From IMG/VR virus record IMGVR_UViG_2917886563_000007: a DNA stretch of 64,000 bases; one strand, 5' to 3'. How positions within the stretch are numbered: the stretch's first letter is position 1; the number at the start of each line of letters is the position of its first letter. The DNA is from a virus (lineage: Duplodnaviria > Heunggongvirae > Uroviricota > Caudoviricetes). Made by a program: the position numbers and the translations under genes. This document shows positions 1 through 64,000 of this stretch, piece by piece. The notes under the pieces were generated by a model. The model was not told the DNA's origin and did no database searches. It saw nothing but the letters and a program-made list of their open reading frames with translations.

Positions 1-1254
1 ATGCTGGAACAAATGGGCATTGCCGCGAAGCAAGCCTCGTATAAATTAGCACAACTCTCCAGCCGCGAAAAAAATCGCGTGCTGGAAAAAATCGCCGATG
101 AACTGGAAGCACAAAGCGAAATCATTCTCAACGCTAACGCGCAGGATGTTGCTGACGCGCGTGCCAACGGCCTTAGCGAAGCGATGCTTGACCGTCTGGC
201 ACTGACGCCCGCACGGCTGAAAGGCATTGCCGATGATGTGCGCCAGGTGTGTAACCTCGCCGATCCGGTGGGGCAGGTAATCGATGGCGGCATGCTGGAC
301 AGCGGCCTGCGTCTGGAGCGTCGTCGCGTGCCGCTGGGGGTGATTGGCGTGATTTATGAAGCGCGCCCGAACGTGACGGTCGATGTTGCTTCGCTGTGCC
401 TGAAAACGGGTAACGCGGTGATCCTGCGTGGCGGCAAAGAAACCTGCCGCACTAACGCTGCAACGGTGGCGGTGATTCAGGACGCCCTGAAATCCTGCGG
501 TTTACCGGCAGGTGCAGTACAGGCAATTGATAATCCTGACCGCGCGTTGGTCAGTGAAATGCTGCGTATGGATAAATACATCGACATGCTGATCCCGCGC
601 GGCGGCGCTGGTCTGCATAAGCTATGCCGCGAACAGTCGACAATCCCGGTGATCACAGGCGGTATAGGCGTATGCCATATTTACGTTGATGAAAGTGCAG
701 AGATCGCTGAAGCCCTGAAAGTAATCGTCAACGCGAAAACTCAGCGTCCGAGCACATGTAATACGGTAGAAACGTTGCTGGTGAATAAAAACATCGCCGA
801 TAGCTTCCTGCCCGCATTAAGCAAACAAATGGCGGAAAGCAGCGTGACATTACACGCAGATGCTGCCGCAATGGCACAGTTGCAGCCAGGCCCTGCGAAG
901 GTGGTTGCTGTTAAAGCCGAAGAGTATGACGATGAGTTTCTGTCATTAGATTTGAACGTTAAAATCGTCAGCGATCTGGACGACGCCATTGCCCATATTC
1001 GCGAGCATGGCACGCAACACTCCGATGCGATCCTGACCCGCGATATGCGCAACGCCCAGCGTTTTGTTAACGAAGTGGATTCCTCCGCTGTTTACGTTAA
1101 CGCCTCTACGCGTTTTACCGACGGCGGCCAGTTTGGTCTGGGCGCGGAAGTCGCGGTAAGCACGCAAAAACTGCACGCGCGCGGCCCAATGGGGCTGGAA
1201 GCACTGACCACCTACAAGTGGATCGGCATTGGTGATTACACCATTCGTGCGTAA
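1..1254 (+). CDS. proA: gamma-glutamyl phosphate reductase
   Basis: 417-aa ORF whose translation ([20 protein letters not shown]...) matches E. coli ProA as recalled; full length, start at window position 1. Confidence 0.95.
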
Positions 1255-1368
1255 ATAAAATCGGGTGATGCAAAAGTAGCCATTTGATTCACAAGGCCAT
1301 TGACGCATCGCCCGGTTAGTTTTAACCTTGTCCACCGTGATTCACGTTCGTGAACATGTCCTTTCAGG

Positions 1369-1444
1369 GCCGATATAGCTCAGTTGGTAGAGCAGCGCAT
1401 TCGTAATGCGAAGGTCGTAGGTTCGACTCCTATTATCGGCACCA
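1369..1444 (+). tRNA. thrW: tRNA-Thr (thrW-like), integration hotspot
   Basis: 76-nt sequence GCCGATATAGCTCAGTTGGTAGAGCAGCGCATTCGTAATGCGAAGGTCGTAGGTTCGACTCCTATTATCGGCACCA with cloverleaf-compatible arms, CGU anticodon loop region, CCA end. Confidence 0.9.
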
Positions 1445-1649
1445 TTAAATCAATTAGTTACGATTAACACCCCTCTTTGTCTGCATCATGAATTTTTTCG
1501 TGTAACTGCATGTGTAAGTAATTTTCGTAAACGTACATCAACAATAGAACATCCGTATATCTGATTGGTTCAGTCTTGTTGATTTTTTCATCTTGATGAA
1601 ACGATGTTCCAGATATTGATGTCGGACATTTTTAGTGATATGCACGAAA

Positions 1650-1696
1650 TGTTAAGCTGCTATTCTTGCTTAGGCAGCAAGAATAGCAGCTTAACA
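1650..1696 (-). terminator. 21-bp-stem perfect inverted repeat hairpin downstream of the 1767..3032 gene
   Basis: tgttaagctgctattcttgc / gcaagaatagcagcttaaca arms are exact reverse complements with a 5-7 nt loop; minus-strand 3' flank has only a short U run. Confidence 0.4.
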
Positions 1697-1766
1697 GGCC
1701 TATACAGGAGGCGGTTTGGAAACGGAAAATCTAGCACATTTAGGGTGTTATTTAACCAATCCTACA

Positions 1767-3032
1767 TCAGAAATCCTTTTTCAATACCAACACACAGTAG
1801 TAAAGCGTTGTCTTGATCAGATGATTCAAGTTGTGAACTTCTCTAAATAAAAGCAGTGACTTACGAATGAATTCAATGAACGTAATTTCTTGTGCTTTCT
1901 CTCTATTCATCCCTTCTTTGAAAGGGTAATACGTGATGACCTGAGTAGACTCCTTGTACTCATATTTGTAATGGGCTATCCCGTTTCTTAGTCGATTATC
2001 AATTGCCGTTTCATCAATCTTGTAGAAGCATTTATCAATAAACTGGAGTTTGGTTCCCAGGTCGGCATCGGCAAAAGCATTCAATGAAACAGCCTCCCGG
2101 CGCGGCTCATTCCTTCTCGTCACTTTCAAAGAGGGTTCAAATTCATTGTGATCACCGCGATGCAGAAGATTGTTAAGCCCCGCCAATAAGATCAACTGCC
2201 TAGAAAACACTTCTGCTAAGTCTTTATAAAAGTTGTTACAGGTATCAAAATCTGTTGTTGAAATCCTTGCAGCAACCGGGTTGTACTCCCCCTCTTTAAC
2301 GTAGTCATAAAAGAACGTCGCGCGAAATGGCAGATCTAACTCGATGATTTTAGGGTAAAGACTAAGGCAGTCTTGATGCAGATTTTGGAGGAAATTATTT
2401 GCCAGAATCTCATCAATATAAGCGACAGTTTTGTCATGATGATGCGCGTGAAGCCATTGATAAAGACCAGGTAGTTCATTAGAAAGCTCTTCGTTTTGCT
2501 CATGAATAGTAAAAGGGGATGACATGATTGAAGTAGCTGAGTACAACGCGGCCAATACGTCTTGTTTTTTATGAGAACGCAATGTAACCCCGGGTATCTT
2601 GTTGCAGATCCCATCTAACTTATCGATGTCGCCACGTTTGTACTGGGTAATAATGCGCTGCAAGTCTCTTTGCATCGGAAGAAGGCGATTCAATACCTCA
2701 AGGCGTTGAGCAAGATGATAATATGCGTCTTCACCAAGTTCACTGACAACCCGTATGAATGTCGTTTTCCCCATTTCGTACTTGCCAAAGTAGGCAGGGA
2801 AATCTAGATGCAAATCGACAAATGGGTTTTCCCCTTTAAATGGCCCATCAAAATCAACAATGTCCTCTGCCCCTTTTAACGTTCCATCCGGATGGCCAAT
2901 AATGAAAGAAATACATTCCTCACATACCGGGCAAGCAAACTGAAATGGTTGTACTTCTCTGTTGGACATGCCAATCCTGCAATCGATCAATGTACCGCAG
3001 GTATCGCATTTGAAGCATTTGCAGATGTTCAT
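1767..3032 (-). CDS. hypothetical protein with N-terminal Cys-rich zinc ribbon and C-terminal R-x4-H (HEPN-like, Abi-like) motif
   Basis: 421-aa ORF; N-terminus CKCFKCDTCGTLIDC...CPVCEEC; near C-terminus RLRNGIAHYKYEY resembles the Rx4-6H HEPN RNase motif of AbiD/AbiF-like proteins; low-GC codon usage relative to proA. Confidence 0.5.
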   Translation of the reverse strand: MNICKCFKCDTCGTLIDCRIGMSNREVQPFQFACPVCEECISFIIGHPDGTLKGAEDIVDFDGPFKGENPFVDLHLDFPAYFGKYEMGKTTFIRVVSELGEDAYYHLAQRLEVLNRLLPMQRDLQRIITQYKRGDIDKLDGICNKIPGVTLRSHKKQDVLAALYSATSIMSSPFTIHEQNEELSNELPGLYQWLHAHHHDKTVAYIDEILANNFLQNLHQDCLSLYPKIIELDLPFRATFFYDYVKEGEYNPVAARISTTDFDTCNNFYKDLAEVFSRQLILLAGLNNLLHRGDHNEFEPSLKVTRRNEPRREAVSLNAFADADLGTKLQFIDKCFYKIDETAIDNRLRNGIAHYKYEYKESTQVITYYPFKEGMNREKAQEITFIEFIRKSLLLFREVHNLNHLIKTTLYYCVLVLKKDF

Positions 3033-3489
3033 CCTTCCTCACCTTCATCTTTCTGATTAGGCTGTAATTCTACCTTACTGCAACTATGCTTTCACGACGT
3101 GAGGCCTGACTTACCTAGGGGCGGTTTAGAGATCGAGAATTATTGTACGGTATGCCCGTTTTTGAACGGGTGGTGTTATCGCAATAGGGTGTACTCCCCC
3201 GCTATATGGCATTTGGAGTGGCTTTTCCCTAACCGGATAACCTAAACGCGATGCTGCCAAGACGATAATTTAAAACCGATAGCCACTGGCGCTAAATCAA
3301 TCCCTTATGGGCTGGTGTGGTTAAATAACGAGCTAAACATACAAGATTTTCCGTTTCCCAAACTGATCCCAATACATGTCGTTTTGTTGATTGTCGCTCT
3401 ATATGGCTGATTTTAAGATAGCCCTTCCCTGTCTACTTCCATGTGTGGTGTAATCCCTTGCGAGATTAAGGTTTCTTTCGAGAGATAGC

Positions 3490-4149
3490 ATGGAATTATT
3501 CGAAAATTATTTGTCAGCGTTACCTAAAAAAAAGCGATTGAGTGAAGTCAAGTTGACTATCCTGAAGAGATTATGGGGCTCGGATGATATTGATTTTCCT
3601 AAACCTTGGGTCTCATCAATAGAACTACTGGAACTGACAGGGCAAAAGTACTTCGATAGACGAACAAGAGAATTGCGAGATGAACTAGGCTGTGATCTCG
3701 AAAGCTCGTACATTGCGGAGTTCTCGGGGCATGCTTGGCGGCTGAAATCAAGTATGATTGCCCCACCAATGGAAAGGGAATACCTGACAGAATCACAACG
3801 ATCCGGTTTATTTTCTAACCACAGCAATACATGTGCAACATGTGGTAAAACTGTTGCAGGTGGGGTCAGGGGGCTACAAGCGGATCACAAAATACCTTTG
3901 TCACGTGGTGGTGGAAATGAGTTAACCAATTGGCAAGCTCTTTGCCACAATTGCAACGTAGGTAAGAGAAGAGCATGTGAGGGGTGTACTGATGATTGTT
4001 ACACATGCTCATGGGCATTCCCTGAAAAGTTCGGGATTACTACAATGCTCCATCTGCCAGAAGCTGCTTTAAGAAAAGCTCAGCAGCTAGCCGATGCAAA
4101 TGGGATTTCATTAGACGAAATCGTTGCCTACGCAATACGCAAGCTCTGA
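3490..4149 (+). CDS. HNH endonuclease-domain protein (candidate restriction endonuclease)
   Basis: 219-aa ORF; C-terminal HNH motif ...CATCGK...ADHKIPLSRGGGNELTNWQALCHNCNVGK...; convergent with a C5 methyltransferase gene. Confidence 0.6.
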   Translation: MELFENYLSALPKKKRLSEVKLTILKRLWGSDDIDFPKPWVSSIELLELTGQKYFDRRTRELRDELGCDLESSYIAEFSGHAWRLKSSMIAPPMEREYLTESQRSGLFSNHSNTCATCGKTVAGGVRGLQADHKIPLSRGGGNELTNWQALCHNCNVGKRRACEGCTDDCYTCSWAFPEKFGITTMLHLPEAALRKAQQLADANGISLDEIVAYAIRKL

Positions 4150-4215
4150 ATATCATTTGACTCGAGTGGTAACGCCAACTGTTGTTTTTTCATGATGTCA
4201 ACAGCTTCGAGTGCT

Positions 4216-5199
4216 TTACGGATTTGCCTTCCTGTTGCCTCGGCAACAGGGGGGGGGGAAAGCGTTACCGACTTGACGATAAGCAGCTGTTTTTTTACCA
4301 GAGAATTTCCACCAGTCGGGGAAACCTTGGATTCGTGCAGCCATTCTTACAGTCAAACGAGGCATATTTTCAAAACCAGCCCGAACCTTTCCGTCTCTTC
4401 CAACATACCCGATAAACCCCTTTTCAGGGCCATTATCCGCTATGGAATGTCCATTGACTCCAAGCGCTTGCCAGGATCTTTTGGCTCTTGTCGGGCCAAG
4501 ATCTGGCCCCCCATGCTTATGGGAACCGCCAACAAGTGTAGGAGCTATATTATCTGCTGCCTTTCTCCAGGCTTCAGCTCCTTCCCAACCTCCCATTGAC
4601 ATTAAGTCAAAGAGGGCATCACCCACAGTCGGCGGTATCAACGTTTCACTCGGCCAATGAAAATGAGCTGCATATTCACCACGCAATGCGACTAAAAGAA
4701 CACGTGGGCGAAGCTGAGGAACTCCGTAATCAGAAGCATTATGAAGTTTCCAAAAGGTCTTATAACCCATTGCAGAGAAAGCATGATCTAGTTCTTGCCG
4801 ATATTGTTTAAACTTTGGGTCTAACAAACCTGAAACATTTTCAATCATTACTGCTTTTGGCTTAATAGTGTTCACAATTTTGAGCGCTGTCGGAAACAAA
4901 TCACGTTCATCATCTTTGCCAAGTTGCTTCCCTGCTTTTGAGAATGGTGGGCAGGGCACTCCCCCTGCAACCAAGTCAACATCAGAAAAATTATATGCAG
5001 TGTGTTCAGCAAAATGCTTAACGCAACCCTCTATGATATCTCCCCAACCTAAAGAATGGAGGTTATTGTTGAGGCGAAGAGTTTCGCAGGCTGCTGGATC
5101 AATCTCGACGAGTGCGCGGTGAGCGAAGCCAGCGTTATGTAACCCTAGAGCTTGACCTCCTGCCCCTGCACAAATCTCTACAGATGTATATTGTAACAT
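4216..5199 (-). CDS. DNA (cytosine-5)-methyltransferase, C-terminal tail affected by poly-C frameshift
   Basis: 327-aa ORF with C5-MTase motifs: EICAGAGG (motif I), GGVPCPPFSKAG (PC motif IV), MIENV (ENV motif VI), GNAF near the C-terminus; run of 10 C on coding strand right after GNAF PPP. Confidence 0.8.
   Translation of the reverse strand: MLQYTSVEICAGAGGQALGLHNAGFAHRALVEIDPAACETLRLNNNLHSLGWGDIIEGCVKHFAEHTAYNFSDVDLVAGGVPCPPFSKAGKQLGKDDERDLFPTALKIVNTIKPKAVMIENVSGLLDPKFKQYRQELDHAFSAMGYKTFWKLHNASDYGVPQLRPRVLLVALRGEYAAHFHWPSETLIPPTVGDALFDLMSMGGWEGAEAWRKAADNIAPTLVGGSHKHGGPDLGPTRAKRSWQALGVNGHSIADNGPEKGFIGYVGRDGKVRAGFENMPRLTVRMAARIQGFPDWWKFSGKKTAAYRQVGNAFPPPCCRGNRKANP
4249..4258. repeat. homopolymeric G10 (C10 on coding strand) tract inside the methyltransferase 3' end
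   Basis: Counted directly: ...cggcaacaGGGGGGGGGGaaagcg...; a 9-nt tract would give the tail PPPVAEATGRQIRKALEAV..., which looks like a natural motif X tail. Confidence 0.9.
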
Positions 5200-5598
5200 G
5201 CCATTAAACCTGTATATAAAAACAGTTGTATATTTATCTGATCAGAGACCATTACGCAACAAATTGTACAAAACAAGCAGTATCGTCGCCATTGAACCGG
5301 TCAGCTTAGTTACTTGATTACTGTATGACAAGGCAATCTACTACTTTGTTTTGGAATCCTCGATTTATCAGAGGACTAAAATTCATTAGTACTATGGGCA
5401 TCATCTGGATCAGATAAGCATTGTCTAATGCTGGTTGAGTAAAATGCCTCAACTGAGCACGAAAAAAACTACTATCTGTTTACATGATGTTCTGTCCGTA
5501 TGATGTATTGCGTCCACTGTAAGTAGCGGACGCATTATGCAAGGAGTAAATAAAGAAGAAAGATTAGTGATGAAGATTGGGAATGCTGCTCGTAGAAT

Positions 5599-5940
5599 TC
5601 AGCCTCCTAGGTCACTTTGGCTTCGTCGTAACAAGCCAGTTGCCTGTCGTGCTCGCAGGATATCTACCGCTCGAAGATAGGGTGATTGTTCCCGACAGTA
5701 GAACCCTCTGCGATCGATACGAACCAGTTCGTACTTATCTACCAAGAAGTTGACTGCATCGGCCAGGGTAATTCCGGCATCAATATGTTCCTTAATAACT
5801 GTTTTATCACTGAACGGCGTGTCGTTCAGTGTCAGGCCATAGTGCTGTTCCAGCAGGCGTGTCAGTAGCATTTGCCAGACAGCTACGGGCGACAGACAGG
5901 GCTTCGCCGCCCGCGAAATTGTAGCAGGTAGAGTTTTCAT
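5599..5940 (-). CDS. CbtA/YeeV/YkfI-family toxin
   Basis: 113-aa ORF resembling the YeeV/YkfI toxin family (…[15 protein letters not shown]…[14 protein letters not shown]…[11 protein letters not shown]…). Confidence 0.75.
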
Positions 5941-5959
5941 GCTTGCTCTCGTGAATTAG

Positions 5960-6277
5960 TTAGCGTTGAGTGGGATAAACAGCGATGTATGCGTAGCCGC
6001 AACTACCAAGGGTATCGGCTTCGCAGGTGAAACCATTGTGGTACAGGTTGACGCAGTGGGCATGTCGGGGATTCAGTTCACCGGTGATCAGCATCAATTC
6101 CATCTGGCTGATAAAGTGCGGGAAAGTTTCATCCAGTTTCCGGCATTCGGCGTCACTGAACTTACCGATGATGCTGGCCCGGTCAGCCAGGTAATGCAGC
6201 CGGTTCCCCTCCTGCACAAGGCGGGCTCCCAGGCGCGGCGTGATATCCCGCTGCAGGCCCCATGTGGTGTTGCTCAT
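5960..6277 (-). CDS. CbeA/YeeU/YafW-family antitoxin
   Basis: 105-aa ORF directly upstream of the toxin; …CFGARLVQEGNRLHYLADRA…ELMLITGELNPRH… resembles YeeU-type antitoxins. Confidence 0.75.
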   Translation of the reverse strand: MSNTTWGLQRDITPRLGARLVQEGNRLHYLADRASIIGKFSDAECRKLDETFPHFISQMELMLITGELNPRHAHCVNLYHNGFTCEADTLGSCGYAYIAVYPTQR

Positions 6278-6295
6278 TTATAACCTCTTTTATTG

Positions 6296-6529
6296 TCAGT
6301 TCAGGGTGATACTCATCAGGCAGGCATACGGTCCGTTGCGGTCCTGGCGGCGTTGGGCGTATACCGCCAGCACACCGGGAATGTCAGGAACCACCTGACC
6401 GGTGTAATGACAGACGCTACCGTGCCACTGATATTTTCCGGTGCAGTAGCGAAAGATTCGGGACTCAGGATGCTGGCGGTATATCGTCATTGCCCGGCGT
6501 TTACTGATAATTTTCATGTAATACCTCAC
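6296..6529 (-). CDS. YeeT/YkfH-like DUF987 protein
   Basis: 77-aa ORF (…MKIISKRRAMTIYRQHPESRIFRYCTGKYQWHG…) resembling YeeT family; conserved position between RadC-like and antitoxin genes. Confidence 0.65.
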   Translation of the reverse strand: MRYYMKIISKRRAMTIYRQHPESRIFRYCTGKYQWHGSVCHYTGQVVPDIPGVLAVYAQRRQDRNGPYACLMSITLN

Positions 6530-7002
6530 AGCAGACCGTGTCCTGCGAACGAATAGATTTGCCTGCCACCAACAATCAGATGGTCAGGGACACGGATATC
6601 CACCAGTTGAAGTACCTGAGTCAGTCGCTGCGTGAGGGCTTTGTCAGCCTGGCTGGGCGTCGTCTCGCCGGAAGGATGGTTATGCGCCAGTATCACCGCC
6701 GCCGCATTGAAGTGCAGTGCACGTTTGACCACTTCCCGGGGATGAACCTCGGTGCGGTTAATCGTGCCACTAAAGAGCGTCTCATGGGCGATAAGCTGGT
6801 TCTGATTATCCAGATACAGCACCCGGAACTCTTCCCGCTCAAGTGCGGCCATATGCAGTCGCAACCACTCCCGAACGGCGTGAGTGGAGGTGAAGGCTAC
6901 CCCGGGCTCATGCAGATGCCGGTCCAGAATCCTGAGCGCCCGCTGAATGAGACGCCGGTCCTGTGGCGTCATCTCGCCGGGTAAAAAGGAGAGCTGTTTC
7001 AT
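6526..7002 (-). CDS. RadC-like JAB/MPN domain protein (YeeS/YkfG family)
   Basis: 158-aa ORF with HNHPSG…T-P-S-x-AD motif typical of RadC-like JAB domain. Confidence 0.8.
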   Translation of the reverse strand: MKQLSFLPGEMTPQDRRLIQRALRILDRHLHEPGVAFTSTHAVREWLRLHMAALEREEFRVLYLDNQNQLIAHETLFSGTINRTEVHPREVVKRALHFNAAAVILAHNHPSGETTPSQADKALTQRLTQVLQLVDIRVPDHLIVGGRQIYSFAGHGLL

Positions 7003-7017
7003 CCGTTGTTCCTCCGT

Positions 7018-7476
7018 TCAGTCGATGATACGCAGAATGGAGTGAGCTTCAGGATGCTGCAGGGCATAGTCCCGCAAGCGATAATAGTGTGCGGTCATTG
7101 CGTCACATTCTGTACGACAGGCGTGATGGCTGTATTCAATCAGGCAGACCGCGATACCTGCGGCTTCCACACTCATTTCCGCACCATTACCGTTCATGCT
7201 GTTGAACAGATGCCATTTATCACCACCGTCAGCATCAGGGGCCATAAACGCACCGCCATTGCTGAGCGTGTAAAAGGACCAGATACCACCGCTGTACTCA
7301 TCACAGAAGCGCTCCATCCAGCCGAAAATACGGGGTTCCAGCGTTATCCACTGCGGAATAGCGCCAAAATACAGCGGCCAGAAATCGAGGCGCTGTTCGT
7401 CAGGTACTGGTGTTGCAGTGAGGTCAAATTGAGGTTCATTAGCGGACATCAATTCGCGTTTAGTTTGTGTCGTCAT
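7018..7476 (-). CDS. antirestriction protein (KlcA/ArdB-like, YfjX/YafX family)
   Basis: 152-aa ORF; …DEQRLDFWPLYFGAIPQWITLEPRIFGWM…YRLRDYALQHPE… resembles E. coli YfjX/YafX. Confidence 0.75.
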   Translation of the reverse strand: MTTQTKRELMSANEPQFDLTATPVPDEQRLDFWPLYFGAIPQWITLEPRIFGWMERFCDEYSGGIWSFYTLSNGGAFMAPDADGGDKWHLFNSMNGNGAEMSVEAAGIAVCLIEYSHHACRTECDAMTAHYYRLRDYALQHPEAHSILRIID

Positions 7477-7561
7477 GGATATTCTCCGTCAATAAAAACG
7501 CCAGCGACGATGGCTGGCGTATGGGAAATAAAGGGCATGCAGGGATGATGAATGGGTGTGG

Positions 7562-7798
7562 TCAGGAGGAGGATGCTCTGAGGATGCCTGACTTGCGGAT
7601 ATAACGGTTAAGCCCTTCACCGGCATCAGGTTCAAAGCACCACGCCCGCCAGACCATTCGACCTTCAGAGTCTCGAACCACCAGGCGGAAGTGGCTGCAC
7701 TGGTCATCTTCAATAGCGATATTTTTATACCGGCAGGTAACCGCTTCAGCCTGCTGTCGGGTGAACGGTCCCGGTGGCAACATATGAGATTCAGACAT
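7562..7798 (-). CDS. DUF905 protein (YkfF/YfjZ-like)
   Basis: 78-aa ORF …[15 protein letters not shown]…EDDQ…HFRLV…W…FEPDAG… matching the YkfF family pattern. Confidence 0.7.
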
Positions 7799-7875
7799 TC
7801 GGTGTACCTTAAAAGCAAAAGCCCCTGACGCAGACGCGTCAGGGGCTTTGGGAGTATGCAGGTGTCGGGTGATTG

Positions 7876-8286
7876 TCAGTAACCGGTTTGTACCTTATAC
7901 AGCCGCAGGGTTTTACTGCCCCGGACAATTTTCACATACAGGGCATTATCTTTCGTGCCTCGCACAAAACCGGCCTGCACATCGCCCTTACAGTCACCAC
8001 CATCGTAAGGAATGTTGACGCCGGTCTGACGCACCAGATCAATAATCCCGAAGCTTAAGTCCTCACAGGCCGGGCCCGGCAGGTCCTGAATCAGGGCAAA
8101 TTTATGGTCGTCGCTGACACCGGTCAGTGAGCACATGGAGGTGTTGATGTCGTTTCCCTGGCACCAGTACTCCTGGCCGGGATTGTCTTTATCCATCAGG
8201 CTTGCCGGAAGTTGAGCGGCACCGGCACTGAATGCGGCAAGTGACAGAATGAGAGCGGGTACAGCAGAGGTCATTATTTTCAGCAT
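7876..8286 (-). CDS. secreted hypothetical protein (signal peptide, 4 Cys)
   Basis: 136-aa ORF with N-terminal hydrophobic signal sequence ending AAQ. Confidence 0.5.
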
Positions 8287-8352
8287 GGTTTTCTTCCTGA
8301 ATTAATCCAGCCCGCTGTCGGGCAAAATGAGGGAGGTAGGTATCGGGTGTTA

Positions 8353-8790
8353 TCAGAAGCGCCGGTAGCGAAACAGCTCTTTGCCCTGGTACAACGCCAC
8401 CAGGTCGTCATATTCCGGCTTCTTCTGGTTGGGCATAAAGGTCACTACTGTGCCCGGACGGCACAGGTCTTTTACGGTGAGACCGAACTTCTTGTCCGGA
8501 GTAATGGTGAATCCCTTCGACACATCGTTGCGCATGATAGTTATCCAGCCCCACAGGCCGCCTTCGCAGTCTTTAAAAGGTGCTGAACGCACCGTGACCA
8601 TCCCGCCCTGACGGTCAACAGACATGGCTTCGCATTTTCCGGTAACCTGACGATGCGCATCACACCAGAAAATATTCCCGTTGTTGTCATTGACGACAGC
8701 AGGTAGCGTCCGGTTATAGGGCTGGGCCTGAGCCCCTGCACAAAGCAGAAGGCTGCCGGTAATGCCCAGTATTTTAATCAGTGTTTTCAT
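8353..8790 (-). CDS. secreted hypothetical protein (signal peptide, Cys-containing), possible distant paralog of upstream gene
   Basis: 145-aa ORF with signal peptide MKTLIKILGITGSLLLCAGAQA; similar W-C…C…C spacing to neighbour. Confidence 0.5.
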   Translation of the reverse strand: MKTLIKILGITGSLLLCAGAQAQPYNRTLPAVVNDNNGNIFWCDAHRQVTGKCEAMSVDRQGGMVTVRSAPFKDCEGGLWGWITIMRNDVSKGFTITPDKKFGLTVKDLCRPGTVVTFMPNQKKPEYDDLVALYQGKELFRYRRF

Positions 8791-8830
8791 TACGTTGGTC
8801 CTTAACAGGGAAGTATCAGGTAGCGGTGAT

Positions 8831-9367
8831 TCAGGCCCATACAGTCAGTGCCAGCATCACAAGCCATACCCAGAAGTAAGCCGGTTTCTGACCGAGGTTT
8901 TTCGCCCGACGCCACAGATAGAACGGCACCAGCCAGGCCAGTTTGCCGAACGTGGCGGTGTCCACTCCGGCCTTACGCAGGCGTCGTTCATCGAGATACC
9001 CCAGAGCGATATTGAGCAGCAGCGTGATAAACCAGTACTGCCCGCCCGAGACAGCCTCATATGCCTCGTCAAAAGACATTCCGTTCAGCCCTGCAGTCCA
9101 CAGCTCGAGCGCATAACCAATGAAGGGAGCAAATGCCAGCGTCCATACCACTGCACCCGGAATGCGGTTCCCCGGCAGCGCTGGTGGTGTAGTGCTGTGG
9201 AGCAGCGCTGAAGCCAGCGGGGTGGCGGAGACCGGTTGCCAGTCTGTCATGCCCTGTCGCCACACCAGCGTGGCAGCGGTGAGTTCACCGCGCGCAATCA
9301 GGCCAGTGATGTCGTCTTCGGTCACATTGTCGTGACGTATGCCATTTTTCTCGTAATGCCAGGTCAT
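8831..9367 (-). CDS. inner-membrane protein with N-terminal GYF-like (DUF4339-like) domain
   Basis: 178-aa ORF; N-terminal W…G…W motif region followed by hydrophobic helices. Confidence 0.45.
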   Translation of the reverse strand: MTWHYEKNGIRHDNVTEDDITGLIARGELTAATLVWRQGMTDWQPVSATPLASALLHSTTPPALPGNRIPGAVVWTLAFAPFIGYALELWTAGLNGMSFDEAYEAVSGGQYWFITLLLNIALGYLDERRLRKAGVDTATFGKLAWLVPFYLWRRAKNLGQKPAYFWVWLVMLALTVWA

Positions 9368-9392
9368 TGTTTTTCCTTCTTAACAGAGGTAA

Positions 9393-10103
9393 TTAAATCA
9401 GTGTGTTGCCCTGCTCCTCCTCAGAGGGCCCAGGAGACAGGACTTCACGAATACAGCTGAAGTGCGGAAGAGCCCGGATAAAGCCCGCCTGTGTGGTTAA
9501 CTGGCTGAGACGTTTTCGCGGGGTAAAAGTGGTGTTCAGGACTGTCACCGCATGGATGGTCGCCAGAGGGTGCACGGTGATATGCCCGTTAAGTTCACCA
9601 GTGAGGTACCAGCAGCCGTCGAGTGATATCAGGCGGTACGGGGCCAGCCCGTCACAGCGCTCTCCCTCGGCCAGCAGCAGTACCCGCTTGCAGGCGGTAA
9701 TGGCACTGACAAGACGGTAGAACACCAGTGAGATGGACGGTGATATAGTCTGTGGCGGCTGCCACACCAGGCACGGCATCCCTCCTGCAGTGAGCAGCAT
9801 GCCCGCCAGACGCCGGTCCAGCCCCGGAAAAATATCGGCCAGTCCGGCCCGGTGCGCGAAGGTCAGCGCATCGAGCTCGCCCTGTACGCCCCCACCGGTG
9901 CTACGCAGGCGGCATTGCCCCCGTCGATACTCAAGGTCGAGGTACAGCAGCCGTTCACGAAAATCCCGTCGCAGGGTACGGACTGACACACCAAACTCTG
10001 CAGCAAGTCGCGTCATGTTCAGCGTTTCACCGGCAACCAGGCGGCTGATTATCAGTGACAGCCTGACAGCCAGCCGGTCGTGACGGCGCTCTGCCTGTGT
10101 CAT
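9393..10103 (-). CDS. HTH-WYL domain transcriptional regulator (YfjR-like)
   Basis: 236-aa ORF; N-terminal HTH (…LNMTRLAAEFGVSVRTLRRD…) and C-terminal WYL-type region (…LISLDGCWYLTGE…). Confidence 0.65.
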   Translation of the reverse strand: MTQAERRHDRLAVRLSLIISRLVAGETLNMTRLAAEFGVSVRTLRRDFRERLLYLDLEYRRGQCRLRSTGGGVQGELDALTFAHRAGLADIFPGLDRRLAGMLLTAGGMPCLVWQPPQTISPSISLVFYRLVSAITACKRVLLLAEGERCDGLAPYRLISLDGCWYLTGELNGHITVHPLATIHAVTVLNTTFTPRKRLSQLTTQAGFIRALPHFSCIREVLSPGPSEEEQGNTLI

Positions 10104-10311
10104 CTCGAATCTCCGTAATAATTAACTGACTGAATATGAAATGATTCTAAAGAGGGGGGCGGACAGGGTATGGACACGGAATGAACTATTTTTTCTCTGC
10201 CACCGGAGGCAGGCCCGACGCGGCACACCGTGAAATACGGTGATAAAACACTCAATCCAATGGTGGTAAAACGGACAGGGAGTGTCCTTTCCCAACATAC
10301 TGATAACAAGC

Positions 10312-11136
10312 TCAGGACTGAAACCCACTCAGCATCGCTTCCGCTATCACCCAGAGAGCCCGGTTGAGCTTCACATCTCCGTCGATACCACGCACGGCGC
10401 GGGTATGCGTTCGCCCACCTTTTGCACTCCGACCACTGAGCCCGCCCTTAATCAGGTTCTCCTGAATACGCTGGTATGTGGTCCACAGATCATTGCTCTC
10501 ATCCTGCCAGCGGCGTGGGGAGAGTATCTGAGGTGCTGTCACCGGCTGGTGGTCCTCACCGAAACGGTACGTCAGTGCAGCCTGTGCCAGAGCCTGTTGT
10601 GCAGGTGGCGTCAGCATCAGCGACTGCATGGCATCCCGCTTCTCTTCCACACGGTCAAAAATCCCCAGCACTTCATACGCTCCTTCGATCACCTGACTCA
10701 CCACATCCCCTTTGTGCGGCACACGCACCTCGCCAAACGACTCACCGCAGACGAGTCCGTTCTGGCATACCGCACGGAATAATCCCGGTAGCATCTGATA
10801 CGAGCTGGAGCCGTCGTGAGAATTGAGCAGAATAATTTCCGGGACCTGCTTACCGGTAATCTGCCCCTCCCGACGCAGGCGCAGCATGTGCTTTGTATGC
10901 TCGCGACGCCCTGGGTCAGGTACTCGAGTCTGGCAGGCAAAGAACGGCTGAAAGCCTTCGCGCTGCAGGTTTTCAAGTACAGTAATTGTTGGTATCCAGG
11001 TATACCGGGCACTCCGGGACGCATGCTTCTCCTCACTGAACACACTGGGTACCACGCGATACAACTCTTCACGGGTTAACGGCCGGTCACGACGGATAAG
11101 ATTTGCTGCGCCAAAGCGCGAAGCCAGACGGGTCAT
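10312..11136 (-). CDS. DUF932 protein (YafZ/YfjQ family)
   Basis: ORF 10312..11184; likely start at internal Met (MTRLASRFG) giving about 274 aa; resembles YafZ/YfjQ. Confidence 0.7.
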   Translation of the reverse strand: MTRLASRFGAANLIRRDRPLTREELYRVVPSVFSEEKHASRSARYTWIPTITVLENLQREGFQPFFACQTRVPDPGRREHTKHMLRLRREGQITGKQVPEIILLNSHDGSSSYQMLPGLFRAVCQNGLVCGESFGEVRVPHKGDVVSQVIEGAYEVLGIFDRVEEKRDAMQSLMLTPPAQQALAQAALTYRFGEDHQPVTAPQILSPRRWQDESNDLWTTYQRIQENLIKGGLSGRSAKGGRTHTRAVRGIDGDVKLNRALWVIAEAMLSGFQS

Positions 11137-11229
11137 AAGCAGACTCCTCATGATGGAAAATACATACAAAAAGCCCCGCCGCAAAATCGCGGCAGGGCTC
11201 AGGAAACTACGGGTTGGAATGGTTAATGT

Positions 11230-12093
11230 TCAGAAGAAGAAATCCCAGACTGCACGGGCGACTGATACCACGATGTTGCGTACAGACTGGATAACTGTCC
11301 GAACCGGGGCCGGTATGAGTGGCAGGGAACTTACAGTGTCCAGTACCGAGCCTACTGTTTCACCAAAATCGTCACGGGCTTTTTTATTAACGGCATCGGT
11401 ACGAAGAGGAGCACTAAGCTGTACCGCTACCGGGCTACTGGCCTCACGCGGAAGGCAACGAATCATACGCTCTGCCATCACCCGCAGTCCCCAATGCAGA
11501 CGAACCGACACCGCACAGATCGGATTTACTGGTTGGAATAACTCATGCAGCAAGCAGATTTTGCGACTGATGTTCTGCTTTTGCTCCCTGGAGAGCTTAT
11601 CACCGCCGCTGGTGGGTTCAGCCTTATCCGACTGACTGATAACAAACAGCACCTTATGTCGGTAAGCCTCCCCAATTACCTGATGGTAAAATTGTTCATC
11701 CACCCCCAGCGCCCGATCATCAGCCTTAATCAGCCACAGTACCAGGTCGAGCCGGGGAAGTTGTTCGCGATACAGGGCGGCGTATTCAGTATCGCGCAAA
11801 CTACTTTCCCCCACGCCTGGTAGATCAACAAGGGTCATAACGCTCTCGCCCACTTGCAGGCTAAATTGTAAGGGGACGCGTGTGCAGGCGACTACATCGC
11901 TAACCGGTGAAACCTCACTGGCAAACAGGGCATTGCACAACGACGATTTTCCTGCCCCGGTTTTACCCATAATGCCGATCACAGGCTCGTAGTGAGTAAG
12001 CTGGTTTATCTGCTGCAGAATACGCTCCGATGCCCATTGCGGCAGGTCGGAAAGCGAGTCCTGCAGGTCAAGTAGACCTTCAATTTTTTTCAT
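11230..12093 (-). CDS. GTPase (YkfA/YfjP family)
   Basis: ORF 11230..12135; likely start MKKIEGLL; Walker A GKTGAGKSS and DxxG (DLPG) motifs. Confidence 0.75.
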   Translation of the reverse strand: MKKIEGLLDLQDSLSDLPQWASERILQQINQLTHYEPVIGIMGKTGAGKSSLCNALFASEVSPVSDVVACTRVPLQFSLQVGESVMTLVDLPGVGESSLRDTEYAALYREQLPRLDLVLWLIKADDRALGVDEQFYHQVIGEAYRHKVLFVISQSDKAEPTSGGDKLSREQKQNISRKICLLHELFQPVNPICAVSVRLHWGLRVMAERMIRCLPREASSPVAVQLSAPLRTDAVNKKARDDFGETVGSVLDTVSSLPLIPAPVRTVIQSVRNIVVSVARAVWDFFF

Positions 12094-12367
12094 CTCAACT
12101 CCGCTGAAAAGTAAAACATAAAACGGTAAAACCAAATGGTTTTACCGTTTAAAAGGAAATGTTCAGGGGAATGATATATATCTTAATGTTTTTAGAATGG
12201 ATTCATATATGATGTTGATCTTATTCAAGATATCCTAGAGTATCATTCTGTTGATAACATATTGAATTTGGTTAAAATAATTGAGCCTGATATCCCTTTT
12301 TACTGAATTTCAAGAGGTATTGGGTTGTGTTCGTTCGCCCAATTCTATTGATGACAAGGAAAAGCAA

Positions 12368-15300
12368 ATGGTTAGTAGCCAGTATCCCCGGGGTTCAGAA
12401 TGGCATAAGTGGGATTTACATATTCACACTCCAGCATCTTTTCATTGGAATGGCCCGAGATTTAAGTCAGATCCACGCTCACCAGAGAACGCCCCACTAG
12501 TGGATGCAATGATCAATGCTATGAATGCAGCAGAACCAATCGCATTTGCGATTATGGATTATTGGACCTTTGATGGATGGTTTGCGTTAAAACATCGATT
12601 GACGCAAGAAGATGCCCCCAAGCTAGAAAAAACCGTTTTTCCTGGAATTGAATTGCGGTTGATGGCGCCAATGCGTGGAAGGCTAAATGCTCACGTTCTT
12701 TTTTCTGATCATATACCAGATCAGGAGCTTATTGATTTCAAGAGTAAACTAGAGGTTGCTCTAATAAATAAGTCATTATCAGATTCAGCCTTAATCCAAA
12801 TAGCTAGGGAGGCTGCACCAGATAAATTGCGGCATCATAGTCTCAACCAACAAAAGATTCTTCAATCTGATGCTGATGCTCTCAAGGCTGGTTCAATAAT
12901 AGCCGAGGTTACATGTGAGAGTTATCAAAAAGCAATTAACAGTGTCAGCAAAAATCAAGCTATTGGGTACATGCCATTTGATACCAATGATGGGCTTACT
13001 GAAATTGAGCGTAACGCGCATTATGCATTCGCATTAACTCTTTTCAAGACATCACCAATATTTGAAACAAGGGATTATGCTACGTGGGCAGCTTTCGCTG
13101 GTGTAAAGGTCCCTGAAAATGAAAGGTGGTTTGATGCTTTTCAAAAGGCTTTAAATAATAAACCTAGACTTGCTATTTCAGGGAGTGATGCTCACTGCTT
13201 TGTTGGAGAACCTGGTAACAATGATCGCCGAGGATATGGTGACTACCCTTCAGGAAAGGCAACATGGATAAAGGCTAATCCAACATTTGACGGATTAATG
13301 CAAGCAATAAGAGAACCAGCAAAACGTTCATTTATTGGTGCTATTCCTAAAAAACGGAAATTAGTAAGCGAAAACAGAAGTCTATTTATTGAAAAGCTAG
13401 AAGTTAAAAAATCAATTGATTCATCAATCAATGAATCCTGGCTCGACAATACGGATATACATTTAAATCACGATTTAGTCGCTATTATTGGTAATAAAGG
13501 TAGTGGTAAAAGTGCATTGGCTGATATTGCAGCGTTGCTTGGTAACTCTAAACAAAGTCATCATTTTTCCTTCCTAAAGGAAAATCGATTTAGAGGAAAA
13601 ACAGGTGAGCCAGCACGTCACTTCAATGCAAAAATAGTATGGAGTGATGAAAAAGAGTTAACAAAAAACCTTAATGATAATCCAGCAACTGAAAATGTTG
13701 AATTAATAAAATACATTCCACAAGGCCATTTTGAAGAGTTGTGTAATGCTCATGTATCGGGCCAATCAGATGCATTTGAAAAAGAACTAAGATCTGTAAT
13801 CTTCTCACATGCAGATGAATCTATACGCTTAGGTGCTCATGATTTTGAAGATCTGATAGAAAAGCAGGAGAGCTCTCTTCGAAGCCAACTAGAAAGCTAT
13901 CGTAGTGAGATGCATAAACTCAATGAACAAGTAATGTTTATTGAGAGCCAAATGACCGATGAAGCAAAAAAAGCACTTGATGAAATGTTGGCTCAAAAAG
14001 TTAGATTACTGGAAGAGTTGATCAAAGCAAAGCCAGAAGAAGTTCCTGAACCATCTAATGAGCTTACACAGGAACAACAACAAATATCTGAACAGCTATC
14101 AAACATCAATCAAGAATTAGAAAAGTTACAGAAGCAGCAAGAATCAGACCTAGAAGAACTTACAAAGTTAGCCGGAAAGAGAAAAGCAAGCAAGAATATT
14201 AAGGCTGGTTTTGAAATCGTCAAACGTGCAGTTAATCAATTTGTGTCAGAGTTTGATTCAGATGCTAAACTCCTTGGTTTGGATATAGAGAGTTTAGTTA
14301 GAGTTGATGTTGATGAAAAAACTCTCTCTGCATTAGACGATGCTGGTTCACTTCGTGAAAAAGAAATCAAAGAACGTCAATTAACCCAAGTGGCTAGTAA
14401 ACAATTAATTTTGGAGAAAAAAGCTCCACTAAATGCACAGTTGAATGCCCCACAACAAGCATACCAGTTGTTTAAAGAACAGCTCAAAGCTTGGGGTGAG
14501 AAACATGCAGCATTATTAGGAAACAAAGATGATCCAGATACACTCGAAGGTATCAAGCATAGAATATCTAAACTGGAGCAACTTCCAAGTCAACGATTAG
14601 AATTACATGAGAAACGAAACGATTTGACTCGAAAAATTTTTACAATTCTTAATGAGCAAAAAGAGAATCGTGAAACCCTTTTCGAACCAGTACAATCACT
14701 TATTCAAAATAATATTCTTATCCGTGATGAATACAAACTACAATTTAGAGCTGAACTAAGTAGCACTGCAGATCTAATTTCAAATAGATTATTTTCCATT
14801 GTTAAGCAAGCGTCGGGTGAATTTAGGGGCGAATCAGAGAGTCTTTCAGTAATTAAAGACCTTATGGATCGACATGATTTAAATGACCAAGAATCTTTAC
14901 TCATGTTTGTCCAGGAATTGCACAGAAAACTAGAGAGTTCTTCTAAGAATCCAGTTGGTGTAGCTTCATTGTTACGCAAAGATCGTACAGCTAATGAAGT
15001 TTATGACCTTATTTTTGGCTTAGAGTACCTTGAGCCAAGATATACATTAATGTTTCAAGATGCTCAAATAGGACAATTGTCTCCTGGACAAAGAGGGGCC
15101 TTACTTCTGATTTTCTATCTGCTTGTGGATAAAGGAAATACACCAATAATTCTGGACCAGCCTGAAGAGAATCTTGACAATGAAACTATTGTTAGCCTGC
15201 TTGTACCTGTTTTAACGGAAGCAAAGCAAAAACGACAGATTATTATGGTTACACATAATCCGAATCTTGCAGTTGTTTGTGATGCAGAGCAAATTATCCA

Positions 15301-15442
15301 TTGTGAGTTTGATCGCACAAAGGGGCACAAAATAACATATACCCCAGGAGCTATTGAGTGTAGCGTAATTAATAACAAAGTGGTTGATGTTCTTGAAGGA
15401 ACTATGCCTGCATTTGATAATCGTAGAATGAAGTATATGTGA
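12368..15442 (+). CDS. PHP-domain nuclease fused to SMC/Rad50-like ABC ATPase with long coiled coil (Ppl-like candidate antiphage protein)
   Basis: ORF 12281..15442 (1053 aa); best start ATG 12368 after AAGGAAAAG RBS. N-term PHP motifs (WDLHIHTP…, …SGSDAH…), Walker A IIGNKGSGKS, about 450-aa coiled-coil region rich in E/K/Q/L, C-terminal Walker B/D-loop ILDQPEENLD and H-loop MVTHNP. Confidence 0.7.
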   Translation: MVSSQYPRGSEWHKWDLHIHTPASFHWNGPRFKSDPRSPENAPLVDAMINAMNAAEPIAFAIMDYWTFDGWFALKHRLTQEDAPKLEKTVFPGIELRLMAPMRGRLNAHVLFSDHIPDQELIDFKSKLEVALINKSLSDSALIQIAREAAPDKLRHHSLNQQKILQSDADALKAGSIIAEVTCESYQKAINSVSKNQAIGYMPFDTNDGLTEIERNAHYAFALTLFKTSPIFETRDYATWAAFAGVKVPENERWFDAFQKALNNKPRLAISGSDAHCFVGEPGNNDRRGYGDYPSGKATWIKANPTFDGLMQAIREPAKRSFIGAIPKKRKLVSENRSLFIEKLEVKKSIDSSINESWLDNTDIHLNHDLVAIIGNKGSGKSALADIAALLGNSKQSHHFSFLKENRFRGKTGEPARHFNAKIVWSDEKELTKNLNDNPATENVELIKYIPQGHFEELCNAHVSGQSDAFEKELRSVIFSHADESIRLGAHDFEDLIEKQESSLRSQLESYRSEMHKLNEQVMFIESQMTDEAKKALDEMLAQKVRLLEELIKAKPEEVPEPSNELTQEQQQISEQLSNINQELEKLQKQQESDLEELTKLAGKRKASKNIKAGFEIVKRAVNQFVSEFDSDAKLLGLDIESLVRVDVDEKTLSALDDAGSLREKEIKERQLTQVASKQLILEKKAPLNAQLNAPQQAYQLFKEQLKAWGEKHAALLGNKDDPDTLEGIKHRISKLEQLPSQRLELHEKRNDLTRKIFTILNEQKENRETLFEPVQSLIQNNILIRDEYKLQFRAELSSTADLISNRLFSIVKQASGEFRGESESLSVIKDLMDRHDLNDQESLLMFVQELHRKLESSSKNPVGVASLLRKDRTANEVYDLIFGLEYLEPRYTLMFQDAQIGQLSPGQRGALLLIFYLLVDKGNTPIILDQPEENLDNETIVSLLVPVLTEAKQKRQIIMVTHNPNLAVVCDAEQIIHCEFDRTKGHKITYTPGAIECSVINNKVVDVLEGTMPAFDNRRMKYM

Positions 15443-15455
15443 TGTTTGCATAAAA

Positions 15456-15492
15456 CTGCCCATCTATAAGTTTTAGATGGGCAGTTTCTTTC
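15456..15492 (+). terminator. Rho-independent terminator after the PHP-ATPase gene
   Basis: ctgcccatcta…tagatgggcag stem followed by tttctttc. Confidence 0.7.
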
Positions 15493-15623
15493 GAAGTTAC
15501 CGGGGGCACATTGGCAGTGCGATAAATCAATAATATCTTTTATGATATTCGGATTTATATTATGGAATGATATAAGTGCTTATAAACTTTTACTGGAATT
15601 TAATGGGGTTGTATTATAACCAA

Positions 15624-16244
15624 CTACCCTCGACTGCATCCGAAATTTCTGTCACCTTCACCAAATATTTTTGTATCTAACTTGGTTAAATAGTCTAGAC
15701 GGGTGAGAAGGTCGTTATACACAATGTCAAAATCCGGATCGTTAACATTCAATACATATCTACAATTCTCCGGGAAATGAACCAGATTCCTGCAATCCTC
15801 AGGTTCAAGATTAAGAGCACTATACCATGCTCTAGTTATCATATTAGTGAGCGTACCGCTATGTTCATGATGACCCAAGTGATAGTAAGCATCTTTATTG
15901 AAAAATAGACAAGTGTGAAAATGACATTTTCCACTCTGCGTGTATTCCCTTGCCCAGAGTTGGCGTATTGAATTTGGTTTTATTCTAATCCCAGCGCATA
16001 CTCTACGGTTTTCACTAGCAGCTAATATAGCTTTTAATGAATTTATAAAGCGAGATATTGCTCCAGGTTCAAGATTATGAAAACAACAAACTGTGTCGCC
16101 ATTATCAAGGATTTTCGGATAATGAAGATCAACCCTTAACGCCATAGTTTTGGAGAATTGATGAATAGCATTGTTAATCACGGTAGCAATATTGTCTCTA
16201 TAAGAGATGATATGATTGCCATGAGTACCATTATAGATTTTCAT
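15624..16244 (-). CDS. YagK/YfjJ-family protein
   Basis: 206-aa ORF with features of YagK/YfjJ family typical of CP4 islands; Cys/His-rich (…CCFHNLEPG…, …CHFHTCLFF…). Confidence 0.55.
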   Translation of the reverse strand: MKIYNGTHGNHIISYRDNIATVINNAIHQFSKTMALRVDLHYPKILDNGDTVCCFHNLEPGAISRFINSLKAILAASENRRVCAGIRIKPNSIRQLWAREYTQSGKCHFHTCLFFNKDAYYHLGHHEHSGTLTNMITRAWYSALNLEPEDCRNLVHFPENCRYVLNVNDPDFDIVYNDLLTRLDYLTKLDTKIFGEGDRNFGCSRG

Positions 16245-16466
16245 AATAATAAGACCATAGTTGCTCTTATCTTAAATAAGAGCATGTTGATTAATATCTT
16301 TTCTATAGAGCAAATGAATTAATGTTTTGGCAATCACATACAACACTTCTATTAGTTATCAATAGAAACGACAATATATTACCTTTCCACCACCATTTAC
16401 CTATATCAGGTCTGTTCCAGCCTAAAGATTACGAGTGCAATTCGCTCTGCATTTAGCTTTGTACTT

Positions 16467-17912
16467 TTACACGATGTATTGTGTGCTGATAGATTGCATA
16501 TAGTCTATATCAGGACCGATATATAAAGATCTTCCACGTTTAGCTATTCTGATTTTTCCTTGCTGAACTAAAATTTCCAATAAACCATCTGCGACTTTCT
16601 TTCTTCTCAATCGATTAGGTCCAAAGGAGTAAATTAACACTTTGTTAAAATAAATTATGGAGTTGTCTTCGCAATATTTTATAACCCAGTTAAATAATTC
16701 TTCAGAATCAACTTGTTCCTCTTTTTTATCTAGGAGCTTAGGAGGTGAAAATATACGGATATATTCATCTGTAAACCAAAGTGTAATTTCAATTGCTGCC
16801 TCTATGGCTTCTAAAGAAATATCACCTTCCCCATGGTTAAAATAAAATAGAAGTGCTGATATTCTTGCTGCATTTTCTGCAATTTTAGAAGCATAATCTT
16901 TGATGTCAGAAAATAATCCAAATCCAAGCATCCCCATTTCGGACTCTACTTGATTATGAAATTGTATCCATCTTTCTTGTGCTTCCGGAGAAAAGTAGAG
17001 GCAGGTCCGTTTGCTGTTTTTATTTGATGCAATGTTTGTCTTAATAATCTCCATTAATCTCTTATGAAACAATGGAAGATGTTCATTTGAAGTGACTGGG
17101 TTAGTTATTGTTCTGTAACCTTGTTTCGAGTGAGGTTGACAAATCAAAAATCGATTGAATATCCCAATTCCCTTTGCTATATCACCTTTATTTTTAATAT
17201 ATCTGCTAATAACGCTAGGTTGCGCCATCAATCCTGCTGTTAGGGTTGCATTTTTAATTAATCTATCCGGTTCATTCTTTCTTTGCAGTGTGTATGTAGA
17301 ACCATCCCACATTTTGTTGAGGAAGGGTAAGTCACCTAGGATATAGCCATTAAATACAGTTCCTGCTTCATCAGAAAAAATTCCGACAGAACGCCAATGA
17401 CCGGAAAGATAATCTTTTAAAGCAGCGGGTGTCGCGTCATTAAATATCATCCTATATTTTATTGGTTCTTCTGGGTAAGAAGAAAGAAGTTCTTCAAGTC
17501 TTTTACGATGCTCAGAAATATCTCTATTGCAGCGAATGTCTGACTTGATTTTTGCTATAATTAATTTCTTTTCAATATCTATTATTTCAATTGTGTTTTT
17601 GTATGATAGCATTTCATTTAGATGCTTTTCAAATAACAATTCTTCAAATTCATATATCGGGTTAAATATTTGTTTGTAAACACCTGTTTTCCTTTCTCCA
17701 GAATCGGCGATTGTCAACAAATATAATGATGCAGGGCCAGTAATGTTATTTATCCTACATACATCTATACTATTCTGACAGGCTAAAGAAATGGCACTTA
17801 GTATAGCTGAAGAAATCAATGATAGTGGGGCTTGAGTATGCTGTTCTACTTCATAGACAGCATTTCTGGCTAGTGAGGGCAGCGTGTGTACAGGGAAATT
17901 TTTATCTAACAT
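16467..17912 (-). CDS. DUF3987-like protein (YfjI family; primase/helicase-associated)
   Basis: 481-aa ORF in the position and size of YfjI-like genes upstream of AlpA and integrase in P4-type islands; low-GC. Confidence 0.5.
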   Translation of the reverse strand: MLDKNFPVHTLPSLARNAVYEVEQHTQAPLSLISSAILSAISLACQNSIDVCRINNITGPASLYLLTIADSGERKTGVYKQIFNPIYEFEELLFEKHLNEMLSYKNTIEIIDIEKKLIIAKIKSDIRCNRDISEHRKRLEELLSSYPEEPIKYRMIFNDATPAALKDYLSGHWRSVGIFSDEAGTVFNGYILGDLPFLNKMWDGSTYTLQRKNEPDRLIKNATLTAGLMAQPSVISRYIKNKGDIAKGIGIFNRFLICQPHSKQGYRTITNPVTSNEHLPLFHKRLMEIIKTNIASNKNSKRTCLYFSPEAQERWIQFHNQVESEMGMLGFGLFSDIKDYASKIAENAARISALLFYFNHGEGDISLEAIEAAIEITLWFTDEYIRIFSPPKLLDKKEEQVDSEELFNWVIKYCEDNSIIYFNKVLIYSFGPNRLRRKKVADGLLEILVQQGKIRIAKRGRSLYIGPDIDYMQSISTQYIV

Positions 17913-17924
17913 AATAACCTCCTT

Positions 17925-18161
17925 TCATCGTTTTTCTTCAGAAGCGAAGAGAGTGTGGATATAGCTTTGAACGTCATCCCAGAGCCAGTAGTTTTTTTTG
18001 TTAATTTTTTTTGGTCTTACCAAACCAGATGGTAATTGATCTTGGCACAACCATTTTCTGATTGTTTGCGGTTTACAATTCAACAGTTGTGCTAAATCAT
18101 TAGTAGAAACAAGTCGGATGTTGCTTGGAGATGATGCTTCACTTATTTGAAATTTGCTCAT
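17925..18161 (-). CDS. AlpA-family transcriptional regulator / excisionase
   Basis: 78-aa ORF; HTH …LVSTNDLAQLLNCKPQTIRKW… typical AlpA/phage excisionase. Confidence 0.7.
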   Translation of the reverse strand: MSKFQISEASSPSNIRLVSTNDLAQLLNCKPQTIRKWLCQDQLPSGLVRPKKINKKNYWLWDDVQSYIHTLFASEEKR

Positions 18162-18634
18162 GATGCCACCCCGGAGATAAAAACGTGGGCAAATGAAGCA
18201 ATAGGTAGGACGCAGGCTTTGTTTAAGAGATAGGAGGCGTTTAAGGAAAGGATAGAGAATAAGGAGGATGATCTGAGTACACTTGCAGGCTCGGGATCAC
18301 CACCTTCACTTGAACCGGTGGAAAAAGATCCCTTTGCTGACTTGGTGCTACTACGATGCGCTCTCGAGGTATGAGTTTTAAATGGCACTGAACGAGAAAT
18401 CACGTTAGCTAAAGCAATTTTGCATGCCTTGTTTCGTACATTTTTCCGATAAATAGCCTGATCCATTACATGAAGGGCGACTTTCTTATAGTGGTTTTTA
18501 AACCATTGCTCAATGGGGAGTCCATTAGATGATGGTGAATGGTATTGGATTTCAAAATTGATCTCGGGCAGTCCAAGCAGATTCGCCAGAATCTCTTGAC
18601 TATCATCTAACACGGGGTTGTAACTATTAAACAT
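18158..18634 (-). CDS. hypothetical protein
   Basis: 158-aa ORF overlapping AlpA start by 4 nt; no recognised motif. Confidence 0.35.
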   Translation of the reverse strand: MFNSYNPVLDDSQEILANLLGLPEINFEIQYHSPSSNGLPIEQWFKNHYKKVALHVMDQAIYRKNVRNKACKIALANVISRSVPFKTHTSRAHRSSTKSAKGSFSTGSSEGGDPEPASVLRSSSLFSILSLNASYLLNKACVLPIASFAHVFISGVAS

Positions 18635-18762
18635 TCTGATATTTCTCCTCTAGGGTCGTGAACTAATGAGGCGATTTTTATCCAAGTTTCAATATCTGTC
18701 AATAACTCTTTTATTTTTCAGGGTTAATGTAACATATTGATATTTAATGAAATCAACGCGTA

Positions 18763-20160
18763 TCAACACTCGATTTTTTCATAAATAGAGGCCTGTTCTA
18801 AGATCCAGCTCTCAATTTTTTCATGCCATTTACGCAACAAATCTAATGGACGACGACGGTAGTGTTTCTCAGCTAGAGCACTAGGTTTATGGCCCATAAT
18901 CTGCGCAACTATGCCAGTTGGCACTTCGACCCATTCGGCGAGCGTACCAAAACTACGACGTAATCCATGCAGGCTGATGTGTGGTAATTCAGCCTTAGCT
19001 AAGGCCCGATTGTGTGCGGAACGCGGTTCAATAATTTTGCCGCTTTTGCTATTACTCCTGAAAACCCAATCCTCCTTATTTACGTCAGAATTTGGTGTTT
19101 GCACCAATGCGCGTAACAGGTGAGTGACATAAGGAGTAAGAGGTATGATACGTTCGCCTTCGATCTTGTCTTTAATCCGCATACTTGACCATTTGAAATC
19201 GACGTCAGACCACCGAAGTGACGCAATTTCTTCGCGTCGCGCTCCGGTGAGTAAAAGTACCTGGAGATAGGCCGATGCAATGGGATTGTTGAGGTTACGC
19301 ACGGCACTGAACCAGCTTTTTAACTGTTCTTTTTGTAAGCAATCTCCCGCTTTACTCGCTGATACTGGAACCAATTTTCTCACGTTATGATCTTGTGCAA
19401 GATCGCCATGGATTATTCCCTGATATTTTTTCTGGTAATTAACCCATTTGATAAATGCACGCAACAGACGGTAGGCATGAGCAGTGACGGTAGGCCGATT
19501 TTGTCTTTCTGTACTTAGCCATGCGGCAATGTTCTCTGGTGTTAGTTCCGATAACGGTAGGTCGAGCAAGCTAGCCAATGGTCCAGCCGAGGTTGGGCCC
19601 CGGCCTCTTTTTTTACTTTCTCCTCCACGGCTGGACAAGTTCACGTGATCGGCAATATAACGTGCAGAGTAAGGACGTTTAGTTTTTGCGCTGATTCCGG
19701 TTCTCAATTCTTGAAGATAATCTTCCCAAGCGCTTGAGAAGGTTACCTTCGTTTTACGAGATTCAGCCTGCTGTGATTCCGCTTCAGCAATTTTTTCTGC
19801 TTTAGCTATACGCGGATCTATCCCAGTATCGATTAATGTTTGCAGCCGCCTGGCTTCGGCCCTGGCATCATCAATCCTCCAATCGTTAATGTTGCCAATG
19901 GTCATGCGAAGGGTTTTTCCCGCATATACGCTTTGGAACACAAAAGCTTTTGTTCCGCGAGTTGCCCGGCATGCCAGAGTTGTTACATCCGCATCCCAAA
20001 GAAATGCTTGGTTTTTCCCTTCAGTTAAAGCAAATTTTCGAATACGCTCGAAGGTGAGTTTTTGTCTCGGAAGTGCCATTTTTGGGCTCCAGATGAGAAA
20101 GGTTACATCACCATAATGTAACGGCTGGTGTAAGTAAATTAGGGGAATACACATCAACAC
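18763..20160 (-). CDS. tyrosine integrase (P4/IntF-like)
   Basis: 465-aa ORF (alternative start at 20079, MALPRQK); C-terminal catalytic residues …HGLRRSF…IMGHK…Y…; adjacent to the tRNA-derived repeat. Confidence 0.85.
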   Translation of the reverse strand: MLMCIPLIYLHQPLHYGDVTFLIWSPKMALPRQKLTFERIRKFALTEGKNQAFLWDADVTTLACRATRGTKAFVFQSVYAGKTLRMTIGNINDWRIDDARAEARRLQTLIDTGIDPRIAKAEKIAEAESQQAESRKTKVTFSSAWEDYLQELRTGISAKTKRPYSARYIADHVNLSSRGGESKKRGRGPTSAGPLASLLDLPLSELTPENIAAWLSTERQNRPTVTAHAYRLLRAFIKWVNYQKKYQGIIHGDLAQDHNVRKLVPVSASKAGDCLQKEQLKSWFSAVRNLNNPIASAYLQVLLLTGARREEIASLRWSDVDFKWSSMRIKDKIEGERIIPLTPYVTHLLRALVQTPNSDVNKEDWVFRSNSKSGKIIEPRSAHNRALAKAELPHISLHGLRRSFGTLAEWVEVPTGIVAQIMGHKPSALAEKHYRRRPLDLLRKWHEKIESWILEQASIYEKIEC

Positions 20161-20261
20161 CTGTCAATTTTTATCAACAGGTGTGTTTTATAAGTTAATG
20201 TTTTATAATGAACTAATTGTTTTAAGAGTAGGTTTTTAAAGGGGTAAAAGTATAATAACGT

Positions 20262-20310
20262 CGCATTCGTAATGCGAAGGTCGTAGGTTCGACTCCTATT
20301 ATCGGCACCA
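20262..20310 (+). repeat. 49-bp direct repeat of thrW 3' end (att core; pseudo-tRNA)
   Basis: cgcattcgtaatgcgaaggtcgtaggttcgactcctattatcggcacca identical to 1396-1444; flanking approx 20 bp also similar (t(c)taaatcaat(a/t)agttac). Confidence 0.9.
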
Positions 20311-20324
20311 TCTAAATCAATAAG

Positions 20325-21488
20325 TTACACATCATTAGTACCTTCCTTATTTTTTGACTGGGACAAATTTGGGACCGATGGGTTCAGGATCGAGTCTATT
20401 TGCCGTGCGTGTTCGGTAAGGTGATTAGGTGCAAGGTGAGCATATCGACGAACCATTTCGATAGACTCCCAGCCTCCCATTTCCTGTAACACTGACAACG
20501 GGACTCCGGCTTGAACCAGCCAACTTGCCCAGGTGTGTCTCAAGTCGTGAAATCTGAAATCATCAATACCAGCCCGTCTCAGCGCCGCTTTCCAGGCTGT
20601 GTTTGCGTCATACCGCATCTTCCTTACTGTTGGCGCTTTCGTTCCGTCTGGTTTGGTACAGCTTTCCTTGTACACAAATACCCAACGGTGATGATTCCCG
20701 ATTTGTTTTTTCAATACGCGACATGCAGTATCATTCAGCGCAACGCCAATTGCGCGGTTTGATTTACTCTCTTCCGGGTTTATCCATGCCACCCGGCGCT
20801 GCATATCTATTTGTTGCCATTCAAGGTTGATGATGTTCGAGCGTCTTAAACCTGTTGCCAGTGCAAATTCAACAACAGACTTTAATGGCTCCGGACATTC
20901 ATCAATCAGCCTTTGTGCTTCATGAGGCTCCAGCCAGCGGATCCGTTTATTCTTTGGTTGAGGCACTTTAATAATTGGTGCCTTATCCAGCATTTTCCAT
21001 TCACGCTCTGCGGCTCTTAGCAGGGCCTTTATAAATGAAAGATGCGTTGCCTTCGTTGCAACGGACGCTGGTTTTGGCGTGTATTCTGGAACTGGTTTCC
21101 CTTTTTTTCTGCATGCTTCTGCCCTGAGTTTCCAGTTTTCCTCATGACGCCGGTTCGTCATTTTCTGCATTGCTGAATAAATTTTTGATTCAGTAATGTC
21201 TCTTAGTTGCATTCCTGCGAAATGTTGAAGCCAGAATCCGATCCGGCTTTTGTCATCGTCCAGTGATTTTTTATGTGCTTTCTCTTCGAGCCACCTGACA
21301 CACGCCTCCTCGAACGTCATATCAGGTATTTCACCAAGTTTGCTGACCCGCCATGCTTCAGCCTTTAGCTTGTCATGGAGCTCTGTCGCCTGCCTTTTGT
21401 CCTTTGTTCCAAGAGACTGTTTAAATCTTTTACCGTTCGGCAATGTGAAACTGGCGTACCATATTTCACCTCTGCGGAAGAGTGACAT
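20325..21488 (-). CDS. int: tyrosine integrase (P22/DLP12 IntD-like)
   Basis: 387-aa [44 protein letters not shown]… matching P22/DLP12-type Int as recalled; stop codon 14 bp from tRNA repeat. Confidence 0.9.
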
Positions 21489-21715
21489 TTTCTTTCCTCT
21501 GTTATGCCATCACCCGCGCTCACCTGGACAGTATGCAGCGGAGACTGAAGCGCCGCAATGCAGGCTTGTCGTGTTGTGAGGTAAGGAGATTTTGGTTTAG
21601 TGGGGTCTTTGCGTGTTGCCTGTAGGCGGCCTGTTCGTATCCAGTTGGTAGCGGTAGGTCTGGATATCTTGAGAAACTGACAGGCCTCATCGAGTGTGAG
21701 GCTGTATGATTCCAT
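21365..21715 (-). CDS. xis: excisionase (Xis, HTH_17-like)
   Basis: ORF 21365..21745; start at [29 protein letters not shown]… ; overlaps int start as in P22/DLP12. Confidence 0.65.
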
Positions 21716-21965
21716 GGTTACCTCTGCTTTTTGAACGCATGTCACGTAACTTCTTAATGTGTTCTGCCGTTTCGATCTCTTCTGCTATCCGATCTGCATC
21801 AGCTTTATTCACAGGTTCAAAGTCATGATTAAAGCGGAACATGCTGGCGATACATGTTCTGCCTTTTCGGATGTAGTGAACTTTGTTGTGAGTGGAACGC
21901 AGGATTTTGCAGGGAGTGCCGTGTTGGTCGACGTACCAGGTGTTAGGGTAAATCACTCTGAACAT
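21687..21965 (-). CDS. hypothetical prophage early protein
   Basis: 92-aa ORF in int-exo (ea/b2-like) region. Confidence 0.4.
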   Translation of the reverse strand: MFRVIYPNTWYVDQHGTPCKILRSTHNKVHYIRKGRTCIASMFRFNHDFEPVNKADADRIAEEIETAEHIKKLRDMRSKSRGNHGIIQPHTR

Positions 21966-22278
21966 TCTTGGCCTTGTGTTGTGCGGATTGATATTCAGTG
22001 CTGATATTCACCTTTATAGCGAACACCTTTACCGGTTTATCGCCAAAGTGCGGATGTGTGATTGTCTTCACTTCATATCCGTCATACGGAACATCAATTC
22101 TGCGACTGAAATCGTCACGCTTCGGATATCCCTTCGTGATGATCAGACTGCCATACTCGCGGTTAACGAGGCGCTTTTTCCAGTAGTCATTAACAAGGCG
22201 ATACTCTTCCGTTTTCTCTCCGCGAATCATGGCATCGAAGTATTCACTTTTAACAGCAAGTTGCAGGTTAGCCATCAC
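21943..22278 (-). CDS. hypothetical prophage early protein
   Basis: 111-aa ORF in int-exo region. Confidence 0.4.
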   Translation of the reverse strand: MMANLQLAVKSEYFDAMIRGEKTEEYRLVNDYWKKRLVNREYGSLIITKGYPKRDDFSRRIDVPYDGYEVKTITHPHFGDKPVKVFAIKVNISTEYQSAQHKAKNVQSDLP

Positions 22279-22496
22279 TTAATCCCCCTTTGTTTGCGGA
22301 TAAGCTCCAGATCTTGCTGGCAACTGGCACAAGTCCGACAACCCTGAACGGCCAGTCGTCTTCGTTCATCTATCGGATCGCCACACTCACAACAATGAGT
22401 GGCGGATACAGCCAGGTGGTTCAGACGGCGCATTTTTATTGCTGTGTTGCGCTGTAATTCTTCGATTTCTGATGCTGAATCAATGAGGTCTGCCAT
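22275..22496 (-). CDS. TraR/DksA-family C4 zinc-finger protein
   Basis: 73-aa ORF with CxxC…CxxC (…HCCECGDPID…CRTCASCQ…). Confidence 0.65.
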   Translation of the reverse strand: MADLIDSASEIEELQRNTAIKMRRLNHLAVSATHCCECGDPIDERRRLAVQGCRTCASCQQDLELIRKQRGIK

Positions 22497-22592
22497 CTCA
22501 TTAATCCCTGAATTGTTGGTTAATACGCGTGAGGGTGAATGCGAATAATAAAAAAGGAGCCTGTAGCTCCCTGATGATTTTGCTTTTCATGT

Positions 22593-22808
22593 TCACCGTT
22601 CCTTAAAGACGCCGTTTAACATGCCGATCGCCAGGCTTAAATGAGTCGGTGTGAAGCCCATCAGCGTTACCGTTTCGCGGTGCTTCTTTAGTACGCTACG
22701 GCAAATGTCATCGACGTTTTTATCCGGAAACTGCTGTCTGGCTTTTTTGATTTCAGAATTAGCCTGGCGGGCAATGCTGCGAAGGGCGTTTTCTTGCTGA
22801 TGTGTCAT
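22593..22808 (-). CDS. hypothetical small protein
   Basis: ORF 22593..22907, probable start MTHQQENAL (71 aa). Confidence 0.3.
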   Translation of the reverse strand: MTHQQENALRSIARQANSEIKKARQQFPDKNVDDICRSVLKKHRETVTLMGFTPTHLSLAIGMLNGVFKER

Positions 22809-22884
22809 TGAACAAGTCCCATGTCGGCAAGCATAAGCACACAGAATATGAAGCCCGCTGCCAGAAAAATGCATTCCGTGGTTG

Positions 22885-23442
22885 TCATGCAGCCTCCCGA
22901 CGGGCAAGAATCCTTGAGCCGAACGCCATCAACTCGCCACGATCAACGGTCGTAAAGTGGCAGTGTGTACGGGGGTATGGGTGCCAGATAATGAGCATCG
23001 AGCCTTTATTATTTCCACTCACGGGTTTCCCGGTGAGTGGGTTAATAAATGCCAGTCGTCCTGCCGTGATGAATCTGACCTCACTGGCGGTTTGTATCGC
23101 TTCATGAAACCATCCGACAGATGTGTCAGCAGGCAGTAACATTACACATCCCACACTACTGAATTTGTTTTCAGTGGCTGCCTTTTTCACAAAAGGGGAA
23201 ATATTGCTGTATGGTGGATTCAGCCAGACATAACCAGAGGCATATCCCATTGCTTCAGGCCATGAAGTGGTTAATGTGTTCTGCTCCTGTGAGATAAAAA
23301 GCCGACATAGCCGGTTTTTTTCGTTGGCTGCAGCATCAAGTTGAAAAACGAACTCTGCATTAAGCGCAGCAAAAATCTCTGGTGGTGTGCGCCAGCTGTC
23401 GCGATGTTCGGCAGGAGTATTGCTTCCGGTGAAATCAGTCAT
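22885..23442 (-). CDS. phage DNA N6-adenine methyltransferase (Dam-like, orphan)
   Basis: 185-aa ORF with NPPY motif (…VWLNPPYSNIS…) and N-terminal …WRTPPEIF… typical of phage N6A MTases. Confidence 0.75.
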   Translation of the reverse strand: MTDFTGSNTPAEHRDSWRTPPEIFAALNAEFVFQLDAAANEKNRLCRLFISQEQNTLTTSWPEAMGYASGYVWLNPPYSNISPFVKKAATENKFSSVGCVMLLPADTSVGWFHEAIQTASEVRFITAGRLAFINPLTGKPVSGNNKGSMLIIWHPYPRTHCHFTTVDRGELMAFGSRILARREAA

Positions 23443-23593
23443 ACAGCCCCCCGTTTATTATTTATCTCCTCAGCCAGCCGCTGTGCTTTCAGTGGATTTC
23501 TGATAACAGAAAGGCCGGGAAATACCCAGCCTCGCTTTGTAACGGAGTAGATGAAAGTGATCGCGCCTACCCGGATATTATCGCGAGGATGCT

Positions 23594-24274
23594 TCATCGC
23601 CATTGCTCCCCAAATACAAAACCAATTTCAGCCAGTGCCTCGTCCATTTTTTCGATGAACTCCGGCACCATCTCGTCAAAATTCGCCATGTACTTTTCAT
23701 CCCGCTCAACCACGACATAATGCAGGCCTTCACGCTTCATGCGCGGGTCATAGTTGGCAAAGTACCAGGCATCTTTTCGCGTCACCCACATGCTGTACTG
23801 CACCTGGGCCATGTAAGCCGACTTTATGGCCTCGAAACCACCGAGCCGGAACTTCATGAAATCCCGGGAGGTAAACGGGCATTTCAGCTCAAGGCCATTG
23901 CCGTCACTGCATAAACCATCGGGAGAGCAGGCGGTGCGCATACTTTCGTCGCGATAGATGATCGGGGATTCAGTAACATTCACGCCGGAAGTGAATTCAA
24001 ACAGGGTTCTGGCGTCGTTCTCGTACTGTTTTCCCCAGGCCAGCGCCTTAGCATTAACTTCCGGAGCCACACCGGTGCAAACCTCAGCCAGCAGGGTGTG
24101 GAAGTAGGACATTTTCATGTCAGGCCACTTCTTTCCTGAGCGGGGCTTTGCTATCACGTTGTGAACTTCTGAAGCGGTGATGACGCCGAGCCGTAATTTG
24201 TGCCATGCATCATCCCCCTGTTCGACAGCTCTCACGTCGATCCCGGTACGCTGCAGGATAATGTCCGGTGTCAT
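23594..24274 (-). CDS. exo: lambda exonuclease (Red alpha)
   Basis: 226-aa ORF essentially identical to lambda Exo as recalled ([30 protein letters not shown]…). Confidence 0.95.
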
Positions 24275-25056
24275 GCTGCCACCTTCTGCTCAGTGGCTTT
24301 CTGTTTCAGGAATCCAAGAGCTTTCGCTGCTTCGGCCTGTGTCAGTTCTGACGATGCACGAATGTCGCGGCGAAATATCTGGGAACAGAGCGGCAATAAG
24401 TCGTCATCCCATGTTTTATCCAGGGCGATCAGCAGAGTGTTAATCTCCTGCATGGTTTCATCGTTAACCGGAGTGATGTCGCGTTCCGGCTGACGTTCTG
24501 CAGTGTATGCGGTATTTTCGACAATGCGCTCGGCTTCATCCTTGTCATAGATACCCGCAAATCCGAAGGCGAGACGGGCACACTGAATCATGGCTTTATG
24601 CCGTAACATCCGTTTGGGATGCGACTGCCACGGCCCCGTGATTTCTCTGCCTTCGCGGGTTTTGAATGGTTCGCGGCGGCATTCATCCATCCACTCGGTA
24701 ACGCAGATCGGATGATTGCGGTCCTTGCGGTAAATCCGGCATGTACAGGATTCATTGTCCTGCTCAAAGTCCATGCCATCAAACTGCTGGTTTTCATTGA
24801 TGATGCGGGACCAGCCATCAACGCCCACCACCGGAACGATGCCGTTCTGCTTATCAGGGAAGGCGTAAATTTCTTTCGTCCACGGATTAAGGCCGTACTG
24901 GTTGGCGACGATCAGCAATGCGATGAACTGCGCATCGCTGGCATCGCCTTTAAATGCTGTCTGGCGAAGAGTGGTGATCAGTTCCTGTGGGTCGACAGAA
25001 TCCATGCCGACACGTTCAGCCAGCTTCCCTGCCAGCGTTGCGAGTGCTGTACTCAT
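24271..25056 (-). CDS. bet: recombination protein Bet (Red beta)
   Basis: 261-aa ORF matching lambda Bet ([37 protein letters not shown]…). Confidence 0.95.
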
Positions 25057-25061
25057 CCGTT

Positions 25062-25358
25062 TTATACCTCTGAATCAATATCAACCTGGTGGTGAGCAAT
25101 GGTTTCAACCATGTACCGGATGTGTTCTGCCATGCGCTCCTGAAACTCAACATCGTCATCAAACGCACGGGTAATGGCTTTTTTGCTGGCCCCGTGGCGT
25201 TGCAAATGATCGATGCATAGCGATTCAAACAGGTGCTGTGGAAGACCTTTTTCCATGTCGTCTGCCAGTTCTGCCTCTTTCTCTTCACGGGCGATCTGCT
25301 GGTAGTGACGCGCCCAGCTCTGAGCCTCAAGACGATCCTGAATGTAACAAGCGTTCAT
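25062..25358 (-). CDS. gam: Gam (RecBCD inhibitor), short form
   Basis: 98-aa ORF matching lambda Gam C-terminal 98 residues ([21 protein letters not shown]… as recalled). Confidence 0.9.
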
Positions 25359-25433
25359 GGCTGAACTCCTGAAAATGGCTGTGAAAATATCGCCAGCGAA
25401 ATGCCAGGCTGATTAGAAAAACAGGAAAGGGGA

Positions 25434-25640
25434 TTAGTGATTCAGGCCGTTGCCGCGTCCGTCAAGAAAAACTTCCACGAGCAAGTCACGGGTATAAGTG
25501 CGCTCGATGCCGCGATGCAGATAAAGCCGTCCGCGTAAATTAGCTGATGCTGTCCAGGTACCATCTTTGTGTTTGACCAGCATTCCTGGCATGACCGCAC
25601 CGCGATTAACGGTCTGCGCTCCGTAATGTTGATGAACCAT
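25434..25640 (-). CDS. hypothetical protein in kil/cIII position
   Basis: 68-aa ORF downstream of gam; identity to lambda Kil not confirmed from memory; an overlapping 133-aa frame also exists. Confidence 0.4.
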   Translation of the reverse strand: MVHQHYGAQTVNRGAVMPGMLVKHKDGTWTASANLRGRLYLHRGIERTYTRDLLVEVFLDGRGNGLNH

Positions 25641-26197
25641 AAAAACCCCTGCCCGTAAGCTGGGCTGCTGAACATATAGAGACTTCTGCGCGTATTCAGG
25701 CGGTGGATGGCCGCCGGTGTCATAACTAAGCCGCCTCGTTGAAGCGACTGAGGTATGAAGTATCGAGTTGATTTCAGCTGGTCACACCGACGTTCACGCG
25801 TCCGTTTCACCCCTCGCACTCCCCGTAGCCTGCTGAAATTCAAGCTGCGGATCTAAGCGGTCATCGCAACGGTGAAGCGGTAAATCAGGAGATTGCCGCA
25901 TTCCTGTGCCGTTGTGATGGATTTATAATACCTATTGCTATTGATTATATCAATACGTATAAGTATCGAGCGATAGCGTTTGTTGTTATGCTGTTGATAC
26001 TGAAAAGAATTTAATGTTGAGGTTTTTTGTGACATTCGACTCAAAATGGATTTTGCAATTAAATAACCAATTGATAACAATGAAAACATTACGGAGAACT
26101 AGATAGGCCAAATTACTTGCCACGAAGATAGTTGTAAGCGTTGATAACAATGGTATTGAGGAGGGATACCCCCGACAATTGCGTCAGGGGGGAGGGA

Positions 26198-26584
26198 TTA
26201 TTGGGCTTTAATGTAATTTTTCAACTTTGCAGTTTGCTCTACAGCGCTAGGAATGCATCCAAACATATTTGCGCATGAAGTTTGAACAACAATTTCGTTC
26301 TTATCGTTTCCTAAAGGTGTTTTTACAACCTGATATCCAAGCACGGCACTATTTCCAATAGGAGTGTATGTGGAAATTACCGTTTCATCTGCCATCTGAA
26401 TTTTCCAACCAGAATTCATTGCTATCCAAGCTTTGGCTCTCGACCAATATGTATCGCATTGCTCTTTACCTTGACAGTAAACTGGTTGTTGAGCTTGTGC
26501 GGCAATTTGGGGATCTATTTTCTGAGCACATCCAGAGATGCTAATCAGAATAGCTGCTGTAACGAATAGTTTTCTCATTGACAT
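26198..26584 (-). CDS. lipoprotein encoded downstream of repressor (rexAB position); candidate superinfection-exclusion protein
   Basis: 128-aa ORF with lipobox MSMRKLFVTAAILISISGC; same strand as cI, 43 bp downstream of it. Confidence 0.6.
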   Translation of the reverse strand: MSMRKLFVTAAILISISGCAQKIDPQIAAQAQQPVYCQGKEQCDTYWSRAKAWIAMNSGWKIQMADETVISTYTPIGNSAVLGYQVVKTPLGNDKNEIVVQTSCANMFGCIPSAVEQTAKLKNYIKAQ

Positions 26585-26626
26585 TTCCTTTGTTTTGAAT
26601 ATACAACAAATAAATTGGCAAAAAAA

Positions 26627-27318
26627 TTATCCGTGTTTTCTATATGTCTGCGGCATGCTTCCAATGACTTTACCGAAGATGAACACTCGGTTCATCTCGT
26701 CTTTCTCGATCGGGTCCCACGGTGAGTAGCTCTTGTTATCAGAGATAACCAGCAGCTTATCCTTCATCATTTGCAGGCGCTTTACATGGGCTGTGTCGTC
26801 GTACAGAAACGCATAGATACCATCACCGTCGAAAGATTTAACTGTGATATCAACGAACAGCAGATCACCTGGTTCGATCGTTCCTGACATGCTGTCACCG
26901 CGCACGTTAATGATGCGGATATTTTCCGCCTTCCTGCCATCGAACATGTGACGAGCATCGTCAAACGAGTACTCAACCGAGCGTAGAACTTCTACAAACT
27001 CACGATTGATGACACCCGGCCCGGCACTGACTTCTATATCAAGAACGTCAATCTTGAAGTATTTGGAATGGTTGACAGCAGGCTTTTCTGATTGTTGACC
27101 GTCATTTCTCATCGGGCCTATGCCTGACGAGAGCCACTCTGTTCGAACACCCAATGCATTAGCTATTTCAACAATTTTTGTTGAGCCGCGCGCGTTGCCG
27201 CTTGTCAGTCTCCAGATTGTGGGTTGAGCTACGCCAGACGCCTTTGCAAGAGCGCCTTGAGACATTCCAGATTGTTCCATCGCTAGGTTTAAGCGATCAG
27301 CAAGAGTTTCTTTTTTCA
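26627..27318 (-). CDS. cI: prophage repressor (CI-like; HTH + S24 LexA-like peptidase domain)
   Basis: ORF 26627..27388; probable start MKKETLADRLN…; HTH (…MSQGALAKASGVAQPTIWRL…) and C-terminal S24 motif …GDSMSGTI…G…KRL…. Confidence 0.85.
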
Positions 27319-27422
27319 TAAGTTTTAATTTATACGCTTGCGTATTGATGGTCAAAAACGTTTTGCTATTGCTTGAGTTAATACGCATTGCTATTATCTA
27401 TTTATTGCAATACCAATAGGAA
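27319..27422. promoter_or_regulatory. OR operator/promoter region between divergent cI and cro
   Basis: Inverted-repeat sites atacgcttgcgtat and taatacgcattgctatta and related half-sites in a 104-bp divergent intergenic region. Confidence 0.6.
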
Positions 27423-27656
27423 TTGATAATGACAAATCAAACCATTCAACTCGCAATCAGTATTACAGGTAGTCAAAAACGACTGGCAGATCTCTGCGGT
27501 GTAGCCCAACCCACGGTTTGGCGTTGGCTACACGGTGGCGGAATTGATGCCCGCTATGTAATGAAAATTGTCTCAGCCACTGGTGGAAAGATTAAACCAG
27601 CAGATATTCGTCCCGACCTCGCACCATTGTTTAACGCGAGTAATTCTGCCGCCTAA
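27423..27656 (+). CDS. cro: Cro-like HTH regulator
   Basis: 77-aa ORF with HTH (…QKRLADLCGVAQPTVWRWL…), divergent from repressor. Confidence 0.7.
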   Translation: MIMTNQTIQLAISITGSQKRLADLCGVAQPTVWRWLHGGGIDARYVMKIVSATGGKIKPADIRPDLAPLFNASNSAA

Positions 27657-27686
27657 TCTGCGGCGTTAACTGATAAGGCAATTACT

Positions 27687-28226
27687 ATGCAACCACTTAC
27701 ATACCAACAGACTAGCGGATTTAGCCCGACTGCGGTGATAAATCGTTCTCAAACAAAACAGGCGCCAGGCCACGAAAAAATCCGTGATGCCGTTCGCGCC
27801 TGGTCGGCTGCAGATAATCAGGATGTTGTTGCCGCACTCATTGTGAATGAGTATCGGGAGCTGGGCGGCGGCACCATCGATTTCCCTGATGATGTCAGCC
27901 GTGCACGCCAGAAGTTGTTCCGCTTCCTCGATAACAAATTCGATTCTGAAAAATACCGAAATAACGTGCGTGAACTGACCCCGGCAATTCTGGCGGTACT
28001 ACCGCTGGAATATCGCGGCCACCTGGTTGAGCAGGATAGCTTTATGGCTCGGCTGGCTGAAATGGAAAAGGAACTCAGTGAGGCAAAGCAGGCGGTCATT
28101 CTCAACGCACCACGCCACCAGAAACTGAAGGAAATGAGTGAAGGTATTGTGTCGATGTTTCGTGTGGACCCAGATCTGGCTGGTCCACTGATGGCGATGG
28201 TCACCACCATGCTGGGGGCAATATGA
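27687..28226 (+). CDS. hypothetical protein in cII position
   Basis: 179-aa ORF between cro and O; not recognisably CII-like. Confidence 0.45.
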   Translation: MQPLTYQQTSGFSPTAVINRSQTKQAPGHEKIRDAVRAWSAADNQDVVAALIVNEYRELGGGTIDFPDDVSRARQKLFRFLDNKFDSEKYRNNVRELTPAILAVLPLEYRGHLVEQDSFMARLAEMEKELSEAKQAVILNAPRHQKLKEMSEGIVSMFRVDPDLAGPLMAMVTTMLGAI

Positions 28227-29242
28227 CAGGTTCAGAAATGGCGAAAGCCGGTCTGCTGGAACAGAACCGACTTTCAGGTGCAAATCGTAACGCACTCATT
28301 GCGGGAGGAATTATGGCAAACACTGCTGAGATATTCAATTTTCCAGTGCCGGATGTGGCACAAAAGGAGCCGCGCGTGGCAGATCTCGATGATGGTTATA
28401 CGCGCATTGCTAATGAGTTGCTGGAAGCTGTGATGCTGGCCGGATTAACACAGCACCAGCTTCTGGTCTTCCTGGCTGTCATGCGCAAAACATATGGCTT
28501 TAATAAAAAAATGGATTGGGTGAGCAACGAGCAACTTTCCGAGTTAACCGGGATATTGCCGCACAAGTGTTCTGCTGCAAAAAGTGTTCTGGTAAAGCGT
28601 GGGATTTTTATTCAGAGCGGGCGGAATACCGGCATTAATAATGTGGTCAGTGAATGGTCAACATTACCCGAATCAGGTAAGAAAAATAAAGTTTACCTGA
28701 AAGAGGTAAATTTACCTGAATCAGGTAAAAAAAGTTTACCCAAATCAGGTAAAGACGTTTACCTGAATCAGGTAAACACAAAAGACAAACTAACAAAAGA
28801 CAATATAAAACCTTATTCGTCCGAGAATTCTGGCGAATCCTCTGACCAGCCAGAAAACGACCTTCCTGTGGTGAAACCGGATGCTGCGATTCAGAGCGGC
28901 AGCAAGTGGGGGACAGCAGAAGACCTGACCGCCGCAGAGTGGATGTTTGACATGGTGAAGACCATCGCGCCATCAGCCAGAAAACCGAATTTTGCAGGGT
29001 GGGCTAACGATATCCGCCTGATGCGTGAACGTGACGGACGTAACCACCGCGACATGTGCGTGCTGTTCCGCTGGGCATGCCAGGACAACTTCTGGTCCGG
29101 TAACGTGCTAAGTCCGGCCAAACTCCGCGACAAGTGGACCCAACTCGAAATCAACCGTAACAAGCAACAGGCTGGCGTGACAGCCGGAAAACCAAAACTC
29201 GACCTGACGAACACTGACTGGATTTACGGGGTGGAGCTATGA
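28223..29242 (+). CDS. O: replication initiator O (lambda-like C-terminus, distinct N-terminal specificity domain)
   Basis: 339-aa ORF; C-terminal third matches lambda O as recalled (…NFAGWANDIRLMRERDGRNHRDMCVLFRWACQDNFWSGNVLSPAKLRDKWTQLEINRNKQ…); ori iterons inside. Confidence 0.9.
   Translation: MTGSEMAKAGLLEQNRLSGANRNALIAGGIMANTAEIFNFPVPDVAQKEPRVADLDDGYTRIANELLEAVMLAGLTQHQLLVFLAVMRKTYGFNKKMDWVSNEQLSELTGILPHKCSAAKSVLVKRGIFIQSGRNTGINNVVSEWSTLPESGKKNKVYLKEVNLPESGKKSLPKSGKDVYLNQVNTKDKLTKDNIKPYSSENSGESSDQPENDLPVVKPDAAIQSGSKWGTAEDLTAAEWMFDMVKTIAPSARKPNFAGWANDIRLMRERDGRNHRDMCVLFRWACQDNFWSGNVLSPAKLRDKWTQLEINRNKQQAGVTAGKPKLDLTNTDWIYGVEL
28666..28776. repeat. ori iterons (5 copies of ~19-bp tttacctgaatcaggtaaa-like site) followed by A-rich region
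   Basis: Copies at about 28666, 28692, 28711, 28735, 28758; each internally palindromic; followed by A-rich stretch 28777-28812. Confidence 0.85.
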
Positions 29243-29940
29243 AAAACATCGCCGCACAGATGGTTAATTTTGACCGTGAGCAGATGCGCCGGATCGCCAA
29301 TAACATGCCGGAACAGTACGACGAAAAGCCGCAGGTACAGCAGGTAGCGCAGATTATCAATGGTGTGTTCAGCCAGTTACTGGCAACTTTCCCGGCGAGC
29401 CTGGCTAACCGTGACCAGAACGAACTGAACGAAATCCGCCGCCAGTGGGTTCTGGCTTTCCGGGAAAATGGGATCACCACGATGGAACAGGTTAACGCTG
29501 GAATGCGCGTAGCCCGTCGGCAGAATCGACCATTCCTGCCATCACCCGGGCAGTTTGTCGCCTGGTGCCGGGAAGAAGCATCCGTTAACGCCGGGCTGCC
29601 AAACGTCAGCGAGCTGGTTGATATGGTTTATGAGTATTGCCGGAAGCGTGGCCTGTATCCAGATGCAGAGTCTTATCCGTGGAAATCAAACGCGCACTAC
29701 TGGCTGGTTACCAACCTGTACCAGAACATGCGGGCCAATGCGCTTACTGATGCGGAATTACGGCGCAAGGCTGCCGATGAACTGGCCTGTATGACCGCGC
29801 GAATTAACCGTGGAGAGGCGATACCTGAACCAGTAAAACAACTTCCTGTCATGGATGGCAGGCCGCTTAATCGTGTTCAGGCGCTGGCGAAGATCGCCGA
29901 AATCAAAGCGAAATTTGGGCTGAAAGGGGCGAGTGTATGA
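29239..29940 (+). CDS. P: replication protein P (DnaB loader)
   Basis: 233-aa ORF matching lambda P (MKNIAAQMVNFDREQMRRIANNMPEQYDEKPQVQQVAQII…). Confidence 0.95.
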   Translation: MKNIAAQMVNFDREQMRRIANNMPEQYDEKPQVQQVAQIINGVFSQLLATFPASLANRDQNELNEIRRQWVLAFRENGITTMEQVNAGMRVARRQNRPFLPSPGQFVAWCREEASVNAGLPNVSELVDMVYEYCRKRGLYPDAESYPWKSNAHYWLVTNLYQNMRANALTDAELRRKAADELACMTARINRGEAIPEPVKQLPVMDGRPLNRVQALAKIAEIKAKFGLKGASV

Positions 29941-30236
29941 CGGGCAAAGAGGCAATTATTCATTACCTGGGGACGCATAAGAGCTTCTGTGCGCAGGACG
30001 TTGCTGAGGTAACAGGCGCAACAGTAACCAGCATAAATCAGGCTGCGGCTAAAATGGCGCGGGCAGGAATCTTGGTCATTGATGGTAAGGTCTGGCGAAC
30101 GGTGTATTACAGGTTCGCTACCAGGGAAGAACGGGAAGGAAAGGTGAGCACGAATCTGATTTTCAAGGAGTGTCGCCAGAGTGCCGCGATGAAGCGGGTT
30201 TTATTTGTTTATGCGGCGGGGGGAGGAAATCAGTGA
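29937..30236 (+). CDS. ren: Ren
   Basis: 99-aa ORF matching lambda Ren (MTGKEAIIHYLGTH…). Confidence 0.85.
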   Translation: MTGKEAIIHYLGTHKSFCAQDVAEVTGATVTSINQAAAKMARAGILVIDGKVWRTVYYRFATREEREGKVSTNLIFKECRQSAAMKRVLFVYAAGGGNQ

Positions 30237-30511
30237 GGTTGACGATAACTAATATCTGGCGCTATATTCTGTGCGTTGCCGCAAAATCGGCACACGGGAT
30301 TGGCGTCCCGGATAAGGTAATCGCGACTACTACACGCCGCGAGCGTGTTTTTTATTGTCGTAAGCATACGCACATCTGAATTATGGTGGGGCGTGTAGGG
30401 CCGACTTCGGTCGGGCCGGTTGATTACCCCGGTTACGCCAACCCTACATGTCTCACCACCAAACTGATTGGCGTCAGCGGTGGTGGTTAACTTGATTTAT
30501 AGGTAATCATC

Positions 30512-31117
30512 ATGAGCACACAACTAGTCTTTCATCAAACAAAATTCCATCCTGTTAAACACAACAACAGTATCTGGCTTACTGCCGTTGAGATTGCTCA
30601 AGCTCTCGGATATAAAAAATCTGATGCCGTAACTCAGATCTACGATCGAAATTCCGATGAATTTAGGGCAGATATGACTGAGACCCTCAATTTGAGTGTC
30701 TCAGGGAACTACCAGAAAACAATACGCATTTTCTCCCTCCGTGGTGCCCATTTGATCGCTATGTTCGCCCGCACTCCTGTAGCCAAAGAATTCCGCCGCT
30801 GGGTTCTGGATATTCTCGATCGAGAAGTTCAACAATCCCCAATCACAAAACAATTCACTGATAACGAACTTTGCACACTCGCCTGGTTATGGCGAGCAGG
30901 GGATGTGATGTTAACCGCCTGCCAGAATGTTACTCCACTTCTTCAGGTTGCGGAGCATCGCGAAGCCGGTCGCTTTACTTCTATTGAGCAAGAATATCCC
31001 CAGATACTACATAAGGCGCGCGAAATCCTTGCCAGAGAAACGGCACATGTAAGATTCCAGCCGTGGCAGGATGATAAGTGGAGCCGAGTATTGCCGCATT
31101 TGCGTTCTGAGCAGTAG
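30512..31117 (+). CDS. BRO-N domain protein (antirepressor-like)
   Basis: 201-aa ORF; N-terminal BRO-N-like region (…HPVKHNNSIWLTAVEIAQALGYKKSDAVTQIYDRNSDEF…). Confidence 0.6.
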   Translation: MSTQLVFHQTKFHPVKHNNSIWLTAVEIAQALGYKKSDAVTQIYDRNSDEFRADMTETLNLSVSGNYQKTIRIFSLRGAHLIAMFARTPVAKEFRRWVLDILDREVQQSPITKQFTDNELCTLAWLWRAGDVMLTACQNVTPLLQVAEHREAGRFTSIEQEYPQILHKAREILARETAHVRFQPWQDDKWSRVLPHLRSEQ

Positions 31118-31297
31118 CAATAAAGTTTCCGGTGAGAAATGTCACCAGCATTTTGTTATGAAACGGGTATTGGCGGTATATGGGGGCGGGGCTTTAGTTA
31201 TTAGGTGTCGAGAATTAATTGTTTGTAGCAATATAAAAAGGAGCGCTTAAGTCCGTTTATTTTTTTAAGCTTCATATACATAGTGGATAAAAATGAG

Positions 31298-31322
31298 AAC
31301 CACCCGCTGAACGGGTGGTTTT
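31298..31322. terminator. hairpin terminator between convergent moron genes
   Basis: aaccacccgctgaacgggtggtttt with T-run on plus strand. Confidence 0.6.
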
Positions 31323-31395
31323 GCGCAAGTTAAATTTTATAATTTCAGTGAATCTTTACGCTGTAATAATGCAAATGATAGTTGAAAAAACACAA

Positions 31396-32073
31396 TCAGT
31401 CGATGGATTCTCCGTAGGATGCAACTGCCTGAGCGACGCAAAAACGATCAATACACTCTATTTCTCCATAATCACGCAGGCAATAATAAGTATTATTGTC
31501 TTTATCAAAAGCGTAAATGCTACAAATACCCTCAAGCTCACAACTTGCGTCCCATCCACTATTAGATAACGTGCCCCATTCCTGGTAAAGCCCTGCGTTA
31601 ACTTCTCGATTGATAATATGCGGTCCACTATAGTTATCATAATCGTAACTATAGATGTCACGTGCCTCAGGAAAATTCCCGTTCATGTTTTCAATCCACG
31701 GTAAAATATCTTTAACTGAGTTATAAAGTTCAATGCTGTATTTGAAAAAACGCTTCACAATAAAAACATAGATGCCGGCAGATTTGTTTGTTGATTTATC
31801 AGTGGCGAAAATGACAAAAATCTTCCCAACGCACTTTTCATCTACGCCCGGAAAAGTTACTGTGCCATCCTGGCTAACCGCCAGAACATTATTGTCTGCA
31901 TTAGTGCTACAGGTCCATTTTACCTTGTCATTATTAATAGGGTCATTATCAATGACCATCTTGAAGGTTGCTCCTGGGAACAAACTGTTAGGGAAACAGT
32001 AACCACTCTCCATATCATTTTTAATATCATAGATATGGCTATCAACTAACACGCCTGTAATTTTGCTCATCAT
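31396..32073 (-). CDS. hypothetical low-GC moron protein
   Basis: ORF 31396..32118; probable start MMSKITG; Asn/Asp/Tyr-rich, AT-rich codon usage unlike flanking lambda-like genes. Confidence 0.5.
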   Translation of the reverse strand: MMSKITGVLVDSHIYDIKNDMESGYCFPNSLFPGATFKMVIDNDPINNDKVKWTCSTNADNNVLAVSQDGTVTFPGVDEKCVGKIFVIFATDKSTNKSAGIYVFIVKRFFKYSIELYNSVKDILPWIENMNGNFPEARDIYSYDYDNYSGPHIINREVNAGLYQEWGTLSNSGWDASCELEGICSIYAFDKDNNTYYCLRDYGEIECIDRFCVAQAVASYGESID

Positions 32074-32584
32074 TGAACTCTCTTTGTTTGTTAAATAAAA
32101 AGTTTTATTCCTGAACAACGGAACACGCTGATATTAATGCAACCAATGAATTGTTGTTGTTATTTGGAGGTTATATAGTGGTATGAATGTTATTATGCGA
32201 TGTCTCTGAGTGATGGGGTAAGGATTATATGATTCGCTTTTGAGATTTACCTATGTCAGGCGTTGCTGTTCATGTTCGTCCCCGTTGTCAGTCTTCTTAG
32301 TCTGAGCTAATGTCATCATCAATGGGTTATCAGTTTTCTCTGAAGTTATATAATTAATTGAGCGCCATAGCACCATGGGGCATTGTTGAATTTCATCTTC
32401 AATTGATTTTCCATAATCAACTCGCCATAATCATGTCATCGGAGCCTGAACACCTCCGGTGACTTCTGCGCTAAACGGGGACGTTTATGCGCACACACAA
32501 TCTAAACTCTCTTCTCCCTTCACAGATGCAGAAATGCACCTGCGATTTTTTGCATCCAACGTTTGACCTCTGCGGAGGTGAAGC

Positions 32585-33040
32585 GTGAACCTCCCACAAG
32601 ACGGCATCAAATTACATCGCGGCAACTTCACCGCTATCGGTCAGCAGATCCAGCCTTATCTGGAGGATGGCAAATGCTTTCGCATGGTGCTTAAACCGTG
32701 GCGCGAGAGACGCAGTCTTTCCCAGAATGCACTCAGCCACATGTGGTACAGCGAAATCAGTGAGTACCTCATCAGCAGGGGTAAAACGTTCGCTACTGCA
32801 GTATGGGTAAAAGATGCACTCAAACACACATACCTCGGTTATGAAACCAAGGACCTGGTTGATGTCGTAACCGGCGAAATCACTACGATCCAGTCGTTAC
32901 GCCATACCTCCGATCTTGATACCGGAGAGATGTATGTCTTCCTGTGTAAGGTTGAAGCCTGGGCGATGAATATTGGCTGCCACCTGACTATTCCGCAGAG
33001 CTGCGAGTTCCAGCTGCTGCGCGACAAGCAGGAGGCGTAA
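32585..33040 (+). CDS. ninB: NinB/YbcN-family recombination protein
   Basis: 151-aa ORF with NinB-like core (…[21 protein letters not shown]…). Confidence 0.7.
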
Positions 33041-33210
33041 TGGCTACACCGCTTATTCGTGTCATGAGCGGACACATCTACAGAGTACCAAATCGTCGTA
33101 AGCGTAAGCCTGAGCTGAAACCATCCGAAATACCAACACTGCTCGGATATACCGCCAGCCTGGTTGATAAAAAATGGTTGCGACTGGCAGCAAGGAGGAA
33201 TCATGGCTGA
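33040..33210 (+). CDS. ninE: NinE-like small protein
   Basis: 56-aa [31 protein letters not shown]…[13 protein letters not shown], found by manual translation (below ORF-track threshold). Confidence 0.5.
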   Translation: MATPLIRVMSGHIYRVPNRRKRKPELKPSEIPTLLGYTASLVDKKWLRLAARRNHG

Positions 33211-33493
33211 TTTGAGAAAAGCAGCGCGTGGTCGGGAATGCCAGGTAAGAATCCCTGGCGTATGTAATGGCAATCCTGAAACGTCTGTACTGGCACATAT
33301 CCGGCTGGCTGGATTGTGCGGTACCGGTATCAAACCGCCAGACCTGATTGCCACCATTGCATGTTCTGCCTGTCACGACGAAATCGACCGCCGCACACAT
33401 TTTGTCGATGCTGAGTATGCAAAAGAATGCGCGCTGGAAGGTATGGCGAGAACGCAGGTTATCTGGCTGAAAGAGGGGGTAATCAAGGCGTGA
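33203..33493 (+). CDS. DUF1364-like nin-region protein (YbcO-like)
   Basis: ORF 33164..33493; probable start [32 protein letters not shown]…; Cys-rich. Confidence 0.6.
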
Positions 33494-33852
33494 ATACTTA
33501 CTACATCACACTACCCTGGCCGCCGAGCAATAACCGCTACTACCGCCATAATCGCGGGCGCACGCACATCAGCGCAGAGGGGCAGGTATACCGCGATAAC
33601 GTCGCCCGAATCATCAAAGGCTCCATGCTGGATATCGGTCTGGCTATGCCAGTGAAAATCCGTATTGAGTGCCACATGCCGGATCGCCGTCGCCGTGACC
33701 TGGATAATCTGCAAAAAGCAGCTTTTGACGCACTCACCAAAGCAGGTTTCTGGCTGGATGATGCTCAGGTCGTTGATTATCGCGTTGTGAAAATGCCCGT
33801 TACCAAGGGTGGAAAGCTGGAACTGATCATCACCGAACTGGGGGATGAATGA
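33490..33852 (+). CDS. rusA: Holliday junction resolvase RusA
   Basis: GTG start; 120 aa [26 protein letters not shown]… matching E. coli RusA as recalled. Confidence 0.9.
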
Positions 33853-34068
33853 TGTGTGAGTCATATATGGCAGAACTCCTTCGCTACCGCTGGGGGCGCC
33901 TGCGCTTATATCGTTTCCCGGTTCTGTTTTGACCGATTACCGGATACTGAAGAATTACGCCAAAACACTGGCAGAGACAATTGTATGAAGCCAGAGATAA
34001 CGATCGGTTGATGCCGTTTTATTGTTTTTTGCTGCCAATTGGCGTGCTGGTGTAAATGGAGAGCGAGA

Positions 34069-34821
34069 ATGAATCTTGAGGCCTTACCAAAATATTACTC
34101 CCCAAAATCTCCAAAATTGAGCGATGACGCACCGGCGACAGACTCAGGTGGTTTATCAATTACGGATGTGATGGCTGCGCAGGGGATGGTGCAGTCGAAA
34201 GCACCGCTTGGGTTTGCCTTATTCCTGGCAAAAGTTGGTGTTCAGGACCCTCAGTTTGCGATTGAAGGTCTGCTCAATTACGCGATGGCACTGGATAACC
34301 CGACATTGAATAAATTGAGTGCAGAAACACGGTTACAGATTATTCCTTACCTCGTGAATTTTGCCTTTGCTGATTATTCCAGGTCTGCGGCAAGTAAGGC
34401 TCGCTGTGAGCATTGTGCTGGTACGGGATTTCATAATGTATTGCGCGAAGTGGTGAAACATTCCAGAAGCGGGGAATCCGTTATCAAGGAAGAGTGGGTG
34501 AAGGAACTATGTCAGCATTGTCATGGTAAGGGAGAAGTCAGCACAGCGTGCAGAGGGTGTAAGGGTAAAGGTATTGTCCTGGATGAAAAAAGGACCCGGC
34601 TTCATGGCACGCCTGTTTATAAGATTTGTGGGCGTTGCAATGGAAACCGGTTTAGCCGTTTACCAACCACACTGGCGCGGCATCATGTCCAGAAACTGGT
34701 ACCGGACCTGACGGATTATCAGTGGTACAAGGGGTATGCTGATGTTATTGATAAACTGGTTACAAAGTGCTGGCAGGAAGAAGCATATGCAGAAGCACAG
34801 TTGAGAAAGGTGACAAGATAA
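34069..34821 (+). CDS. Q: late antiterminator Q (non-lambda type, zinc-finger rich)
   Basis: ORF 34039..34821; ATG 34069 after GGAG; CxxC…CxxC clusters (CEHCAGTG…CQHCHGKG…CRGCKGKG…CGRCNG); position between rusA and lysis genes. Confidence 0.6.
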   Translation: MNLEALPKYYSPKSPKLSDDAPATDSGGLSITDVMAAQGMVQSKAPLGFALFLAKVGVQDPQFAIEGLLNYAMALDNPTLNKLSAETRLQIIPYLVNFAFADYSRSAASKARCEHCAGTGFHNVLREVVKHSRSGESVIKEEWVKELCQHCHGKGEVSTACRGCKGKGIVLDEKRTRLHGTPVYKICGRCNGNRFSRLPTTLARHHVQKLVPDLTDYQWYKGYADVIDKLVTKCWQEEAYAEAQLRKVTR

Positions 34822-34926
34822 ATAATTTTCGCCGAAGATATCGACATGATGCTTGCATTTTTCAAAAAATATGGATAGGATTTTCTCAACGATGGGCTTT
34901 GTATGTCCGGTGTTGAGAAAAAGTAG

Positions 34927-34950
34927 AAAACCCGCTAATGAGCGGGTTTT
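34927..34950 (+). terminator. tR'-like terminator downstream of Q (late leader)
   Basis: aaaacccgctaatgagcgggtttt hairpin followed by gtgtttt. Confidence 0.6.
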
Positions 34951-35188
34951 GTGTTTTAAATGGGGAGGTGGCTGGATGTCTAAAATAAACATTGCTTCCA
35001 AGTGTACAACTATGCGTTAATGGCTGCGTCGGTTTGAAGAACAGACGATATACGAAGTAGTTTACTAAAGCAGTTCTCATTTCAGGTGTTATTCACTTAT
35101 TCCTTCTTTGAGTCTCTCCAATTAAGTACGAAGTCGTTTCTGTTATACAAATCATTTATGCCGAAAGGCTCAAGTTAAGGAATGTAGA

Positions 35189-35404
35189 ATGTCAAATAAA
35201 ATGACTGGTTTAGTAAAATGGTTTAACGCTGATAAAGGTTTTGGCTTTATTTCTCCTGTTGATGGTAGTAAAGATGTGTTTGTGCATTTTTCTGCAATTC
35301 AGAATGATAATTATCGAACCTTATTTGAAGGCCAAAAGGTTACCTTCTCTGTAGAGAGTGGTGCTAAAGGTCCTGCAGCAGCAAATGTCATTATTACTGA
35401 TTAA
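35189..35404 (+). CDS. cold-shock protein (CspA family; CspB/CspI-like prophage copy)
   Basis: 71-aa ORF with RNP motifs KGFGFI and VFVHF. Confidence 0.9.
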
Positions 35405-35603
35405 AATTCATAGCTTGTCTGTATACGATAACGAAGAAGGCTGATGCCTGAGTAGAGATGCAGATAGAGTTGTGGGTATTGAATCCCATTTTGTGGTGAA
35501 GTGCAGGTTTGCTGCATGAATAGTTTTACAGTAGAAGCTAACTGCTGGCATAGCAATACAAAGTGCGTAAGTGGGTAACTACCACAAAAAGCACCACAAT
35601 CTC

Positions 35604-35626
35604 AAACCCGCGCAGGCGGGTTTTTT
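35604..35626 (+). terminator. Rho-independent terminator after csp
   Basis: aaacccgcgcaggcgggtttttt. Confidence 0.75.
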
Positions 35627-35685
35627 ATTATCTGATTTAAATATATTATTAAAATATAAAAACTCTTTGTAAGTAATCAAAACAC

Positions 35686-35856
35686 TCAGGCAACAGCTTT
35701 AAGATTTGTTTGGAATACTTTGTTGCAATGAGGGCAGATCAAAAGGGCACCTTTTTGTACTCTAGAAAAACTGTGTTCTGATTCTTGGGTACAGTTTGGG
35801 CAGGAACATTTTACGAGATAATTACGGCGTGATTTTGAGTCTTTACGTTCTGACAT
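35686..35856 (-). CDS. small zinc-ribbon protein (2x CxxC)
   Basis: Manual translation of minus strand: MSERKDSKSRRNYLVKCSCPNCTQESEHSFSRVQKGALLICPHCNKVFQTNLKAVA (56 aa). Confidence 0.45.
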   Translation of the reverse strand: MSERKDSKSRRNYLVKCSCPNCTQESEHSFSRVQKGALLICPHCNKVFQTNLKAVA

Positions 35857-36077
35857 AGGCTTTTCCTGTATAAATGGCCGTATACATTACACTAAATAGA
35901 AAAATATATCCCGCATTATTATTTAATAGATGGTTTTTCTTTTAAAATATTTAACCACATTATTTTAATTTTCTGTTTTTTGAGCGTCGTTGAGAACAAC
36001 GTTTGCTGTAAAAACTAACCCGTAGACTCCGATCTTTTCAAACATATTGCACCATCCGTGTACATCGGGGTGAGGAT

Positions 36078-36293
36078 ATGAAATCAATGGATAAGTTAAC
36101 AACAGGTGTCGCCTATGGCACCTCTGCAGGCAGTGCTGGCTACTGGTTTTTACAGTTGCTCGATAAAGTCACGCCATCACAGTGGGCGGCAATAGGTGTG
36201 CTGGGTAGTCTGGTATTTGGCCTGCTGACGTACCTGACAAACCTTTATTTCAAGATTAAAGAAGATAAGCGTAAGGCTGCGAGAGGTGAATAA
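36078..36293 (+). CDS. S: holin (phage 21 S-like pinholin)
   Basis: 71-aa ORF matching phage 21 / DLP12 EssD holin as recalled (…[20 protein letters not shown]…). Confidence 0.9.
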
Positions 36294-36790
36294 TGTCGCC
36301 ATCATTACGCAAGGCTGTTGCAGCTGCTATTGGTGGTGGGGCTGTTGCCATAGCGTCTGTGCTCATCACTGGTCCGAGTGGTGACGATGGTCTGGAAGGT
36401 GTCAGCTACATACCATATAAAGATATCGTTGGCGTATGGACTGTATGTTACGGGCACACCGGAAAAGACATTATGCTCGGTAAAGCGTATACCGAAGCAG
36501 AATGCAAAGCCCTCCTGAATAAAGACCTTGCCACTGTCGCCAGACAAATTAACCCGTACATCAAAGTCGATATACCGGAAACAACGCGCGGCGCTCTTTA
36601 CTCGTTCGTCTATAACGTGGGCGCAGGCAATTTCAGAACATCTACTCTTCTTCGCAAAATAAACCAGGGCGATATCAAGGGCGCATGTGACCAGCTACGT
36701 CGCTGGACATACGCTGGCGGTAAGCAATGGAAAGGCCTGATGACTCGTCGTGAGATTGAGCGTGAGGTCTGTTTGTGGGGGCAGCAATGA
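36293..36790 (+). CDS. R: SAR endolysin (phage 21 R-like lysozyme)
   Basis: 165-aa ORF with N-terminal SAR hydrophobic segment and lysozyme catalytic region (…[16 protein letters not shown]…). Confidence 0.9.
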
Positions 36791-37224
36791 GCAGGGTAAC
36801 CGCGATTATCTCCGCTCTGGTTATCTGCATCATCGTCTGCCTGTCATGGGCTGTTAATCATTACCGTGATAACGCCATTACCTACAAAGAACAGCGCGAT
36901 AAAGCCACGTACATCATCGCTGATATGCAGAAGCGTCAACGTGATGTAGCAGTACTCGACGCCAGATACACAAAGGAGCTTGCTGATGCTAACGCGACTA
37001 TCGAAAGTCTCCGTGCTGATGTTTCTGCTGGTCGTAAGCGCCTGCAAGTCTCCGCCACCTGTGCAAAGTCAACGACCGGAGCCAGCAGCATGGGCGATGG
37101 AGAAAGCCCAAGACTTACAGCAGATGCTGAACTCAATTATTACCGTCTCAGAAGTGGAATCGACAGGATAACCGCGCAGGTTAACTACCTGCAGGAGTAC
37201 ATCAGGACGCAATGCCTGAAATAA
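36787..37224 (+). CDS. Rz: i-spanin Rz
   Basis: ORF 36775..37224; start [17 protein letters not shown] (N-terminal TM) then coiled-coil. Confidence 0.85.
36980..37171 (+). CDS. Rz1: o-spanin Rz1 (nested in +1 frame within Rz)
   Basis: 63-aa ORF with lipobox LLVVSAC and Pro-rich mature region, fully embedded in Rz. Confidence 0.8.
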
Positions 37225-37425
37225 TTTTTTTGCAAATCACAAAGTCAATTTAATGAGCCTCGCGATGCGGGGCTTTTTGCAATAAATGCGTACCGCAACG
37301 CATGTTTTTTACACCGAACCTGCCCCTTTGGAATGGGCCTTTGAGGATACCAGTTAGTGCTGGCGAGCCTCGGTGGGCTGGTTTCCTGTGCGGCAAAGGT
37401 TCGTTTCAAAGAGTAGGTACACGCT

Positions 37426-37923
37426 ATGAAATCATTAACCCTCTTCAATCAACCAATTCGTATCGGTGAAGATGGCATGATCTGCCTCACTGATATGTGG
37501 AAAGCCAGTGGTAAAAGTGAATCTGAATCTCCGTACCACTACCTGCGAAACAAGCAGACCAAAGAGTTCTTAGCCGAGCTGGAGAAAAACCACGAATCTG
37601 TGGTTTTTACTGAGCGCGGTGTACACGGTGGAACATATGGCGGGAAGTTTGTTGCTTATGATTATGCAGCATGGCTAAACCCCGGATTTAAATATGCAGC
37701 CTATAAAGTCCTGGATGACTACTTCACCGGAGAACTTCAGCATCGCAACAGCTTAAGTGCGCAGCTCAATATGAAGTGTCATGAGTTTGATCAGAAAAAA
37801 GATATGGCGAGCTTCTGTGGACAAGGGCTGGCGGCATGGCGCTATACGAAGCCAGTGTTGGTCGCTGAGATTAACTCCCTGGCTAACCAGCTGCAGATAA
37901 CGATCCCCGGGCTTCCGGGATGA
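37426..37923 (+). CDS. KilA-N domain protein
   Basis: 165-aa ORF; N-terminal KilA-N-like region (…IRIGEDGMICLTDMWKASGKSESESPYHYLRNKQTKEFLAEL…). Confidence 0.55.
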   Translation: MKSLTLFNQPIRIGEDGMICLTDMWKASGKSESESPYHYLRNKQTKEFLAELEKNHESVVFTERGVHGGTYGGKFVAYDYAAWLNPGFKYAAYKVLDDYFTGELQHRNSLSAQLNMKCHEFDQKKDMASFCGQGLAAWRYTKPVLVAEINSLANQLQITIPGLPG

Positions 37924-38177
37924 GTGATCGTGTCATTGAATGCGCCTCCAGAGCGGGGCGCGACTTCTCAGAGTTCATGAAAGGCGAGAAGGGCATGATG
38001 GAAGCATTGGCCTCGGTGGATGAGTTTGGCGAGCAGCTGCGCCTCAACGGCTGTGTCAATCATCACTTTGTTAGCTACATGATGCGGAACTCGATCATGC
38101 AGGCATTCATGGACATGGCAAAAGCCGAGAGGAAAGAAGAGCGCCGGCGTAAGCGAGCGGAAGCAAAAGCGAAGTAG
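37920..38177 (+). CDS. hypothetical protein
   Basis: 85-aa ORF overlapping previous stop; basic C-terminus. Confidence 0.4.
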   Translation: MSDRVIECASRAGRDFSEFMKGEKGMMEALASVDEFGEQLRLNGCVNHHFVSYMMRNSIMQAFMDMAKAERKEERRRKRAEAKAK

Positions 38178-38559
38178 CCATTACAAAGCCCATCTACTGG
38201 TGGGCTTGATAATGGCTTATACCCTACACGGGATAACTTAACTGATATCCCTTTTAACGGATAAAGGTATTCAAGCCTGACACATCATGCGCTGTATCGT
38301 CGCTGTATTCCTGCATTAACCATGACCGTAGCCCGACGGGGAACTCCTTCTGCGCGAGTGTGCGGGAATAATCAAAAACGATGCACACCGGGTTTTTACC
38401 GCGTTTATGATTCGCGGGGTTGTCCCTCATGCTCGCCAGTCCTGTGCGGGGGTGGAAGAAACAGGACGTGTATTCAGGTCTGTGCGACCGTGGTCGCACG
38501 ACTTTGGTCGTTCAGATATTAAATCCCATTGCGAAGTAAACCCGAATGGCTGGCGGGTC

Positions 38560-38770
38560 CTTTCCGGCAATCAAGAACGTTACGGGGCGGAAGGCGCGCG
38601 GGTTTTCGCTATTTATGAAAATTTTCCGGTTTAAGGCGTTTCCGTTCTTCTTCTCCGTAACTTAATGTTTTTATTTAAAACACCCCCTGAAAAGAAAGGA
38701 AACGACAGGTGCTGAAAACAGGCCTTTTGGCCTCTGTCGTTTCCTTTCTCTGTTTTTGTCCGTGGAATGA
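38560..38770. promoter_or_regulatory. cos site (cosN/cosB) upstream of nu1
   Basis: Region …GGGCGGAAGGCGCGCGGGTTTTCGCTATTTATGAAAATTTTCCGGTTTAAGGCGTTTCCGTTCTTCTTC… closely parallels the start of the lambda genome as recalled; cosN about 38585-38596. Confidence 0.8.
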
Positions 38771-38773
38771 ACA

Positions 38774-39293
38774 ATGGAAGTCAACAAAAAGCAGCTGGCT
38801 GAAATTTTCGGTGCGAGTATCCGTACCATTCAGAACTGGCAGGAGCAGGGAATGCCCGTTCTGCGAGGCGGTGGAAAGGGTAATGAGGTGCTTTATGACT
38901 CTGCCGCCGTCATAAAATGGTATGCCGAAAGGGATGCTGAAATTGAGAACGAAAAGCTGCGCCGGGAGGTTGAAGAATTACGGCTGGCCAGCGAGACAGA
39001 TCTCCAGCCAGGGACTATTGAGTACGAACGCCATCGACTTACGCGTGCGCAGGCCGACGCACAGGAGCTGAAAAATGCCAGAGACTCCGCTGAAGTGGTG
39101 GAAACCGCATTCTGTACTTTCGTGCTGTCGCGGATCGCAGGTGAAATTGCCAGTATTCTCGACGGGATCCCCCTGTCGGTGCAGCGGCGTTTTCCGGAAC
39201 TGGAAAACCGACATGTTGATTTCCTGAAACGGGATATCATCAAAGCCATGAACAAAGCAGCCGCGCTGGATGAACTGATACCGGGGTTGCTGA

Positions 39294-39319
<26 letters not shown>
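38774..39319 (+). CDS. nu1: terminase small subunit Nu1
   Basis: 181-aa ORF near-identical to lambda Nu1 (MEVNKKQLAEIFGASIRTIQNWQEQGMPV…). Confidence 0.95.
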
Positions 39320-43000
<3,681 letters not shown>

Positions 43001-43020
<20 letters not shown>

Positions 43021-44320
43021 TCTCCCGCATATTGCCAGCATGGCCTTTAATGAGCCGCTGATGCTTGAACCCGCCTATGCGCGGGTTTTCTTTTGTGCGC
43101 TTGCAGGCCAGCTTGGGATCAGCCGCCTGACGGATGCGGTGTCCGGCGACAGCCTGACTGCCCAGGAGGCACTCGCGACGCTGGCATTATCCGGTGATGA
43201 TGACGGACCACGACAGGCCCGCAGTTATCAGGTCATGAACGGCATCGCCGTGCTGCCGGTGTCCGGCACGCTGGTCAGCCGGACGCGGGCGCTGCAGCCG
43301 TACTCGGGGATGACCGGTTACAACGGCATTATCGCCCGTCTGCAACAGGCTGCCAGCGACCCGATGGTGGACGGCATTCTGCTCGATATGGACACACCAG
43401 GCGGAATGGTGGCGGGAGCATTTGACTGCGCTGACATCATCGCCCGTGTGCGTGACATAAAACCGGTATGGGCGCTGGCCAACGACATGAACTGCAGTGC
43501 AGGTCAGCTGCTTGCCAGTGCTGCCTCCCGGCGTCTGGTCACGCAGACCGCCCGGACAGGCTCCATCGGCGTCATGATGGCTCACAGTAATTACGGCGCT
43601 GCGCTGGAGAAACAGGGTGTGGAAATCACGCTGATTTACAGCGGCAGCCATAAGGTGGATGGCAACCCCTACAGCCATCTTCCGGATGATGTCCGGGAGA
43701 CACTGCAGTCCCGGATGGACGCAACCCGCCAGATGTTTGCACAGAAGGTGTCGGCATATACCGGCCTGTCTGTGCAGGCTGTGCTGGATACCGAGGCTGC
43801 AGTGTACAGCGGTCAGGAGGCCATTGATGCCGGACTGGCTGATGAACTTGTTAACAGCACCGATGCGATCACCGTCATGCGTGATGCACTGGATGCACGT
43901 AAATCCCGTCTCTCAGGAGGGCGAATGACCAAAGAGACTCAATCAACAACTGTTTCAGCCACTGCTTCGCAGGCTGACGTTACTGAGGTGGTGCCAGCGA
44001 CGGAGGGCGAAAACGCCAGCGCGGCGCAGCCGGACGTGAACGCGCAGATCACCGCAGCGGTTGCGGCAGAAAACAGCCGCATTATGGGGATCCTCAACTG
44101 TGAGGAGGCTCACGGACGCGAAGAACAGGCACGCGTGCTGGCAGAAACCCCCGGTATGACCGTGGAAACGGCCCGCCGCATTCTGGCCGCAGCACCACAG
44201 AGTGCACAGGCGCGCAGTGACACTGCGCTGGATCGTCTGATGCAGGGTGCACCGGCACCGCTGGCTGCAGGTAACCCGGCATCTGATGCCGTTAACGATT
44301 TGCTGAACACACCAGTGTAA
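43001..44320 (+). CDS. C: capsid assembly protease C (with nested scaffold Nu3 in its 3' part)
   Basis: GTG start (VTAELRNLPHIASMAFNEPL…) overlapping end of B; 439 aa matching lambda gpC; track ORF 42866..44320 starts too early. Confidence 0.9.
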
Positions 44321-44329
44321 GGGATGTTT

Positions 44330-44662
44330 ATGACGAGCAAAGAAACCTTTACCCATTACCAGCCGCTGGGCAACAGTGACCCGGCTCATACCGCAACCGC
44401 ACCCGGCGGATTGAGTGCGAAAGCGCCTGCAATGACCCCGCTGATGCTGGACACCGCCACCCGTAAGCTGGTTGCGTGGGATGGCACCACCGACGGTGCT
44501 GCCGTTGGCATTCTTGCGGTTGCTGCTGACCAGACCAGCACCACGCTGACGTTCTACAAGTCCGGCACGTTCCGTTATGAGGATGTGCTCTGGCCGGAGG
44601 CTGCCAGCGACGAGACGAAAAAACGGACCGCGTTTGCCGGAACGGCAATCAGCATCGTTTAA
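44330..44662 (+). CDS. D: head decoration protein D
   Basis: [27 protein letters not shown]… matching lambda gpD. Confidence 0.95.
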
Positions 44663-44716
44663 CTTTACCCTTCATCAACAAAGGCCGCCTGTGCGGCTTT
44701 TTTACGGGATTTTTTT

Positions 44717-45742
44717 ATGTCGATGTACACAACCGCCCAGCTGCTGGCGGCAAATGAGCAGAAATTTAAGTTTGATCCGCTGTTTCTGCGTCTCTTTTTC
44801 CGTGAAAGCTATCCCTTCACCACGGAGAAAGTCTATCTCTCACAAATTCCGGGACTGGTAAACATGGCGCTGTACGTTTCGCCGATTGTTTCCGGTGAGG
44901 TTATCCGTTCCCGTGGCGGCTCCACCTCTGAATTTACGCCGGGATATGTCAAACCCAAGCATGAAGTGAATCCGCAGATGACCCTGCGTCGCCTGCCGGA
45001 TGAAGATCCGCAGAATCTGGCGGATCCGGCTTACCGTCGCCGTCGCATCATCATGCAGAACATGCGTGACGAAGAGCTGGCCATTGCCCAGGTCGAAGAG
45101 ATGCAGGCAGTTTCTGCCGTGCTTAAGGGCAAATACACCATGACCGGTGAAGCCTTCGATCCGGTTGAGGTGGATATGGGCCGCAGTGCGGCGAATAACA
45201 TCACGCAGTCCGGCGGCACGGAGTGGAGCAAGCGTGACAAGTCCACGTATGACCCGACCGACGATATCGAAGCCTACGCGCTGAACGCCAGCGGTGTGGT
45301 GAATATCATAGTGTTCGATCCGAAAGGCTGGGCGCTGTTCCGTTCCTTCAAAGCCGTCAGGGAGAAGCTGGATACCCGTCGCGGCTCTCATTCCGAGCTG
45401 GAGACAGCGGTGAAAGACCTGGGTAAAGCGGTGTCCTATAAGGGGATGTATGGCGATGTGGCCATCGTCGTGTATTCCGGACAGTACGTGGAAAACGGTG
45501 TCAAAAAGAACTTCCTGCCGGACAACACGATGGTGCTTGGGAACACTCAGGCACGCGGTCTGCGCACCTATGGCTGTATTCAGGATGCGGATGCATTGAG
45601 TGAGGGTATTAATGCGTCTCCTCGTTATCCGAAAAACTGGAAGACATCCGGCGATCCGGCGCGTGAGTTCACCATGATTCAGTCAGCACCGCTGATGCTG
45701 CTGGCTGATCCTGATGAGTTCGTGTCCGTACAACTGGCGTAA
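44717..45742 (+). CDS. E: major capsid protein E
   Basis: 341-aa ORF matching lambda gpE. Confidence 0.95.
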   Translation: MSMYTTAQLLAANEQKFKFDPLFLRLFFRESYPFTTEKVYLSQIPGLVNMALYVSPIVSGEVIRSRGGSTSEFTPGYVKPKHEVNPQMTLRRLPDEDPQNLADPAYRRRRIIMQNMRDEELAIAQVEEMQAVSAVLKGKYTMTGEAFDPVEVDMGRSAANNITQSGGTEWSKRDKSTYDPTDDIEAYALNASGVVNIIVFDPKGWALFRSFKAVREKLDTRRGSHSELETAVKDLGKAVSYKGMYGDVAIVVYSGQYVENGVKKNFLPDNTMVLGNTQARGLRTYGCIQDADALSEGINASPRYPKNWKTSGDPAREFTMIQSAPLMLLADPDEFVSVQLA

Positions 45743-45783
45743 TCATGGCCCTTCGGGGCCATTTTCTCTCTGTGGAGGAGTCC

Positions 45784-46182
45784 ATGACGAAAGATGAACT
45801 GATTGCCCGTCTCCGCTCGCTGGGTGAACAACTGAACCGTGATGTCAGCCTGACGGGGACGAAAGAAGAACTGGCGCTCCGTGTGGCAGAGCTGGAAGAG
45901 GAGCTTGATGACACGAGTGATATTGCCGTTCAGGATACCCTTCTCAGCCCGGAAAATGCGCTGACCGGACATGAAAATGAGGTGGTATCAGCGCAGCCGG
46001 ATACTGTGATTCAGGATACGGCTGAACTGGTCACGGTCGTGGCACTGGTGACGCTGCATACTGATGCACTTCACGCCATCCGGGATGAACCTGTGGCATT
46101 TGTGCTGCCGGGAACGGCGTTCCGTGTCTCTGCCGGTGTGGCAGCCGAAATGACAGAGCGCGGCCTGGCCAGAATGCAATAA
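45784..46182 (+). CDS. FI: DNA packaging protein FI
   Basis: ORF 45745..46182; start MTKDELIARLRSLGEQLN… as in lambda FI. Confidence 0.85.
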   Translation: MTKDELIARLRSLGEQLNRDVSLTGTKEELALRVAELEEELDDTSDIAVQDTLLSPENALTGHENEVVSAQPDTVIQDTAELVTVVALVTLHTDALHAIRDEPVAFVLPGTAFRVSAGVAAEMTERGLARMQ

Positions 46183-46193
46183 CGGGAGGCGCT

Positions 46194-46547
46194 GTGGCTG
46201 ATTTCGATAACCTGTTCGATGCTGCCATTGCCCACGCCGATGAAACGATACGCGGGTACATGGGAACGTCAGCCACCATTACATCCGGTGAGCAGTCCGG
46301 TGCTGTAATACGTGGTGTTTTTGATGACCCTGAAAATATCAGCTATGCCGGTCCTGGCGTGCGCGTTGAAGGCTCCAGCCCGTCCCTGTTTGTCCGGACT
46401 GATGATGTGCGGCAGCTGCGGCGTGGAGACACGCTGACCATCGGTGAGGAAAACTTCTGGGTAGACCGGGTTTCGCCGGATGATGGCGGAAGTTGTCATC
46501 TCTGGCTTGGGCGTGGCGTGCCGCCTGCCGTTAACCGTCGCCGCTGA
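46194..46547 (+). CDS. FII: head-tail connector FII
   Basis: GTG start; MADFDNLFDAAIAHADETIRGYMG… matching lambda FII. Confidence 0.9.
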   Translation: MADFDNLFDAAIAHADETIRGYMGTSATITSGEQSGAVIRGVFDDPENISYAGPGVRVEGSSPSLFVRTDDVRQLRRGDTLTIGEENFWVDRVSPDDGGSCHLWLGRGVPPAVNRRR

Positions 46548-46558
46548 AAGGGGGATGC

Positions 46559-47137
46559 ATGGCCATAAAAGGTCTTGAGCAGGCCGTTGAAAACCTCAGC
46601 CGTATCAGCAAAACGGCGGTGCCCGGTGCCGCCGCAATGGCCATTAACCGCGTTGCTTCATCCGCGATATCGCAGTCGGCGTCACAGGTTGCCCGTGAGA
46701 CAAAGGTACGCCGGAAACTGGTAAAGGAAAGGGCCAGGCTGAAAAGGGCCACGGTCAAAAATCCGCAGGCCAGAATCAAAGTTAACCGGGGGGATTTGCC
46801 CGTAATCAAGCTGGGTAATGCGCGGGTTGTCCTGTCCCGCCGCAGGCGTCGTAAAAAGGGGCAGCGTTCATCCCTGAAAGGTGGCGGTAGCGTGCTTGTG
46901 GTGGGTAACCGTCGTATTCCCGGCGCGTTTATTCAGCAACTGAAAAATGGCCGGTGGCATGTCATGCAGCGTGTGGCCGGGAAAAACCGTTACCCCATTG
47001 ATGTGGTGAAAATCCCGATGGCGGTGCCGCTGACCACGGCGTTTAAACAGAATATTGAGCGGATACGGCGTGAGCGTCTTCCGAAAGAGCTGGGCTATGC
47101 GCTGCAGCATCAACTGAGAATGGTAATAAAGCGATGA
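46559..47137 (+). CDS. Z: tail completion protein Z
   Basis: 192-aa ORF matching lambda gpZ. Confidence 0.9.
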   Translation: MAIKGLEQAVENLSRISKTAVPGAAAMAINRVASSAISQSASQVARETKVRRKLVKERARLKRATVKNPQARIKVNRGDLPVIKLGNARVVLSRRRRRKKGQRSSLKGGGSVLVVGNRRIPGAFIQQLKNGRWHVMQRVAGKNRYPIDVVKIPMAVPLTTAFKQNIERIRRERLPKELGYALQHQLRMVIKR

Positions 47138-47529
47138 AACATACTGAACTCCGTGCAGCCGTACTGGATGCACTGGAGAAGCATGACACCGGGGCGACGC
47201 TTTTTGATGGTCGCCCCGCTGTTTTTGATGAGGAAGATTTTCCGGCAATTGCCGTTTATCTCACCGGCGCTGAATACACGGGCGAAGAGCTGGACAGCGA
47301 TACCTGGCAGGCGGAGCTGCATATTGAAGTTTTCCTGCCTGCTCAGGTGCCGGATTCAGAGCTGGATTCGTGGATGGAGTCCCGGATTTATCCGGTGATG
47401 AGCGATATCCCGGCACTGTCAGAGTTGATCACCAGTATGGTGGCCAGTGGCTATGACTACCGACGCGACGATGATGCGGGCCTGTGGAGTTCAGCCGATC
47501 TGACTTATGTCATTACCTATGAAATGTGA
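47134..47529 (+). CDS. U: tail terminator U
   Basis: 131-aa ORF matching lambda gpU. Confidence 0.9.
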
Positions 47530-47536
47530 GGACGCT

Positions 47537-48277
47537 ATGCCTGTACCAAATCCTACAATGCCGGTGAAAGGTGCCGGGACCACACTGTGGGTTTATAAGG
47601 GGAACGGTGACCCTTATGCGAACCCACTTTCAGACGTTGACTGGTCGCGTCTGGCAAAAGTTAAAGACCTGACGCCCGGCGAACTGACCGCTGAGTCCTA
47701 TGACGACAGCTATCTCGATGATGAAGATGCAGACTGGACTGCGACCGGGCAGGGGCAGAAATCAGCCGGAGATACCAGCTTCACGCTGGCGTGGATGCCC
47801 GGAGAGCAGGGGCAGCAGGCGCTGCTGGCGTGGTTTAATGAAGGTGATACCCGTGCCTATAAAATCCGCTTCCCGAACGGCACGGTCGATGTGTTCCGTG
47901 GCTGGGTCAGCAGTATCGGTAAAGCGGTGACGGCTAAGGAAGTGATTACCCGCACGGTGAAGGTCACCAATGTGGGACGTCCGTCGATGGCAGAAGATCG
48001 CAGCACGGTGACGGCGGCCACCGGCATGACGGTGACACCCGCCAGTGCTTCCGTAGTGAAAGGGCAGAGCACTACGCTGACCGTGGCATTCCAGCCGGAG
48101 GGCGCAACCGACAAGAGCTTCCGTGCGGTGTCTGCGGATAAAACAAAAGCCACCGTGTCGGTCAGCGGTATGACCATCACCGTGAACGGCGTTGCTGCAG
48201 GCAAGGTCAACATTCCGGTTGTCTCCGGTAATGGTGAGTTTGCTGCGGTTGCAGAAATCACCGTCACCGCCAGTTAA
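47537..48277 (+). CDS. V: major tail protein V
   Basis: ORF 47507..48277; start [22 protein letters not shown]… as lambda gpV; C-terminal Ig-like domain. Confidence 0.9.
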
Positions 48278-48292
48278 TCCGGAGAGTCAGCG

Positions 48293-48706
48293 ATGTTCCT
48301 GAAAACCGAATCATTTGAATATAACGGCGTGACCGTCACGCTTTCTGAACTGTCAGCCCTGCAGCGTATTGAGCATCTTGCCCTGATGAAACAGCAGGCA
48401 GAATCCGACAGTAACCGGAAGTTTACTGTGGAAGACGTCATCAGAACCGGCGCTTTTGTGGTGGCGATGTCTCTGTGGCATAACCATCCGAAGAAGACGC
48501 AGATGCCGTCCATGAATGAAGCCGTTAAACAGATTGAGCAGGAAGTGCTTACCACCTGGCCCACAGAGGCAATTTCTCATGCTGAAAACGTGGTGTACCG
48601 GCTGTCCGGTATGTATGAGTTTGTGGTGAATAATGCCCCTGAACAGGCAGAGGACGCCGGGCCTGCAGAGCCTGTTTCTGCGGGAAAGTGTTCGACGGTG
48701 AGCTGA
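48293..48706 (+). CDS. G: tail assembly chaperone G
   Basis: 137-aa ORF matching lambda gpG. Confidence 0.9.
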   Translation: MFLKTESFEYNGVTVTLSELSALQRIEHLALMKQQAESDSNRKFTVEDVIRTGAFVVAMSLWHNHPKKTQMPSMNEAVKQIEQEVLTTWPTEAISHAENVVYRLSGMYEFVVNNAPEQAEDAGPAEPVSAGKCSTVS

Positions 48707-49122
48707 GTTTTGCCCTGAAACTGGCGCGTGAGATGGGGCGACCCGACTGGCGCGCCATGCTTGCCGGGATGTCATCCACGGAGTATGCCGACTGGCACCG
48801 TTTTTACAGCACCCATTATTTTCATGATGTTCTGCTGGATATGCACTTTTCCGGGCTGACGTACACCGTGCTCAGCCTGTTTTTCAGCGATCCGGATATG
48901 CATCCGCTGGATTTCAGTCTGCTGAACCGGCGCGAGGCTGACGAAGAGCCTGAAGATGATGTGCTGATGCAGAAAGCGGCAGGGCTTGCCGGAGGCGTTC
49001 GTTTTGGCCCGGACGGGAATGAAGTTATCCCCGCTTCCCCGGATGTGGCGGACATGACGGAGGATGACGTAATGCTGATGACAGTATCAGAAGGGATCGC
49101 AGGAGGAGTCCGGTATGGCTGA
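48293..49122 (+). CDS. T: tail assembly chaperone G-T (product of -1 programmed frameshift)
   Basis: T frame 48688..49122 lacks own RBS and is in -1 frame relative to G; slippery heptamer GGGAAAG at 48682-48688. Confidence 0.85.
48682..48688 (+). promoter_or_regulatory. -1 programmed ribosomal frameshift slippery site G GGA AAG
   Basis: Heptamer sits with GGA as in-frame G codon six codons before the G stop. Confidence 0.85.
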
Positions 49123-51676
49123 ACCGGTAGGCGATCTGGTCGTTGATTTAAGTCTGGATGCGGCCAGATTTGACGAGCAGATGGCCAGAGTCAGGCGTCA
49201 TTTTTCCGGTACGGAAACTGATGCGAAAAAAACAGCGGCAGTCGTTGAACAGTCAATGAACCGGCAGGCGCTGGCTGCACAGAAAGCGGGGATTTCCGTC
49301 GGGCAGTATAAAGCCGCCATGCGTATGCTGCCTGCGCAGTTCACCGACGTGGCCACGCAGCTTGCAGGCGGGCAAAGTCCGTGGCTGATCCTGCTGCAAC
49401 AGGGTGGTCAGGTGAAGGACTCCTTCGGCGGGATGATCCCCATGTTCAGGGGGCTTGCCGGTGCGATCACCCTGCCGATGGTCGGGGCCACCTCGCTGGC
49501 GGTGGTGACCGGTGCGCTGGCGTATGCCTGGTATCAGGGCAACTCAACCCTGTCCGATTTCAACAAAACGCTGGTCCTTTCCGGCAATCAGTCGGGTCTG
49601 ACGGCAGATCGTATGCTGGTCCTGTCCAGAGCAGGGCAGGCGGCAGGGCTGACGTTTAACCAGACCAGCGAGTCACTCAGCGCACTGGTTAAGGCGGGGG
49701 TAAGCGGTGAGGCTCAGATTGCGTCCATCAGCCAGAGTGTGGCGCGTTTCTCCTCTGCATCCGGCGTGGAGGTGGACAAGGTCGCTGAAGCCTTCGGGAA
49801 GCTGACCACAGACCCGACGTCAGGGCTGACAGCGATGGCGCGCCAGTTCCATAACGTGACGGCGGAGCAGATTGCGTATGTTGCTCAGTTGCAGCGTTCC
49901 GGCGATGAAGCCGGGGCATTGCAGGCGGCGAACGAGGCCGCAACGAAAGGGTTTGATGACCAGACCCGACGCCTGAAAGAGAACATGGGCACGCTGGAAA
50001 CCTGGGCAGACAGGACAGCACGGGCATTCAAATCCATGTGGGATGCGGTGCTGGATATTGGTCGTCCTGATACCGCTCAGGAGATGCTGATTAAGGCAGA
50101 GGCTGCGTTTAAGAAAGCGGACGACATCTGGAATCTGCGCAAGGATGATTATTTTGTTAACGATGAAGCGCGGGCGCGTTACTGGGATGATCGTGAAAAG
50201 GCCCGTCTTGCGCTTGAAGCCGCCCGAAAGAAGGCTGAACAGCAGAGTCAACAGGACAAAAATGCGCAGCAGCAGAGCGATACCGAAGCGTCACGGCTGA
50301 AATATACCGAAGAGGCGCAGAAGGCTTACGAACGGCTGCAGACGCCGCTGGAGAAATATACCGCCCGTCAGGAAGAACTGAACAAGGCACTGAAAGACGG
50401 GAAAATCCTGCAGGCAGATTACAACACGCTGATGGCGGCGGCGAAAAAGGATTATGAAGCGACGCTGAAAAAGCCGAAACAGTCCGGCGTGAAGGTGTCT
50501 GCGGGCGATCGTCAGGAAGACAATGCTCATGCTGCCCTGCTGACGCTTCAGGCAGAACTCCGGACACTGGAGAAGCATGCCGGAGCGAATGAGAAAATCA
50601 GCCAGCAGCGCCGGGATTTGTGGAAGGCAGAAAGTCAGTTCGCGGTACTGGAGGAGGCAGCACAACGTCGCCAGCTGTCCGCACAGGAGAAATCCCTGCT
50701 GGCGCATAAAGACGAGACGCTGGAGTACAAACGCCAGCTGGCTGCACTTGGCGATAAGGTCACGTATCAGGAGCACCTGAATGCGCTGGCGCAGCAGGCG
50801 GATAAATTCGCACAGCAACAACGGGCAAAACGGGCAGCCATTGAGGCGAAAAACCGGGGGCTGACTGACCGGCAGGCAGCGCGGGACGCCACGGAACAGC
50901 GCCTGAAGGAACAGTATGGCGATAATCCGCTGGCGCTGAATAGCGTCATGTCAGAGCAGAGAAAGACCTGGGCGGCTGAAGACCAGCTTCGTGGAAGCTG
51001 GATGGCAGGCCTGAAGTCCGGCTGGAGCGAGTGGAAAGAGAGCGCCACGGACAGTATGTCGCAGGTTAAAAGTGCTGCCACGCAGACCTTTGATGGTATT
51101 GCGCAGAATATGGCGGCGATGCTGACCGGCAGTGAGCAGAACTGGCGCAGCTTCACCCGTTCCGTGCTGTCCATGATGACAGAAATTCTGCTTAAGCAGG
51201 CAATGGTGGGGATTGTCGGGAGTATCGGCAGCGCCATTGGCGGGGCTGTTGGTGGCGGCGCATCAGCATCAGGCGGTACAGCCATTCAGGCCGCTGCGGC
51301 GAAATTCCATTTTGCGACCGGGGGATTTACGGGAACCGGCGGCAAATATGAGCCAGCGGGGATTGTTCACCGTGGTGAATTTGTCTTCACGAAGGAGGCA
51401 ACCAGCCGGATTGGCGTGGGGAATCTCTACCGGCTGATGCGCGGCTATGCCACCGGTGGTTATGTCGGTACACCGGGCAGCCTGGCGGACAGCCGGTCGC
51501 AGGCGTCCGGGAAGTTTGAGCAGAATAACCATGTGGTGATTAATAACGACGGCACGAACGGTCAGATAGGGCCACAGGCGCTGAAGGCTGTTTATGACGT
51601 AGCCCGTAAGGCGGCAATGGATGTCGTGACCGGGCAGATGCGTGATGGTGGTCTGTTCTCCGGAGGTGGGCGATGA
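49115..51676 (+). CDS. H: tail tape measure protein H
   Basis: 853-aa ORF, lambda gpH-like. Confidence 0.95.
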   Translation: MAEPVGDLVVDLSLDAARFDEQMARVRRHFSGTETDAKKTAAVVEQSMNRQALAAQKAGISVGQYKAAMRMLPAQFTDVATQLAGGQSPWLILLQQGGQVKDSFGGMIPMFRGLAGAITLPMVGATSLAVVTGALAYAWYQGNSTLSDFNKTLVLSGNQSGLTADRMLVLSRAGQAAGLTFNQTSESLSALVKAGVSGEAQIASISQSVARFSSASGVEVDKVAEAFGKLTTDPTSGLTAMARQFHNVTAEQIAYVAQLQRSGDEAGALQAANEAATKGFDDQTRRLKENMGTLETWADRTARAFKSMWDAVLDIGRPDTAQEMLIKAEAAFKKADDIWNLRKDDYFVNDEARARYWDDREKARLALEAARKKAEQQSQQDKNAQQQSDTEASRLKYTEEAQKAYERLQTPLEKYTARQEELNKALKDGKILQADYNTLMAAAKKDYEATLKKPKQSGVKVSAGDRQEDNAHAALLTLQAELRTLEKHAGANEKISQQRRDLWKAESQFAVLEEAAQRRQLSAQEKSLLAHKDETLEYKRQLAALGDKVTYQEHLNALAQQADKFAQQQRAKRAAIEAKNRGLTDRQAARDATEQRLKEQYGDNPLALNSVMSEQRKTWAAEDQLRGSWMAGLKSGWSEWKESATDSMSQVKSAATQTFDGIAQNMAAMLTGSEQNWRSFTRSVLSMMTEILLKQAMVGIVGSIGSAIGGAVGGGASASGGTAIQAAAAKFHFATGGFTGTGGKYEPAGIVHRGEFVFTKEATSRIGVGNLYRLMRGYATGGYVGTPGSLADSRSQASGKFEQNNHVVINNDGTNGQIGPQALKAVYDVARKAAMDVVTGQMRDGGLFSGGGR

Positions 51677-52002
51677 AAACCTTCCGCTGGAAAGTGAAAC
51701 CGGGTATGGATGTGGCTTCGGCTCCTTCCGTCAGGGAGGTGCGCTTTGGTGATGGTTACTCCCAGCGCGCGCCTGCCGGGCTGAATGCCAACCTGAAAAC
51801 GTACAACGTGACGATTTCTGTTCCCCGTTGGGAGGCCACGGCGCTGGAATCGTTTCTGGCAGAGCACGGAGGCTGGAAAGCCTTTCTGTGGACGCCGCCT
51901 TATGACTGGCGGCAGATAAAGGTGACCTGCGCAAAATGGACGTCGCGGGTCAGTATGCTGCGTGTTGAGTTCAGCGCAGAGTTTAAGCAGGTGGTGAACT
52001 GA
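51673..52002 (+). CDS. M: tail tip protein M
   Basis: 109-aa ORF matching lambda gpM. Confidence 0.9.
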   Translation: MKTFRWKVKPGMDVASAPSVREVRFGDGYSQRAPAGLNANLKTYNVTISVPRWEATALESFLAEHGGWKAFLWTPPYDWRQIKVTCAKWTSRVSMLRVEFSAEFKQVVN

Positions 52003-52700
52003 TGCAGGATATCCGGCAGGAAACACTGAATGAATGCACCCGTGCGGAGCAGTCGGCCAGCGTGGTGCTCTGGGAGATCGATCTGACAGAGGTCGGTGGA
52101 GAACGTTATTTTTTCTGTAATGAGCAGAACGAAAAAGGTGAGCCGGTCACCTGGCAGGGGCGGCAGTATCAGGCGTATCCCATTCAGGGGAGCGGATTTG
52201 AGATGAACGGCAAAGGAGCCAGTGCCAGACCAACGCTGAAAGTATCTAATCTGCACGGTATGGTCACCGGGATGGCGGAAGATCTGCAGAGTCTGGTCGG
52301 CGGAACGGTGGTCCGGCGTAAGGTTTACGCCCGTTTTCTGGATTCGGTGAACTTCGTCAACGGAAACAGTGACGCCGATCCGGAGCAGGAGGTGATCAGC
52401 CGCTGGCGCATCGAACAGTGCAGCGAACTGAGCGCGGTCAGTGCCTCTTTTGTACTGTCCACACCGACGGAAACGGACGGCGCTGTTTTTCCGGGGCGCA
52501 TCATGCTGGCCAACACCTGCACCTGGAGCTATCGCGGTGATGAGTGCGGTTATAACGGTCCGGCTGTCGCGGATGAATATGACCAGCCGACGTCCGATAT
52601 CACGAAGGATAAATGCAGCAAATGCCTGAGTGGCTGTAAGTTTCGCAATAATGTCGGCAACTTTGGCGGCTTCCTTTCCATTAACAAACTTTCGCAGTAA
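52002..52700 (+). CDS. L: tail tip protein L
   Basis: 232-aa ORF matching lambda gpL. Confidence 0.9.
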   Translation: MQDIRQETLNECTRAEQSASVVLWEIDLTEVGGERYFFCNEQNEKGEPVTWQGRQYQAYPIQGSGFEMNGKGASARPTLKVSNLHGMVTGMAEDLQSLVGGTVVRRKVYARFLDSVNFVNGNSDADPEQEVISRWRIEQCSELSAVSASFVLSTPTETDGAVFPGRIMLANTCTWSYRGDECGYNGPAVADEYDQPTSDITKDKCSKCLSGCKFRNNVGNFGGFLSINKLSQ

Positions 52701-52705
52701 ATCCC

Positions 52706-53449
52706 ATGACAGAGACAGAATCAGCGATTCTGGCGCACGCCCGACGATGTGCGCCAGCGGAGTCGTGCGGCTTCGTAGTGAGAACGCCGGAGGGGGAAAG
52801 ATATTTTCCCTGCGTGAATATCTCCGGTGAGCCGGAGGATTATTTCCGGATGTCGCCGGAGGACTGGCTGCGGGCAGAAATGCAGGGTGAGATTGTGGCG
52901 CTGGTGCACAGCCATCCCGGTGGTCTGCCCTGGCTGAGTGAGGCCGACCGGCGGCTGCAGGTGCAGAGTGATTTGCCGTGGTGGCTGGTCTGCCGGGGGG
53001 CGATTCACAAGTTCCGCTGTGTGCCGCATCTTACCGGGCGGCGCTTTGAGCACAGGGTGACGGACTGTTACACGCTGTTCCGGGACGCTTACCATCTGGC
53101 GGGGATTGAGATGCCGGATTTTACTCGCGAGGATGACTGGTGGCGTAACGGCCAGAATCTCTATCTGGATAATCTGGAGGCCACAGGGCTGTATCAGGTG
53201 CCGTTGCCAGCGGCGCAGCCGGGCGATGTGCTGCTGTGCTGTTTTGGTTCATCGGTGCCGAATCATGCCGCCATTTACTGTGGTGACGGCGAGCTGCTGC
53301 ACCATATTCCTGAACAACTGAGCAAACGAGAGAGGTACACCGACAAATGGCAGCGACGCACACACTCCCTCTGGCGTCACCGGGCATGGCACGCATCTGC
53401 CTTTACGGGGATTTGCAACGATTTGGCCGCCGCATCGACCTTCGTGTGA
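52706..53449 (+). CDS. K: tail tip assembly protein K (JAB/MPN + NlpC/P60-like)
   Basis: 247-aa ORF; …VALVHSHPGG… JAB motif; lambda gpK-like. Confidence 0.9.
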   Translation: MTETESAILAHARRCAPAESCGFVVRTPEGERYFPCVNISGEPEDYFRMSPEDWLRAEMQGEIVALVHSHPGGLPWLSEADRRLQVQSDLPWWLVCRGAIHKFRCVPHLTGRRFEHRVTDCYTLFRDAYHLAGIEMPDFTREDDWWRNGQNLYLDNLEATGLYQVPLPAAQPGDVLLCCFGSSVPNHAAIYCGDGELLHHIPEQLSKRERYTDKWQRRTHSLWRHRAWHASAFTGICNDLAAASTFV

Positions 53450-54018
53450 AAACAGGGGCCGAAGCCATCCGGGCGCTGGCCATGCAGATCCCGGCGTTTC
53501 GTCAGAAACTGAGCGACGGCTGGTATCAGGTACGGATTGCCGGGCGGGATGTCAGCACGTCCGGATTAACGGCGCAGTTACATGAGGCTCTGCCTGACGG
53601 CGCTGTGATTCATATTGTTCCCAGAGTCGCAGGGGCCAAGTCAGGTGGCGTATTCCAGATTGTCCTGGGGGCAGCCGCCATTGCCGGATCATTCTTTACC
53701 GCCGGAGCCACCCTTGCAGCATGGGGGGCTGCCATTGGTGCCGGTGGTATGACCGGCATTCTGTTTTCTCTCGGTGCCAGTATGGTGCTCGGCGGTGTGG
53801 CTCAGATGCTGGCACCGAAAGCCAGAACTTCCCGCATACAGACAACGGATAACGGTAAGCAGAACACCTATTTCTCCTCACTGGATAACATGGTTGCCCA
53901 GGGCAATGTTATGCCTGTTCTGTATGGTGAAATGCGCGTGGGGTCACGGGTGGTATCTCAGGAGATCAGCACGGCAGACGAAGGGGACGGTGGTCAGGTT
54001 GTGGTGATTGGTCGCTGA
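53347..54018 (+). CDS. I: tail tip assembly protein I
   Basis: 223-aa ORF matching lambda gpI; overlaps K 3' end. Confidence 0.85.
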   Translation: MAATHTLPLASPGMARICLYGDLQRFGRRIDLRVKTGAEAIRALAMQIPAFRQKLSDGWYQVRIAGRDVSTSGLTAQLHEALPDGAVIHIVPRVAGAKSGGVFQIVLGAAAIAGSFFTAGATLAAWGAAIGAGGMTGILFSLGASMVLGGVAQMLAPKARTSRIQTTDNGKQNTYFSSLDNMVAQGNVMPVLYGEMRVGSRVVSQEISTADEGDGGQVVVIGR

Positions 54019-54078
54019 TGCAAAATGTTTTATGTGAAACCGCCTCCGGGCGGTTTTGTCGTTTATGGAGCATGACGA

Positions 54079-57000
54079 ATGGGTAAAGGCAGCAGTAAGG
54101 GGCATACCCCGCGCGAAGCGAAGGACAACCTGAAATCCACGCAGTTGCTGAGTGTGATCGATGCTATCAGCGAAGGGCCGATTGAAGGTCCGGTGGATGG
54201 ATTAAAAAGCGTGCTGCTGAACAGTACACCGGTGCTGGACAGTGAGGGGAATACCAACATCTCCGGTGTCACGGTGGTGTTCCGGGCAGGTGAGCAGGAG
54301 CAGACACCGCCGGAGGGATTTGAATCCTCCGGTTCCGAGACGGTACTGGGTACGGAAGTGAAATACGACACGCCGATCACCCGGACTATCACGTCTGCAA
54401 ATATCGACCGTCTGCGCTTTACCTTCGGTGTGCAGGCACTGGTGGAAACCACCTCAAAGGGTGACAGGAATCCGTCGGAAGTCCGCCTGCTGGTTCAGAT
54501 ACAACGTAACGGTGGCTGGGTGACAGAAAAAGACATCACCATTAAGGGCAAAACCACGTCGCAGTATCTGGCCTCAGTGGTGGTGGATAACCTGCCGCCG
54601 CGCCCGTTTAATATCCGGATGCGCAGGATGACGCCGGACAGCACCACAGACCAGCTGCAGAACAAAACACTCTGGTCGTCATACACCGAAATCATCGATG
54701 TGAAACAGTGCTACCCGAACACGGCACTGGTTGGCGTACAGGTGGACTCGGAGCAGTTCGGCAGCCAGCAGGTGAGCCGTAATTATCATCTTCGCGGGCG
54801 CATTCTGCAGGTGCCGTCGAACTATAACCCGCAGACGCGACAATACAGCGGTATCTGGGACGGAACGTTTAAGCCAGCATACAGCAACAACATGGCATGG
54901 TGTCTGTGGGATATGCTGACCCACCCGCGCTACGGCATGGGGAAACGTCTTGGTGCGGCGGATGTGGATAAATGGGCGCTGTATGTCATCGGCCAGTACT
55001 GCGACCAGTCAGTGCCGGACGGCTTTGGCGGCACGGAGCCGCGCATCACCTGTAATGCGTACCTGACCACACAGCGCAAGGCGTGGGATGTGCTCAGTGA
55101 TTTCTGCTCGGCGATGCGCTGTATGCCGGTATGGAACGGGCAGACGCTGACGTTCGTGCAGGACCGACCATCAGATAAGGTGTGGACCTATAACCGCAGT
55201 AATGTGGTGATGCCGGATGATGGCGCGCCGTTCCGCTACAGCTTCAGCGCCCTGAAGGACCGCCATAATGCCGTTGAGGTGAACTGGATTGACCCGGATA
55301 ACGGCTGGGAGACGGCGACAGAGCTTGTGGAGGACACGCAGGCCATTGCCCGTTACGGTCGTAACGTCACGAAGATGGATGCCTTTGGCTGTACCAGCCG
55401 GGGGCAGGCGCACCGCGCCGGGCTGTGGCTGATTAAAACGGAACTGCTGGAAACGCAGACCGTGGATTTCAGCGTGGGCGCAGAAGGCCTTCGCCATGTG
55501 CCGGGCGATGTTATTGAAATCTGCGATGATGACTACGCGGGGATCAGCATCGGCGGGCGCGTGCTGGCGGTGAACAGCCAGACGCGGACACTGACGCTCG
55601 ACCGTGAAATCACGCTGCCATCCTCCGGCACCACGCTGATAAGCCTGGTTGACGGTGAGGGTAATCCGGTCAGTGTGGAGGTCCAGTCCGTCACCGACGG
55701 CGTGAAAGTGCAAGTGAGTCGGGTTCCTGACGGGATAGCTGAATACAGCGTATGGGGGCTGAAGCTGCCGACGCTGCGCCAGCGCCTGTTCCGCTGCGTG
55801 AGTATCCGTGAGAATGACGACGGCACGTATGCCATCACCGCTGTGCAGCATGTGCCGGAGAAAGAGGCCATCGTGGATAACGGGGCGCACTTTGACGGCG
55901 ACCAGAGCGGCACGGTGAATGGTGTCACGCCGCCAGCGGTGCAGCATCTGACCGCAGAAGTCACCGCAGACAGCGGGGAATACCAGGTGCTGGCGCGCTG
56001 GGATACGCCGAAGGTGGTGAAGGGGGTGAGCTTTATGCTTCGCCTGACCGTGGCAGCGGATGACGGCAGTGAGCGGCTGGTCAGCACGGCCCGGACGACA
56101 GAAACCACATACCGCTTCACGCAACTGGCGCTGGGAAACTACAGGCTGACAGTCCGGGCGGCAAATGCCTGGGGGCAGCAGGGCGATCCGGCGTCGGTAT
56201 CGTTCCGGATTGCCGCACCGGCAGCGCCGTCGCGGATTGAGCTGACGCCGGGCTATTTTCAGATAACCGCCACGCCGCATCTTGCCGTTTATGACCCGAC
56301 GGTACAGTTTGAATTCTGGTTCTCGGAAAAGCGGATTGCGGATATCAGGCAGGTTGAAACCACAGCCCACTATCTTGGCACGGCGCTGTACTGGATAGCC
56401 GCCAGTATCAATATCAAACCGGGCCATGATTATTATTTTTATATCCGCAGTGTGAACACCGTTGGCAAATCGGCATTCGTGGAGGCTGTCGGTCGGGCGA
56501 GCGATGATGCGGAAGGTTACCTGGATTTTTTCAAAGGCCAGATAACCGAATCCCATCTCGGCAAGGAGCTGCTGGAAAAAGTCGAGCTGACGGAGGATAA
56601 CGCCAGCAAACTGGAGGAGTTCTCGAAAGAGTGGAAAGACGCCAACGATAAATGGAATGCCATGTGGGGCGTCAAAATTGAGCAGACCGAAGACGGCAAA
56701 CATTATGTCGCGGGGCTTGGCCTCAGCATGGAGGATACAGAGGAAGGCAAACTGAGCCAGTTCCTGGTTGCCGCTAACCGTATCGCGTTTATTGACCCGG
56801 CAAACGGGAATGAAACGCCGATGTTTGTGGCGCAGGGCAACCAGATATTCATGAACGAAGTGTTCCTGAAGTATCTGACGGCTCCCACCATTACCAGCGG
56901 CGGCAATCCGCCGGTATTTTCCCTGACACCGGACGGGCGGCTGACGGCGAAAAATGCCGATATCAGCGGTAACGTGAATGCGAACTCCGGGACGCTCAAC

Positions 57001-57492
57001 AACGTCACGATAAATGAGAACTGTACGATTAAGGGAATGCTCGAGGCTACTCAGGTCAGAGGTGACTTCGTTAAAGCTGTATCTAAGCCATTCCCGAAAA
57101 AAACTGGCTCGTGGGGCGATACGGAAACACCAGGCGGGACGGTTACAGTCACCATTTACGATGATCATAACTTTGATCGCCAGATTATTATTCCGCCCAT
57201 TATTTTTAATGGTGTGGCGTATGACGATCCGGGGAGCGGTAATAACCCGGGAGGTACGCGATACACGGGTTATGGTTTTGAAGTTCGCAAAAACGGCGTA
57301 TTAATCGCATCCAGAGAAACTAAAGGAGCCATTCCCGGTAGTTACAGTGCGGTTATTGATATGCCGAGTGGTGGTGGTAGTGTCACTCTGGAGTTTAAGA
57401 TTTTCCAGAAAGGCAATCAGGGCGCAGGTAACATCACAGACTGTACGGTGATTGTGACCAAAAAAGCTGCTTCCGGTATCAGTATCCGTTGA
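54079..57492 (+). CDS. J: central tail fibre / host specificity protein J, with divergent C-terminal receptor-binding region
   Basis: 1137-aa ORF; N-terminal about 990 aa match lambda gpJ as recalled, last about 150 aa differ. Confidence 0.9.
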
Positions 57493-57552
57493 AATATTTA
57501 TAACCCCAATACGGGCGCCAGAAATGGCGCCTTTTATATTTGTGGAGTGAGT

Positions 57553-59922
57553 ATGGCAGTACAGATTTCAGGTGTGCTGAAAGATGGTGCGGGAAAACCA
57601 ATACAGAACTGCACTATTCAACTGAAGGCAAAGCGTAACAGCACCACGGTACTGGTGAACACGGTGGCCTCTGAAAATCCGGATGAAGCCGGGCGTTACA
57701 GCATGGATGTTGAGTATGGCCAGTACAGCGTTATCCTGCTGGTTGAAGGTTTTCCGCCTTCACATGCCGGAACCATTACCGTCTATGAAGGTTCCAGTCC
57801 GGGGACGCTGAATGATTTTCTCGGTGCCATGACGGAAGATGATGTCATGCCGGAGGCATTGCGCCGTTTTGAGGCTATGGTGGAAGAAGCAGCACGTAAC
57901 GCTGAAGCTGCCTCTCAGAGCGCAGCGGCGGCAAAGAAATCCGAAACTGCAGCGGCATCATCGAAGAACGCGGCGAAAACCTCAGAAACGAATGCAGCTA
58001 ACAGCGCACAGGCGGCAGCGGCCTCACAGACTGCATCGGCAAACTCCGCGACAGCAGCCAAAAAATCAGAAACCAACGCGAAAAATAGCGAAACAGCCGC
58101 AAAGACGAGCGAAACCAACGCAAAGTCCAGCCAGACGGCAGCGAAAACCAGCGAAACGAATGCCAAAGCCAGTGAAACTGCGGCGAAAAACAGCCAGGCT
58201 GCAGCAGCTGAAAGTGAGAGCGCGGCAGCCGGTTCTGCGACTTCAGCAGCCGGATCAGCAACTGCTGCGGTTAACAGTCAGAAAGCAGCGAAGACGAGTG
58301 AAACTAACGCAAAGTCCAGCCAGACGGCAGCGAAGACCAGCGAAACAAATGCCAAAGCCAGCGAAACTGCGGCGAAAAACAGTCAGGATGCAGCGGCCCA
58401 AAGCGAGAGTGCCGCAGCTGGTTCTGCAAGTGCGGCGGCTTCTTCTGCCACTGCATCAGCCAACAGTCAAAAAGCTGCAAAAACCAGTGAAACCAACGCA
58501 AAGGCGAGCGAGACTGCGGCGGCTAACTCGGCGAAAGCATCCGCTGCAAGCCAGACAGCGGCTAAAGCAAGTGAAGATGCAGCCAGGGAGTACGCAAGCC
58601 AGGCAGCTGAGCCGTATAAACAAGTTTTGCAGCCGTTGCCTGATGTGTGGATACCGTTTAATGACTCGATGGATATGATCACCGGATTTGGCCCGGGATA
58701 TAAAAAAATAACAGTGCGCGATGATGTGGTCACTATACCATCCGACAAAATTGTCCCGTTTTCCCGCGCGAGTTCCGCGACCTATATCAATAAGTCCGGC
58801 GCTCTTACCATTGCAGAAATTAATGAGCCACGTTTTGAAAAAGAAGGGCTGTTAATTGAAGGGCAGAGAACTAACTATCTAAAAAATTCTAATACACCGG
58901 AATTGTGGTACTACCACAGTTTACTGGCGAAAGAGTATGGGGTTGATAATTACGGTTTTAATTATGCAACCGTCACCGTGACAGACAGTCTTGTAGGCAC
59001 AACCAGTAGTTATCAGATTCATAGTGTAACAGGAGAGAACAGGTTTTCTCTGTCCATCGGTGAAACCTGCACTTTTTCTGCCCGCTTTCGTGGAGTTAAT
59101 TCACGTTGTCGCGTCCATATATCTCTTGTTATTGGCGAAAATGTTAAAACATCCGTTGATGTATGTCTGGAGCCAGATACAGGTGAGGTTAAGGCGTACG
59201 GTAATAAGGCGCTGGTGACATTCAGAACGGAAAAACAGGGGGACTGGTGTTACTTTGAAACAACATATACCGCCGCAGAGAATATTGACGAAGTGGTATG
59301 CGGTTTTTTTATAACCAATCCTGAAGATGGTGGTTTTTCTTCTGATTCGTCATTAACAATGACTACGCCGCAAATTGAAAAAGGGCCATGCGCTTCATCG
59401 TTTATTATTTCCGGAAACACACCAACCACGCGCGCCAGTGATATGGTTATTTTTTCAACCAGAAATAACATAAGTTCTGTCCCTTTAAGCTGTCTTGTTG
59501 AAATACATAAAAATTGGGACTCTACGCCAAATCAGGCCCCACGAATTTTAACCACTATTGGCGTGGCGACTAATGATGAACAACTGGTATTTGCTTTCAG
59601 GAAGCCTACAAGTCCGGATGTAGAGCCTTTACCTTATGTTCAGTTTGGAGTGAGATCTGCATATCTTAGTCCATCTGTGAAGGCCGGGCGCAAAATGATT
59701 GCTGGTTTTGTCTGTAATAGCTCGACTGAATTTCGTTGCTGTTGTAATGGTTACCTGTCACCTGTTCAGACTTCGTCATGGAAGAATACCGGAGCTGCAC
59801 ATGAAATACGTATTGGGGGAACTTCTGCTGGCGGAGACCGCCACTTGTTTGGTCACGTTCGTAACCTGAGAATATGGCATAAAGAATTAACTGATGCGCA
59901 AATGGGGGAGAGTATTAAATGA
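57553..59922 (+). CDS. stf: side tail fibre protein (Stf-like N-terminus, repeat region, distinct C-terminal jelly-roll-like domain)
   Basis: ORF 57547..59922; MAVQISGVLKDGAGKPIQNCTIQLKAKRNSTTV… as lambda Stf N-terminus; SETNAK/TAAK repeat region; C-terminus ends …HVRNLRIWHKELTDAQMGESIK. Confidence 0.8.
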   Translation: MAVQISGVLKDGAGKPIQNCTIQLKAKRNSTTVLVNTVASENPDEAGRYSMDVEYGQYSVILLVEGFPPSHAGTITVYEGSSPGTLNDFLGAMTEDDVMPEALRRFEAMVEEAARNAEAASQSAAAAKKSETAAASSKNAAKTSETNAANSAQAAAASQTASANSATAAKKSETNAKNSETAAKTSETNAKSSQTAAKTSETNAKASETAAKNSQAAAAESESAAAGSATSAAGSATAAVNSQKAAKTSETNAKSSQTAAKTSETNAKASETAAKNSQDAAAQSESAAAGSASAAASSATASANSQKAAKTSETNAKASETAAANSAKASAASQTAAKASEDAAREYASQAAEPYKQVLQPLPDVWIPFNDSMDMITGFGPGYKKITVRDDVVTIPSDKIVPFSRASSATYINKSGALTIAEINEPRFEKEGLLIEGQRTNYLKNSNTPELWYYHSLLAKEYGVDNYGFNYATVTVTDSLVGTTSSYQIHSVTGENRFSLSIGETCTFSARFRGVNSRCRVHISLVIGENVKTSVDVCLEPDTGEVKAYGNKALVTFRTEKQGDWCYFETTYTAAENIDEVVCGFFITNPEDGGFSSDSSLTMTTPQIEKGPCASSFIISGNTPTTRASDMVIFSTRNNISSVPLSCLVEIHKNWDSTPNQAPRILTTIGVATNDEQLVFAFRKPTSPDVEPLPYVQFGVRSAYLSPSVKAGRKMIAGFVCNSSTEFRCCCNGYLSPVQTSSWKNTGAAHEIRIGGTSAGGDRHLFGHVRNLRIWHKELTDAQMGESIK
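58100..58440 (+). repeat. tandem ~189-bp coding repeats inside stf
   Basis: 58101-58250 and 58290-58440 are near-identical (…gcaaagtccagccagacggcagcgaa(a/g)accagcgaaac…); further degenerate copies upstream. Confidence 0.8.
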
Positions 59923-60200
59923 AAGATTTAACACTCAAATTTGCAGACAGGGCCGACTTTTCGGCCTTCATGGATAGCACGGGCTATTATGATGACGAGT
60001 CGATGCAGGATGATATTCTTATTGACGTGATAGGTAACGTGTACAAAGAAACCGGAGAACTTACTGAAGATGGCGAGCCGGTATGTGTTAAGGAAGACGG
60101 ATATTTTGTAAACATGCGCATCATTAATGATGTGAAAACACCGTCAATATTCGATGAATACGTGGTTGCTGTTGAGCATCAACTTCGTGGCTGGATGTGA
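59919..60200 (+). CDS. hypothetical protein (fibre-associated position)
   Basis: 93-aa acidic ORF overlapping stf stop by 4 nt. Confidence 0.45.
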   Translation: MKDLTLKFADRADFSAFMDSTGYYDDESMQDDILIDVIGNVYKETGELTEDGEPVCVKEDGYFVNMRIINDVKTPSIFDEYVVAVEHQLRGWM

Positions 60201-60209
60201 GGAAGAAAA

Positions 60210-61250
60210 ATGGCTACATCGACAGTAATTCCTGATGACATCAAAACGCTAAAATCCGATGTTAGTAAACTAAAAACTGATCAAGGAAGCTATGCAACAA
60301 AATCATATGTAGACAATAAAACAACATGGAATAGTTATTGTAATGTAATCTATGATCAAAAGTCATTGCCCACAACTGGAACTATATTTAGCGGTAAGAT
60401 GCACTTGTCAAATAAGACAGGAGAAACCGAAAACGCTTATAGTGAGATGTACACCAGAAAAAATATTGACGGCACTAAAGATACAATGACAAGGATTGTC
60501 ACACACAATGGAACAAAAGGTATCTTCTGGGATTTTAGCGATCTTTACGGTGGGACATTGATTTTCCCAGGAAATGAAGGTTACTTGAAAATGGGTAAGT
60601 GCCTCATGTCTTATGGGAATCGTGTTGATAACGCCATGATTAAATTTGATTACACAGACACATTACAAATCAAATATGCTAATCATGGGTCAACCATGAC
60701 ATTAAATACACAGGGAACCGCTCACGCTGGCGTAACAACTCGAATATGGGGCAATTCTAGCCGCCCGGTTGTTTATGAAGTTGGCGTAGATGAGGCTCTG
60801 TATATGTTCTACGCACAGAAAACTACCAGCAATACCTACGAATTAACGGTTAACGGCGCGTGTAATGCAAGTGCATTTAATCAAGGCTCTGACCGGGATC
60901 TGAAAGACAATATTCAGGTGATCGATAATGCAACCGACCGCATTCGTAAAATGAACGGCTATACATACACGCTTAAAGAAAACGGTATGCCTTACGCTGG
61001 TGTTATTGCACAAGAAGCCCTGGAAGCCATCCCCGAAGCCGTAGGGTCTATGATGAAATATCCAGACGGTGGGAGTGGATTAGATGGAGAAGAAGGTGAA
61101 CGGTATTACACTGTAGATTATTCTGGTGTTACTGGCTTGCTTGTTCAGGTAGCCAGAGAGTCAGACGACAGAATAACAGCACTGGAAGAAGAAAACGCAG
61201 AATTAAGACAAAGATTATCTGCAATTGAGGCGACGCTTGTGTCTAAATAA
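60210..61250 (+). CDS. tail fibre/tailspike protein with C-terminal intramolecular chaperone (peptidase S74-like) domain
   Basis: 346-aa ORF; C-terminal …SDRDLKDNIQVIDNATDRIRKMNGYTYTLKENG…AGVIAQEALEAIPEAV…DYSGVTGLLVQVARE…ITALEEENAELRQRL typical of autoproteolytic chaperone domains of phage fibres. Confidence 0.6.
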   Translation: MATSTVIPDDIKTLKSDVSKLKTDQGSYATKSYVDNKTTWNSYCNVIYDQKSLPTTGTIFSGKMHLSNKTGETENAYSEMYTRKNIDGTKDTMTRIVTHNGTKGIFWDFSDLYGGTLIFPGNEGYLKMGKCLMSYGNRVDNAMIKFDYTDTLQIKYANHGSTMTLNTQGTAHAGVTTRIWGNSSRPVVYEVGVDEALYMFYAQKTTSNTYELTVNGACNASAFNQGSDRDLKDNIQVIDNATDRIRKMNGYTYTLKENGMPYAGVIAQEALEAIPEAVGSMMKYPDGGSGLDGEEGERYYTVDYSGVTGLLVQVARESDDRITALEEENAELRQRLSAIEATLVSK

Positions 61251-61286
61251 TATTAAGGGGCCGAGCGCCCCGTTTTATTGGGTAGG

Positions 61287-61586
61287 ATGAAAATGGATAT
61301 AACACCTTTCCTTCATGCACTTTGTGCTGTGGCTGCGCAGGTACTGATTGGCCTTTTTACCGGAAACTGGGCTTACGGAGCTATAGCCGGTTGTACGTTC
61401 TTCATTGCGCGTGAACACACCCAGGCAGAATATCGCTGGATTGAAATGTTCGGGCACGGCAAGCGTATGAATATGCCGTGGTGGGGCGGTTTTGATCCAC
61501 GCGCGTGGGATGTAGCAAGCCTGATGGATTTTTCTGTGCCGGTGGTGGCGTGTCTGCTGGTCTGGGTATTTATCCGTTCAACATAA
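61287..61586 (+). CDS. small membrane protein
   Basis: ORF 61278..61586; two hydrophobic segments (…FLHALCAVAAQVLIGLF… and …FSVPVVACLLVWVFI…). Confidence 0.45.
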   Translation: MKMDITPFLHALCAVAAQVLIGLFTGNWAYGAIAGCTFFIAREHTQAEYRWIEMFGHGKRMNMPWWGGFDPRAWDVASLMDFSVPVVACLLVWVFIRST

Positions 61587-61894
61587 AAAGTCGCAGCAAC
61601 TTGTCATGGCGGAATACTGCGGCTGGCTGGTGAGCTATCGATAGTGCGAGTATGGAATGATTTCCAGCCATTATAGATTTTACGTATTTTTTTGCATGAG
61701 AGGATTTGCACCACCTCCCACCGACCATCTATGACTATACGCCACCATTTCTAGGGCTGCTATGTGCCAGAAGCGGACATTATGACAGCCAGGAAGCCCT
61801 TATCTGAACGAAAAAAATAATGTCGTTGGGATGGTTTACTTTACAATGTCAGTTTTAAACAGCCTACAAAACAGGTGATCACGTGCATGCCAAC

Positions 61895-62785
61895 ATGATT
61901 GAATACCTAAATATTTTCATACAGGTTGTTGAGCAGGGTAGCTTCACTAAAGCTGCTGATGTACTTCAGATCCATCGCCCCACCGTGAGCAAAGCAATAC
62001 AGCAGATAGAGCATGATCTGGGTGTAAAACTCATTTATCGCACAACCCGAAAGCTGAGCGTTACTGCTGAAGGGGATGAGTTCTATCATCATGCCAGGCA
62101 TGTCCTGGCCGAAGTTAATGACATGATGGCCAGTTTTTCACCGACTCTTCCACCGCGAGGACGCCTGAGACTTGATGTGCCCCTGGCGCTGGCGCATTCC
62201 ATATTGATCCCTAATCTTAGGCATTTTCAGACACTGTATCCAGGTATTGAAGTTGTGCTGGTTTCTTCGGATAAAAAAACTGATTTGATCACGGAAGGCG
62301 TAGATTGCCTTATCCGCCTGGGTGCGCTTCAGGATTCTAGTTTTATATCCAGACGTCTTGGTGACATCCGGATGGTTACCTGTGCAGCCCCGTCTTACCT
62401 GCAGCAGCATGAGCGGCCAGAAACACTTGCGGATCTGGATAAACATCGGGCAATTAACTTTTTTAGCGACCACAGTCGTGACGTCATGGAATGGAAGTTT
62501 ATCGAAAACGGGAGCATTGTTTCGCTACGTCCTGCGGGCAGCCTGCTGGTTGATAATTCCGATATTCTGCTTTCCTGTGCTCTGGCTGGTCTGGGCATTA
62601 TCCAAGCTACCTATGATGCCGTTGCTCCCCATATTGCTTCCGGCGCTCTTGAAGAGATTCTGCCGCAATACCCATCGGTGTCAAAGCCCGTGTCAGTGAT
62701 GTATCCCGACAGGCGCTACCTTTCTCCAAAAGTGCGCGTCTTTATCGACTGGTTCAGTGATGTTCTGGCCACGCAGATCCGCTGA
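61895..62785 (+). CDS. LysR-family transcriptional regulator
   Basis: ORF 61883..62785; N-terminal HTH (…GSFTKAADVLQIHRPTVSKAIQQIE…LGVKLIYRTTRKLSVT…). Confidence 0.85.
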   Translation: MIEYLNIFIQVVEQGSFTKAADVLQIHRPTVSKAIQQIEHDLGVKLIYRTTRKLSVTAEGDEFYHHARHVLAEVNDMMASFSPTLPPRGRLRLDVPLALAHSILIPNLRHFQTLYPGIEVVLVSSDKKTDLITEGVDCLIRLGALQDSSFISRRLGDIRMVTCAAPSYLQQHERPETLADLDKHRAINFFSDHSRDVMEWKFIENGSIVSLRPAGSLLVDNSDILLSCALAGLGIIQATYDAVAPHIASGALEEILPQYPSVSKPVSVMYPDRRYLSPKVRVFIDWFSDVLATQIR

Positions 62786-62934
62786 AGCAGGCGGATTGTT
62801 AATGGATAATTAATACTGAAGTTCCCTCTCAGCTATTTCTGGTGTGTTTGTAACAACGTAGATTGTTCACAAATGATTCGGGCATCCCTTCGGCATTATT
62901 CTGAAGGAGTGCCTTTAACTGAAGAGAGCTGAAT

Positions 62935-63927
62935 ATGTCTAAAGTTATTACCTTTAACCGTACCGGAGGCCCGGAAGTGCTGGAATTTGTTGATGTACAG
63001 GTGCCTGCGCCGACAGCGGGTGAAGTGCAGATCCGCGTACATGCGATAGGTATCAACCGTGCAGAAATCATGTACCGCAACGGCCAGTATGTTATTGAGC
63101 CGGAATTTCCGGCACGTCTTGGTTATGAAGCGGCTGGCGTTGTGCAGGCCGTAGGTGAGAATGTTGATGAGTTTACCATTGGAGATCTGGTCAGCGTTAT
63201 CCCTTCATTTATGTTTAATGAATACGGTATGTACGGTGAAGTGGTCAATGCACCTGTGCATGCTATCGTGAAGCATCCTGAAAACCTTTCTTTTGAGGAA
63301 GCCGCTGCAAGCTGGATGATGTATGTCACCGCTTATGGTGCGCTGGTTGAATATGGCAATCTTCAGGCTGGTCAGAATGTTGTGATCCGCGCAGCATCAA
63401 GCAGCGTAGGTCTGGCTGCCATACAGATAGCTAACATGCTGGGTGCAAACCCAATTGCACTCACTCGGACCTCTGAAAAAAGTGAAATGCTACTGAAAGC
63501 TGGCGCAGCTGCCGTCATTGCTACTGCAGAGCTGGATATGGTTGCTGAAATCAATCGAACAACAGATGGCGTAGGTGCCCATATTGTTTTTGATCCCGTC
63601 GGCGGGCCGGACGTGGCAAAACTGACGCAGGTGATGGCATCACAGGGCATGTTTTTCCAGTATGGCGCGCTCGATAGCCGTGACATGCTTGTGCCTGTAT
63701 TTAATATTCTCGGTAAGCATCTCACTCTGCGTGGATATGAGCTGTTTGAAATCACGACTGATTCTGAAAAAATGGCGCGCGCAAAATCCTTCATAACAGA
63801 AGGCTTACGAGCTGGCAAACTGAAACCGGTCATCGATAAAACGTTCCCGTTCGAAGAGATTGCAGACGCCCAGCGCTATATGGAGGCCAATGGCCAGGTA
63901 GGCAAAATAGTCGTGACCGTTGAGTAA
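62935..63927 (+). CDS. zinc-type alcohol dehydrogenase / quinone oxidoreductase family protein
   Basis: 330-aa ORF; MDR fold signatures (…GEVQIRVHAIGINRAE…, …AASSSVGLAAIQIA…). Confidence 0.8.
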   Translation: MSKVITFNRTGGPEVLEFVDVQVPAPTAGEVQIRVHAIGINRAEIMYRNGQYVIEPEFPARLGYEAAGVVQAVGENVDEFTIGDLVSVIPSFMFNEYGMYGEVVNAPVHAIVKHPENLSFEEAAASWMMYVTAYGALVEYGNLQAGQNVVIRAASSSVGLAAIQIANMLGANPIALTRTSEKSEMLLKAGAAAVIATAELDMVAEINRTTDGVGAHIVFDPVGGPDVAKLTQVMASQGMFFQYGALDSRDMLVPVFNILGKHLTLRGYELFEITTDSEKMARAKSFITEGLRAGKLKPVIDKTFPFEEIADAQRYMEANGQVGKIVVTVE

Positions 63928-64000
63928 TCCTTACCACAGCATTTTATAAATGAGCCTGGTGAAGCCTGGATATTATCCAGGCTTCGATGCAATGGCTCCG

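Follow-up and report, generated by a model that had tools for sequence, protein, structure and literature searches.

The locus raises the question of which protein serves the lysis–lysogeny switch of a lambdoid phage in which an ORF of 179 aa, against 97 aa for lambda CII, lies in the cII slot between cro and O (Table 1). The window analysed here is the whole 64,000-nucleotide stretch of an IMG/VR virus record (IMGVR_UViG_2917886563_000007; Caudoviricetes), with a tRNA gene (1369-1441) in its bacterial flank. An earlier note on this DNA had the coordinates, the slot and the size of the ORF right, including the remark that the product is about twice as large as lambda CII. It also held that the protein is unrecognised, that it shows no obvious CII-like helix-turn-helix (HTH) and that the switch may be wired differently; these claims are taken up below with the results that bear on them. 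The gene order is cI, cro (YdaS type), cII, an oop-like RNA, O and P, and cI is divergent. As in the YdaT family, cII lies directly downstream of the YdaS-type cro and is divergent from the repressor gene. P (PF06992, E=9e-62) follows O, and a Ren-like gene comes next.

Table 1. Genes, sites and predicted elements of the switch and ninB regions (positions in the window)
Feature	Position	Strand	Basis or remark
cI repressor	26627-27388 (as listed, 253 aa)	-	HTH_3 and Peptidase_S24; PHROG 4, E=9e-70
Cro-like gene, YdaS family, 75-77 aa	27423/27429-27656	+	Pfam PF15943 YdaS_toxin, E=1e-14; weak P22_Cro
Exact dyad TTGATA-ATGACA-AATCAA	27423-27440		spacer holds the cro ATG (27429)
cII gene, phi80/YdaT type, 179 aa	27687-28226	+	ATG-initiated ORF
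Putative -10 TAGTCT of a leftward, activator-dependent pRE-like promoter	27714-27709	-	invariant A23, T27 and A28
Degenerate dyad GTGATA-AATCGT-TCTCAA	27735-27752		10/12 consensus positions; cII codons 17-22
Replication initiator O	28223-29242 (339-aa ORF as listed)	+	PF04492, E=2e-34
Antisense RNA unit resembling oop/phi80 M3 RNA	28232-28338	-	promoter TTGAAT-17-CATAAT and terminator-like hairpin
Exact dyad TTGATT-TTCCAT-AATCAA	32403-32420 (promoter to 32431)	+	overlaps -35 and spacer upstream of ninB
Two conserved hairpins, 5' end of predicted transcript	32435-32463, 32467-32494	+	covarying stems, loop CCUGAACA

Met1 is likely to be the start of the 179-aa protein because the frame is open, the N-terminal residues are conserved and a purine-rich ribosome-binding site precedes it. 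The N-terminal peptide MQxLTYQQ is kept across genera, and Met1 is near-invariant (25-98 homologues, from many enterobacterial genera). A start at codon 17, where many homologues have Met and the PHROG profile begins, was rejected because the window has GTG without a Shine–Dalgarno sequence at that codon, as against the near-invariant Met1 with its ribosome-binding site, and because none of the 54 distinct homologous genes interrupts the frame. For both neighbours, later starts than those listed are probable. Residue 31 of the long ORF is the first in the PHROG O-like match, suggesting that the functional start of O is at 28313 and that the listed ORF is 30 codons too long. For cI, the true start is probably 27319, which gives 231 aa and agrees with the annotation in Perceval. 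A minus-strand promoter-like sequence, TTGACC-17-TAAATT at 27355-27327, predicts a nearly leaderless, pRM-like cI mRNA; lambda pRM likewise gives a nearly leaderless cI mRNA.

The oop-like unit fills the 86-nt gap between the cII stop codon and the probable O start. Its promoter (28338-28310) reads TTGAAT-17-(TG)CATAAT, and a stable hairpin lies in the same gap. The phi80 M3 region shares the promoter block and the sequence that extends from the terminator T-run into the 3' end of cII; the RNA body between them differs. No Rfam family was found for this RNA. At the other end of cII, a GC-rich hairpin, GCCGC-CTAATCT-GCGGC (27648-27664), is located at the cro stop codon. It may act as a terminator, as a nut-like site or in another way. 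At least 18 loci, whose cro genes differ, have similar GCCGC...GCGGC hairpins at the cro end, and a few others have lambda-like boxA/boxB sequences there instead.

Several further elements surround the switch. Downstream (3') of ren, Rfam matches to isrK (30277-30353, 61 bits) and to C4 antisense RNA (30379-30463, 74 bits) are followed, directly after the C4 RNA, by an Ant-type anti-repressor gene (30512-31117; PHROG 245, E=4e-52), and a sub-threshold Rfam match to the c4-a1b1 target falls in the same region (30262-31117). Judging from these matches, an antirepressor module of the P1/P7 style, controlled by C4, is inserted here after ren. Two AT-rich ORFs without a PHROG function look like morons: one of 240 aa on the opposite strand between ant and ninB (31396-32118, minus strand) and a lipoprotein-like one of 128 aa (PHROG 16082) in the rexAB slot adjoining cI (25853-26584, minus strand). 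These slots vary between otherwise near-identical phages, and Perceval carries other genes there. A cspA-type thermoregulator leader (Rfam RF01766, 156 bits) located 3' of Q (35028-35420) implies a cold-shock-protein moron.

The 179-aa product itself is far from unrecognised: the gene is covered by Pfam, PHROGs and PGAP, and it is annotated in GenBank records of near-identical phages. The protein matches Pfam PF06254 ('YdaT_toxin') with E=7.1e-30 (103.8 bits against a cut-off of 21), as do all 25 aligned homologues, and its residues 17-179 match PHROG 163, 'CII-like transcriptional activator' (E=9.3e-67). In the PDB, YdaT of CP-933P (8bt1) and of E. coli O6 (3c4r) are matched with E=3.9e-5 by the single sequence and 1.2e-8 by a profile of 25 sequences. 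In a translated search, phi80 cII (JX871397 PHI80_49 'CII decision making protein'; X13065 'cII gene') is 66.1% identical over residues 1-179. Genes at the same position in mEp237, HK639, HK225, CobraSix, PHB10 and several Klebsiella phages are 50-73% identical, and most are annotated as cII or CII-like.

The gene is also widespread. In 16 sequenced coliphages, most of which annotate it as cII, it is 94-98% identical in DNA and 95-99% in amino acids; near-identical carriers include 4A7, Lambda_4C10, Perceval, D2, 1W, 3W, the PhiR series, Turner and IdasGreatGrand. At a nucleotide identity of at least 90%, it is present in 2213 of 5426 complete E. coli genomes (41%), with the PGAP name 'toxin YdaT domain-containing protein'. 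A protein search gave 681 homologues; the best 120 of these 681 are mostly 178-180 aa in length, and those among the 120 with a named source come from Citrobacter, Klebsiella, Enterobacter, Kosakonia, Leclercia, Salmonella and others.

With phi80 CII, the window protein shares its full length of ~180 aa, a disordered extension at the N terminus and a conserved tail at the C terminus. The two loci share a small Cro-like gene before cII and, after it, an oop-like RNA ('M3 RNA' in phi80) and an O-like initiator, and both genomes have a perfect dyad ~180 nt upstream of a ninB-like gene. The cI and cro neighbours differ (different immunity), and phi80 has an N gene, whereas no N homologue was recognised left of cI or elsewhere in the window. 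The name cII of the phi80 gene rests on its GenBank annotation and on phi80 genetics papers of the 1980s; on the same grounds, phi80-type CII is presumably required for the establishment of lysogeny (clear-plaque phenotype). In the literature searched, no experiments or biochemistry on the window protein or on the 179-aa phi80 subfamily were found.

A single-sequence AlphaFold2 model was unusable (pLDDT 39), and the model used is that built with 98 homologues (pLDDT 79). It predicts a disordered extension (residues 1-26), a compact POU-like HTH domain of five helices (residues 29-113), a long helix equivalent to the tetramerisation helix of YdaT (residues 119-138) and two extra C-terminal helices (residues 143-178). 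An all-alpha POU-like HTH and then a long oligomerisation helix, as predicted here, is the arrangement of the YdaT family. In a Foldseek search against the PDB, the only significant matches were YdaT 3c4r and 8bt1 (probability 1.0, target-normalised TM 0.67-0.69, 28% identity). The recognition helix (residues ~70-82, SRARQKLFRFLDN) is the best-conserved part common with YdaT; QKLFRFLD of the window protein aligns with QKIFRWLD of 8bt1. Arg79, invariant in 98 sequences, corresponds to R60 of CP-933P YdaT and R57 of Rac YdaT, the DNA-binding arginine of recognition helix alpha3 in those proteins (PMC9986795, PMC11879457). The absence of a CII-like HTH, as claimed in the earlier note, thus holds for the lambda CII type but not for HTH folds at large, as the AlphaFold2 model and Foldseek point to a POU-like HTH. 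The window protein differs from the YdaT proteins (CP-933P 8bt1, E. coli O6 3c4r and Rac) in that identity is only 26-28% and in having ~25 extra N-terminal and ~40 extra C-terminal residues, the latter forming the two more helices of the model.

Profile membership, the 66% identity to phi80 CII, the predicted YdaT-like fold, the invariant arginine of the recognition helix and the gene order together make it highly probable that the ORF encodes a phi80-type CII, i.e., a YdaT-family transcription factor that is a non-homologous functional counterpart of lambda CII. Both the gene and the phi80-type alternative CII are already known, and for the family a structure has been solved and the operator defined.

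YdaS and YdaT are equivalents of Cro and CII, not a toxin–antitoxin pair (PMC5917428, PMC8630535). YdaT of CP-933P, stated to be homologous to phi80 CII, activates PRE933P (PMC8630535), and its solved structure is a 222-symmetric tetramer formed via the long helix (PMC9986795). The operator of the family is an inverted repeat, [T/A]TGATT-N6-AATCAA, which is bound by the tetramer (PMC9986795, PMC11879457). In CP-933P, the site is TTGATT-N6-AATCAA at the ydaS/ydaT junction, and the leftward activity of PRE933P is raised (PMC9986795, PMC8630535). In Rac, the site is ATGATT-N6-AATCAA and overlaps the start codon of ydaT; through this box, Rac YdaT stimulates PracR4, a reverse promoter, by up to 29-fold, the dependent promoter lying ~190 bp from the box (PMC11879457). 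In these homologues (26-28% identical to the window protein), binding of YdaT beside its own gene turns on a leftward promoter, resulting in more repressor and favouring lysogeny (PMC8630535, PMC11879457). Rac YdaT also binds the racR-ydaS intergenic region, lowering racR expression, and controls host rcsA; for CP-933P YdaT, no binding to the cI-cro intergenic region was seen (PMC11879457). The published distances and positions of the sites differ between Rac and CP-933P, indicating that site geometry varies within the family. Rac YdaT and CP-933P YdaT are only 30% identical, yet each recognises the box of the other (PMC11879457). This cross-recognition, together with the conservation of the recognition helix, makes a dyad of the same type a reasonable expectation, by analogy, for the window protein.

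The window contains two exact matches to TTGATW-N6-WATCAA, against 0.03 expected, and none of 100 shuffles gave two or more. Relaxed searches were overall not above chance (6 sites against 4.5 expected with up to two mismatches, 3 against 0.9 with up to one), and only the exact matches and a positionally conserved site within cII were used; dyad-like matches at 25061, 34748 and 34872 were disregarded as probably fortuitous. No dyad scoring at least 10/12 was found near int or xis, so that no analogue of pI can be proposed. As other binders of such dyads, FNR was rejected on its spacing (8 rather than 4 between the pentamers) and IHF on the absence of a TTR element from the sequence. One of the exact dyads covers the cro start, which recalls the protection by Rac YdaT of the ydaS ribosome-binding site and first codons. 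Perceval has one mismatch in it, indicating that this dyad is not strictly conserved. The box nearest to the activator gene lies within the coding sequence in the window, at the start codon in Rac and at the end of ydaS in CP-933P.

The site within cII was followed in 60 homologous loci fetched from different species, in which the upstream cro genes are widely different. When the interval from -60 to +120 was scanned, 48 of the 59 loci covered (57 of those fetched, plus Perceval and the window) had their best dyad at precisely +48 of the gene. The +48 dyad scores 9-12/12 (9-10/12 in most relatives), against a background mode of 7-8. The codons of its spacer encode NR, FE, SQ, YQ, KR or SN depending on the lineage, and the bases of the half-sites are kept. 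When 54 distinct genes, whose proteins share as little as 35% pairwise identity, are aligned by codon, the third base is invariant in just six codons. Three of these are essentially Met or Trp codons; the others are codons 9, 17 and 21, in which the residues vary (N/S/D/G/T/I, M/L/V and A/N/S/F/D/Y, respectively). The bases invariant in the 54 genes are A23, T27, A28, T50, G51, A52, T53, T63 and C64, of which T50-T53 form the core of one half-site and T63-C64 that of the other. For Ile18, ATA is used in 44 genes, ATT in 10 and ATC in none, whereas ATC predominates at four of the five other conserved Ile positions.

Taken on the reverse strand, A28, T27 and A23 spell TAnnnT, with TATTnT as the majority form. 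TAnnnT represents the three most critical positions of the sigma-70 -10 hexamer, and the CII site of lambda pRE also lies within the 5' end of cII. In the window, the putative -10 is weak, and a 17-bp spacer would give a poor, CATCGC-like -35 that overlaps the left half-site. Transcription is predicted to start near 27702, which would place the centre of the dyad at about -41.5; this geometry differs from the ~190-bp distance between box and promoter in Rac. A generic sigma-70 scan gave no leftward promoter at the cro-cII junction; the proposed promoter is below the thresholds of such scans, as expected for a promoter that depends on an activator. As the bases of the dyad and of the reverse -10 are frozen despite the varying residues, we infer that a pRE-type leftward promoter lies within the first 22 codons, with the in-gene dyad as its CII-binding site, and that the disordered 26-residue extension, which lengthens the subfamily beyond YdaT, would largely be a translated control region. 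The constraint on codons 1-26 could also have another cause, such as a translation-initiation structure or an antisense RNA.

In the second exact dyad, the left half-site is at the same time the -35 of a promoter-like sequence, which has a 17-bp spacer and its -10, CATAAT (32426-32431), 5 nt past the dyad. This putative promoter reads toward the Q gene (34039-34821). In the phage 82 record (X92588), a putative promoter is annotated at the same hexamers, and the inverted repeat after it is labelled 'possible regulator-binding site'; phi80 lists this repeat as 'IR4'. The half-sites are invariant in phi80, HK225, HK639, KO-TP1, CobraSix, phage 82 and a Citrobacter prophage, and the 6-nt spacer and the flanks vary; the phi80 dyad has a symmetric change, TTGATA...TATCAA. 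As the dyad is centred near -26, repression would be expected, and the promoter upstream of ninB is a candidate for repression by CII.

The predicted transcript begins with two hairpins (z=-4.3; nine covarying pairs among eight sequences) ~90 nt upstream of ninB, and the whole element spans 32403-32494. No Rfam family was found for the two-hairpin element; the promoter with a two-stem-loop leader recalls, as an analogy, the put antiterminator RNAs of HK022. The hairpin element is present in at least 120 IMG/VR contigs and in phi80, phage 82, HK639, HK225 and CobraSix. Retrieval of the IMG/VR elements did not require the dyad, and a dyad of at least 11/12 accompanies 119 of 127 of them, mostly 42 nt before the loop. 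Among IMG/VR contigs with at least 7.4 kb upstream, a perfect ninB dyad is found in 16 of 20 with a YdaT-type cII; of six with a lambda-type cII, one has a perfect dyad in place, the dyad is shifted in three, and in one the promoter is another. The apparent association of the ninB dyad with YdaT-type cII is suggestive and is confounded by relatedness. The presence of the dyad in some contigs with a lambda-type cII means that it need not be a site for YdaT-type CII.

A circuit can be proposed from these sites. Phi80-type CII would bind the in-gene dyad and activate the leftward pRE-type promoter from about -41.5; the resulting transcript would run antisense through cro into cI, leading to repressor synthesis; and the exact dyads over the cro start and the ninB -35 would be additional, probably repressive, CII sites. 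The complete proposal, in which CII acts through three dyads (the in-gene pRE with its translated operator, the cro start and the ninB -35/leader) and thereby both raises repressor and directly shuts the route to Q, in place of the paQ antisense RNA, is tentative and on balance doubtful.

Three other readings of the gene have to be weighed against a phi80-type CII. One is that the protein is truly, if distantly, homologous to lambda CII and has gained extensions at both termini; in favour of this, the gene occupies the same slot between cro and O, and a short resemblance of the recognition helices, with R-W in both, has been noted (PMC11879457). Against this, none of the 25 family members matches Pfam Phage_CII (PF05269) at E<=1, and hhalign of the family profile with lambda CII aligns only 11 columns, none of them in the HTH, at a probability of 1%. 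Where 5.06 copies of TTGC-N6-TTGC are expected, the 64 kb contain one, which lies in the tail genes at 50815, and the motif is absent near cI, cro, cII, int and Q; the search upstream of int and cI that the earlier note had called for therefore finds no such site, and no pI-type site near int is seen in the window. The published architectures also differ, YdaT being a 222-symmetric tetramer on an inverted repeat and lambda CII a dimer of dimers on a direct repeat (PMC9986795). Homology to lambda CII is thus extremely improbable, and the view that the protein is not a lambda-type CII stands. A hit to a CII/C1-family profile, which the earlier note took as a sign against that view, was obtained in the form of PHROG 163; its 'CII-like' label is functional, and homology to lambda CII was not found. 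What the locus shares with lambda is the slot, an oop-type antisense RNA downstream and, by analogy, the expected role of activating repressor establishment, whereas lambda CII has no detectable homology, half the size and a TTGC direct-repeat operator.

The database names suggest a toxin of a YdaS/YdaT toxin–antitoxin pair ('Bacterial toxin ydaT' and 'Bacterial toxin YdaS' in Pfam, 'toxin YdaT domain-containing protein' as the RefSeq product), and overexpression of Rac YdaT is reported to be toxic (PMC11879457, PMC5917428). The label, however, comes from an algorithmic prediction unconfirmed by experiments, and genetic context and later work make the pair the equivalents of Cro and CII (PMC5917428, PMC8630535, PMC9986795). 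Lambda CII is likewise toxic when overproduced (PMC5917428), the predicted fold is that of a DNA-binding HTH protein, and the gene is part of a complete cI-cro-cII-O-P module. The toxin–antitoxin reading is already largely refuted in the literature, and for the window protein it is very unlikely, if slightly less so than homology to lambda CII. Less remote, although still unlikely, is a YdaT-family DNA-binding protein whose main role is not repressor establishment and which acts only as a repressor (of pR/cro or of the ninB promoter) or as a regulator of host genes. Both perfect dyads lie at positions typical of repression, over the cro start and over a -35 and spacer, the in-gene site reaches only 10/12, and Rac YdaT lowers racR and controls host rcsA (PMC11879457). 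On the other side, both characterised homologues activate a leftward promoter (PMC11879457, PMC8630535), phi80 and many other phages annotate the gene as cII, and the frozen synonymous sites mark a dyad with a reverse -10-like element, as for an analogue of pRE.

With phi80-type CII as the preferred reading, the lack of homology to lambda CII and of TTGC sites near the switch indicates that the establishment branch uses a different fold and an inverted-repeat rather than a direct-repeat operator. To this extent the suggestion of a differently wired switch was borne out; as a novelty it was not, as the wiring has already been explored in work on YdaT of the Rac and CP-933P prophages.

For this large group of lambdoid phages, expectations based on lambda CII (its size and TTGC repeats) fail, and the Pfam/PGAP name 'toxin YdaT' misleads. 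The gene is one of the commonest prophage regulators of E. coli, and the finding itself matters little; value for follow-up lies only in the predicted layout of the sites and in the conserved promoter/hairpin element upstream of ninB, both of which we infer. If CII binds the ninB dyad, it would directly restrain a promoter that reads toward Q, a speculative parallel to lambda paQ. The frozen sites within cII and the ninB dyad with its leader thus bear on the layout of an alternative establishment circuit.

Follow-up and report, generated by a model that had tools for sequence, protein, structure and literature searches.

The interval between ren and ninB in the prophage analysed here (positions 30237-32584 of a 64,000-nucleotide stretch of viral DNA, IMGVR_UViG_2917886563_000007, hereafter the window) holds two independent units, an antirepressor operon and, on the opposite strand, a cassette of about 1 kb. 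The 225-aa gene of this cassette encodes a free-standing invasin/intimin receptor-binding tip, composed of a D4 Ig-like domain and a D5 C-type-lectin-like domain. As the best explanation we tentatively propose, with somewhat less than even confidence, that this leaderless tip acts as a cytoplasmic binder of variable specificity in phage-phage or phage-host conflict.

The interval is bordered on the left by a ren-like gene (29937-30236, plus strand; PHROG 142 'Ren-like exclusion protein', E 7e-41) and on the right by a ninB/ybcN-like gene (32585-33040, plus strand; PHROG 72 NinB/Orf, E 2e-51; NCBIfam PRK09741, 276 bits; YbcN in L001, the E. coli ETEC1720 prophage), as a previous sequence-only reading had placed it. 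The same reading described a BRO-N gene on the plus strand and a convergent, low-GC gene for an Asn/Asp/Tyr-rich protein, divided by a hairpin, and all of this holds: the former is a 201-aa ORF (30512-31117), the latter runs on the minus strand at 31396-32073 and its product contains 8.9% D, 8.4% N and 6.7% Y, GC is 0.35-0.41 over about 31100-32450 against 0.50-0.57 in the flanks, and the hairpin lies at 31298-31320. The idea of a single 2.3-kb insertion has to be divided, because the 2.35 kb consist of a conserved module, whose isrK and C4 elements had been overlooked, and a variable slot of 1.24 kb. Likewise, both genes had been taken for morons; this stands for the 225-aa gene, which appears to behave as an autonomous, compositionally atypical cargo cassette, but not for the BRO-N gene, which is the predicted antirepressor of a known isrK/C4-type module and not a lysogenic-conversion moron.

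The antirepressor operon would comprise, in this order, a promoter, the isrK/C4 RNAs, a 35-codon leader and the antirepressor gene. A predicted sigma-70-like promoter (TTGACG-18-TATATT, 30239-30268, plus strand; 10/12 matches in a consensus scan) lies before isrK, in a position equivalent to that held by PisrK in Gifsy-1 (PMC4825925). The isrK-type sRNA, with its terminator hairpin (30332-30348), occupies 30277-30353 on the plus strand (Rfam RF01394, 61.2 bits, gathering 50, E 2e-11), and its 5' part overlaps a match to the c4-a1b1 target at 30262-30314 (RF03163, 41.9 bits, below the gathering threshold of 46.7). There follow, on the same strand, a C4-type antisense RNA element (30379-30463; Rfam RF01695, full-length model, 74.2 bits, gathering 45, E 2e-13) and, found by reading the sequence, a leader ORF of 35 codons with weak PHROG matches (30383-30490); a 35-aa gene is annotated at the equivalent place in the prophages L005 and L019. 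Situated after isrK and before the antirepressor gene, this leader would be the positional equivalent of Gifsy-1 orf45 and may play the role described for it (PMC4825925). The 201-aa protein is of the antirepressor type, AnrP/Ant-like, since Bro-N (51.2 bits) and P22_AR_C (57.3 bits) both exceed the Pfam cut-offs and the PHROG anti-repressor Ant families match with E 4e-52. By analogy with P1 immI and Gifsy-1 isrK-orf45-anrP, the RNA elements would hold the antirepressor untranslated until needed. Right past the antirepressor stop, the scan scored a small hairpin (31129-31148) as terminator-like on both strands. Among 5,426 complete E. coli genomes, 3,153 match parts of the 2.35-kb query, in which the antirepressor module and the ninB leader are included.

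Beyond this module lies the variable cargo slot (31163-32402), defined by the homology to L001, which stops at 31162 and restarts at 32403. In L001 the slot is filled by a HEPN-domain gene and a hypothetical gene, between flanks that are 76-94% identical. The conserved ninB/ybcN leader begins at the right edge of the slot (32403-32588, plus strand) and includes a 33-codon ORF (32487-32588) that overlaps the GTG start of ninB/ybcN; a 129-bp piece of it (32427-32555) forms a direct repeat on both sides of the c4-ant-cargo module in L001, and no repeats flanking the insertion were found in the window. In the slot of the window, the autonomous cassette of about 1 kb (31217-32211, minus strand) is composed of an upstream region, the 225-aa gene and a terminator, and it is the only block common to the window and the E. 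marmotae chromosomal copy, with 84% identity. The hairpin at 31298-31320 has a 10-bp G+C-rich stem (-16.5 kcal/mol, z -3.97 against shuffles) and is followed by a T-run on the minus strand, where it serves as terminator of the 225-aa gene; on the plus strand it is possibly a weak terminator. The conserved 5' region of the cassette (32074-32211, minus strand) holds an RBS, a TTCC-N8-GGAA inverted repeat and TATAAT-like boxes, and about 140-150 bp upstream of the gene are conserved across five unrelated contexts (alignment A3); since the scan found no consensus sigma-70 site on the minus strand upstream of the gene, a promoter and operator in this region are putative. The remaining AT-rich spacer (32212-32402) is specific to the prophage lineage and contains a plus-strand promoter-like site at 32327-32354. 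A 41-codon ORF here (32251-32376, minus strand) was discarded, as it has no PHROG match and falls outside the block common to the E. marmotae copy.

Upstream region, gene and downstream hairpin recur jointly in no fewer than five genomic settings that are unrelated to each other, among them the nin slot of various lambdoid prophages, the remains of a decayed prophage located at DLP12 in both E. marmotae and E. ruysiae and, in E. whittamii, an island at yedE/fliE. Other members of the family occur in an island close to adhesin and toxin-antitoxin genes, at a site next to xis-int and in further places. Among the features of a moron, the cassette has its own terminator, an atypical GC and presence/absence between conserved flanking genes.

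The product had been described as of unknown function, which is half true: in both structure and sequence it is clearly homologous to D4-D5 of invasin, as emerged when the remote-homology and structure searches suggested for it were run and matched the invasin/intimin tip. The AlphaFold model (pLDDT 86.5, pTM 0.85) matches invasin (E 7e-12) and intimin (E 2e-6) in Foldseek over about 230 columns. A family profile matches D4 of PDB invasin (E 8e-7, residues 4-107), and a wider profile matches invasin 798-971 with E 6e-36. Pfam Invasin_D4 (PF21764) gives 17.9 bits for the window protein (E 0.004), below the gathering threshold of 27 bits, and it is above threshold in two relatives, the paralogue P0025 (33.4 bits) and the orphan P0036 (33.7 bits), so that this homology is supported at the level of the family; the Pfam scan detected no Intimin_C in the 225-aa protein. 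Residues 1-106 form the N-terminal Ig-like domain, equivalent to invasin D4 (31756-32073, minus strand), and residues ~107-225, with the stop codon, form the C-terminal C-type-lectin-like domain, equivalent to D5 (31396-31755, minus strand), in which residues 148-151, 175-185 and 193-213 are hypervariable loops. Outside the family, the sole relatives among 1.84 billion representatives searched are the C-termini of long proteins; the four that we checked are of exported type, three of them (P0038, P0043 and P0049) carrying IAT_beta, Big_1 and Invasin_D3/D4, and one (P0043) also LysM.

None of the export equipment of these long proteins was found in the 225-aa protein. It begins with MMSKITGVLVD at the D4 boundary, and neither in this form nor in the 240-aa form started from the upstream TTG at 32118 does it have a signal peptide, a lipobox or a hydrophobic or transmembrane segment, the highest 12-residue Kyte-Doolittle hydropathy being 1.2 in the first 46 residues with or without the extension. 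The Pfam scan found no IAT beta-barrel (PF11924), for which 225 aa are in any case too short. Moreover, the D5 disulfide cysteines (invasin C907 and the C-terminal Cys) are replaced by I127 and S219; both are missing throughout the Escherichia family and in the leaderless orphans P0036 and P0039, and both are kept in all 19 other relatives aligned, including P0042, which also stands alone (241 aa) but has a hydrophobic N-terminus.

The family appears to be tiny and almost confined to non-coli Escherichia. No match to the protein was found by tblastn in 50,697 phage records or 72,556 plasmids, and none to the cassette by blastn in the 5,426 complete E. coli genomes. In PHROGs, phage genomes and the 1.84 billion representatives, the homologues do not turn out to be common structural or replication proteins. 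Because PADLOC-DB (at E<=0.1), PHROGs and NCBIfam all gave no match, nothing ties the protein to a known defence system, and literature searches returned no description of the family. The copy in the E. marmotae remnant is intact and its protein cluster is present on hundreds of contigs; up to four paralogues per genome and two per prophage occur. A profile built from P0036 and P0039 recovered those two proteins only, and their contexts are singletons, adjoining an IS element or an emrE-like gene.

The two domains evolve differently, the Ig half under strong purifying selection and the lectin loops at a pN/pS of about 1. In the N-terminal half of five main-family sequences dN/dS amounts to 0.11-0.19, dropping to 0.02 in the Ig core; in their C-terminal half it amounts to 0.27-1.2, and to 0.69-1.2 in all but the closest pair. 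At the DNA level the selection analysis covered 7 alleles; sliding pN/pS reaches 1.11, 0.77 and 0.92 over the loops, and relaxed constraint, not only positive selection, may account for part of these values. With 24 homologous clusters and the low N-terminal dN/dS, the minus-strand ORF is not a chance ORF. The source of the variation emerges from the comparison of the window with the prophage L019, which is virtually identical to it over 5 kb except for 67 mismatches in a 400-bp stretch coding for the lectin domain; in the lectin codons 35 nonsynonymous changes are accompanied by 13 synonymous ones, so that the variation comes from recombination between alleles. Prophages that are identical in other respects exchange their lectin loops by recombination within the gene. 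A diversity-generating retroelement (DGR) as the cause of lectin-domain hypermutation was rejected: the 64-kb window contains no second copy of 31396-31800 that could be a template repeat, the substitution spectrum is mixed (commonest G>A, A>G and T>A), and synonymous changes occur.

Because it has no export signal or disulfide, because its loops vary fast and because its cassette is self-contained, the 225-aa protein is probably an intracellular binding protein. It would be an adhesin tip with the export machinery stripped away, staying in the cytoplasm of the lysogen, where the variable lectin loops would bind a variable protein target, most likely part of a rival phage or of another mobile element; it could then serve as a single-protein exclusion or immunity factor, by sequestration or blocking, with a specificity renewed through allele swapping. 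In its boldest form, an antibody-like prophage immunity in which one tip, domesticated for the cytoplasm by the loss of leader, barrel and disulfide, recognises variable proteins of invading phages by its loops and renews its specificity through exchange of the lectin-coding half among alleles and through several paralogues in a genome, the proposal is unlikely. Against a binder speaks the finding of no effector domain and no partner gene conserved with the cassette, of no match to a defence model and of no consensus sigma-70 promoter upstream. Against the cytoplasm, all relatives that have been characterised are extracellular adhesin tips, and the 8 cysteines of the protein (3.6%) are judged high for a cytoplasmic protein; C81 and C184, which are conserved, could form a different disulfide.

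The first competitor of this cytoplasmic binder is a soluble invasin/intimin-like ligand, released by lysis, vesicles or an unrecognised secretion route, which would bind an animal-cell or bacterial receptor and whose loops would vary like intimin alleles. We consider it rather unlikely. Its only structural relatives are indeed integrin-binding and Tir-binding adhesin tips, the gene is AT-rich like many horizontally acquired genes, and some family members lie in islands next to large adhesin genes, among giant inverse autotransporters, autotransporters or omptin, a context that fits a role in host interaction equally well. The allelic hypervariability sits in the lectin domain, the one used by intimin for binding Tir and by invasin for integrins (PMC6714894). 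A precedent for a secreted adhesin of this kind would be InvL, described as an invasin-like adhesin that has no barrel and is secreted by the T2SS (PMC9245377). What weighs on the other side is the missing signal peptide, lipobox and hydrophobic segment, and the loss of both disulfide cysteines that the 19 other relatives keep. The cassette, moreover, has its own regulatory region opposite the phage operons and is not coupled to late or lysis genes. Asp911 in D5 and Asp811 in D4 are needed for the binding of invasin to beta1-integrin. In the window protein Asn131 stands at the position aligned with Asp911, where the family has N, G, H or K and no conserved Asp, an equivalence that is approximate in a profile alignment of a loop region; the alignment with the Asp811 region of D4 contains an insertion.

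A partner of Ant, that is an anti-antirepressor buffering or tuning the lysis-lysogeny switch, is improbable. Such a role would explain why ant and cassette travel and duplicate jointly: they are adjacent and convergent in the nin-slot prophages examined (L004, L005, L006, L008, L019, L023, L026 and L029), ant being truncated in L018, and the IMG/VR prophage L030 carries two diverged tandem units of ant and cassette. Nevertheless, the chromosomal cassettes of E. marmotae, E. ruysiae and E. whittamii have no ant gene with them, and the same is true next to xis-int and in islands. When the window is compared with L019/L029, furthermore, Ant is 99.5-100% identical but the cassette protein 84%, and therefore the variable loops change independently of Ant.

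Still less probable is a virion accessory, a receptor-binding or decoration protein of Ig plus lectin type made in the cytoplasm and mounted on the phage particle, with loops tracking host receptors like those of phage tail proteins targeted by DGRs. A protein of the virion can do without a signal peptide, and Ig and C-type-lectin folds bearing variable loops are in use among such proteins; the N-terminal domain, taken as a single domain, is similar to the Big_2 decoration domains of phages. Phage receptor-binding proteins of lectin fold are a known class (PMC10743442), which would favour this role. The searches of phage genomes and PHROGs, however, gave nothing, and those of viral structures in BFVD gave matches to the single Ig domain only (TM ~0.25); the gene belongs to the early nin region, where it occupies the opposite strand and has its own terminator, it has stayed intact in E. 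marmotae after the loss of the remaining prophage, and a template repeat is missing from the 64-kb window.

Least probable is a non-functional relic, a captured fragment of an inverse autotransporter in drift, for although several copies are pseudogenes (frameshifted or truncated) and C-terminal pN/pS is near 1, 22 full-length clusters that are 44-98% identical agree in start codon, length and frame, constraint acts on the Ig half as reported above, conservation extends to the upstream region and the terminator, the structure prediction is a confident one, and both disulfide cysteines have been lost in concert by all leaderless members. A silent donor cassette for adhesin-tip variation was rejected because its start codon, RBS and reading frame have been preserved and it lacks the disulfide cysteines that exported tips need.

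The invasin/intimin tip is a textbook extracellular module for binding host receptors, and a leaderless, disulfide-free version of it on a shuffling prophage cassette would show the scaffold re-used inside the cell. A survey of inverse autotransporters in E. coli dropped proteins without signal sequence or barrel (PMC6714894), and for this reason leaderless orphans would have escaped it. A structural identity is now given to a "hypothetical protein" found on hundreds of E. marmotae contigs and multicopy in cryptic Escherichia. Since the cassette and the HEPN-domain gene alternate in it, the ant-linked slot, from the antirepressor to the ninB leader, is a good place for seeking conflict genes. 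If the cytoplasmic binder is real, it provides a small natural scaffold whose specificity can be exchanged; if instead the protein interacts with the host, it is a new candidate for a colonisation factor in E. marmotae, an emerging pathogen.

Both units resemble known systems in part. The antirepressor module has the organisation of Gifsy-1 isrK-orf45-anrP and of P1 immI (c4-icd-ant), with isrK and C4 upstream of a short leader ORF and a gene of the antirepressor family; it differs from Gifsy-1 by a leader of 35 codons instead of 45 and by the lack of a downstream isrJ match in the Rfam scan of the window, and from both loci by its place in the ren-ninB interval of a lambda-like prophage. The variable lectin recalls the targets of DGRs, such as Mtd of the Bordetella phage and the tentaclins (PMC10743442), in that hypervariable loops on a lectin-fold scaffold are carried by a mobile element, yet here no template repeat exists within 64 kb and no adenine-specific substitution pattern is seen. 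Single-gene prophage exclusion factors include P2 Tin and 933W Stk, to which the 225-aa protein has no relationship in sequence or fold, an exclusion role being for it only proposed; with classical lambdoid morons and prophage exclusion factors it shares the single gene with its own terminator, the conserved upstream region, the atypical GC and a slot where a HEPN-domain gene can replace it. Intimin of EPEC/EHEC binds Tir by C-terminal Ig and lectin-like domains to which the similarity is at profile level only; the window protein differs by having no outer-membrane anchor, export signal or known Tir-like partner, and the carriers of its family are mostly non-coli Escherichia. With respect to invasin of Yersinia pseudotuberculosis, it is borne by a prophage cassette and is devoid of signal peptide, LysM, beta-barrel and D1-D3 stalk, but it has the same Ig plus lectin tip as the D4-D5 superdomain, the minimal integrin-binding C-terminal fragment of that adhesin.

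The sequence-only reading had placed a BRO-N gene and a convergent gene for a 225-aa protein between ren and ninB, and this order was borne out by the ORF map and the sequence: a ren-like gene (29937-30236, plus strand; PHROG Ren-like, E 7e-41) is followed by the 201-aa BRO-N gene (30512-31117, plus strand; over the Pfam cut-offs for Bro-N, at 51 bits, and for P22_AR_C, at 57 bits), the 225-aa gene (31396-32073, minus strand, from the ORF map) and a ninB/ybcN-like gene identified by family matches (32585-33040, plus strand). The low GC content that it described also holds (0.35-0.41 across about 31100-32450 versus 0.50-0.57 outside), as do the hairpin between the convergent genes (a 10-bp G+C-rich stem at 31298-31320, -16.5 kcal/mol, z -3.97, with a minus-strand T-run) and the abundance of Asp, Asn and Tyr in the 225-aa protein.

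Comparison with a related prophage of E. coli ETEC1720 (L001) divides the 2.35-kb interval into three parts: a shared module (30237-31162, homologous at 76%), a 1.24-kb variable cargo slot (31163-32402), which in L001 is swapped for a HEPN-domain gene and a hypothetical gene, and a conserved ninB/ybcN leader, where homology returns at 32403 with 94% identity. This leader contains a 33-codon ORF (32487-32588) overlapping the GTG start. Pieces of the whole 2.35-kb query match 3,153 of 5,426 complete E. coli genomes, none of which covers at least 80% of it, and the module part is common to many E. coli prophages. In L001, a 129-bp direct repeat of the ninB leader (3723-3851 and about 6035-6163) lies on either side of the whole c4-ant-cargo module; a repeat search of the window found no such repeat flanking the module. 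The HEPN-domain gene of the L001 cargo (5175-5971) overlaps the 133-aa hypothetical gene, and the two are possibly a HEPN/MNT-like pair.

The BRO-N gene had been read as part of a moron, a claim that does not survive, because it belongs to a known regulatory module. A promoter-like site (30239-30268) precedes an isrK sRNA (30277-30353; Rfam 61.2 bits against a gathering score of 50) with its terminator (30332-30348) and a C4 antisense RNA (30379-30463; 74.2 bits, gathering score 45), while the a1b1 target gave an Rfam match below threshold. A 35-codon leader ORF (30383-30490), also called in related loci, lies between isrK and the antirepressor gene, whose product falls in the PHROG anti-repressor Ant families (E 4e-52). 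The arrangement is that of the P1 immI operon. It is also the organisation of Gifsy-1, where the order is PisrK, isrK, orf45, anrP and where the operon is transcribed, yet anrP remains untranslated unless IsrK acts in trans via the leader ORF (PMC4825925). By these likenesses the BRO-N half of the interval would be ordinary phage regulation and not a moron.

The 225-aa protein is of a different nature. A search of 5.8 billion clusters returned only 24 relatives, every one unnamed, whose sources are E. marmotae, E. ruysiae, cryptic Escherichia clades and a small number of E. coli drafts, and exhaustive HMMER comparison with 1.84 billion representatives gave only four at E<1e-30. More distant HMMER matches fall in the C-terminal parts of long proteins. 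Of four such proteins scanned, three combine IAT_beta with Big_1 and Invasin_D3/D4 and are thus true inverse autotransporters. In the AlphaFold model, which is confident (22-sequence alignment; pLDDT 86.5, pTM 0.85), residues ~1-106 form an Ig-like domain that packs onto the C-type-lectin-like domain of residues ~107-225, and Foldseek finds invasin-type agreement over about 230 columns. The family profile matches invasin D4 (E 8e-7) and a wider profile, including adhesin C-termini, matches invasin residues 798-971 (E 6e-36). From this fold and these matches, the protein is the invasin D4-D5 module in stand-alone form. It matched nothing in curated defence, phage or NCBI families, and our literature searches found the family nowhere described; a systematic E. 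coli survey left out, by design, proteins that lacked a signal sequence or barrel (PMC6714894). Both the structural identity and the evolutionary behaviour of the protein are firm, and neither would have been expected of a gene in the nin region.

What the protein lacks are the features of export. Hydropathy shows no hydrophobic segment, its N-terminus being the D4 boundary, and a Pfam scan found neither a barrel nor a LysM domain. In the Escherichia family, Ile/Val and Ser/Phe replace the two disulfide cysteines (the one aligned with invasin C907 and the C-terminal one), and two distant orphans that are also leaderless, P0039 (Citrobacter amalonaticus) and P0036 (metagenome), lack both. All 19 other aligned relatives retain the pair, among them the 241-aa stand-alone form P0042, which has a hydrophobic N-terminus. 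Absence of the leader and loss of the disulfide coincide, and this is our main, if indirect, argument that the protein would act in the reducing cytoplasm. The integrin-binding Asp911 aligns approximately with Asn131, a position where Asp is not conserved. A released factor interacting with the host would suit the ancestry of the protein and the neighbours of its island copies, but with leader and disulfide both missing we consider it unlikely. The loci of the two orphans are singletons (L022, Logan contig ERR6747877, 308-640 and 2298-4253; L020, C. amalonaticus, 4672-6443); one orphan has nearby an emrE-like gene and a 651-aa protein weakly matching Invasin_D3, the other adjoins an IS transposase (bluF-mlrA region).

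The gene had been taken for an atypical, independent unit, and the recurrence of gene, upstream DNA and terminator together in different contexts upholds this. A chromosomal copy in E. marmotae shares with the window only 31217-32211 (84% identity), a block made up of some 140 bp of upstream DNA, the gene and its terminator; it sits at the DLP12 site, between ybcH/nfrA and emrE-folD, and the ninE fragment after it is collinear with the window, which indicates a decayed prophage that retained the cassette gene. Its protein cluster is present on hundreds of contigs. About 150 bp upstream of the gene, with a TTCC-N8-GGAA inverted repeat and TATAAT-like boxes, are conserved across five different contexts. 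Family members occur in the nin slot of lambdoid prophages with differing replication modules, at the DLP12 site of E. ruysiae and (frameshifted) of E. whittamii, in a yedE/fliE island of E. whittamii, about 1 kb from xis-int as a 232-aa paralogue, and in an E. coli island that also has a giant inverse autotransporter, an omptin and three toxin-antitoxin pairs. In related prophages, the xis-int slot holds a 232-233-aa paralogue family of about 43% identity (L013, 1472-2173; also L031, L033 and L034 of IMG/VR); some of these prophages carry a nin-slot copy too, the window only the latter. Escherichia sp. E1V33 has four paralogues in one genome, a single prophage has up to two copies, and several copies are frameshifted or truncated. 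In the E. coli island just named (GCA_012617125.1, 1-14669), a 222-aa member is accompanied by a 2639-aa inverse autotransporter, an omptin, a 1487-aa autotransporter, the pairs TacA/TacT, HipBA and Phd/Fic, and a 784-aa protein with no Pfam match.

Linkage to the adjacent antirepressor could suggest a partnership, as could a tandem duplication in an IMG/VR prophage (IMGVR_UViG_2917891409_000001), where two diverged antirepressor-cassette units (3538-5075 and 6001-7564) have Ant proteins 80% and 100% identical to that of the window and cassette proteins 82% and 98% identical, the alignment of the latter ending at residue 211, so that this copy may be truncated; copies without ant and the lack of co-variation make such a partnership improbable. 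The cassette was not found in 5,426 complete E. coli genomes, 50,697 phage records or 72,556 plasmids, while IMG/VR prophage predictions gave 15 loci, one identical to window 25399-38073. A virion accessory protein is slightly less probable still, since phage databases lack it and prophage remnants retain it.

At proA-thrW the flank of the window shows about 92% identity to E. coli, which makes a cryptic-clade Escherichia the probable host. About 19 kb of island genes (to about 20262) separate thrW (tRNA-Thr CGT, 1369-1444, adjoining proA) from the lambdoid integrase (20325-21488), and the same integrase directly abuts thrW/proA in the IMG/VR prophage L031, so the window seems to hold two elements in tandem at thrW. 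Among the E. coli matches to window 1-12000 are DUF932, ykfG-like genes and a GTPase-family protein; a 1053-aa ORF follows (12281-15442). In the lambda rexAB position, just downstream of the cI-like repressor, are two minus-strand ORFs (26198-26584 and 25442-25843) with no Pfam match, one matching only PHROG 16082 (unknown function) and the other nothing; the related locus L005 has DUF6932 and a 310-aa unknown protein there. YdaS-like and YdaT-like genes (Pfam 'toxin' families; 27423-28226, plus strand) occupy the cro/cII positions, and replication genes like O and P of lambda come next. Between the gene for Q (34039-34821, plus strand; Antiterm and a DnaJ-type zinc finger) and the lysis genes lies a stretch (35028-35420, plus strand) in which a cold-shock-domain gene goes with a thermoregulator 5'UTR of cspA type that Rfam matches over its full length (155.9 bits), close to an opposite-strand YnfU-like zinc-ribbon gene (35686-35856, minus strand); this looks like a second cargo region.

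The two halves of the 225-aa protein evolve differently. Pairwise comparison of the five main-family sequences gives a dN/dS of 0.11-0.19 for codons 1-118 versus 0.27-1.2 for codons 119-225 (0.69-1.2 excluding the closest pair); across seven alleles, sliding pN/pS falls to 0.02 in the Ig core (codons 31-45) and peaks at 1.11, 0.77 and 0.92 (codons 136-150, 166-180 and 196-210). The high stretches coincide with entropy hot spots (residues 148-151, 175-185 and 193-213) and are lower-confidence loops of the AlphaFold model. A functionless relic is very improbable in view of the purifying selection and the conserved regulatory DNA. Against the prophage of Escherichia sp. E1130 (L019), the window shows 0-1 differences per 100 bases over most of 29000-34000 and 67 mismatches in 31400-31800; 48 codons differ (35 nonsynonymous, 13 synonymous), 47 of them beyond codon 95. 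The lectin-coding half has undergone intragenic allele replacement. In-situ hypermutation was rejected: the spectrum is not adenine-specific and the 64-kb window holds no template repeat.

The 225-aa protein is a leaderless Ig and lectin module for binding, in which the scaffold is constrained and the loops are exchanged rapidly; its self-contained cassette sits in a prophage cargo slot where L001 has a HEPN gene. We tentatively favour a role in exclusion or immunity, in which the protein would stay cytoplasmic, bind a variable protein target and serve as a single-protein factor through sequestration or blocking, because the loops vary, alleles are swapped, there are several paralogues, copies often decay, the gene is kept after prophage death and it lies in the cargo slot; together these form the pattern expected of mobile-element conflict genes.

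Among known systems, diversity-generating retroelements do not number the protein among their targets, since the template-repeat and substitution-pattern tests both failed. Signal peptide, barrel and disulfide, three features that define inverse autotransporters, are absent from it, and it should not be filed as one of these adhesins; it descends from their adhesin tip, which it may resemble in action.

Follow-up and report, generated by a model that had tools for sequence, protein, structure and literature searches.

In phage lambda, the late leader comprises the promoter pR', a sigma70 pause at +16/+17, the 6S RNA and the terminator tR', with AACGAT serving as the sigma-dependent pausing element. 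The interval between the antiterminator gene Q and the holin gene S is a classic moron slot in lambdoid phages, and in the Qin prophage of E. coli K-12 it is occupied by csp genes, in the order essQ-ynfU-cspB-cspF-ynfS-ydfT(Q), among which cspB has been established as cold induced. Here, a stretch of 64,000 nucleotides from a Caudoviricetes virus record (IMGVR_UViG_2917886563_000007; hereafter the window) was analysed with respect to positions 34822-36077, which fill exactly the gap between the Q stop codon (the Q ORF ends at 34821) and the holin ATG (36078). A sequence-only reading had described in this interval a tR'-like hairpin, a CspA-family gene with its own terminator and an opposite-strand gene for a small zinc-ribbon protein, and had named Qin and DLP12 as systems for comparison. 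The hairpin, the Csp gene, its terminator and the minus-strand 56-aa ORF all lie where that reading placed them, and its account of the Q-to-holin anatomy is right on every point as judged from the lambda alignment, the family matches and the K-12 Qin gene order. The Qin precedent for Csp genes in the slot is genuine; in DLP12 the slot carries nmpC and neither csp nor ynfU.

The interval is very probably a lambdoid prophage late-leader region with a Qin-type moron cassette, cspB-ynfU. Every feature in it is already known: with a late promoter and terminator of the lambda type, cspB, and ynfU, a gene that already has a name, it amounts to an ordinary and previously annotated cassette of E. coli prophages. 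PGAP annotates both genes, the former under the name 'cspB', in E. coli genomes that are 99.8% identical across the whole interval, and about 30% of complete E. coli genomes carry annotations of the Qin-type cspB and ynfU, so that as a genome feature this classic moron slot adds little. The downstream boundary is formed by a phage 21-type class II holin gene (36078..36293, plus strand; Pfam PF04971, 121 bits against a cut-off of 26), named 'essD' by PGAP. A terminator scan of 34700-36200 returned 7 terminator-like sites, compared with 0.9 +/- 1.1 in shuffled sequences. A simple sigma70 scan gave 5 promoter-like sites against 4.5 +/- 2.0 in shuffles, i.e. no excess, and missed pR', the putative cspB promoter and the ynfU element; the promoter assignments given below rest on homology and conservation.

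The Q gene (34069..34821, plus strand) encodes, from the ATG chosen by PGAP, a 250-aa antiterminator of the lambda-Q type with a Cys-rich insertion. The protein matches Pfam PF03589 (177.9 bits, 4e-53), PHROG 127 (2e-107) and the solved structures of lambda Q (7ubm, E = 3.5e-38; 4mo1, E = 3e-25), and its counterpart in strain SF-468 is named 'antitermination protein' by PGAP. Immediately downstream of this gene, a putative late promoter homologous to pR' (34853..34881, plus strand) was identified by aligning the region, column by column, to lambda pR' (TTGACT-17-TAAATT) as well as to its counterparts in K-12 Qin and CFT073; it consists of a -35 hexamer TTGCAT (34853-34858), a 17-nt spacer and a -10 hexamer TAGGAT (34876-34881), the latter reading TAAAAT in K-12 and CFT073. 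As in lambda, a Q protein of the same family is thus accompanied by a -35 element, spacer, -10 element and +1 that align, with an intrinsic terminator downstream. The predicted +1 at 34888 is homologous to lambda position 44587, the pause element AACGATGGG from +1 to +9 has the same letters in lambda pR' and in the window, and the initial transcribed sequence CTCAACGATGGG does not differ between lambda, the window, K-12 and CFT073. The -10-like element AACGAT followed by GGG (34888-34896, plus strand) would, by this alignment, induce sigma70 pausing in the window as well.

The hairpin at 34927-34950 was recovered by the terminator scan at exactly the coordinates of the earlier reading. Its stem has 10 bp, 5 of them G-C, its loop 4 nt, and its tail reads GTGTTTT; together with its U-rich tail, the tR'-like intrinsic terminator covers 34927..34957 on the plus strand. 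The fold of 34880-34960 reaches -35.5 kcal/mol, compared with -15.0 +/- 2.6 for shuffled sequences (z = -7.8), and the stem is kept in K-12 and CFT073 with a substitution in the loop. Since position 34888 aligns with the lambda pR' start, the hairpin corresponds to tR', and the late leader RNA (34888..34957, plus strand) would be about 66-70 nt long. The stem is symmetric enough to obtain a terminator score on both strands, and in Qin and CFT073 the genes cspF and ynfS are transcribed toward it, which would fit a terminator of the Q unit, or a stop for antisense transcripts from the cspF-ynfS side, in place of a late-leader terminator. This appears highly improbable, as the hairpin lies 39 nt downstream of the lambda-aligned +1, at the place that defines a tR' and behind a preserved pause element, and has been retained even though the window lacks cspF and ynfS. 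One hairpin could serve both roles. With the hairpin taken as tR', the lambda-like pR' would fire at about 34888 and sigma70-RNA polymerase would pause on AACGAT; without Q, the transcript would stop at the hairpin (34927-34957) and yield the short leader, while Q-loaded polymerase would proceed past tR', through cspB and its terminator and antisense over ynfU before entering the holin and lysis genes. We infer from homology both the use of this promoter and the Q-dependent read-through, and the convergent late transcription may silence ynfU.

Downstream of the leader, a gene encoding a 71-aa CspA-family protein (35189..35404, plus strand) was identified as the paralogue cspB. Its product exceeds the cut-offs of Pfam CSD (108.9 bits against 27, 1e-31) and of the NCBIfam CspA-type model PRK10354 (143.3 bits against 130), and its sequence contains the cold-shock-domain motifs RNP1 (KGFGFI) and RNP2 (VFVHF). 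The long cspA-type 5'UTR thermoregulator expected of a CspB paralogue is present at 35028..35188 (plus strand), with a cold-box-like start GUCGGUUUGAAGAACAGAC; Rfam RF01766 covers 35028-35420 over the full model (1-428 of 428) with 155.9 bits (gathering score 78, E = 5.6e-42). A putative cspB promoter, spaced as expected from the start of this 5'UTR (35028), can be read upstream of it at 34992..35021 (plus strand), composed of TTGCTT, an 18-nt spacer and GTTAAT preceded by TG, with an A/T-rich block upstream. The 3'UTR (35405..35629, plus strand) of about 200 nt is conserved with CFT073 and K-12 save for an 82-nt indel at 35490/35491, and it ends in an intrinsic terminator, found by the terminator scan as a stem at 35604-35623 followed by TTTTATT, with the T tract reaching about 35629 (fold z = -2.9). 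The CspA-family gene with its own terminator that had been proposed is thereby confirmed, the gene being cspB and the terminator stem beginning at 35604. Two Trp_leader hits in Rfam (E = 0.6-0.9) are merely the two terminator hairpins of the interval. With a putative promoter, a thermosensing cspA-type 5'UTR and a terminator of its own, cspB would work as an autonomous cold-shock gene and may therefore be expressible in the lysogen.

Between cspB and the holin, the 56-aa ORF with two CxxC motifs on the opposite strand (35686..35856, minus strand), which its translated sequence bears out, had been described as absent from the ORF track and left unrecognized. It is in fact ynfU, annotated by PGAP and covered by Pfam PF23499 and NCBIfam NF038384. 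Both curated cut-offs were exceeded over nearly the full model length: the former model matched with 107.7 bits (cut-off 27, E = 2.5e-31; residues 1-49 on model positions 1-49 of 49) and the latter with 79.8 bits (cut-off 36; 1-51 of 52). The protein is exactly RefSeq WP_001405948.1 (SF-468, CFT073) and identical at 55 of 56 residues to K-12 b4776. It combines a basic N-terminal tail, two CPxC knuckles (C19-P-N-C22, CPNC, and C41-P-H-C44, CPHC) whose cysteines C19, C22, C41 and C44 are putative zinc ligands, and the conserved loop/helix SEHSFSRVQKG. The family features, two CPxC knuckles and SEHSF(S/T)RVQKG within about 50-60 aa, are thus all present, and P20, C22, S26-F30, K35, P42 and C44 are invariant in 27 sequences.

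The DNA around this ORF is A/T-rich and abounds in small ORFs, 62 of them reaching 25 aa or more within 4 kb, so that a 56-aa ORF is by itself unremarkable, and it was absent from the first-stage ORF track. Nevertheless, a chance antisense ORF lacking a protein product in this strain has next to no likelihood. The gene is under strong purifying selection: 73 distinct homologous coding sequences give a dN/dS of about 0.12, with most variation at the third codon position, whereas the two shifted frames give ratios > 1. The ATG, the SD and the length (51-60 aa) are kept in 77 of 79 species loci, and the curated HMM matches range from 1e-23 to 1e-31. Conservation and a ribosome footprint, which the sequence-only reading had set as decisive for the small ORF, are both in evidence, the latter for the K-12 orthologue, which was found by Ribo-RET with start peaks and confirmed by western blotting of the SPA-tagged protein (Weaver et al. 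2019, bioRxiv 10.1101/511675). In that study, YnfU reached the highest level among the new small proteins of K-12 (10.1101/511675), and it has been detected again by PIRT-seq (PMC12350097). Translation of ynfU in the window is indirectly suggested by the low dN/dS together with the conserved SD and ATG.

The signals upstream of ynfU, located in the region 35862..35892, are an SD sequence AGGAAA (35867-35862, minus strand) and a promoter-like element GTGTAATGT (35892-35884, minus strand) with a -10 hexamer TAATGT at 35889-35884 and a predicted start near 35877. The corresponding motif GTGTA(T/A)(G/T)GT is found about 30 nt 5' of the ynfU ATG in 32 of 33 aligned species loci, whatever lies further upstream, and this conservation points to a promoter with a start at about that site. 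On this reading, ynfU would be an autonomous opposite-strand gene, transcribed with a short leader from a conserved promoter of its own. A thermosensing leader of the cspA type was considered for ynfU and rejected, as the 5'UTR is short and an Rfam search at a permissive threshold matched nothing on the minus strand or upstream of the gene.

Of 5426 complete E. coli genomes, 1649 carry ynfU. Every YnfU locus that could be assigned plausibly comes from Enterobacteriaceae, the family to which the CspF/CspH clade is likewise reported to be restricted (PMC6719143). A profile search of 1.84 billion representative proteins returned only 43 matches at E <= 1e-3, which shows the YnfU family to be small and narrow; the long matches over several stretches in this search are apparently repeated zinc knuckles. 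A plasmid search yielded nearly nothing (4 matches, including one 4.9-Mb record and one 1-kb fragment), so ynfU is not a plasmid gene. Across Enterobacteriaceae, ynfU is tightly linked to csp and YmcF-like genes in repeatedly rearranged arrangements: of 80 species loci, 56 carry a CSD gene no more than 1 kb away, mostly outside prophages and in nine distinct configurations, and YmcF-like genes (PF23641) are found within a few hundred bases in 22 of the 80. In Yokenella, cspF and ynfU lie on the same strand, 35 nt apart, and distant members of the YnfU family also adjoin CSD or YmcF-like genes. The linkage is frequent but not obligatory, because csp genes are missing from the 1 kb around ynfU in 24 of the 80 species loci and several distant members occupy unrelated chromosomal contexts, and it could reflect co-mobility of an islet instead of shared function.

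The position of the gene in prophages could also suggest that YnfU serves the phage as a lysogen-expressed moron, with a role in superinfection exclusion, anti-defence or lysis timing, and that its antisense placement by the holin allows late transcription to switch it off. Among the best 80 loci of the viral-contig scan, the YnfU copies are all identical at the protein level and lie in lambdoid Q-holin contexts, with the E. coli gene divergent from the holin in the Q-S slot in all 80. The same arrangement recurs in phages HannyBb, Tritos, 2H10 and PhiR63_1; in a Klebsiella phage the gene is divergent from the holin without a csp gene, and one distant family member lies antisense beside a lysis cassette. 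However, most species-level homologues are non-phage chromosomal genes without Q, holin or lysozyme genes within 4 kb, and in phage PHB10 ynfU is found together with the csp pair near the integrase, outside the lysis region. Among known anti-phage defence families, no PADLOC family matched YnfU at E <= 1, and the PHROG matches are weak (E >= 0.0026) and belong to families of unknown function. A phage-serving role is therefore considered unlikely. The constraint on ynfU, its own promoter-like element and its adjacency to csp and YmcF-like genes through rearrangements and outside prophages make cold-shock or RNA biology a more promising direction for experiments than phage biology.

An earlier AlphaFold model of YnfU, built from a shallow alignment, was unusable (mean pLDDT 57), whereas an AF2 model from a more diverse alignment gave a zinc ribbon with a core pLDDT of 78-84 and a mean of 73. 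In this model, computed without metal, the two knuckles are brought together in a zinc-ribbon topology, and YnfU is predicted to be a four-stranded zinc ribbon (Cys19, 22, 41 and 44) with a basic N-terminal tail. In the literature searched, zinc binding by YnfU has been proposed solely from the sequence motif (10.1101/511675). The modelled fold is that of a generic zinc ribbon without a significant structural match, and the nearest solved folds, which likewise fall short of significance, are ribosome-bound archaeal small zinc-finger proteins. Membership of the PhnA/YjdM ribbon family (PF08274) was rejected at 22.4 bits against a cut-off of 30.8, with PDB entry 2akl (PA0128) at E = 0.37. Membership of the DNL zinc fingers (PF05180; Tim15/Zim17/Hep1) was also rejected, at 13.4 bits against a cut-off of 27 and with the H-L-I-x-D-N-L motif missing.

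Still, a protein-binding regulator, e.g. a DNL-type (Tim15/Hep1-like) finger modulating an Hsp70/DnaK-type chaperone or another large protein, could be envisaged in place of a nucleic-acid binder. The best PDB profile match of YnfU is Tim15 (2e2z, E = 0.0096), with an alignment over CxxC..S.H...KG..LI.CPxC; Tim15 also ranks third in Foldseek (E = 0.19, probability 0.90), and Pfam zf-DNL gives E = 0.076. In three Kosakonia-group loci, ynfU is placed beside an ORF that we take, by eye from the sequence, to be an IbpA-like small heat-shock protein gene. More generally, most small proteins are expected to bind larger proteins (Weaver et al., 10.1101/511675). Yet all of these scores remain below thresholds, the Tim15 alignment requires two insertions, the DNL motif after the second knuckle (C44) is absent from the YnfU family consensus, and no chaperone gene is consistently found near ynfU, which makes a chaperone-type role quite improbable.

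Returning to nucleic-acid binding, our best guess, albeit a weak one and on balance doubtful, is that YnfU might target RNA or the ribosome in concert with the adjacent Csp paralogues and bind through its basic zinc ribbon. More speculative still is the fuller version in which YnfU would be the dedicated partner of an Enterobacteriaceae-specific csp islet (CspB-type, CspF/H-type and YmcF-like), acting with or on the Csp paralogues through RNA or ribosome binding, while the islet would have been captured whole by lambdoid phages into the Q-S moron slot. If true, the latter would offer the first functional handle on YnfU and on the uncharacterized CspF/CspH clade. In the searchable literature, no experiment assigning a function to YnfU and no test of its cold induction were found. 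A study of evolution under silver nanoparticles lists one low-frequency intergenic ynfU/cspB polymorphism with no functional test; it was not counted as evidence. The residual value of the locus is thus a lead on an uncharacterized yet well-expressed small protein.

Among described proteins, YnfU may be compared with two groups. The csp-linked small proteins, YmcF-like (PF23641) downstream of CSD genes and YnfR downstream of cspI, also lie beside csp paralogues; the YmcF-like proteins are Cys-rich, and YnfR is induced by cold shock (PMC6001520). YnfU differs from them in forming a separate family with a promoter of its own, as predicted above, and in being usually convergent or divergent with csp instead of co-transcribed, the Yokenella cspF-ynfU pair being an exception. 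Small zinc ribbons, including Tim15/Hep1, the N-terminal ribbon of PhnA/YjdM (PA0128), the archaeal ribosome-bound zinc fingers and eL42/L44e, share with YnfU two CxxC knuckles on beta-hairpins, and 36-41 residues of its predicted fold can be superposed on theirs at 2.3-3.2 A. The match to PA0128-like proteins had already been noted by Weaver et al. (10.1101/511675).

At the level of the locus, the window departs from lambda in its shorter leader (about 68 nt versus 194 nt), in the additional DnaJ-like CxxCxGxG Cys-rich segment of its 250-aa Q, and in the space between tR' and holin, which holds cspB and ynfU where lambda has orf-64. DLP12 uses the same moron slot between antiterminator and S21-type holin (quuD-nmpC-essD), but has a different 127-aa Q (quuD) and carries there the IS5-interrupted porin gene nmpC. 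The flanks of the interval are DLP12-like and not Qin-like, the similarity covering the nin region (32403-34051, 93%) and essD/rrrD (36066-37035, 87.5%). K-12 Qin, ydfT(quuQ)-ynfS-cspF-cspB-ynfU-essQ (b1559-b1556, b4776), has in common with the window the Q family, the pR'/tR' leader, cspB with its 5'UTR and terminator, the opposite-strand ynfU and a class II holin, at 91-95% nucleotide identity over 34031-36294. The window lacks about 553 nt of Qin, comprising cspF and ynfS, and a further 82 nt from the cspB 3'UTR. Few genomes share this layout without cspF: the whole interval is found at >=99% in 4 complete E. coli genomes, compared with about 1600 for the cspF form, and the layout occurs in 5 of the best 80 viral contigs. 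The window thus represents a rare variant of the Qin Q-cspF-cspB-ynfU-essQ layout without cspF and ynfS, and it shows that the cspB-ynfU pair persists without cspF in this prophage.

The Q-to-holin interval (34822–36077), bounded by the stop codon of the Q antiterminator gene and the ATG of a phage-21-type holin gene, represents a feature that is already known and annotated. The sequence-only reading had placed a tR'-like hairpin at 34927–34950, and a terminator scan returned it at the same coordinates (10 bp with 5 G-C pairs, tail GTGTTTT), together with the Csp gene's own terminator (35604–35623, followed by TTTTATT). The Csp ORF (35189–35404) and the 56-aa minus-strand ORF (35686–35856) were also found as described, so that the observation is confirmed and its interpretation supported, except that the small protein, considered unrecognised and unannotated, bears the name YnfU and is annotated by PGAP in near-identical genomes. 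The scan detected 7 terminator-like sites in the region versus 0.9 ± 1.1 in shuffles, with fold z-scores of -7.8 for the leader segment and -2.9 for the cspB terminator. A megablast search of 5426 complete E. coli genomes matched the whole interval at 99.8 % identity in four strains, including SF-468, with the PGAP labels 'cspB' and 'ynfU: putative zinc-binding protein YnfU'. The one useful lead from the interval is the conserved csp–ynfU linkage outside prophages.

The Csp protein is CspB (Pfam cold-shock domain, CSD, 1e-31; NCBIfam 143 bits versus a cut-off of 130), and the Rfam cspA thermoregulator model aligns over its full length to the mRNA leader of this gene, scoring 155.9 bits (gathering score 78). 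At ~200 nt the cspB 3'UTR is of unusual length, and it is well conserved apart from an 82-nt indel: the window lacks, at 35490/35491, 82 nt that are present in the K-12 (L087) and CFT073 (L002) loci and within which a strong SD (TAAGGAGG) precedes a mini-ORF of 11 codons, MKQWPAYLAIT.

The 56-aa protein scores 107.7 bits against Pfam PF23499 (cut-off 27) and 79.8 bits against NCBIfam NF038384 (cut-off 36), has the same sequence as WP_001405948.1 of SF-468 and CFT073, and matches K-12 b4776 at 55 of 56 residues; its DNA occurs in 1649 of the 5426 E. coli genomes, in single copy in nearly all. YnfU was discovered by ribosome profiling with stalled initiation complexes by Weaver et al. (bioRxiv 10.1101/511675), who confirmed it with a chromosomal SPA tag, where its level exceeded that of all their other new small proteins, and who pointed out a pair of CPxC zinc knuckles and a moderate match, by PSIPRED, to the PA0128 zinc domain. 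The protein was detected again by PIRT-seq (PMC12350097). Later papers cite YnfU only as a putative metal binder, one evolution study reports a low-frequency intergenic ynfU/cspB polymorphism, and no functional study was found among the 15 papers in which the name occurs.

The YnfU family is small: a word-indexed search gave 49 homologues, nearly all from Enterobacteriaceae by source name, and a full profile search with HMMER, run over 1.84 billion representative proteins, only 43 matches at E <= 1e-3. A species scan using one genome per species yielded 80 loci; in 77 of 79 the reading frame is unbroken and begins at the same ATG. Across 73 distinct coding sequences, third codon positions are the most variable, mean pN/pS is 0.23 and median dN/dS 0.12, with ratios >1 in both shifted frames; the alternative that the 56-aa ORF is spurious is effectively refuted. 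An SD and the element GTGTATGGT ~30 nt before the ATG (E. coli form GTGTAATGT, window 35892–35884) are kept in 32 of 33 aligned species loci regardless of the DNA further upstream, which implies a putative promoter that would travel with ynfU and a short leader. Four loci (L007, L029, L043 and L045) belong to assemblies labelled Veillonella parvula MAG, Vagococcus sp., Kocuria sabuli and Bacillota MAG; the genes of L007 are arranged as in the E. coli loci, with protein identities of 94–100 %. These four are probably contaminating Enterobacteriaceae contigs rather than real occurrences outside the family. The CspF/CspH clade, reported as Enterobacteriaceae-restricted and of unknown function (PMC6719143), matches YnfU in the range seen here.

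A CSD gene lies <1 kb from ynfU in 56 of the 80 loci, in nine layouts, of which ynfU> <cspB cspF> is the commonest (24 loci); others include ynfU> cspF>, <cspB ynfU> and cspB> ynfU>, and in Yokenella 35 nt separate cspF and ynfU on one strand. Small Cys-rich genes of the YmcF-like type (PF23641), located behind csp genes elsewhere, occur near ynfU in 22 of 80 loci. In L062–L064 and L072 (Atlantibacter), L046, L060, L070, L071, L080, L083, L085 and L090 they are either directly upstream of ynfU and divergent from it, or placed after the neighbouring CSD gene. Two independent contexts of distant YnfU members (L088; L096–L098) have a DUF2058 (YaiL-like) gene directly after ynfU, once with a CSD gene next. 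Among distant family members, P0063 is divergent from a CSD–YmcF-like pair, P0078 is one gene from a CSD gene, P0066 is antisense beside a phage lysis cassette, and P0061 and P0070 have unrelated contexts. In phage PHB10, ynfU and cspB- and cspF-like genes lie together close to the integrase, and a Klebsiella phage carries ynfU divergent from the holin without a csp gene. Outside Escherichia/Shigella, phage Q, holin or lysozyme genes adjoin ynfU in just a few loci. The csp-less loci are ordinary chromosomal contexts, with neighbours assigned by eye from ORF sequences as fliE/fliF, a gene for an IbpA-like sHSP and one for an aldehyde dehydrogenase. That YnfU is a moron serving the phage is unlikely.

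An AlphaFold model built with a more diverse YnfU alignment (mean pLDDT 73; 78–84 for residues 11–50) predicts strands at 14–18, 25–29, 38–40 and 47–49 and a short helix at 30–35, a modelled fold that is a zinc ribbon. The best Foldseek PDB matches were ribosome-bound small zinc-finger proteins of archaea (9o17_AZ, E = 0.13; 9fhl_C), Tim15 (E = 0.19) and HVO_2753, and the sequence profile gave Tim15 (E = 0.0096) and L44e (0.034); neither Foldseek nor the profile returned a significant match in the PDB, and what these hits define is no more than the fold class. That YnfU is a regulator binding other proteins, for instance as an escort of a chaperone, appears quite improbable. With a net charge of about +6 counted from the sequence, YnfU may tentatively be viewed as a basic zinc ribbon with RNA or the ribosome as its binding target, sharing a process with the Csp paralogues encoded next to it.

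Around the part identities, conservation and neighbourhood of ynfU established here, lambda biology suggests that pR' transcripts would end at tR' in the lysogen, with cspB and ynfU driven by their own promoters, and that upon induction Q-modified polymerase would pass tR' and the cspB terminator, cross ynfU antisense and reach the lysis genes. The Q protein matches solved lambda Q structures (7ubm, E = 3.5e-38), and the window TTGCAT-17-TAGGAT aligns on lambda pR' TTGACT-17-TAAATT, the -10 reading TAAAAT in K-12 and CFT073 versus TAGGAT in the window. The window, lambda, K-12 and CFT073 have one and the same initial transcribed sequence, CTCAACGATGGG; in lambda, AACGAT is established as the -10-like element behind the sigma70-dependent pause at which Q is loaded. 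Homology would place the putative late-leader +1 at 34888 (lambda 44587) and the RNA end at ~34955, at the hairpin plus U tract, giving a leader of ~68 nt, in contrast to the 194-nt lambda 6S RNA. The 'tR'-like' assignment of the 34927–34950 hairpin is well supported, and we infer Q-dependent read-through. A strong stem-loop, TTTTCTCAACG...TGTTGAGAAAA (34882–34921), takes in both the start site of pR' and the pause element. The inverted repeat CAACGA...TCGTTG occupies this position in lambda, and thus a 5' hairpin of the nascent late leader may be conserved. Substitutions that compensate for one another only in part weaken the stem in CFT073 and K-12. The lambda-type Q (34069–34821) contains an extra Cys-rich segment (34405–34650; CEHCAGTG ... 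CQHCHGKG ... CRGCKGKG ... CGRCNG) that is similar to the zinc-finger domain of DnaJ with its CxxCxGxG motifs (Pfam PF00684, 30.8 bits, just below the cut-off of 32.7); lambda Q (207 aa) has no such segment.

The lysis cassette (36078–36790) looks, from sequence and Pfam matches, like the phage 21 pinholin/SAR-endolysin type, with a holin start, MKSM, that would constitute a dual-start motif and a lysozyme N-terminus resembling a signal-anchor-release segment. A small G+C hairpin, CGTTGAGAACAACG, followed by TTTGCT (35988–36001), lies in the A/T-rich DNA that separates the ynfU promoter region from the holin and is also kept in CFT073.

Judged from sequence identity, the prophage is mosaic over 32403–37035, comprising a DLP12-like nin region (ybcN-ninE-ybcO-rusA-ylcG, 32403–34051, 93 % to K-12 DLP12), a Qin-like segment from Q through the holin start (34031–36294, 91–95 % to Qin) and a DLP12-like essD/rrrD segment (36066–37035, 87.5 %). 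Relative to Qin and CFT073, ~553–640 nt with cspF and ynfS are missing from the window, a rare layout seen in 4 genomes matching the whole interval at >=99 % versus ~1600 with the cspF form, and in 5 of the best 80 viral-contig loci. Annotated in CFT073 as a 29-aa 'hypothetical protein', the product encoded between cspF and Q (L002, 2772–2861) is YnfS (Pfam PF23697, 1e-21; K-12 b4750), another validated small protein, lost along with cspF in the variant of the window. In K-12, the Qin order is essQ, ynfU, cspB, cspF, ynfS, ydfT(Q), whereas in DLP12 nmpC occupies the slot equivalent to that of Qin csp–ynfU.

Follow-up and report, generated by a model that had tools for sequence, protein, structure and literature searches.

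A lambdoid prophage J gene with a phage 434-type receptor-binding domain and OmpC as its likely receptor

Introduction

The J protein of phage lambda (NP_040600.1; structures 8IYK, 8XCK and 8XCJ) binds the porin LamB. In the gpJ-LamB structure, a trimeric Ig-like domain puts four bottom loops into the extracellular lumen of the porin. Upon binding, the domains spread, the beta-prism fibre twists and the tail tip opens (PMC11101478). Lambda carrying the J of phage 434 uses OmpC, the receptor of 434, and not LamB (PMC3509688, PMC11101478, PMC12502783). The part of the protein concerned has been delimited by Maddamsetti et al. (2018), who concluded that a 'specificity region' of J, residues 960-1132, recombines on its own and has indel hot spots, at 1012, 1048/9, 1077/8 and 1107, that define J clades (PMC6646904).

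Natural J domains have also been used for DNA delivery, as chimeric lambda particles that carry them deliver DNA via OmpC (Brödel et al. 2024, PMC11338833). For example, the A8 gpJ chimera (9WCA; 9WCB with OmpC) has the C-terminus of a natural prophage J on lambda J, and its receptor is switched to OmpC. The gpJ chimeras A8 and 1A2 differ in the range of OmpC variants that they use (PMC11338833). The J domain of phi330, a separate class, also binds OmpC (PMC12502783). Because the OmpC-binding domains of A8 and phi330 are only ~35-45% identical to that of 434 and its class, sequence class and receptor are not one-to-one. In phage 21 and lambda, one to four mutations in J can lead to the use of a different porin (PMC11336670, PMC6646904). 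Phage 21 has a J gene with 94% nucleotide identity to that of lambda and uses LamB; its OmpC use evolved in the laboratory (PMC11336670). The phage 21 papers were considered as an OmpC precedent for 434-type domains and set aside, since the J of this phage is of the LamB-using lambda type (PMC11336670). A 2026 receptor-prediction preprint was also discarded as a source because it covers the GpJ of Drexlerviridae and not lambdoid J.

Here, we describe the J gene of a prophage in a 64,000-nucleotide stretch of DNA (the window; IMG/VR record IMGVR_UViG_2917886563_000007, Caudoviricetes). According to the initial annotation, this J follows lambda J for most of its length and then carries, from position 56900 to the end of the gene, a replaced receptor-binding region, which was taken to suggest modular exchange and a different receptor specificity. 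Our analysis makes it very likely that J is a natural mosaic of a lambda/434-type backbone and a 434-type domain, which arose by recombination and has OmpC as its likely receptor.

The J gene and its surroundings

J is a single intact open reading frame (Table 1). Its translation contains six Pfam families in the lambda order (FNIII-A_GpJ, Phage-tail_3, Ig_J, Ig_J_second, Phage_Tail_Tip and Ig_GpJ_C), all scoring above the curated cutoffs. The protein has the architecture of gpJ, with FNIII-A, a Phage-tail_3 hub, two Ig-like domains, a tail-tip fibre and a C-terminal receptor-binding domain. The reading frames upstream encode 853, 109, 232, 247 and 223 aa and complete the tail-gene order H-M-L-K-I-J; all six genes are intact and of lambda-like length, and the same order follows from the Pfam labels of the identical contigs L005 and L006. 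An exact public match to the protein, WP_135560170.1, comes from the host, Escherichia sp. E4736 (assembly GCA_004745245.1), and is labelled 'host specificity protein J'. The whole-gene dN/dS against 434, 0.08 (Nei-Gojobori), indicates that J is under purifying selection. A minus-strand frame of 665 aa inside J (55171-57168) was considered as an overlapping gene and rejected, as the antisense frames of lambda and 434 differ (564 and 510 aa, with different ends). Most likely, the frame merely has few stop codons and does not represent a conserved gene.

Downstream, there is no lom between J and the side tail fibre gene stf (57493-57552), and the stf start codon at 57553 lies 20 nt after the J terminator. 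Lambda and 434 have a lom (Ail/PagC/OmpX) gene after J, so that the next gene is lom in 434 and stf in the window. A prophage of E. coli PSS-04 (L004) and contigs L005 and L006 are lom-less like the window. The PSS-04 prophage also shares the order J, stf, a 93-aa frame and a 346-aa fibre gene; it resides in E. coli, where stf carries a pseudogene annotation. The 93-aa frame is of unknown function (PHROG 1361), and the 346-aa tail fibre protein bears a Peptidase_S74 intramolecular-chaperone domain (PHROG 4563). The whole side-fibre region (57553-61250) is unlike lambda stf/tfa and looks like a second, independent host-range module. Further out, the left end of the window (1-21500) holds proA, tRNA-Thr and an island with a DNA cytosine methyltransferase, an HNH endonuclease and a CbtA toxin. 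The right flank (61600-64000) encodes a LysR regulator and a Zn-dependent alcohol dehydrogenase, and it matches only 17 of 5426 complete E. coli genomes, three of them over most of its length.

Table 1. Features of the J region and the prophage integrase, in window coordinates
Feature	Position	Strand	Evidence
Integrase of the prophage	20325-21488	-	
Gene J, tip attachment/central tail fibre protein, 1137 aa, intact	54079-57492	+	Open reading frame, translation, Pfam, alignment to 434 J
Conserved J backbone, aa 1-983: hub domains, FNIII/Ig domains, helical shaft, beta-prism fibre	54079-57027	+	951/983 identical to lambda, 959/983 to 434
434-type (h434) C-terminal receptor-binding domain, aa 984-1137 plus stop codon (by sequence and model)	57028-57492	+	144/154 identical to 434 J, ~36% to lambda J; PF12421; PDB matches; AlphaFold/Foldseek
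Variable stretch, aa 1004-1027	57088-57159	+	6/10 differences from 434 J; surrounds the indel equivalent to lambda residue 1012
Intrinsic terminator after J, hairpin plus T-tract	57513-57542	+	Terminator scan; comparison of the aligned 434, lambda and E. coli PSS-04 sequences; OL657226 also has a terminator annotated there
Side tail fibre gene, stf-like, 789 aa	57553-59922	+	Pfam phage_tail_N, PHROG 1419; same arrangement in L004, L005 and L006

Where J departs from lambda

Overall, J is 88% identical to lambda J (BLASTP; reference NC_001416), and the differences are unevenly spread. Identity is 97% along residues 1-983 and ~36% over the last 154 residues, where four indels occur at lambda positions ~1011/1012, ~1044-1051, 1078/1079 and around 1107. 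These values bear out the initial annotation in that J tracks lambda J over most of its length and that roughly the last 150 residues are unlike the LamB-binding domain. The peptide that it quoted from this region is accurate and begins at residue 979. Judged from the alignment, the C-terminal divergence from lambda is far beyond chance or ordinary drift.

The edge of the divergent region can be located on the nucleotide sequence. Compared with lambda in steps of 100 nt, identity stays at 0.86-0.99 as far as 56978, drops to 0.70 over 56979-57078 and is 0.39-0.56 between 57079 and the stop codon. In 30-nt windows, lambda and 434 are 0.87-1.00 identical through 56988, with a drop from 56989, and by 57049 both the J described here and that of 434 are at ~0.50 or lower to lambda. 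As the identity profiles to lambda fall there, the true change-point is placed at ~57000-57050, corresponding to J codons ~975-990. The divergent C-terminus reported from 56900 onward is therefore real, but its boundary lies ~100-130 nt further downstream.

A separate irregularity is seen at residues 941-983 (56879-56988), where synonymous divergence from both lambda and 434 is unusually high (dS 0.77, nucleotide identity 0.83-0.86). Between lambda and 434, identity in this segment is 0.93-0.97. From these values, the segment is best described as a separate mosaic patch adjoining the domain boundary.

The C-terminal domain is of the 434 type

The J of phage 434 (UMO75286.1, OL657226) and the h434 allele in lambda h434 imm21 (OM418627) have 1137 aa, like the J described here, and align with it at 97% identity with 0 gaps; in the alignment with 434 J, all 1137 residues are paired. 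Within the C-terminal domain, 144 of 154 residues are identical to 434 (94%), and the alignment is gapless. The domain is thus collinear with that of 434 and lambda h434; ten substitutions and a nucleotide identity of ~91% set it apart from 434. The comparison with lambda J 984-1132 is quite different, as indels fall in all four loop regions and change the loop lengths, and the domain segment has no megablast-level similarity to lambda. Pairwise alignment had been proposed in the initial annotation as the way to check its reading; run against the J proteins of lambda and 434, it places the C-terminus outside lambda-type variation and within the 434 type. On this evidence, the divergent C-terminus is assigned to the phage 434 (h434) allele, which is common and already described.

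The domain is nonetheless recognizably related to that of lambda. Ig_GpJ_C (PF12421) matches residues 1001-1136 with 86.8 bits against a cutoff of 26.2 (E=1.7e-24). When residues 984-1137 are searched in isolation, the best PDB match is A8 gpJ (E=9e-27), which belongs to another allele class and is ~43% identical in the domain; lambda J is also matched (E=3e-18). An AlphaFold2 model of the domain, a monomer of moderate confidence (mean pLDDT 71.8, 80-94 in the beta-sandwich core), has the beta-sandwich fold of the lambda gpJ domain. Its four best Foldseek matches are nearly tied (E ~1e-15, TMq ~0.67): two are structures of the lambda central fibre (8xck, 8xcj), and two show A8 gpJ, alone (9wca) or with OmpC (9wcb). 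The model's loops at residues 1004-1015, 1050-1059, 1081-1086 and 1112-1116 correspond to the four indel sites. A swap for a non-homologous, foreign domain was rejected, because the domain, taken by itself, shows significant similarity to that of lambda by sequence and by fold alike. Taken with the model, the region called 'replaced' is, relative to lambda only, a deeply diverged allele of the same Ig-like domain. Lambda J has the same architecture and Ig-like fold, and its trimer and tail-opening mechanism are presumably the same.

A modular and widespread allele

Among 106 database homologues that span the whole domain, identity to the J domain is bimodal, at either 80-97% or 35-50%, with none between 55% and 80%. 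Clustering at 70% identity yields a 434 class that includes the J described here, an A8 class, a P0046-like class, and lambda alone. Because the backbone is about equally close to lambda and 434 (951 and 959 of 983 residues, respectively), one backbone occurs with different domains. At ~95-97% nucleotide identity, it carries a lambda-type domain in lambda and a 434-type domain in 434 and in the window. At the megablast level, 254 phage records match the J gene, and 74 of these also match the domain. The 74 have it at 89-94% nucleotide identity and include 434, lambda h434 imm21, mEp460, cdtI and many long-tailed Stx phages. The match to 434 extends beyond the J stop codon and takes in the terminator hairpin (57513-57532), whereas the lambda terminator differs. 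Domain and downstream terminator are one segment, common to 434 and many E. coli prophages but not to lambda.

Together with the work of Maddamsetti et al. (PMC6646904), the shared backbone, the 74 of 254 records and the run through the terminator support the modular exchange that had been suggested for this gene. The specificity region defined in that study covers the same region and the same four indel sites, and the J described here is a further instance of it, with no difference in kind. The 434-type allele would have originated by homologous recombination within the conserved fibre region, and the divergence of the domain would then have been concentrated in its receptor-facing loops. A side observation concerns the database homologue P0046, whose domain is chimeric: its last ~45 residues match the 434 class with one substitution, and the preceding ~110 belong to another class. 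Its sequence suggests recombination inside the domain, besides at its edge.

The two alleles differ greatly in how often they are met. Of 5426 complete E. coli genomes, 2111 contain DNA of the 434 class of domain and 98 that of the lambda class, the latter always at 99% identity or more; the five lambda-class matches listed are K-12, B and DE3-type laboratory strains. Among natural prophages, lambda is the exception and the 434 type is the far commoner allele. As the LamB-binding domain of lambda is the rare type, a lambdoid J that 'differs from lambda' is the expected state.

A variable stretch near the first loop

Within the domain, six of the ten differences from 434 J fall in residues 1004-1027 (P1004, T1009, S1011, D1014, G1019 and Y1027), and most of these six residues do not occur in 23 further representatives of the 434 class. 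At 57079-57138, nucleotide identity to 434 is as low as 0.73-0.80. The model loop at residues 1004-1015 has a lower pLDDT and adjoins the site equivalent to the receptor-critical residue 1012 of lambda. By the Nei-Gojobori method against 434, dN is 0.123 in residues 1000-1030 and 0.019 in the rest of the domain; the same method, crude as it is, gave no sign of positive selection in residues 1000-1030 (dN/dS 0.22). The window-type domain occurs at a nucleotide identity of at least 95% in only 8 of the 5426 E. coli genomes. One carrier of this sub-allele is the PSS-04 prophage, whose J (WP_338381216.1, NZ_AP027666) is identical to the one described here at 236 of 237 positions over residues 901-1137.

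Receptor and alternative readings

From its homology to the J of 434, the J described here most likely binds OmpC instead of LamB. The different receptor specificity proposed in the initial annotation is supported by a domain 94% identical to that of a phage whose J gives OmpC use in place of LamB. In a mechanism modelled on lambda gpJ with LamB and A8 gpJ with OmpC, the distal loops of the three fibre-tip domains would enter a trimeric porin at its extracellular mouth. For the 434-type allele, this porin would be OmpC and not LamB. Binding would then spread the J domains, twist the beta-prism fibre and open the tail tip, leading to DNA ejection. A search of the literature on the phages with the closest alleles, HannyBb and PhiR11_1/ECOR13 (~94% nucleotide identity), found no receptor data.

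That the C-terminus merely reflects the usual variation of lambda J and still recognizes LamB is hardly credible. Such a reading could appeal to the fold family and Pfam domain shared with lambda, and to phage 21, which uses LamB with a J 94% identical to lambda's in nucleotides (PMC11336670). However, identity of ~36% with four loop indels, next to 97% in the preceding 983 residues, together with the bimodal class structure and a near-match in 434, which does not use LamB, argues strongly against it. It is also improbable that the prophage is a defective remnant in which J is never used and the type of domain is without functional consequence. The stf neighbour is annotated as a pseudogene in the related PSS-04 prophage; nothing in the window itself speaks positively for decay, whereas neither J nor any tail gene upstream of it is disrupted or shortened, an integrase is present, and the low whole-gene dN/dS of J points to purifying selection.

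A subtler alternative accepts the 434-class domain and supposes that the variant at residues 1004-1027 has shifted its specificity, either to one divergent OmpC variant, perhaps that of cryptic-clade Escherichia, or to another porin such as OmpF, and away from the K-12 OmpC that 434 uses. The clustering of six of the ten differences in this stretch, their scarcity among the 23 representatives, the raised dN, the rarity of the sub-allele in E. coli and a host classed only as unclassified Escherichia are all consistent with such a shift. So are the differing OmpC-variant ranges of the A8 and 1A2 chimeras (PMC11338833) and the small number of mutations that can be enough to change the porin used by lambda and phage 21 (PMC6646904, PMC11336670). 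Yet dN/dS in the stretch is low, the same sub-allele occurs in PSS-04, an ordinary human-faecal E. coli, and outside this stretch the domain, with its other three predicted loops, hardly differs from that of 434. We regard a shift of this kind as unlikely; if it were true, the sub-allele would show natural retargeting on a fine scale inside a single class of domains.

A mosaic J with a 434-type domain directed at OmpC is thus the reading that we prefer. Beyond correct annotation its importance is small, as it adds a further example of the well-documented modular specificity region of J. Natural C-terminal J modules already retarget lambda-based DNA-delivery particles to OmpC (PMC11338833), and the sub-allele described here could add one variant at most. 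For the phage and its hosts, the prediction by analogy is that the prophage, if inducible, would infect via OmpC and not LamB, so that lamB (maltose-regulon) resistance would not protect hosts against it.

Follow-up and report, generated by a model that had tools for sequence, protein, structure and literature searches.

An intact side tail fibre gene with a lectin-fold head, a repeat-bearing heptad shaft and a companion fibre cassette in a lambda-like Escherichia coli prophage

The stf gene described here is an intact side (lateral) tail fibre gene of a lambda-like E. coli prophage. In the window, that is the whole 64,000-nucleotide stretch of viral DNA that was analysed, it encodes a protein made of a lambda-type attachment domain, a shaft of 35 heptads, and a 429-aa C-terminal head. 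Taken together, the data most probably describe a glycan-binding lateral fibre with a recombining shaft and an optional second tip. Genes of this family are abundant and have been catalogued before, and the finding is real but ordinary. The coordinates of all features are collected in Table 1.

Table 1. Features of the side tail fibre gene and its downstream cassette
Feature	Coordinates	Strand	Evidence
Side tail fibre (Stf-like) gene, 789 aa plus stop	57553..59922	+	ORF, RBS, full-length phrog_1419
Tail-attachment domain, lambda Stf type (aa 1-131)	57553..57945	+	PF08400, PDB 9e7m_Ta, lambda orf-401 alignment
Shaft, 35 uninterrupted heptads (aa 108-352)	57874..58608	+	Heptad layout, per-position composition, lambda homology
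63-aa / 189-bp unit, copy 1 (aa 178-240)	58084..58272	+	TRF period 189, repeat family D2, lag analysis
63-aa / 189-bp unit, copy 2 (aa 241-303)	58273..58461	+	~80% nt identity to copy 1
Partial third copy, three heptads (aa 304-324)	58462..58524	+	TRF 2.3 copies, heptad layout
C-terminal head (aa 361-789), two beta-sandwich modules, unrelated to lambda Stf tip	58633..59919	+	
RcGTA head-spike-fibre-like module (aa 434-628)	58852..59436	+	NF048003, 6tb9_F3, conservation profile
C-terminal strands of LamG-like jelly roll (aa 720-783)	59710..59901	+	PF13385, conserved end HLFGHVRNLRIWHKELTDAQMGESIK
93-aa acidic protein, pI 4.1	59919..60200	+	phrog_1361; start overlaps stf stop (ATGA)
Second fibre ('tip') protein, 346 aa, C-terminal intramolecular chaperone	60210..61250	+	phrog_4563 full length
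Tip constant N-terminal ~27 aa (MATSTVIPDDIKTLKSDVSKLKTDQGS), putative docking segment	60210..60290	+	Sole segment shared by tip types
Peptidase_S74 chaperone core of tip (aa 227-278)	60888..61043	+	PF13884
97-aa hydrophobic (membrane) protein	61293..61586	+	phrog_1443; last cassette gene before host DNA

Gene identity and comparison with lambda Stf

In the ORF listing of the window, the gene occupies an open frame extending from 57547 to 59922 (+). A GGAG motif is found 5 nt 5' of the ATG at 57553; the start chosen in the preliminary description is therefore correct, and the protein is 789 aa long. Its residues 1-788 align with positions 1-793 of the PHROG profile phrog_1419, 'tail protein', in an end-to-end match (E=0, 1250.9 bits). 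The gene is located directly downstream of J in a lambda-type tail module. The J homologue (54079-57492) displays six dedicated J-protein Pfam domains, together with weak fn3 and Y_Y_Y matches, and the lom gene is absent between J and stf in the window. Several long antisense or out-of-frame ORFs overlap the repeat region (e.g. 57839-58678) and were taken as by-products of the low-complexity repeats.

The N-terminal domain is the tail-attachment domain of lambda Stf. It is matched over residues 1-131 by Pfam PF08400 (phage_tail_N; E 6e-67, 224.2 bits against a cut-off of 26.6) and over residues 1-94 by PDB 9e7m_Ta, a 'Tail fiber protein' (E 2.6e-49). BLASTP analyses revealed that the first ~117 residues align with lambda orf-401 almost without gaps and at high identity, and that 59% identity is maintained over residues 1-328. 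The likeness to lambda therefore covers the whole shaft, and the match to lambda Stf noted earlier holds without its limit of ~100 residues. These comparisons were made with the true lambda record, since 'Lambda_4C10' is a Bievrevirus whose fibre gene is interrupted by an IS.

The prophage gene thus resembles lambda stf (orf-401/orf-314) in its position after J, its PF08400 front, and its Ala/Ser heptad shaft with the KTSETNA motif. In contrast, no counterpart of lambda orf-314, the distal receptor-binding part, was found in Stf (best E 1.8), and the ORF list, Pfam and PHROG revealed no tfa-like assembly gene among the ORFs downstream of stf. Instead of orf-314 and tfa, the prophage has a lectin-fold head plus two further proteins, one of 93 aa and the other an S74 tip fibre.

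The downstream cassette

The preliminary description overlooked a conserved cassette associated with stf, which comprises three genes, one for the 93-aa protein, one for a second fibre, and one for a small membrane protein. Lambdoid, N15-like and Nonagvirus phages all keep the 93-aa gene beside the fibre, and the homologues of its product are almost all Escherichia proteins with at least 84% identity. Searches of Pfam, NCBIfam and PDB returned no match for this protein, and its AF2 model, with a pLDDT of 41, was set aside. The second fibre, or tip, contains a Peptidase_S74 domain (PF13884; E 3.4e-14, 53.3 bits against a cut-off of 22). The 346-aa tip and a 234-aa tip type have only the constant N-terminal ~27 aa in common, and nucleotide homology to some prophages stops 40-60 nt into the tip gene.

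The linkage between these genes was examined at 80 IMG/VR loci. At 75 of 76 loci, the LamG motif closes the ORF that precedes the 93-aa gene, and the ORF downstream of this gene starts with MATSTVIP at all 74 loci with available sequence, these counts being biased by the selection of the loci for similarity to the tip-associated 93-aa protein. Among 5,426 complete E. coli genomes, cassette junctions occur with the second fibre gene in ~15% and without a tip gene in 1123 (~21%). The tip-less cassettes, which encode the fibre and two proteins of 92 and 97 aa, adjoin intact tail genes, and many of their copies are annotated as pseudogenes. Connecting Stf to the tip was considered as the sole role of the 93-aa protein and dropped, since tip-less cassettes retain this gene type as a 52%-identical 92-aa homologue. 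The 93-aa protein is probably a dedicated accessory of the lectin head, acting as an assembly factor or a connector.

Fold and variability of the C-terminal head

The head exhibits a jelly-roll beta-sandwich fold similar to that of solved LamG, pentraxin and CBM structures. Its top structural matches are non-catalytic binding modules, namely CBM40, pentraxins, LamG, BoNT Hc and galectin-8. The AF2 monomer model of Stf is moderately confident (pLDDT 67.8), with values under 50 for the first ~70 residues and for certain loops. The first of the two head modules is recognized by NCBIfam NF048003 (67.2 bits against a cut-off of 36, profile positions 1-181 of 182), and PDB 6tb9_F3, Rcc01080, gives a profile match to residues 434-628 (E 2.5e-14). 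At the C-terminal end, PF13385 (Laminin_G_3) scores 21.8 bits in Stf, below the Pfam gathering cut-off of 27.6, and 29.9-31.2 bits in the Stf homologues P0021, P0025 and P0029. The proposal that the C-terminal part is unrelated to lambda Stf and has a LamG-like end is borne out.

Sequence variation is unevenly distributed along the protein. Across alleles, the N-terminus is 87-100% identical, and identity in the head ranges from 39 to 99%, falling to 39-50%. In the conservation profile, the most variable block of the head spans residues 446-600, inside the RcGTA-like module, and a second variable block spans residues 666-750, with residues 755-789 being conserved. A constant N-terminus combined with a diverged head is as expected if the head is the receptor-binding domain.

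Possible roles of the head and the tip

The RcGTA head spike fibre Rcc01080 binds capsular polysaccharide (PMC10218006) and shares sequence homology with Stf residues 434-628 (NF048003, PDB 6tb9_F3). The two proteins differ in their context: Rcc01080 is a single chain attached to the capsid pentons via a short N-terminal peptide, whereas the module found here caps the shaft of a tail fibre and is joined with a LamG-like domain. The RcGTA fibre is resolved at residues 2-10 only, and no binding site can therefore be taken from this homologue. The heads of Stf would bind reversibly to surface polysaccharide, either O-antigen or capsule, in a first adsorption step that would precede the engagement of the terminal receptor by J. 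The variable blocks at residues 446-600 and 666-750 would then set glycan specificity. A literature search for a characterized LamG-type Stf returned nothing specific, and a preprint on lambda-P2 STF engineering had no bearing on the question.

The 346-aa fibre with its S74 chaperone is probably an optional second receptor-binding tip. This tip probably docks via its constant 27-aa N-terminus onto conserved parts of the head or onto the 93-aa protein, although the sequence best preserved in Stf lies not only in parts of the head but also in the N-terminus. A docked tip would generate a two-part or branched fibre, as in the T5-like phage DT57C. Lateral fibres with two or more protein components have been described (PMC8594841; PMC10713586), and the locus has the layout of such a system, with an adjacent second fibre gene, a constant N-terminus, and a variable receptor-binding body. 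In DT57C, LtfA is anchored to the tail and a second receptor-binding protein, LtfB, is attached through it (PMC10713586). LtfA displays weak similarity to the heptad shaft of Stf, but no homology of LtfA or LtfB to the head or the tip was found, and the joining of tip and Stf is here a putative one. In the text consulted on DT57C (PMC10713586), nothing corresponds to the 93-aa protein.

The lectin-fold head could alternatively be a docking hub only, holding an exchangeable S74 tip via the 93-aa connector and leaving host recognition to the tip alone. This is unlikely: cassettes without a tip are common and stand beside intact tail genes, tip types combine freely with head alleles, and the homology of the head is to a fibre that binds capsule. 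Moreover, Stf varies most in its head, while the N-terminus of the supposed partner is constant. A more elaborate scheme, in which the head would be both a glycan-binding domain and the hub of a two-specificity fibre, the 93-aa protein a novel type of connector or assembly factor, and the 27-aa segment a universal adaptor behind which S74 tips are exchanged, is put forward as a tentative proposal with less than even chances. Such a system, if real, would be common to coliphages that are temperate (lambdoid and N15-like) and virulent (Nonagvirus), and lambda-based delivery particles could be retargeted with it.

There is only a slight chance that the head is an enzyme, such as a ConA-like glucanase or a lyase-type depolymerase degrading capsule or O-antigen, instead of a lectin. 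The Pfam clan name takes in both lectins and glucanases, alginate-lyase-associated modules occur among the fold matches, and weak matches to phage 'depolymerase' chains were obtained in the shaft region. Yet these depolymerase matches fall in the heptad shaft, outside the head, and the best structural matches of the head are the non-catalytic modules listed above. A search of the head for the GH16-type glucanase motif E-x-D-x(x)-E did not find it.

Heptad shaft and 189-bp repeat

The 245-residue stretch ahead of the head is the same Ala/Ser heptad shaft as that of lambda, with Ser at position 2 in 32 of the 35 heptads and Ala at position 6 in as many. The run of SETNAK/TAAK repeats reported in the preliminary description is present, but it does not constitute a separate insertion, the SETNAK heptads being the shaft motif of lambda Stf itself. 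A weak profile match to the shaft was also obtained with the rod region of T7 gp17. Heptad composition suggests a trimeric coiled coil, and three chains would form a shaft of ~36 nm that holds their three lectin heads at a distance from the tail tip.

Within this uninterrupted heptad array (aa 108-352), nine heptads make up a 63-aa unit, and its tandem repetition, already proposed from the sequence, is real. TRF detected a period of 189 with 2.3 copies and 81% matches at 58091-58521. In the lag analysis, the best 150-nt identity reached 0.873 at lag 189, against at most 0.647 at the remaining multiples of 21 and at most 0.467 at non-multiples of 21. The segments at 58101-58250 and 58290-58440, initially presented as two near-identical 189-bp copies, do belong to the repeat, but they are 150 nt long and 86.7% identical. 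Overall, the repeat copies are 80-87% identical to each other.

Repeat copy number was compared across relatives, a check recommended at the outset. The 63-aa unit occurs once, twice or three times, and further variants differ by a single heptad. Between fixed anchors, the rod measures 81, 144, 172, 207, 214, 221 or 277 aa, the differences being always multiples of 7. Exactly one 63-aa unit is missing in IdasGreatGrand, and one is added in the relative L023. Relatives with one, two or three units therefore support the earlier suggestion that the repeats could mediate fibre length variation. The 189-bp repeat is probably a substrate for unequal homologous recombination, which would shift shaft length in 63-aa steps (~9 nm).

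That the repeat is a fast contingency locus, with high-frequency phase or length switching within a population, is very improbable, even though it is a tandem in-frame repeat within a host-range gene, exists in several copy numbers among relatives, and lies in a region where Stf is frequently annotated as broken: near-identical units with heterogeneous copy number in very close relatives were not found, the copies being only 80-87% identical and the same two-unit allele recurring in the majority of the 80 IMG/VR loci as well as in independent genomes and phages, a pattern that fits rare unequal recombination and not rapid slippage, and all length changes are in frame, so that nothing is switched off.

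Relatives and annotation

The protein had been described as chimeric. A lambda-type front does precede a non-lambda end, but this combination is not unusual, since it is covered over its full length by PHROG 1419 and is found in hundreds of E. coli genomes and in Nonagvirus. Relatives belonging to PHROG 1419 or found in RefSeq (E. coli prophages, PhiR46_1, IdasGreatGrand, Tritos, HannyBb and 2G7b) have the same architecture and the same downstream genes, with only allelic differences in the number of 63-aa units, the head allele (39-99% identity), and the tip type. Two observations had been named in advance as speaking against the initial view: membership of a standard family, which is the case here, this family being abundant, and a lack of copy-number variation, which is not.

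The results are mainly of use for annotation, by identifying a lambda-type anchor and shaft, a lectin-fold head, and fixed companion genes in proteins currently labelled 'prophage tail fiber N-terminal domain-containing protein' or 'phage head spike fiber domain-containing protein'. The prediction of prophage host range or the retargeting of lambda-derived particles could draw on a shaft length that is quantised, on hypervariable blocks in the head, and on a tip that can be swapped while its N-terminus stays constant. No new principle is involved, modular multi-protein lateral fibres and the recombination of fibre genes being already well established.

A scan of genome contigs with strict peptide patterns retrieved four loci, two in Escherichia ruysiae, one in Escherichia sp., and one in a probably mis-binned 'Collinsella' MAG contig, a result that provides little information on taxonomic range. 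More distant relatives occur in the Nonagvirus phages ESCO3 and JenP1 (9g-like, Queuovirinae), whose ~700-aa fibre has a homologous N-terminus, a heptad shaft and a lectin head (36-37% identity). The gene order is kept despite 36-45% identity, the fibre being followed by a protein of 92/93 aa and an S74 protein of 351 aa. These phages differ from the prophage in being virulent, in their other tail tip, and in a shorter shaft without the 63-aa duplication, and no gene for the 97-aa membrane protein is annotated downstream. At the other extreme, an identical copy of Stf is present in IMG/VR (L008).

Gene context and prevalence of the fibre family

The side tail fibre gene (stf) lies in a lambda-like prophage tail module, directly after the J homologue (see the table). 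A GGAG motif occurs 5 nt upstream of the ATG at 57553, so the start proposed in the preliminary description is likely correct and the product, Stf, has 789 residues. The 60-nt spacer between J and stf (57493-57552) holds no lom gene; one is found at this position in PhiR46_1, IdasGreatGrand, and several E. coli prophages.

The gene was initially described as a chimeric fibre, but it belongs to a standard family and is no one-off. PHROG 1419 matches the protein over its full length, an identical copy occurs in IMG/VR (locus L008), and the entire 3.7-kb stretch was found in 21 complete E. coli genomes with 92-94% identity. The junction comprising the head end, the 93-aa gene, and the start of the tip gene was detected in 804 of 5,426 complete E. 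coli genomes, and that of a tip-less variant (see below) in 1,123. The head module by itself has 1,139 relatives in the set of 50%-identity representatives, and in most cases it occupies the C-terminus of a protein 400-1,500 residues long. Full-length homologues (36-37% identity), with the same downstream genes as in the window, also occur in the virulent Nonagvirus phages ESCO3 and JenP1. Among the lateral fibres of lambdoid phages and siphoviruses, Stf is thus ordinary and already catalogued, and the residual interest is confined to three biochemical details: which glycan is bound, what the 93-aa protein does, and where the tip docks.

Features of the fibre cassette and its surroundings (window positions unless a locus is named)
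Feature	Position	Remarks
J homologue	54079-57492	six dedicated J-protein Pfam domains, weak fn3 and Y_Y_Y matches
Terminator-like hairpin, then T-run	57513-57532	inside the J-stf spacer
stf	57553-59922 (+)	789 aa
93-aa acidic protein	59919-60200	phrog_1361; pI 4.1; start overlaps stf stop
346-aa fibre (tip) protein	60210-61250	phrog_4563; Peptidase_S74 intramolecular chaperone; starts nine bases after the 93-aa gene
Terminator-like hairpin	61257-61271	immediately 3' of the tip gene
97-aa hydrophobic protein	61293-61586	phrog_1443; 91-94% identity in relatives
Tip-less cassette variant	L092 6019-6603; L097 7102-9704	next to sitABCD

Attachment domain, shaft, and variation in repeat number

Residues 1-131 of Stf match Pfam phage_tail_N (E 6e-67), and the first 94 of them also match a chain of PDB 9e7m named "Tail fiber protein" (E 2.6e-49). 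The resemblance to lambda Stf, previously noted for the N-terminal ~100 residues, is genuine and more extensive than described: comparison with the true lambda record revealed 59% identity with orf-401 across residues 1-328, high and almost without gaps over the first ~117, and the likeness thus spans the attachment domain and the whole shaft. Both shafts share a KTSETNA-type motif. The Stf shaft is composed of 35 heptads (residues 108-352) with zero phase breaks, Ser occupying position 2 and Ala position 6 in 32 of the 35. A helical coiled coil is suggested by the composition and periodicity of the shaft, along with a weak profile match to the rod of T7 gp17; such a coil would measure about 36 nm, with about 9 nm per 63-aa unit.

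Overlaid on this array is a higher-order repeat whose unit spans nine heptads (63 aa, 189 bp), detected by TRF at 58091-58521 (period 189, 2.3 copies, 81% matches). Lag 189 was the sole outlier among multiples of 21 nt, with a best 150-nt identity of 0.873, compared with at most 0.647 at other multiples and 0.467 at non-multiples. The repeat is real and stands well over the heptad background, but the two stretches first reported as near-identical are less alike than that, sharing 86.7% identity.

Rod length, defined as the distance between the fixed motifs GTLNDF and PLPDVW, was 81, 144, 172, 207, 214, 221, or 277 residues in homologues, every difference being a multiple of seven. Exactly one 63-aa unit was recognized by heptad-by-heptad comparison in phage IdasGreatGrand and in 727-aa E. 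coli proteins, two in the window, PhiR46_1, and strains S1-CAM-01-C and FDAARGOS_497, and three in IMG/VR locus L023, which supports the earlier proposal that the repeats could mediate fibre length variation; further shaft alleles are separated by single heptads. The two-unit allele is the commonest in 80 IMG/VR loci and the units are 80-87% identical to one another, a pattern better explained by occasional unequal recombination than by rapid slippage. In locus L047 (IMGVR_UViG_3300029873_000376), a 41-aa deletion, not a multiple of 7, sets the heptad register off by one residue; this may reflect either a genuine stutter or, the contig being metagenomic, an error of sequencing or assembly.

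A lectin-like head

As initially proposed, the head (residues 361-789) is unrelated to lambda Stf, with no similarity to its distal part (best E 1.8). Residues 434-628 match NCBIfam NF048003 ("GTA_spike_fiber"; 67.2 bits, cut-off 36), and a profile built from 18 homologues, run against the PDB sequence set, matched Rcc01080, the head spike fibre of RcGTA (E 2.5e-14). Rcc01080 mediates capsule binding in Rhodobacter (PMC10218006, PMC7296036), its structure being resolved for the first ten residues only. The suspected LamG/concanavalin-like end is supported at the fold level: Pfam Laminin_G_3 scored 21.8 bits on residues 720-783, under the 27.6 threshold surpassed by homologues, and an AF2 model covering the C-terminal 420 residues (pLDDT 67.8, moderate confidence) displayed two beta-sandwich regions that are well formed, its initial ~70 residues being modelled poorly. 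A search of the head for a glucanase-type catalytic motif found none.

Across alleles, identity is 87-100% in the N-terminal domain and ranges from 39% to 99% in the head, where conserved blocks (residues 361-445, 605-665, and 755-789) alternate with variable ones (446-600, within the GTA-spike-like module, and 666-750). Such a pairing of an invariant anchor with a distal domain that has diversified is typical of receptor-binding proteins. Together with the predicted lectin fold and the capsule-binding homologue, this organization makes reversible surface-glycan binding the most likely putative function of the head.

Companion genes and the tip-less variant

When the 93-aa protein was used to collect IMG/VR loci, the ORF preceding its gene ended with RIWHK.LTDAQ.GESI in 75 of 76, and the ORF following it started with MATSTVIP.DI.TLK in all 74 with sequence available. 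Two tip types (346 and about 234 aa), sharing only their first ~27 residues, pair freely with different head alleles, and nucleotide homology to several prophages ends 40-60 nt inside the tip gene. This constant N-terminus on an exchangeable body resembles the distal lateral-fibre subunits of small siphoviruses (Maffei et al.; PMC8594841), and lateral fibres built from two or more proteins are documented (PMC8594841; DT57C, PMC10713586).

A widespread lambdoid prophage adjoining sitABCD has no tip gene: its lectin-head Stf (673 aa where intact) precedes a 92-aa homologue of the 93-aa protein (52% identity), and the 97-aa protein comes immediately next. The small protein thus belongs with the head, not the tip. 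J and other tail genes are intact, a gene content suggesting that the head is probably sufficient as a receptor binder. A caveat is that the annotation of some genomes shows this Stf as a pseudogene in two pieces, the break falling within the heptad repeat region. With or without a tip gene, the last cassette gene encodes the 97-aa product, which looks like a moron or membrane protein.

Flanking DNA and odd relatives

Just 3' of the cassette, related E. coli prophages carry a truncated "tail fiber assembly protein" pseudogene, accompanied in L007 by a pin-type recombinase (L005 7683-7802; L007 8049-8847); the window has neither. The lectin-head cassette may have displaced an older stf-tfa-invertase arrangement, of which these genes would be a remnant. 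At the prophage end, host genes (61600-64000) encode a LysR-type regulator and a zinc-dependent alcohol dehydrogenase family protein. They match only 17 of 5,426 complete E. coli genomes (best 98%, NCTC9041), indicating a rare accessory region or an uncommon Escherichia lineage as host. A 63%-identical head domain is also encoded by a 2.8-kb contig binned as "Collinsella sp." (L088, JAGZNZ010000051.1), most likely a mis-binned Escherichia phage contig.
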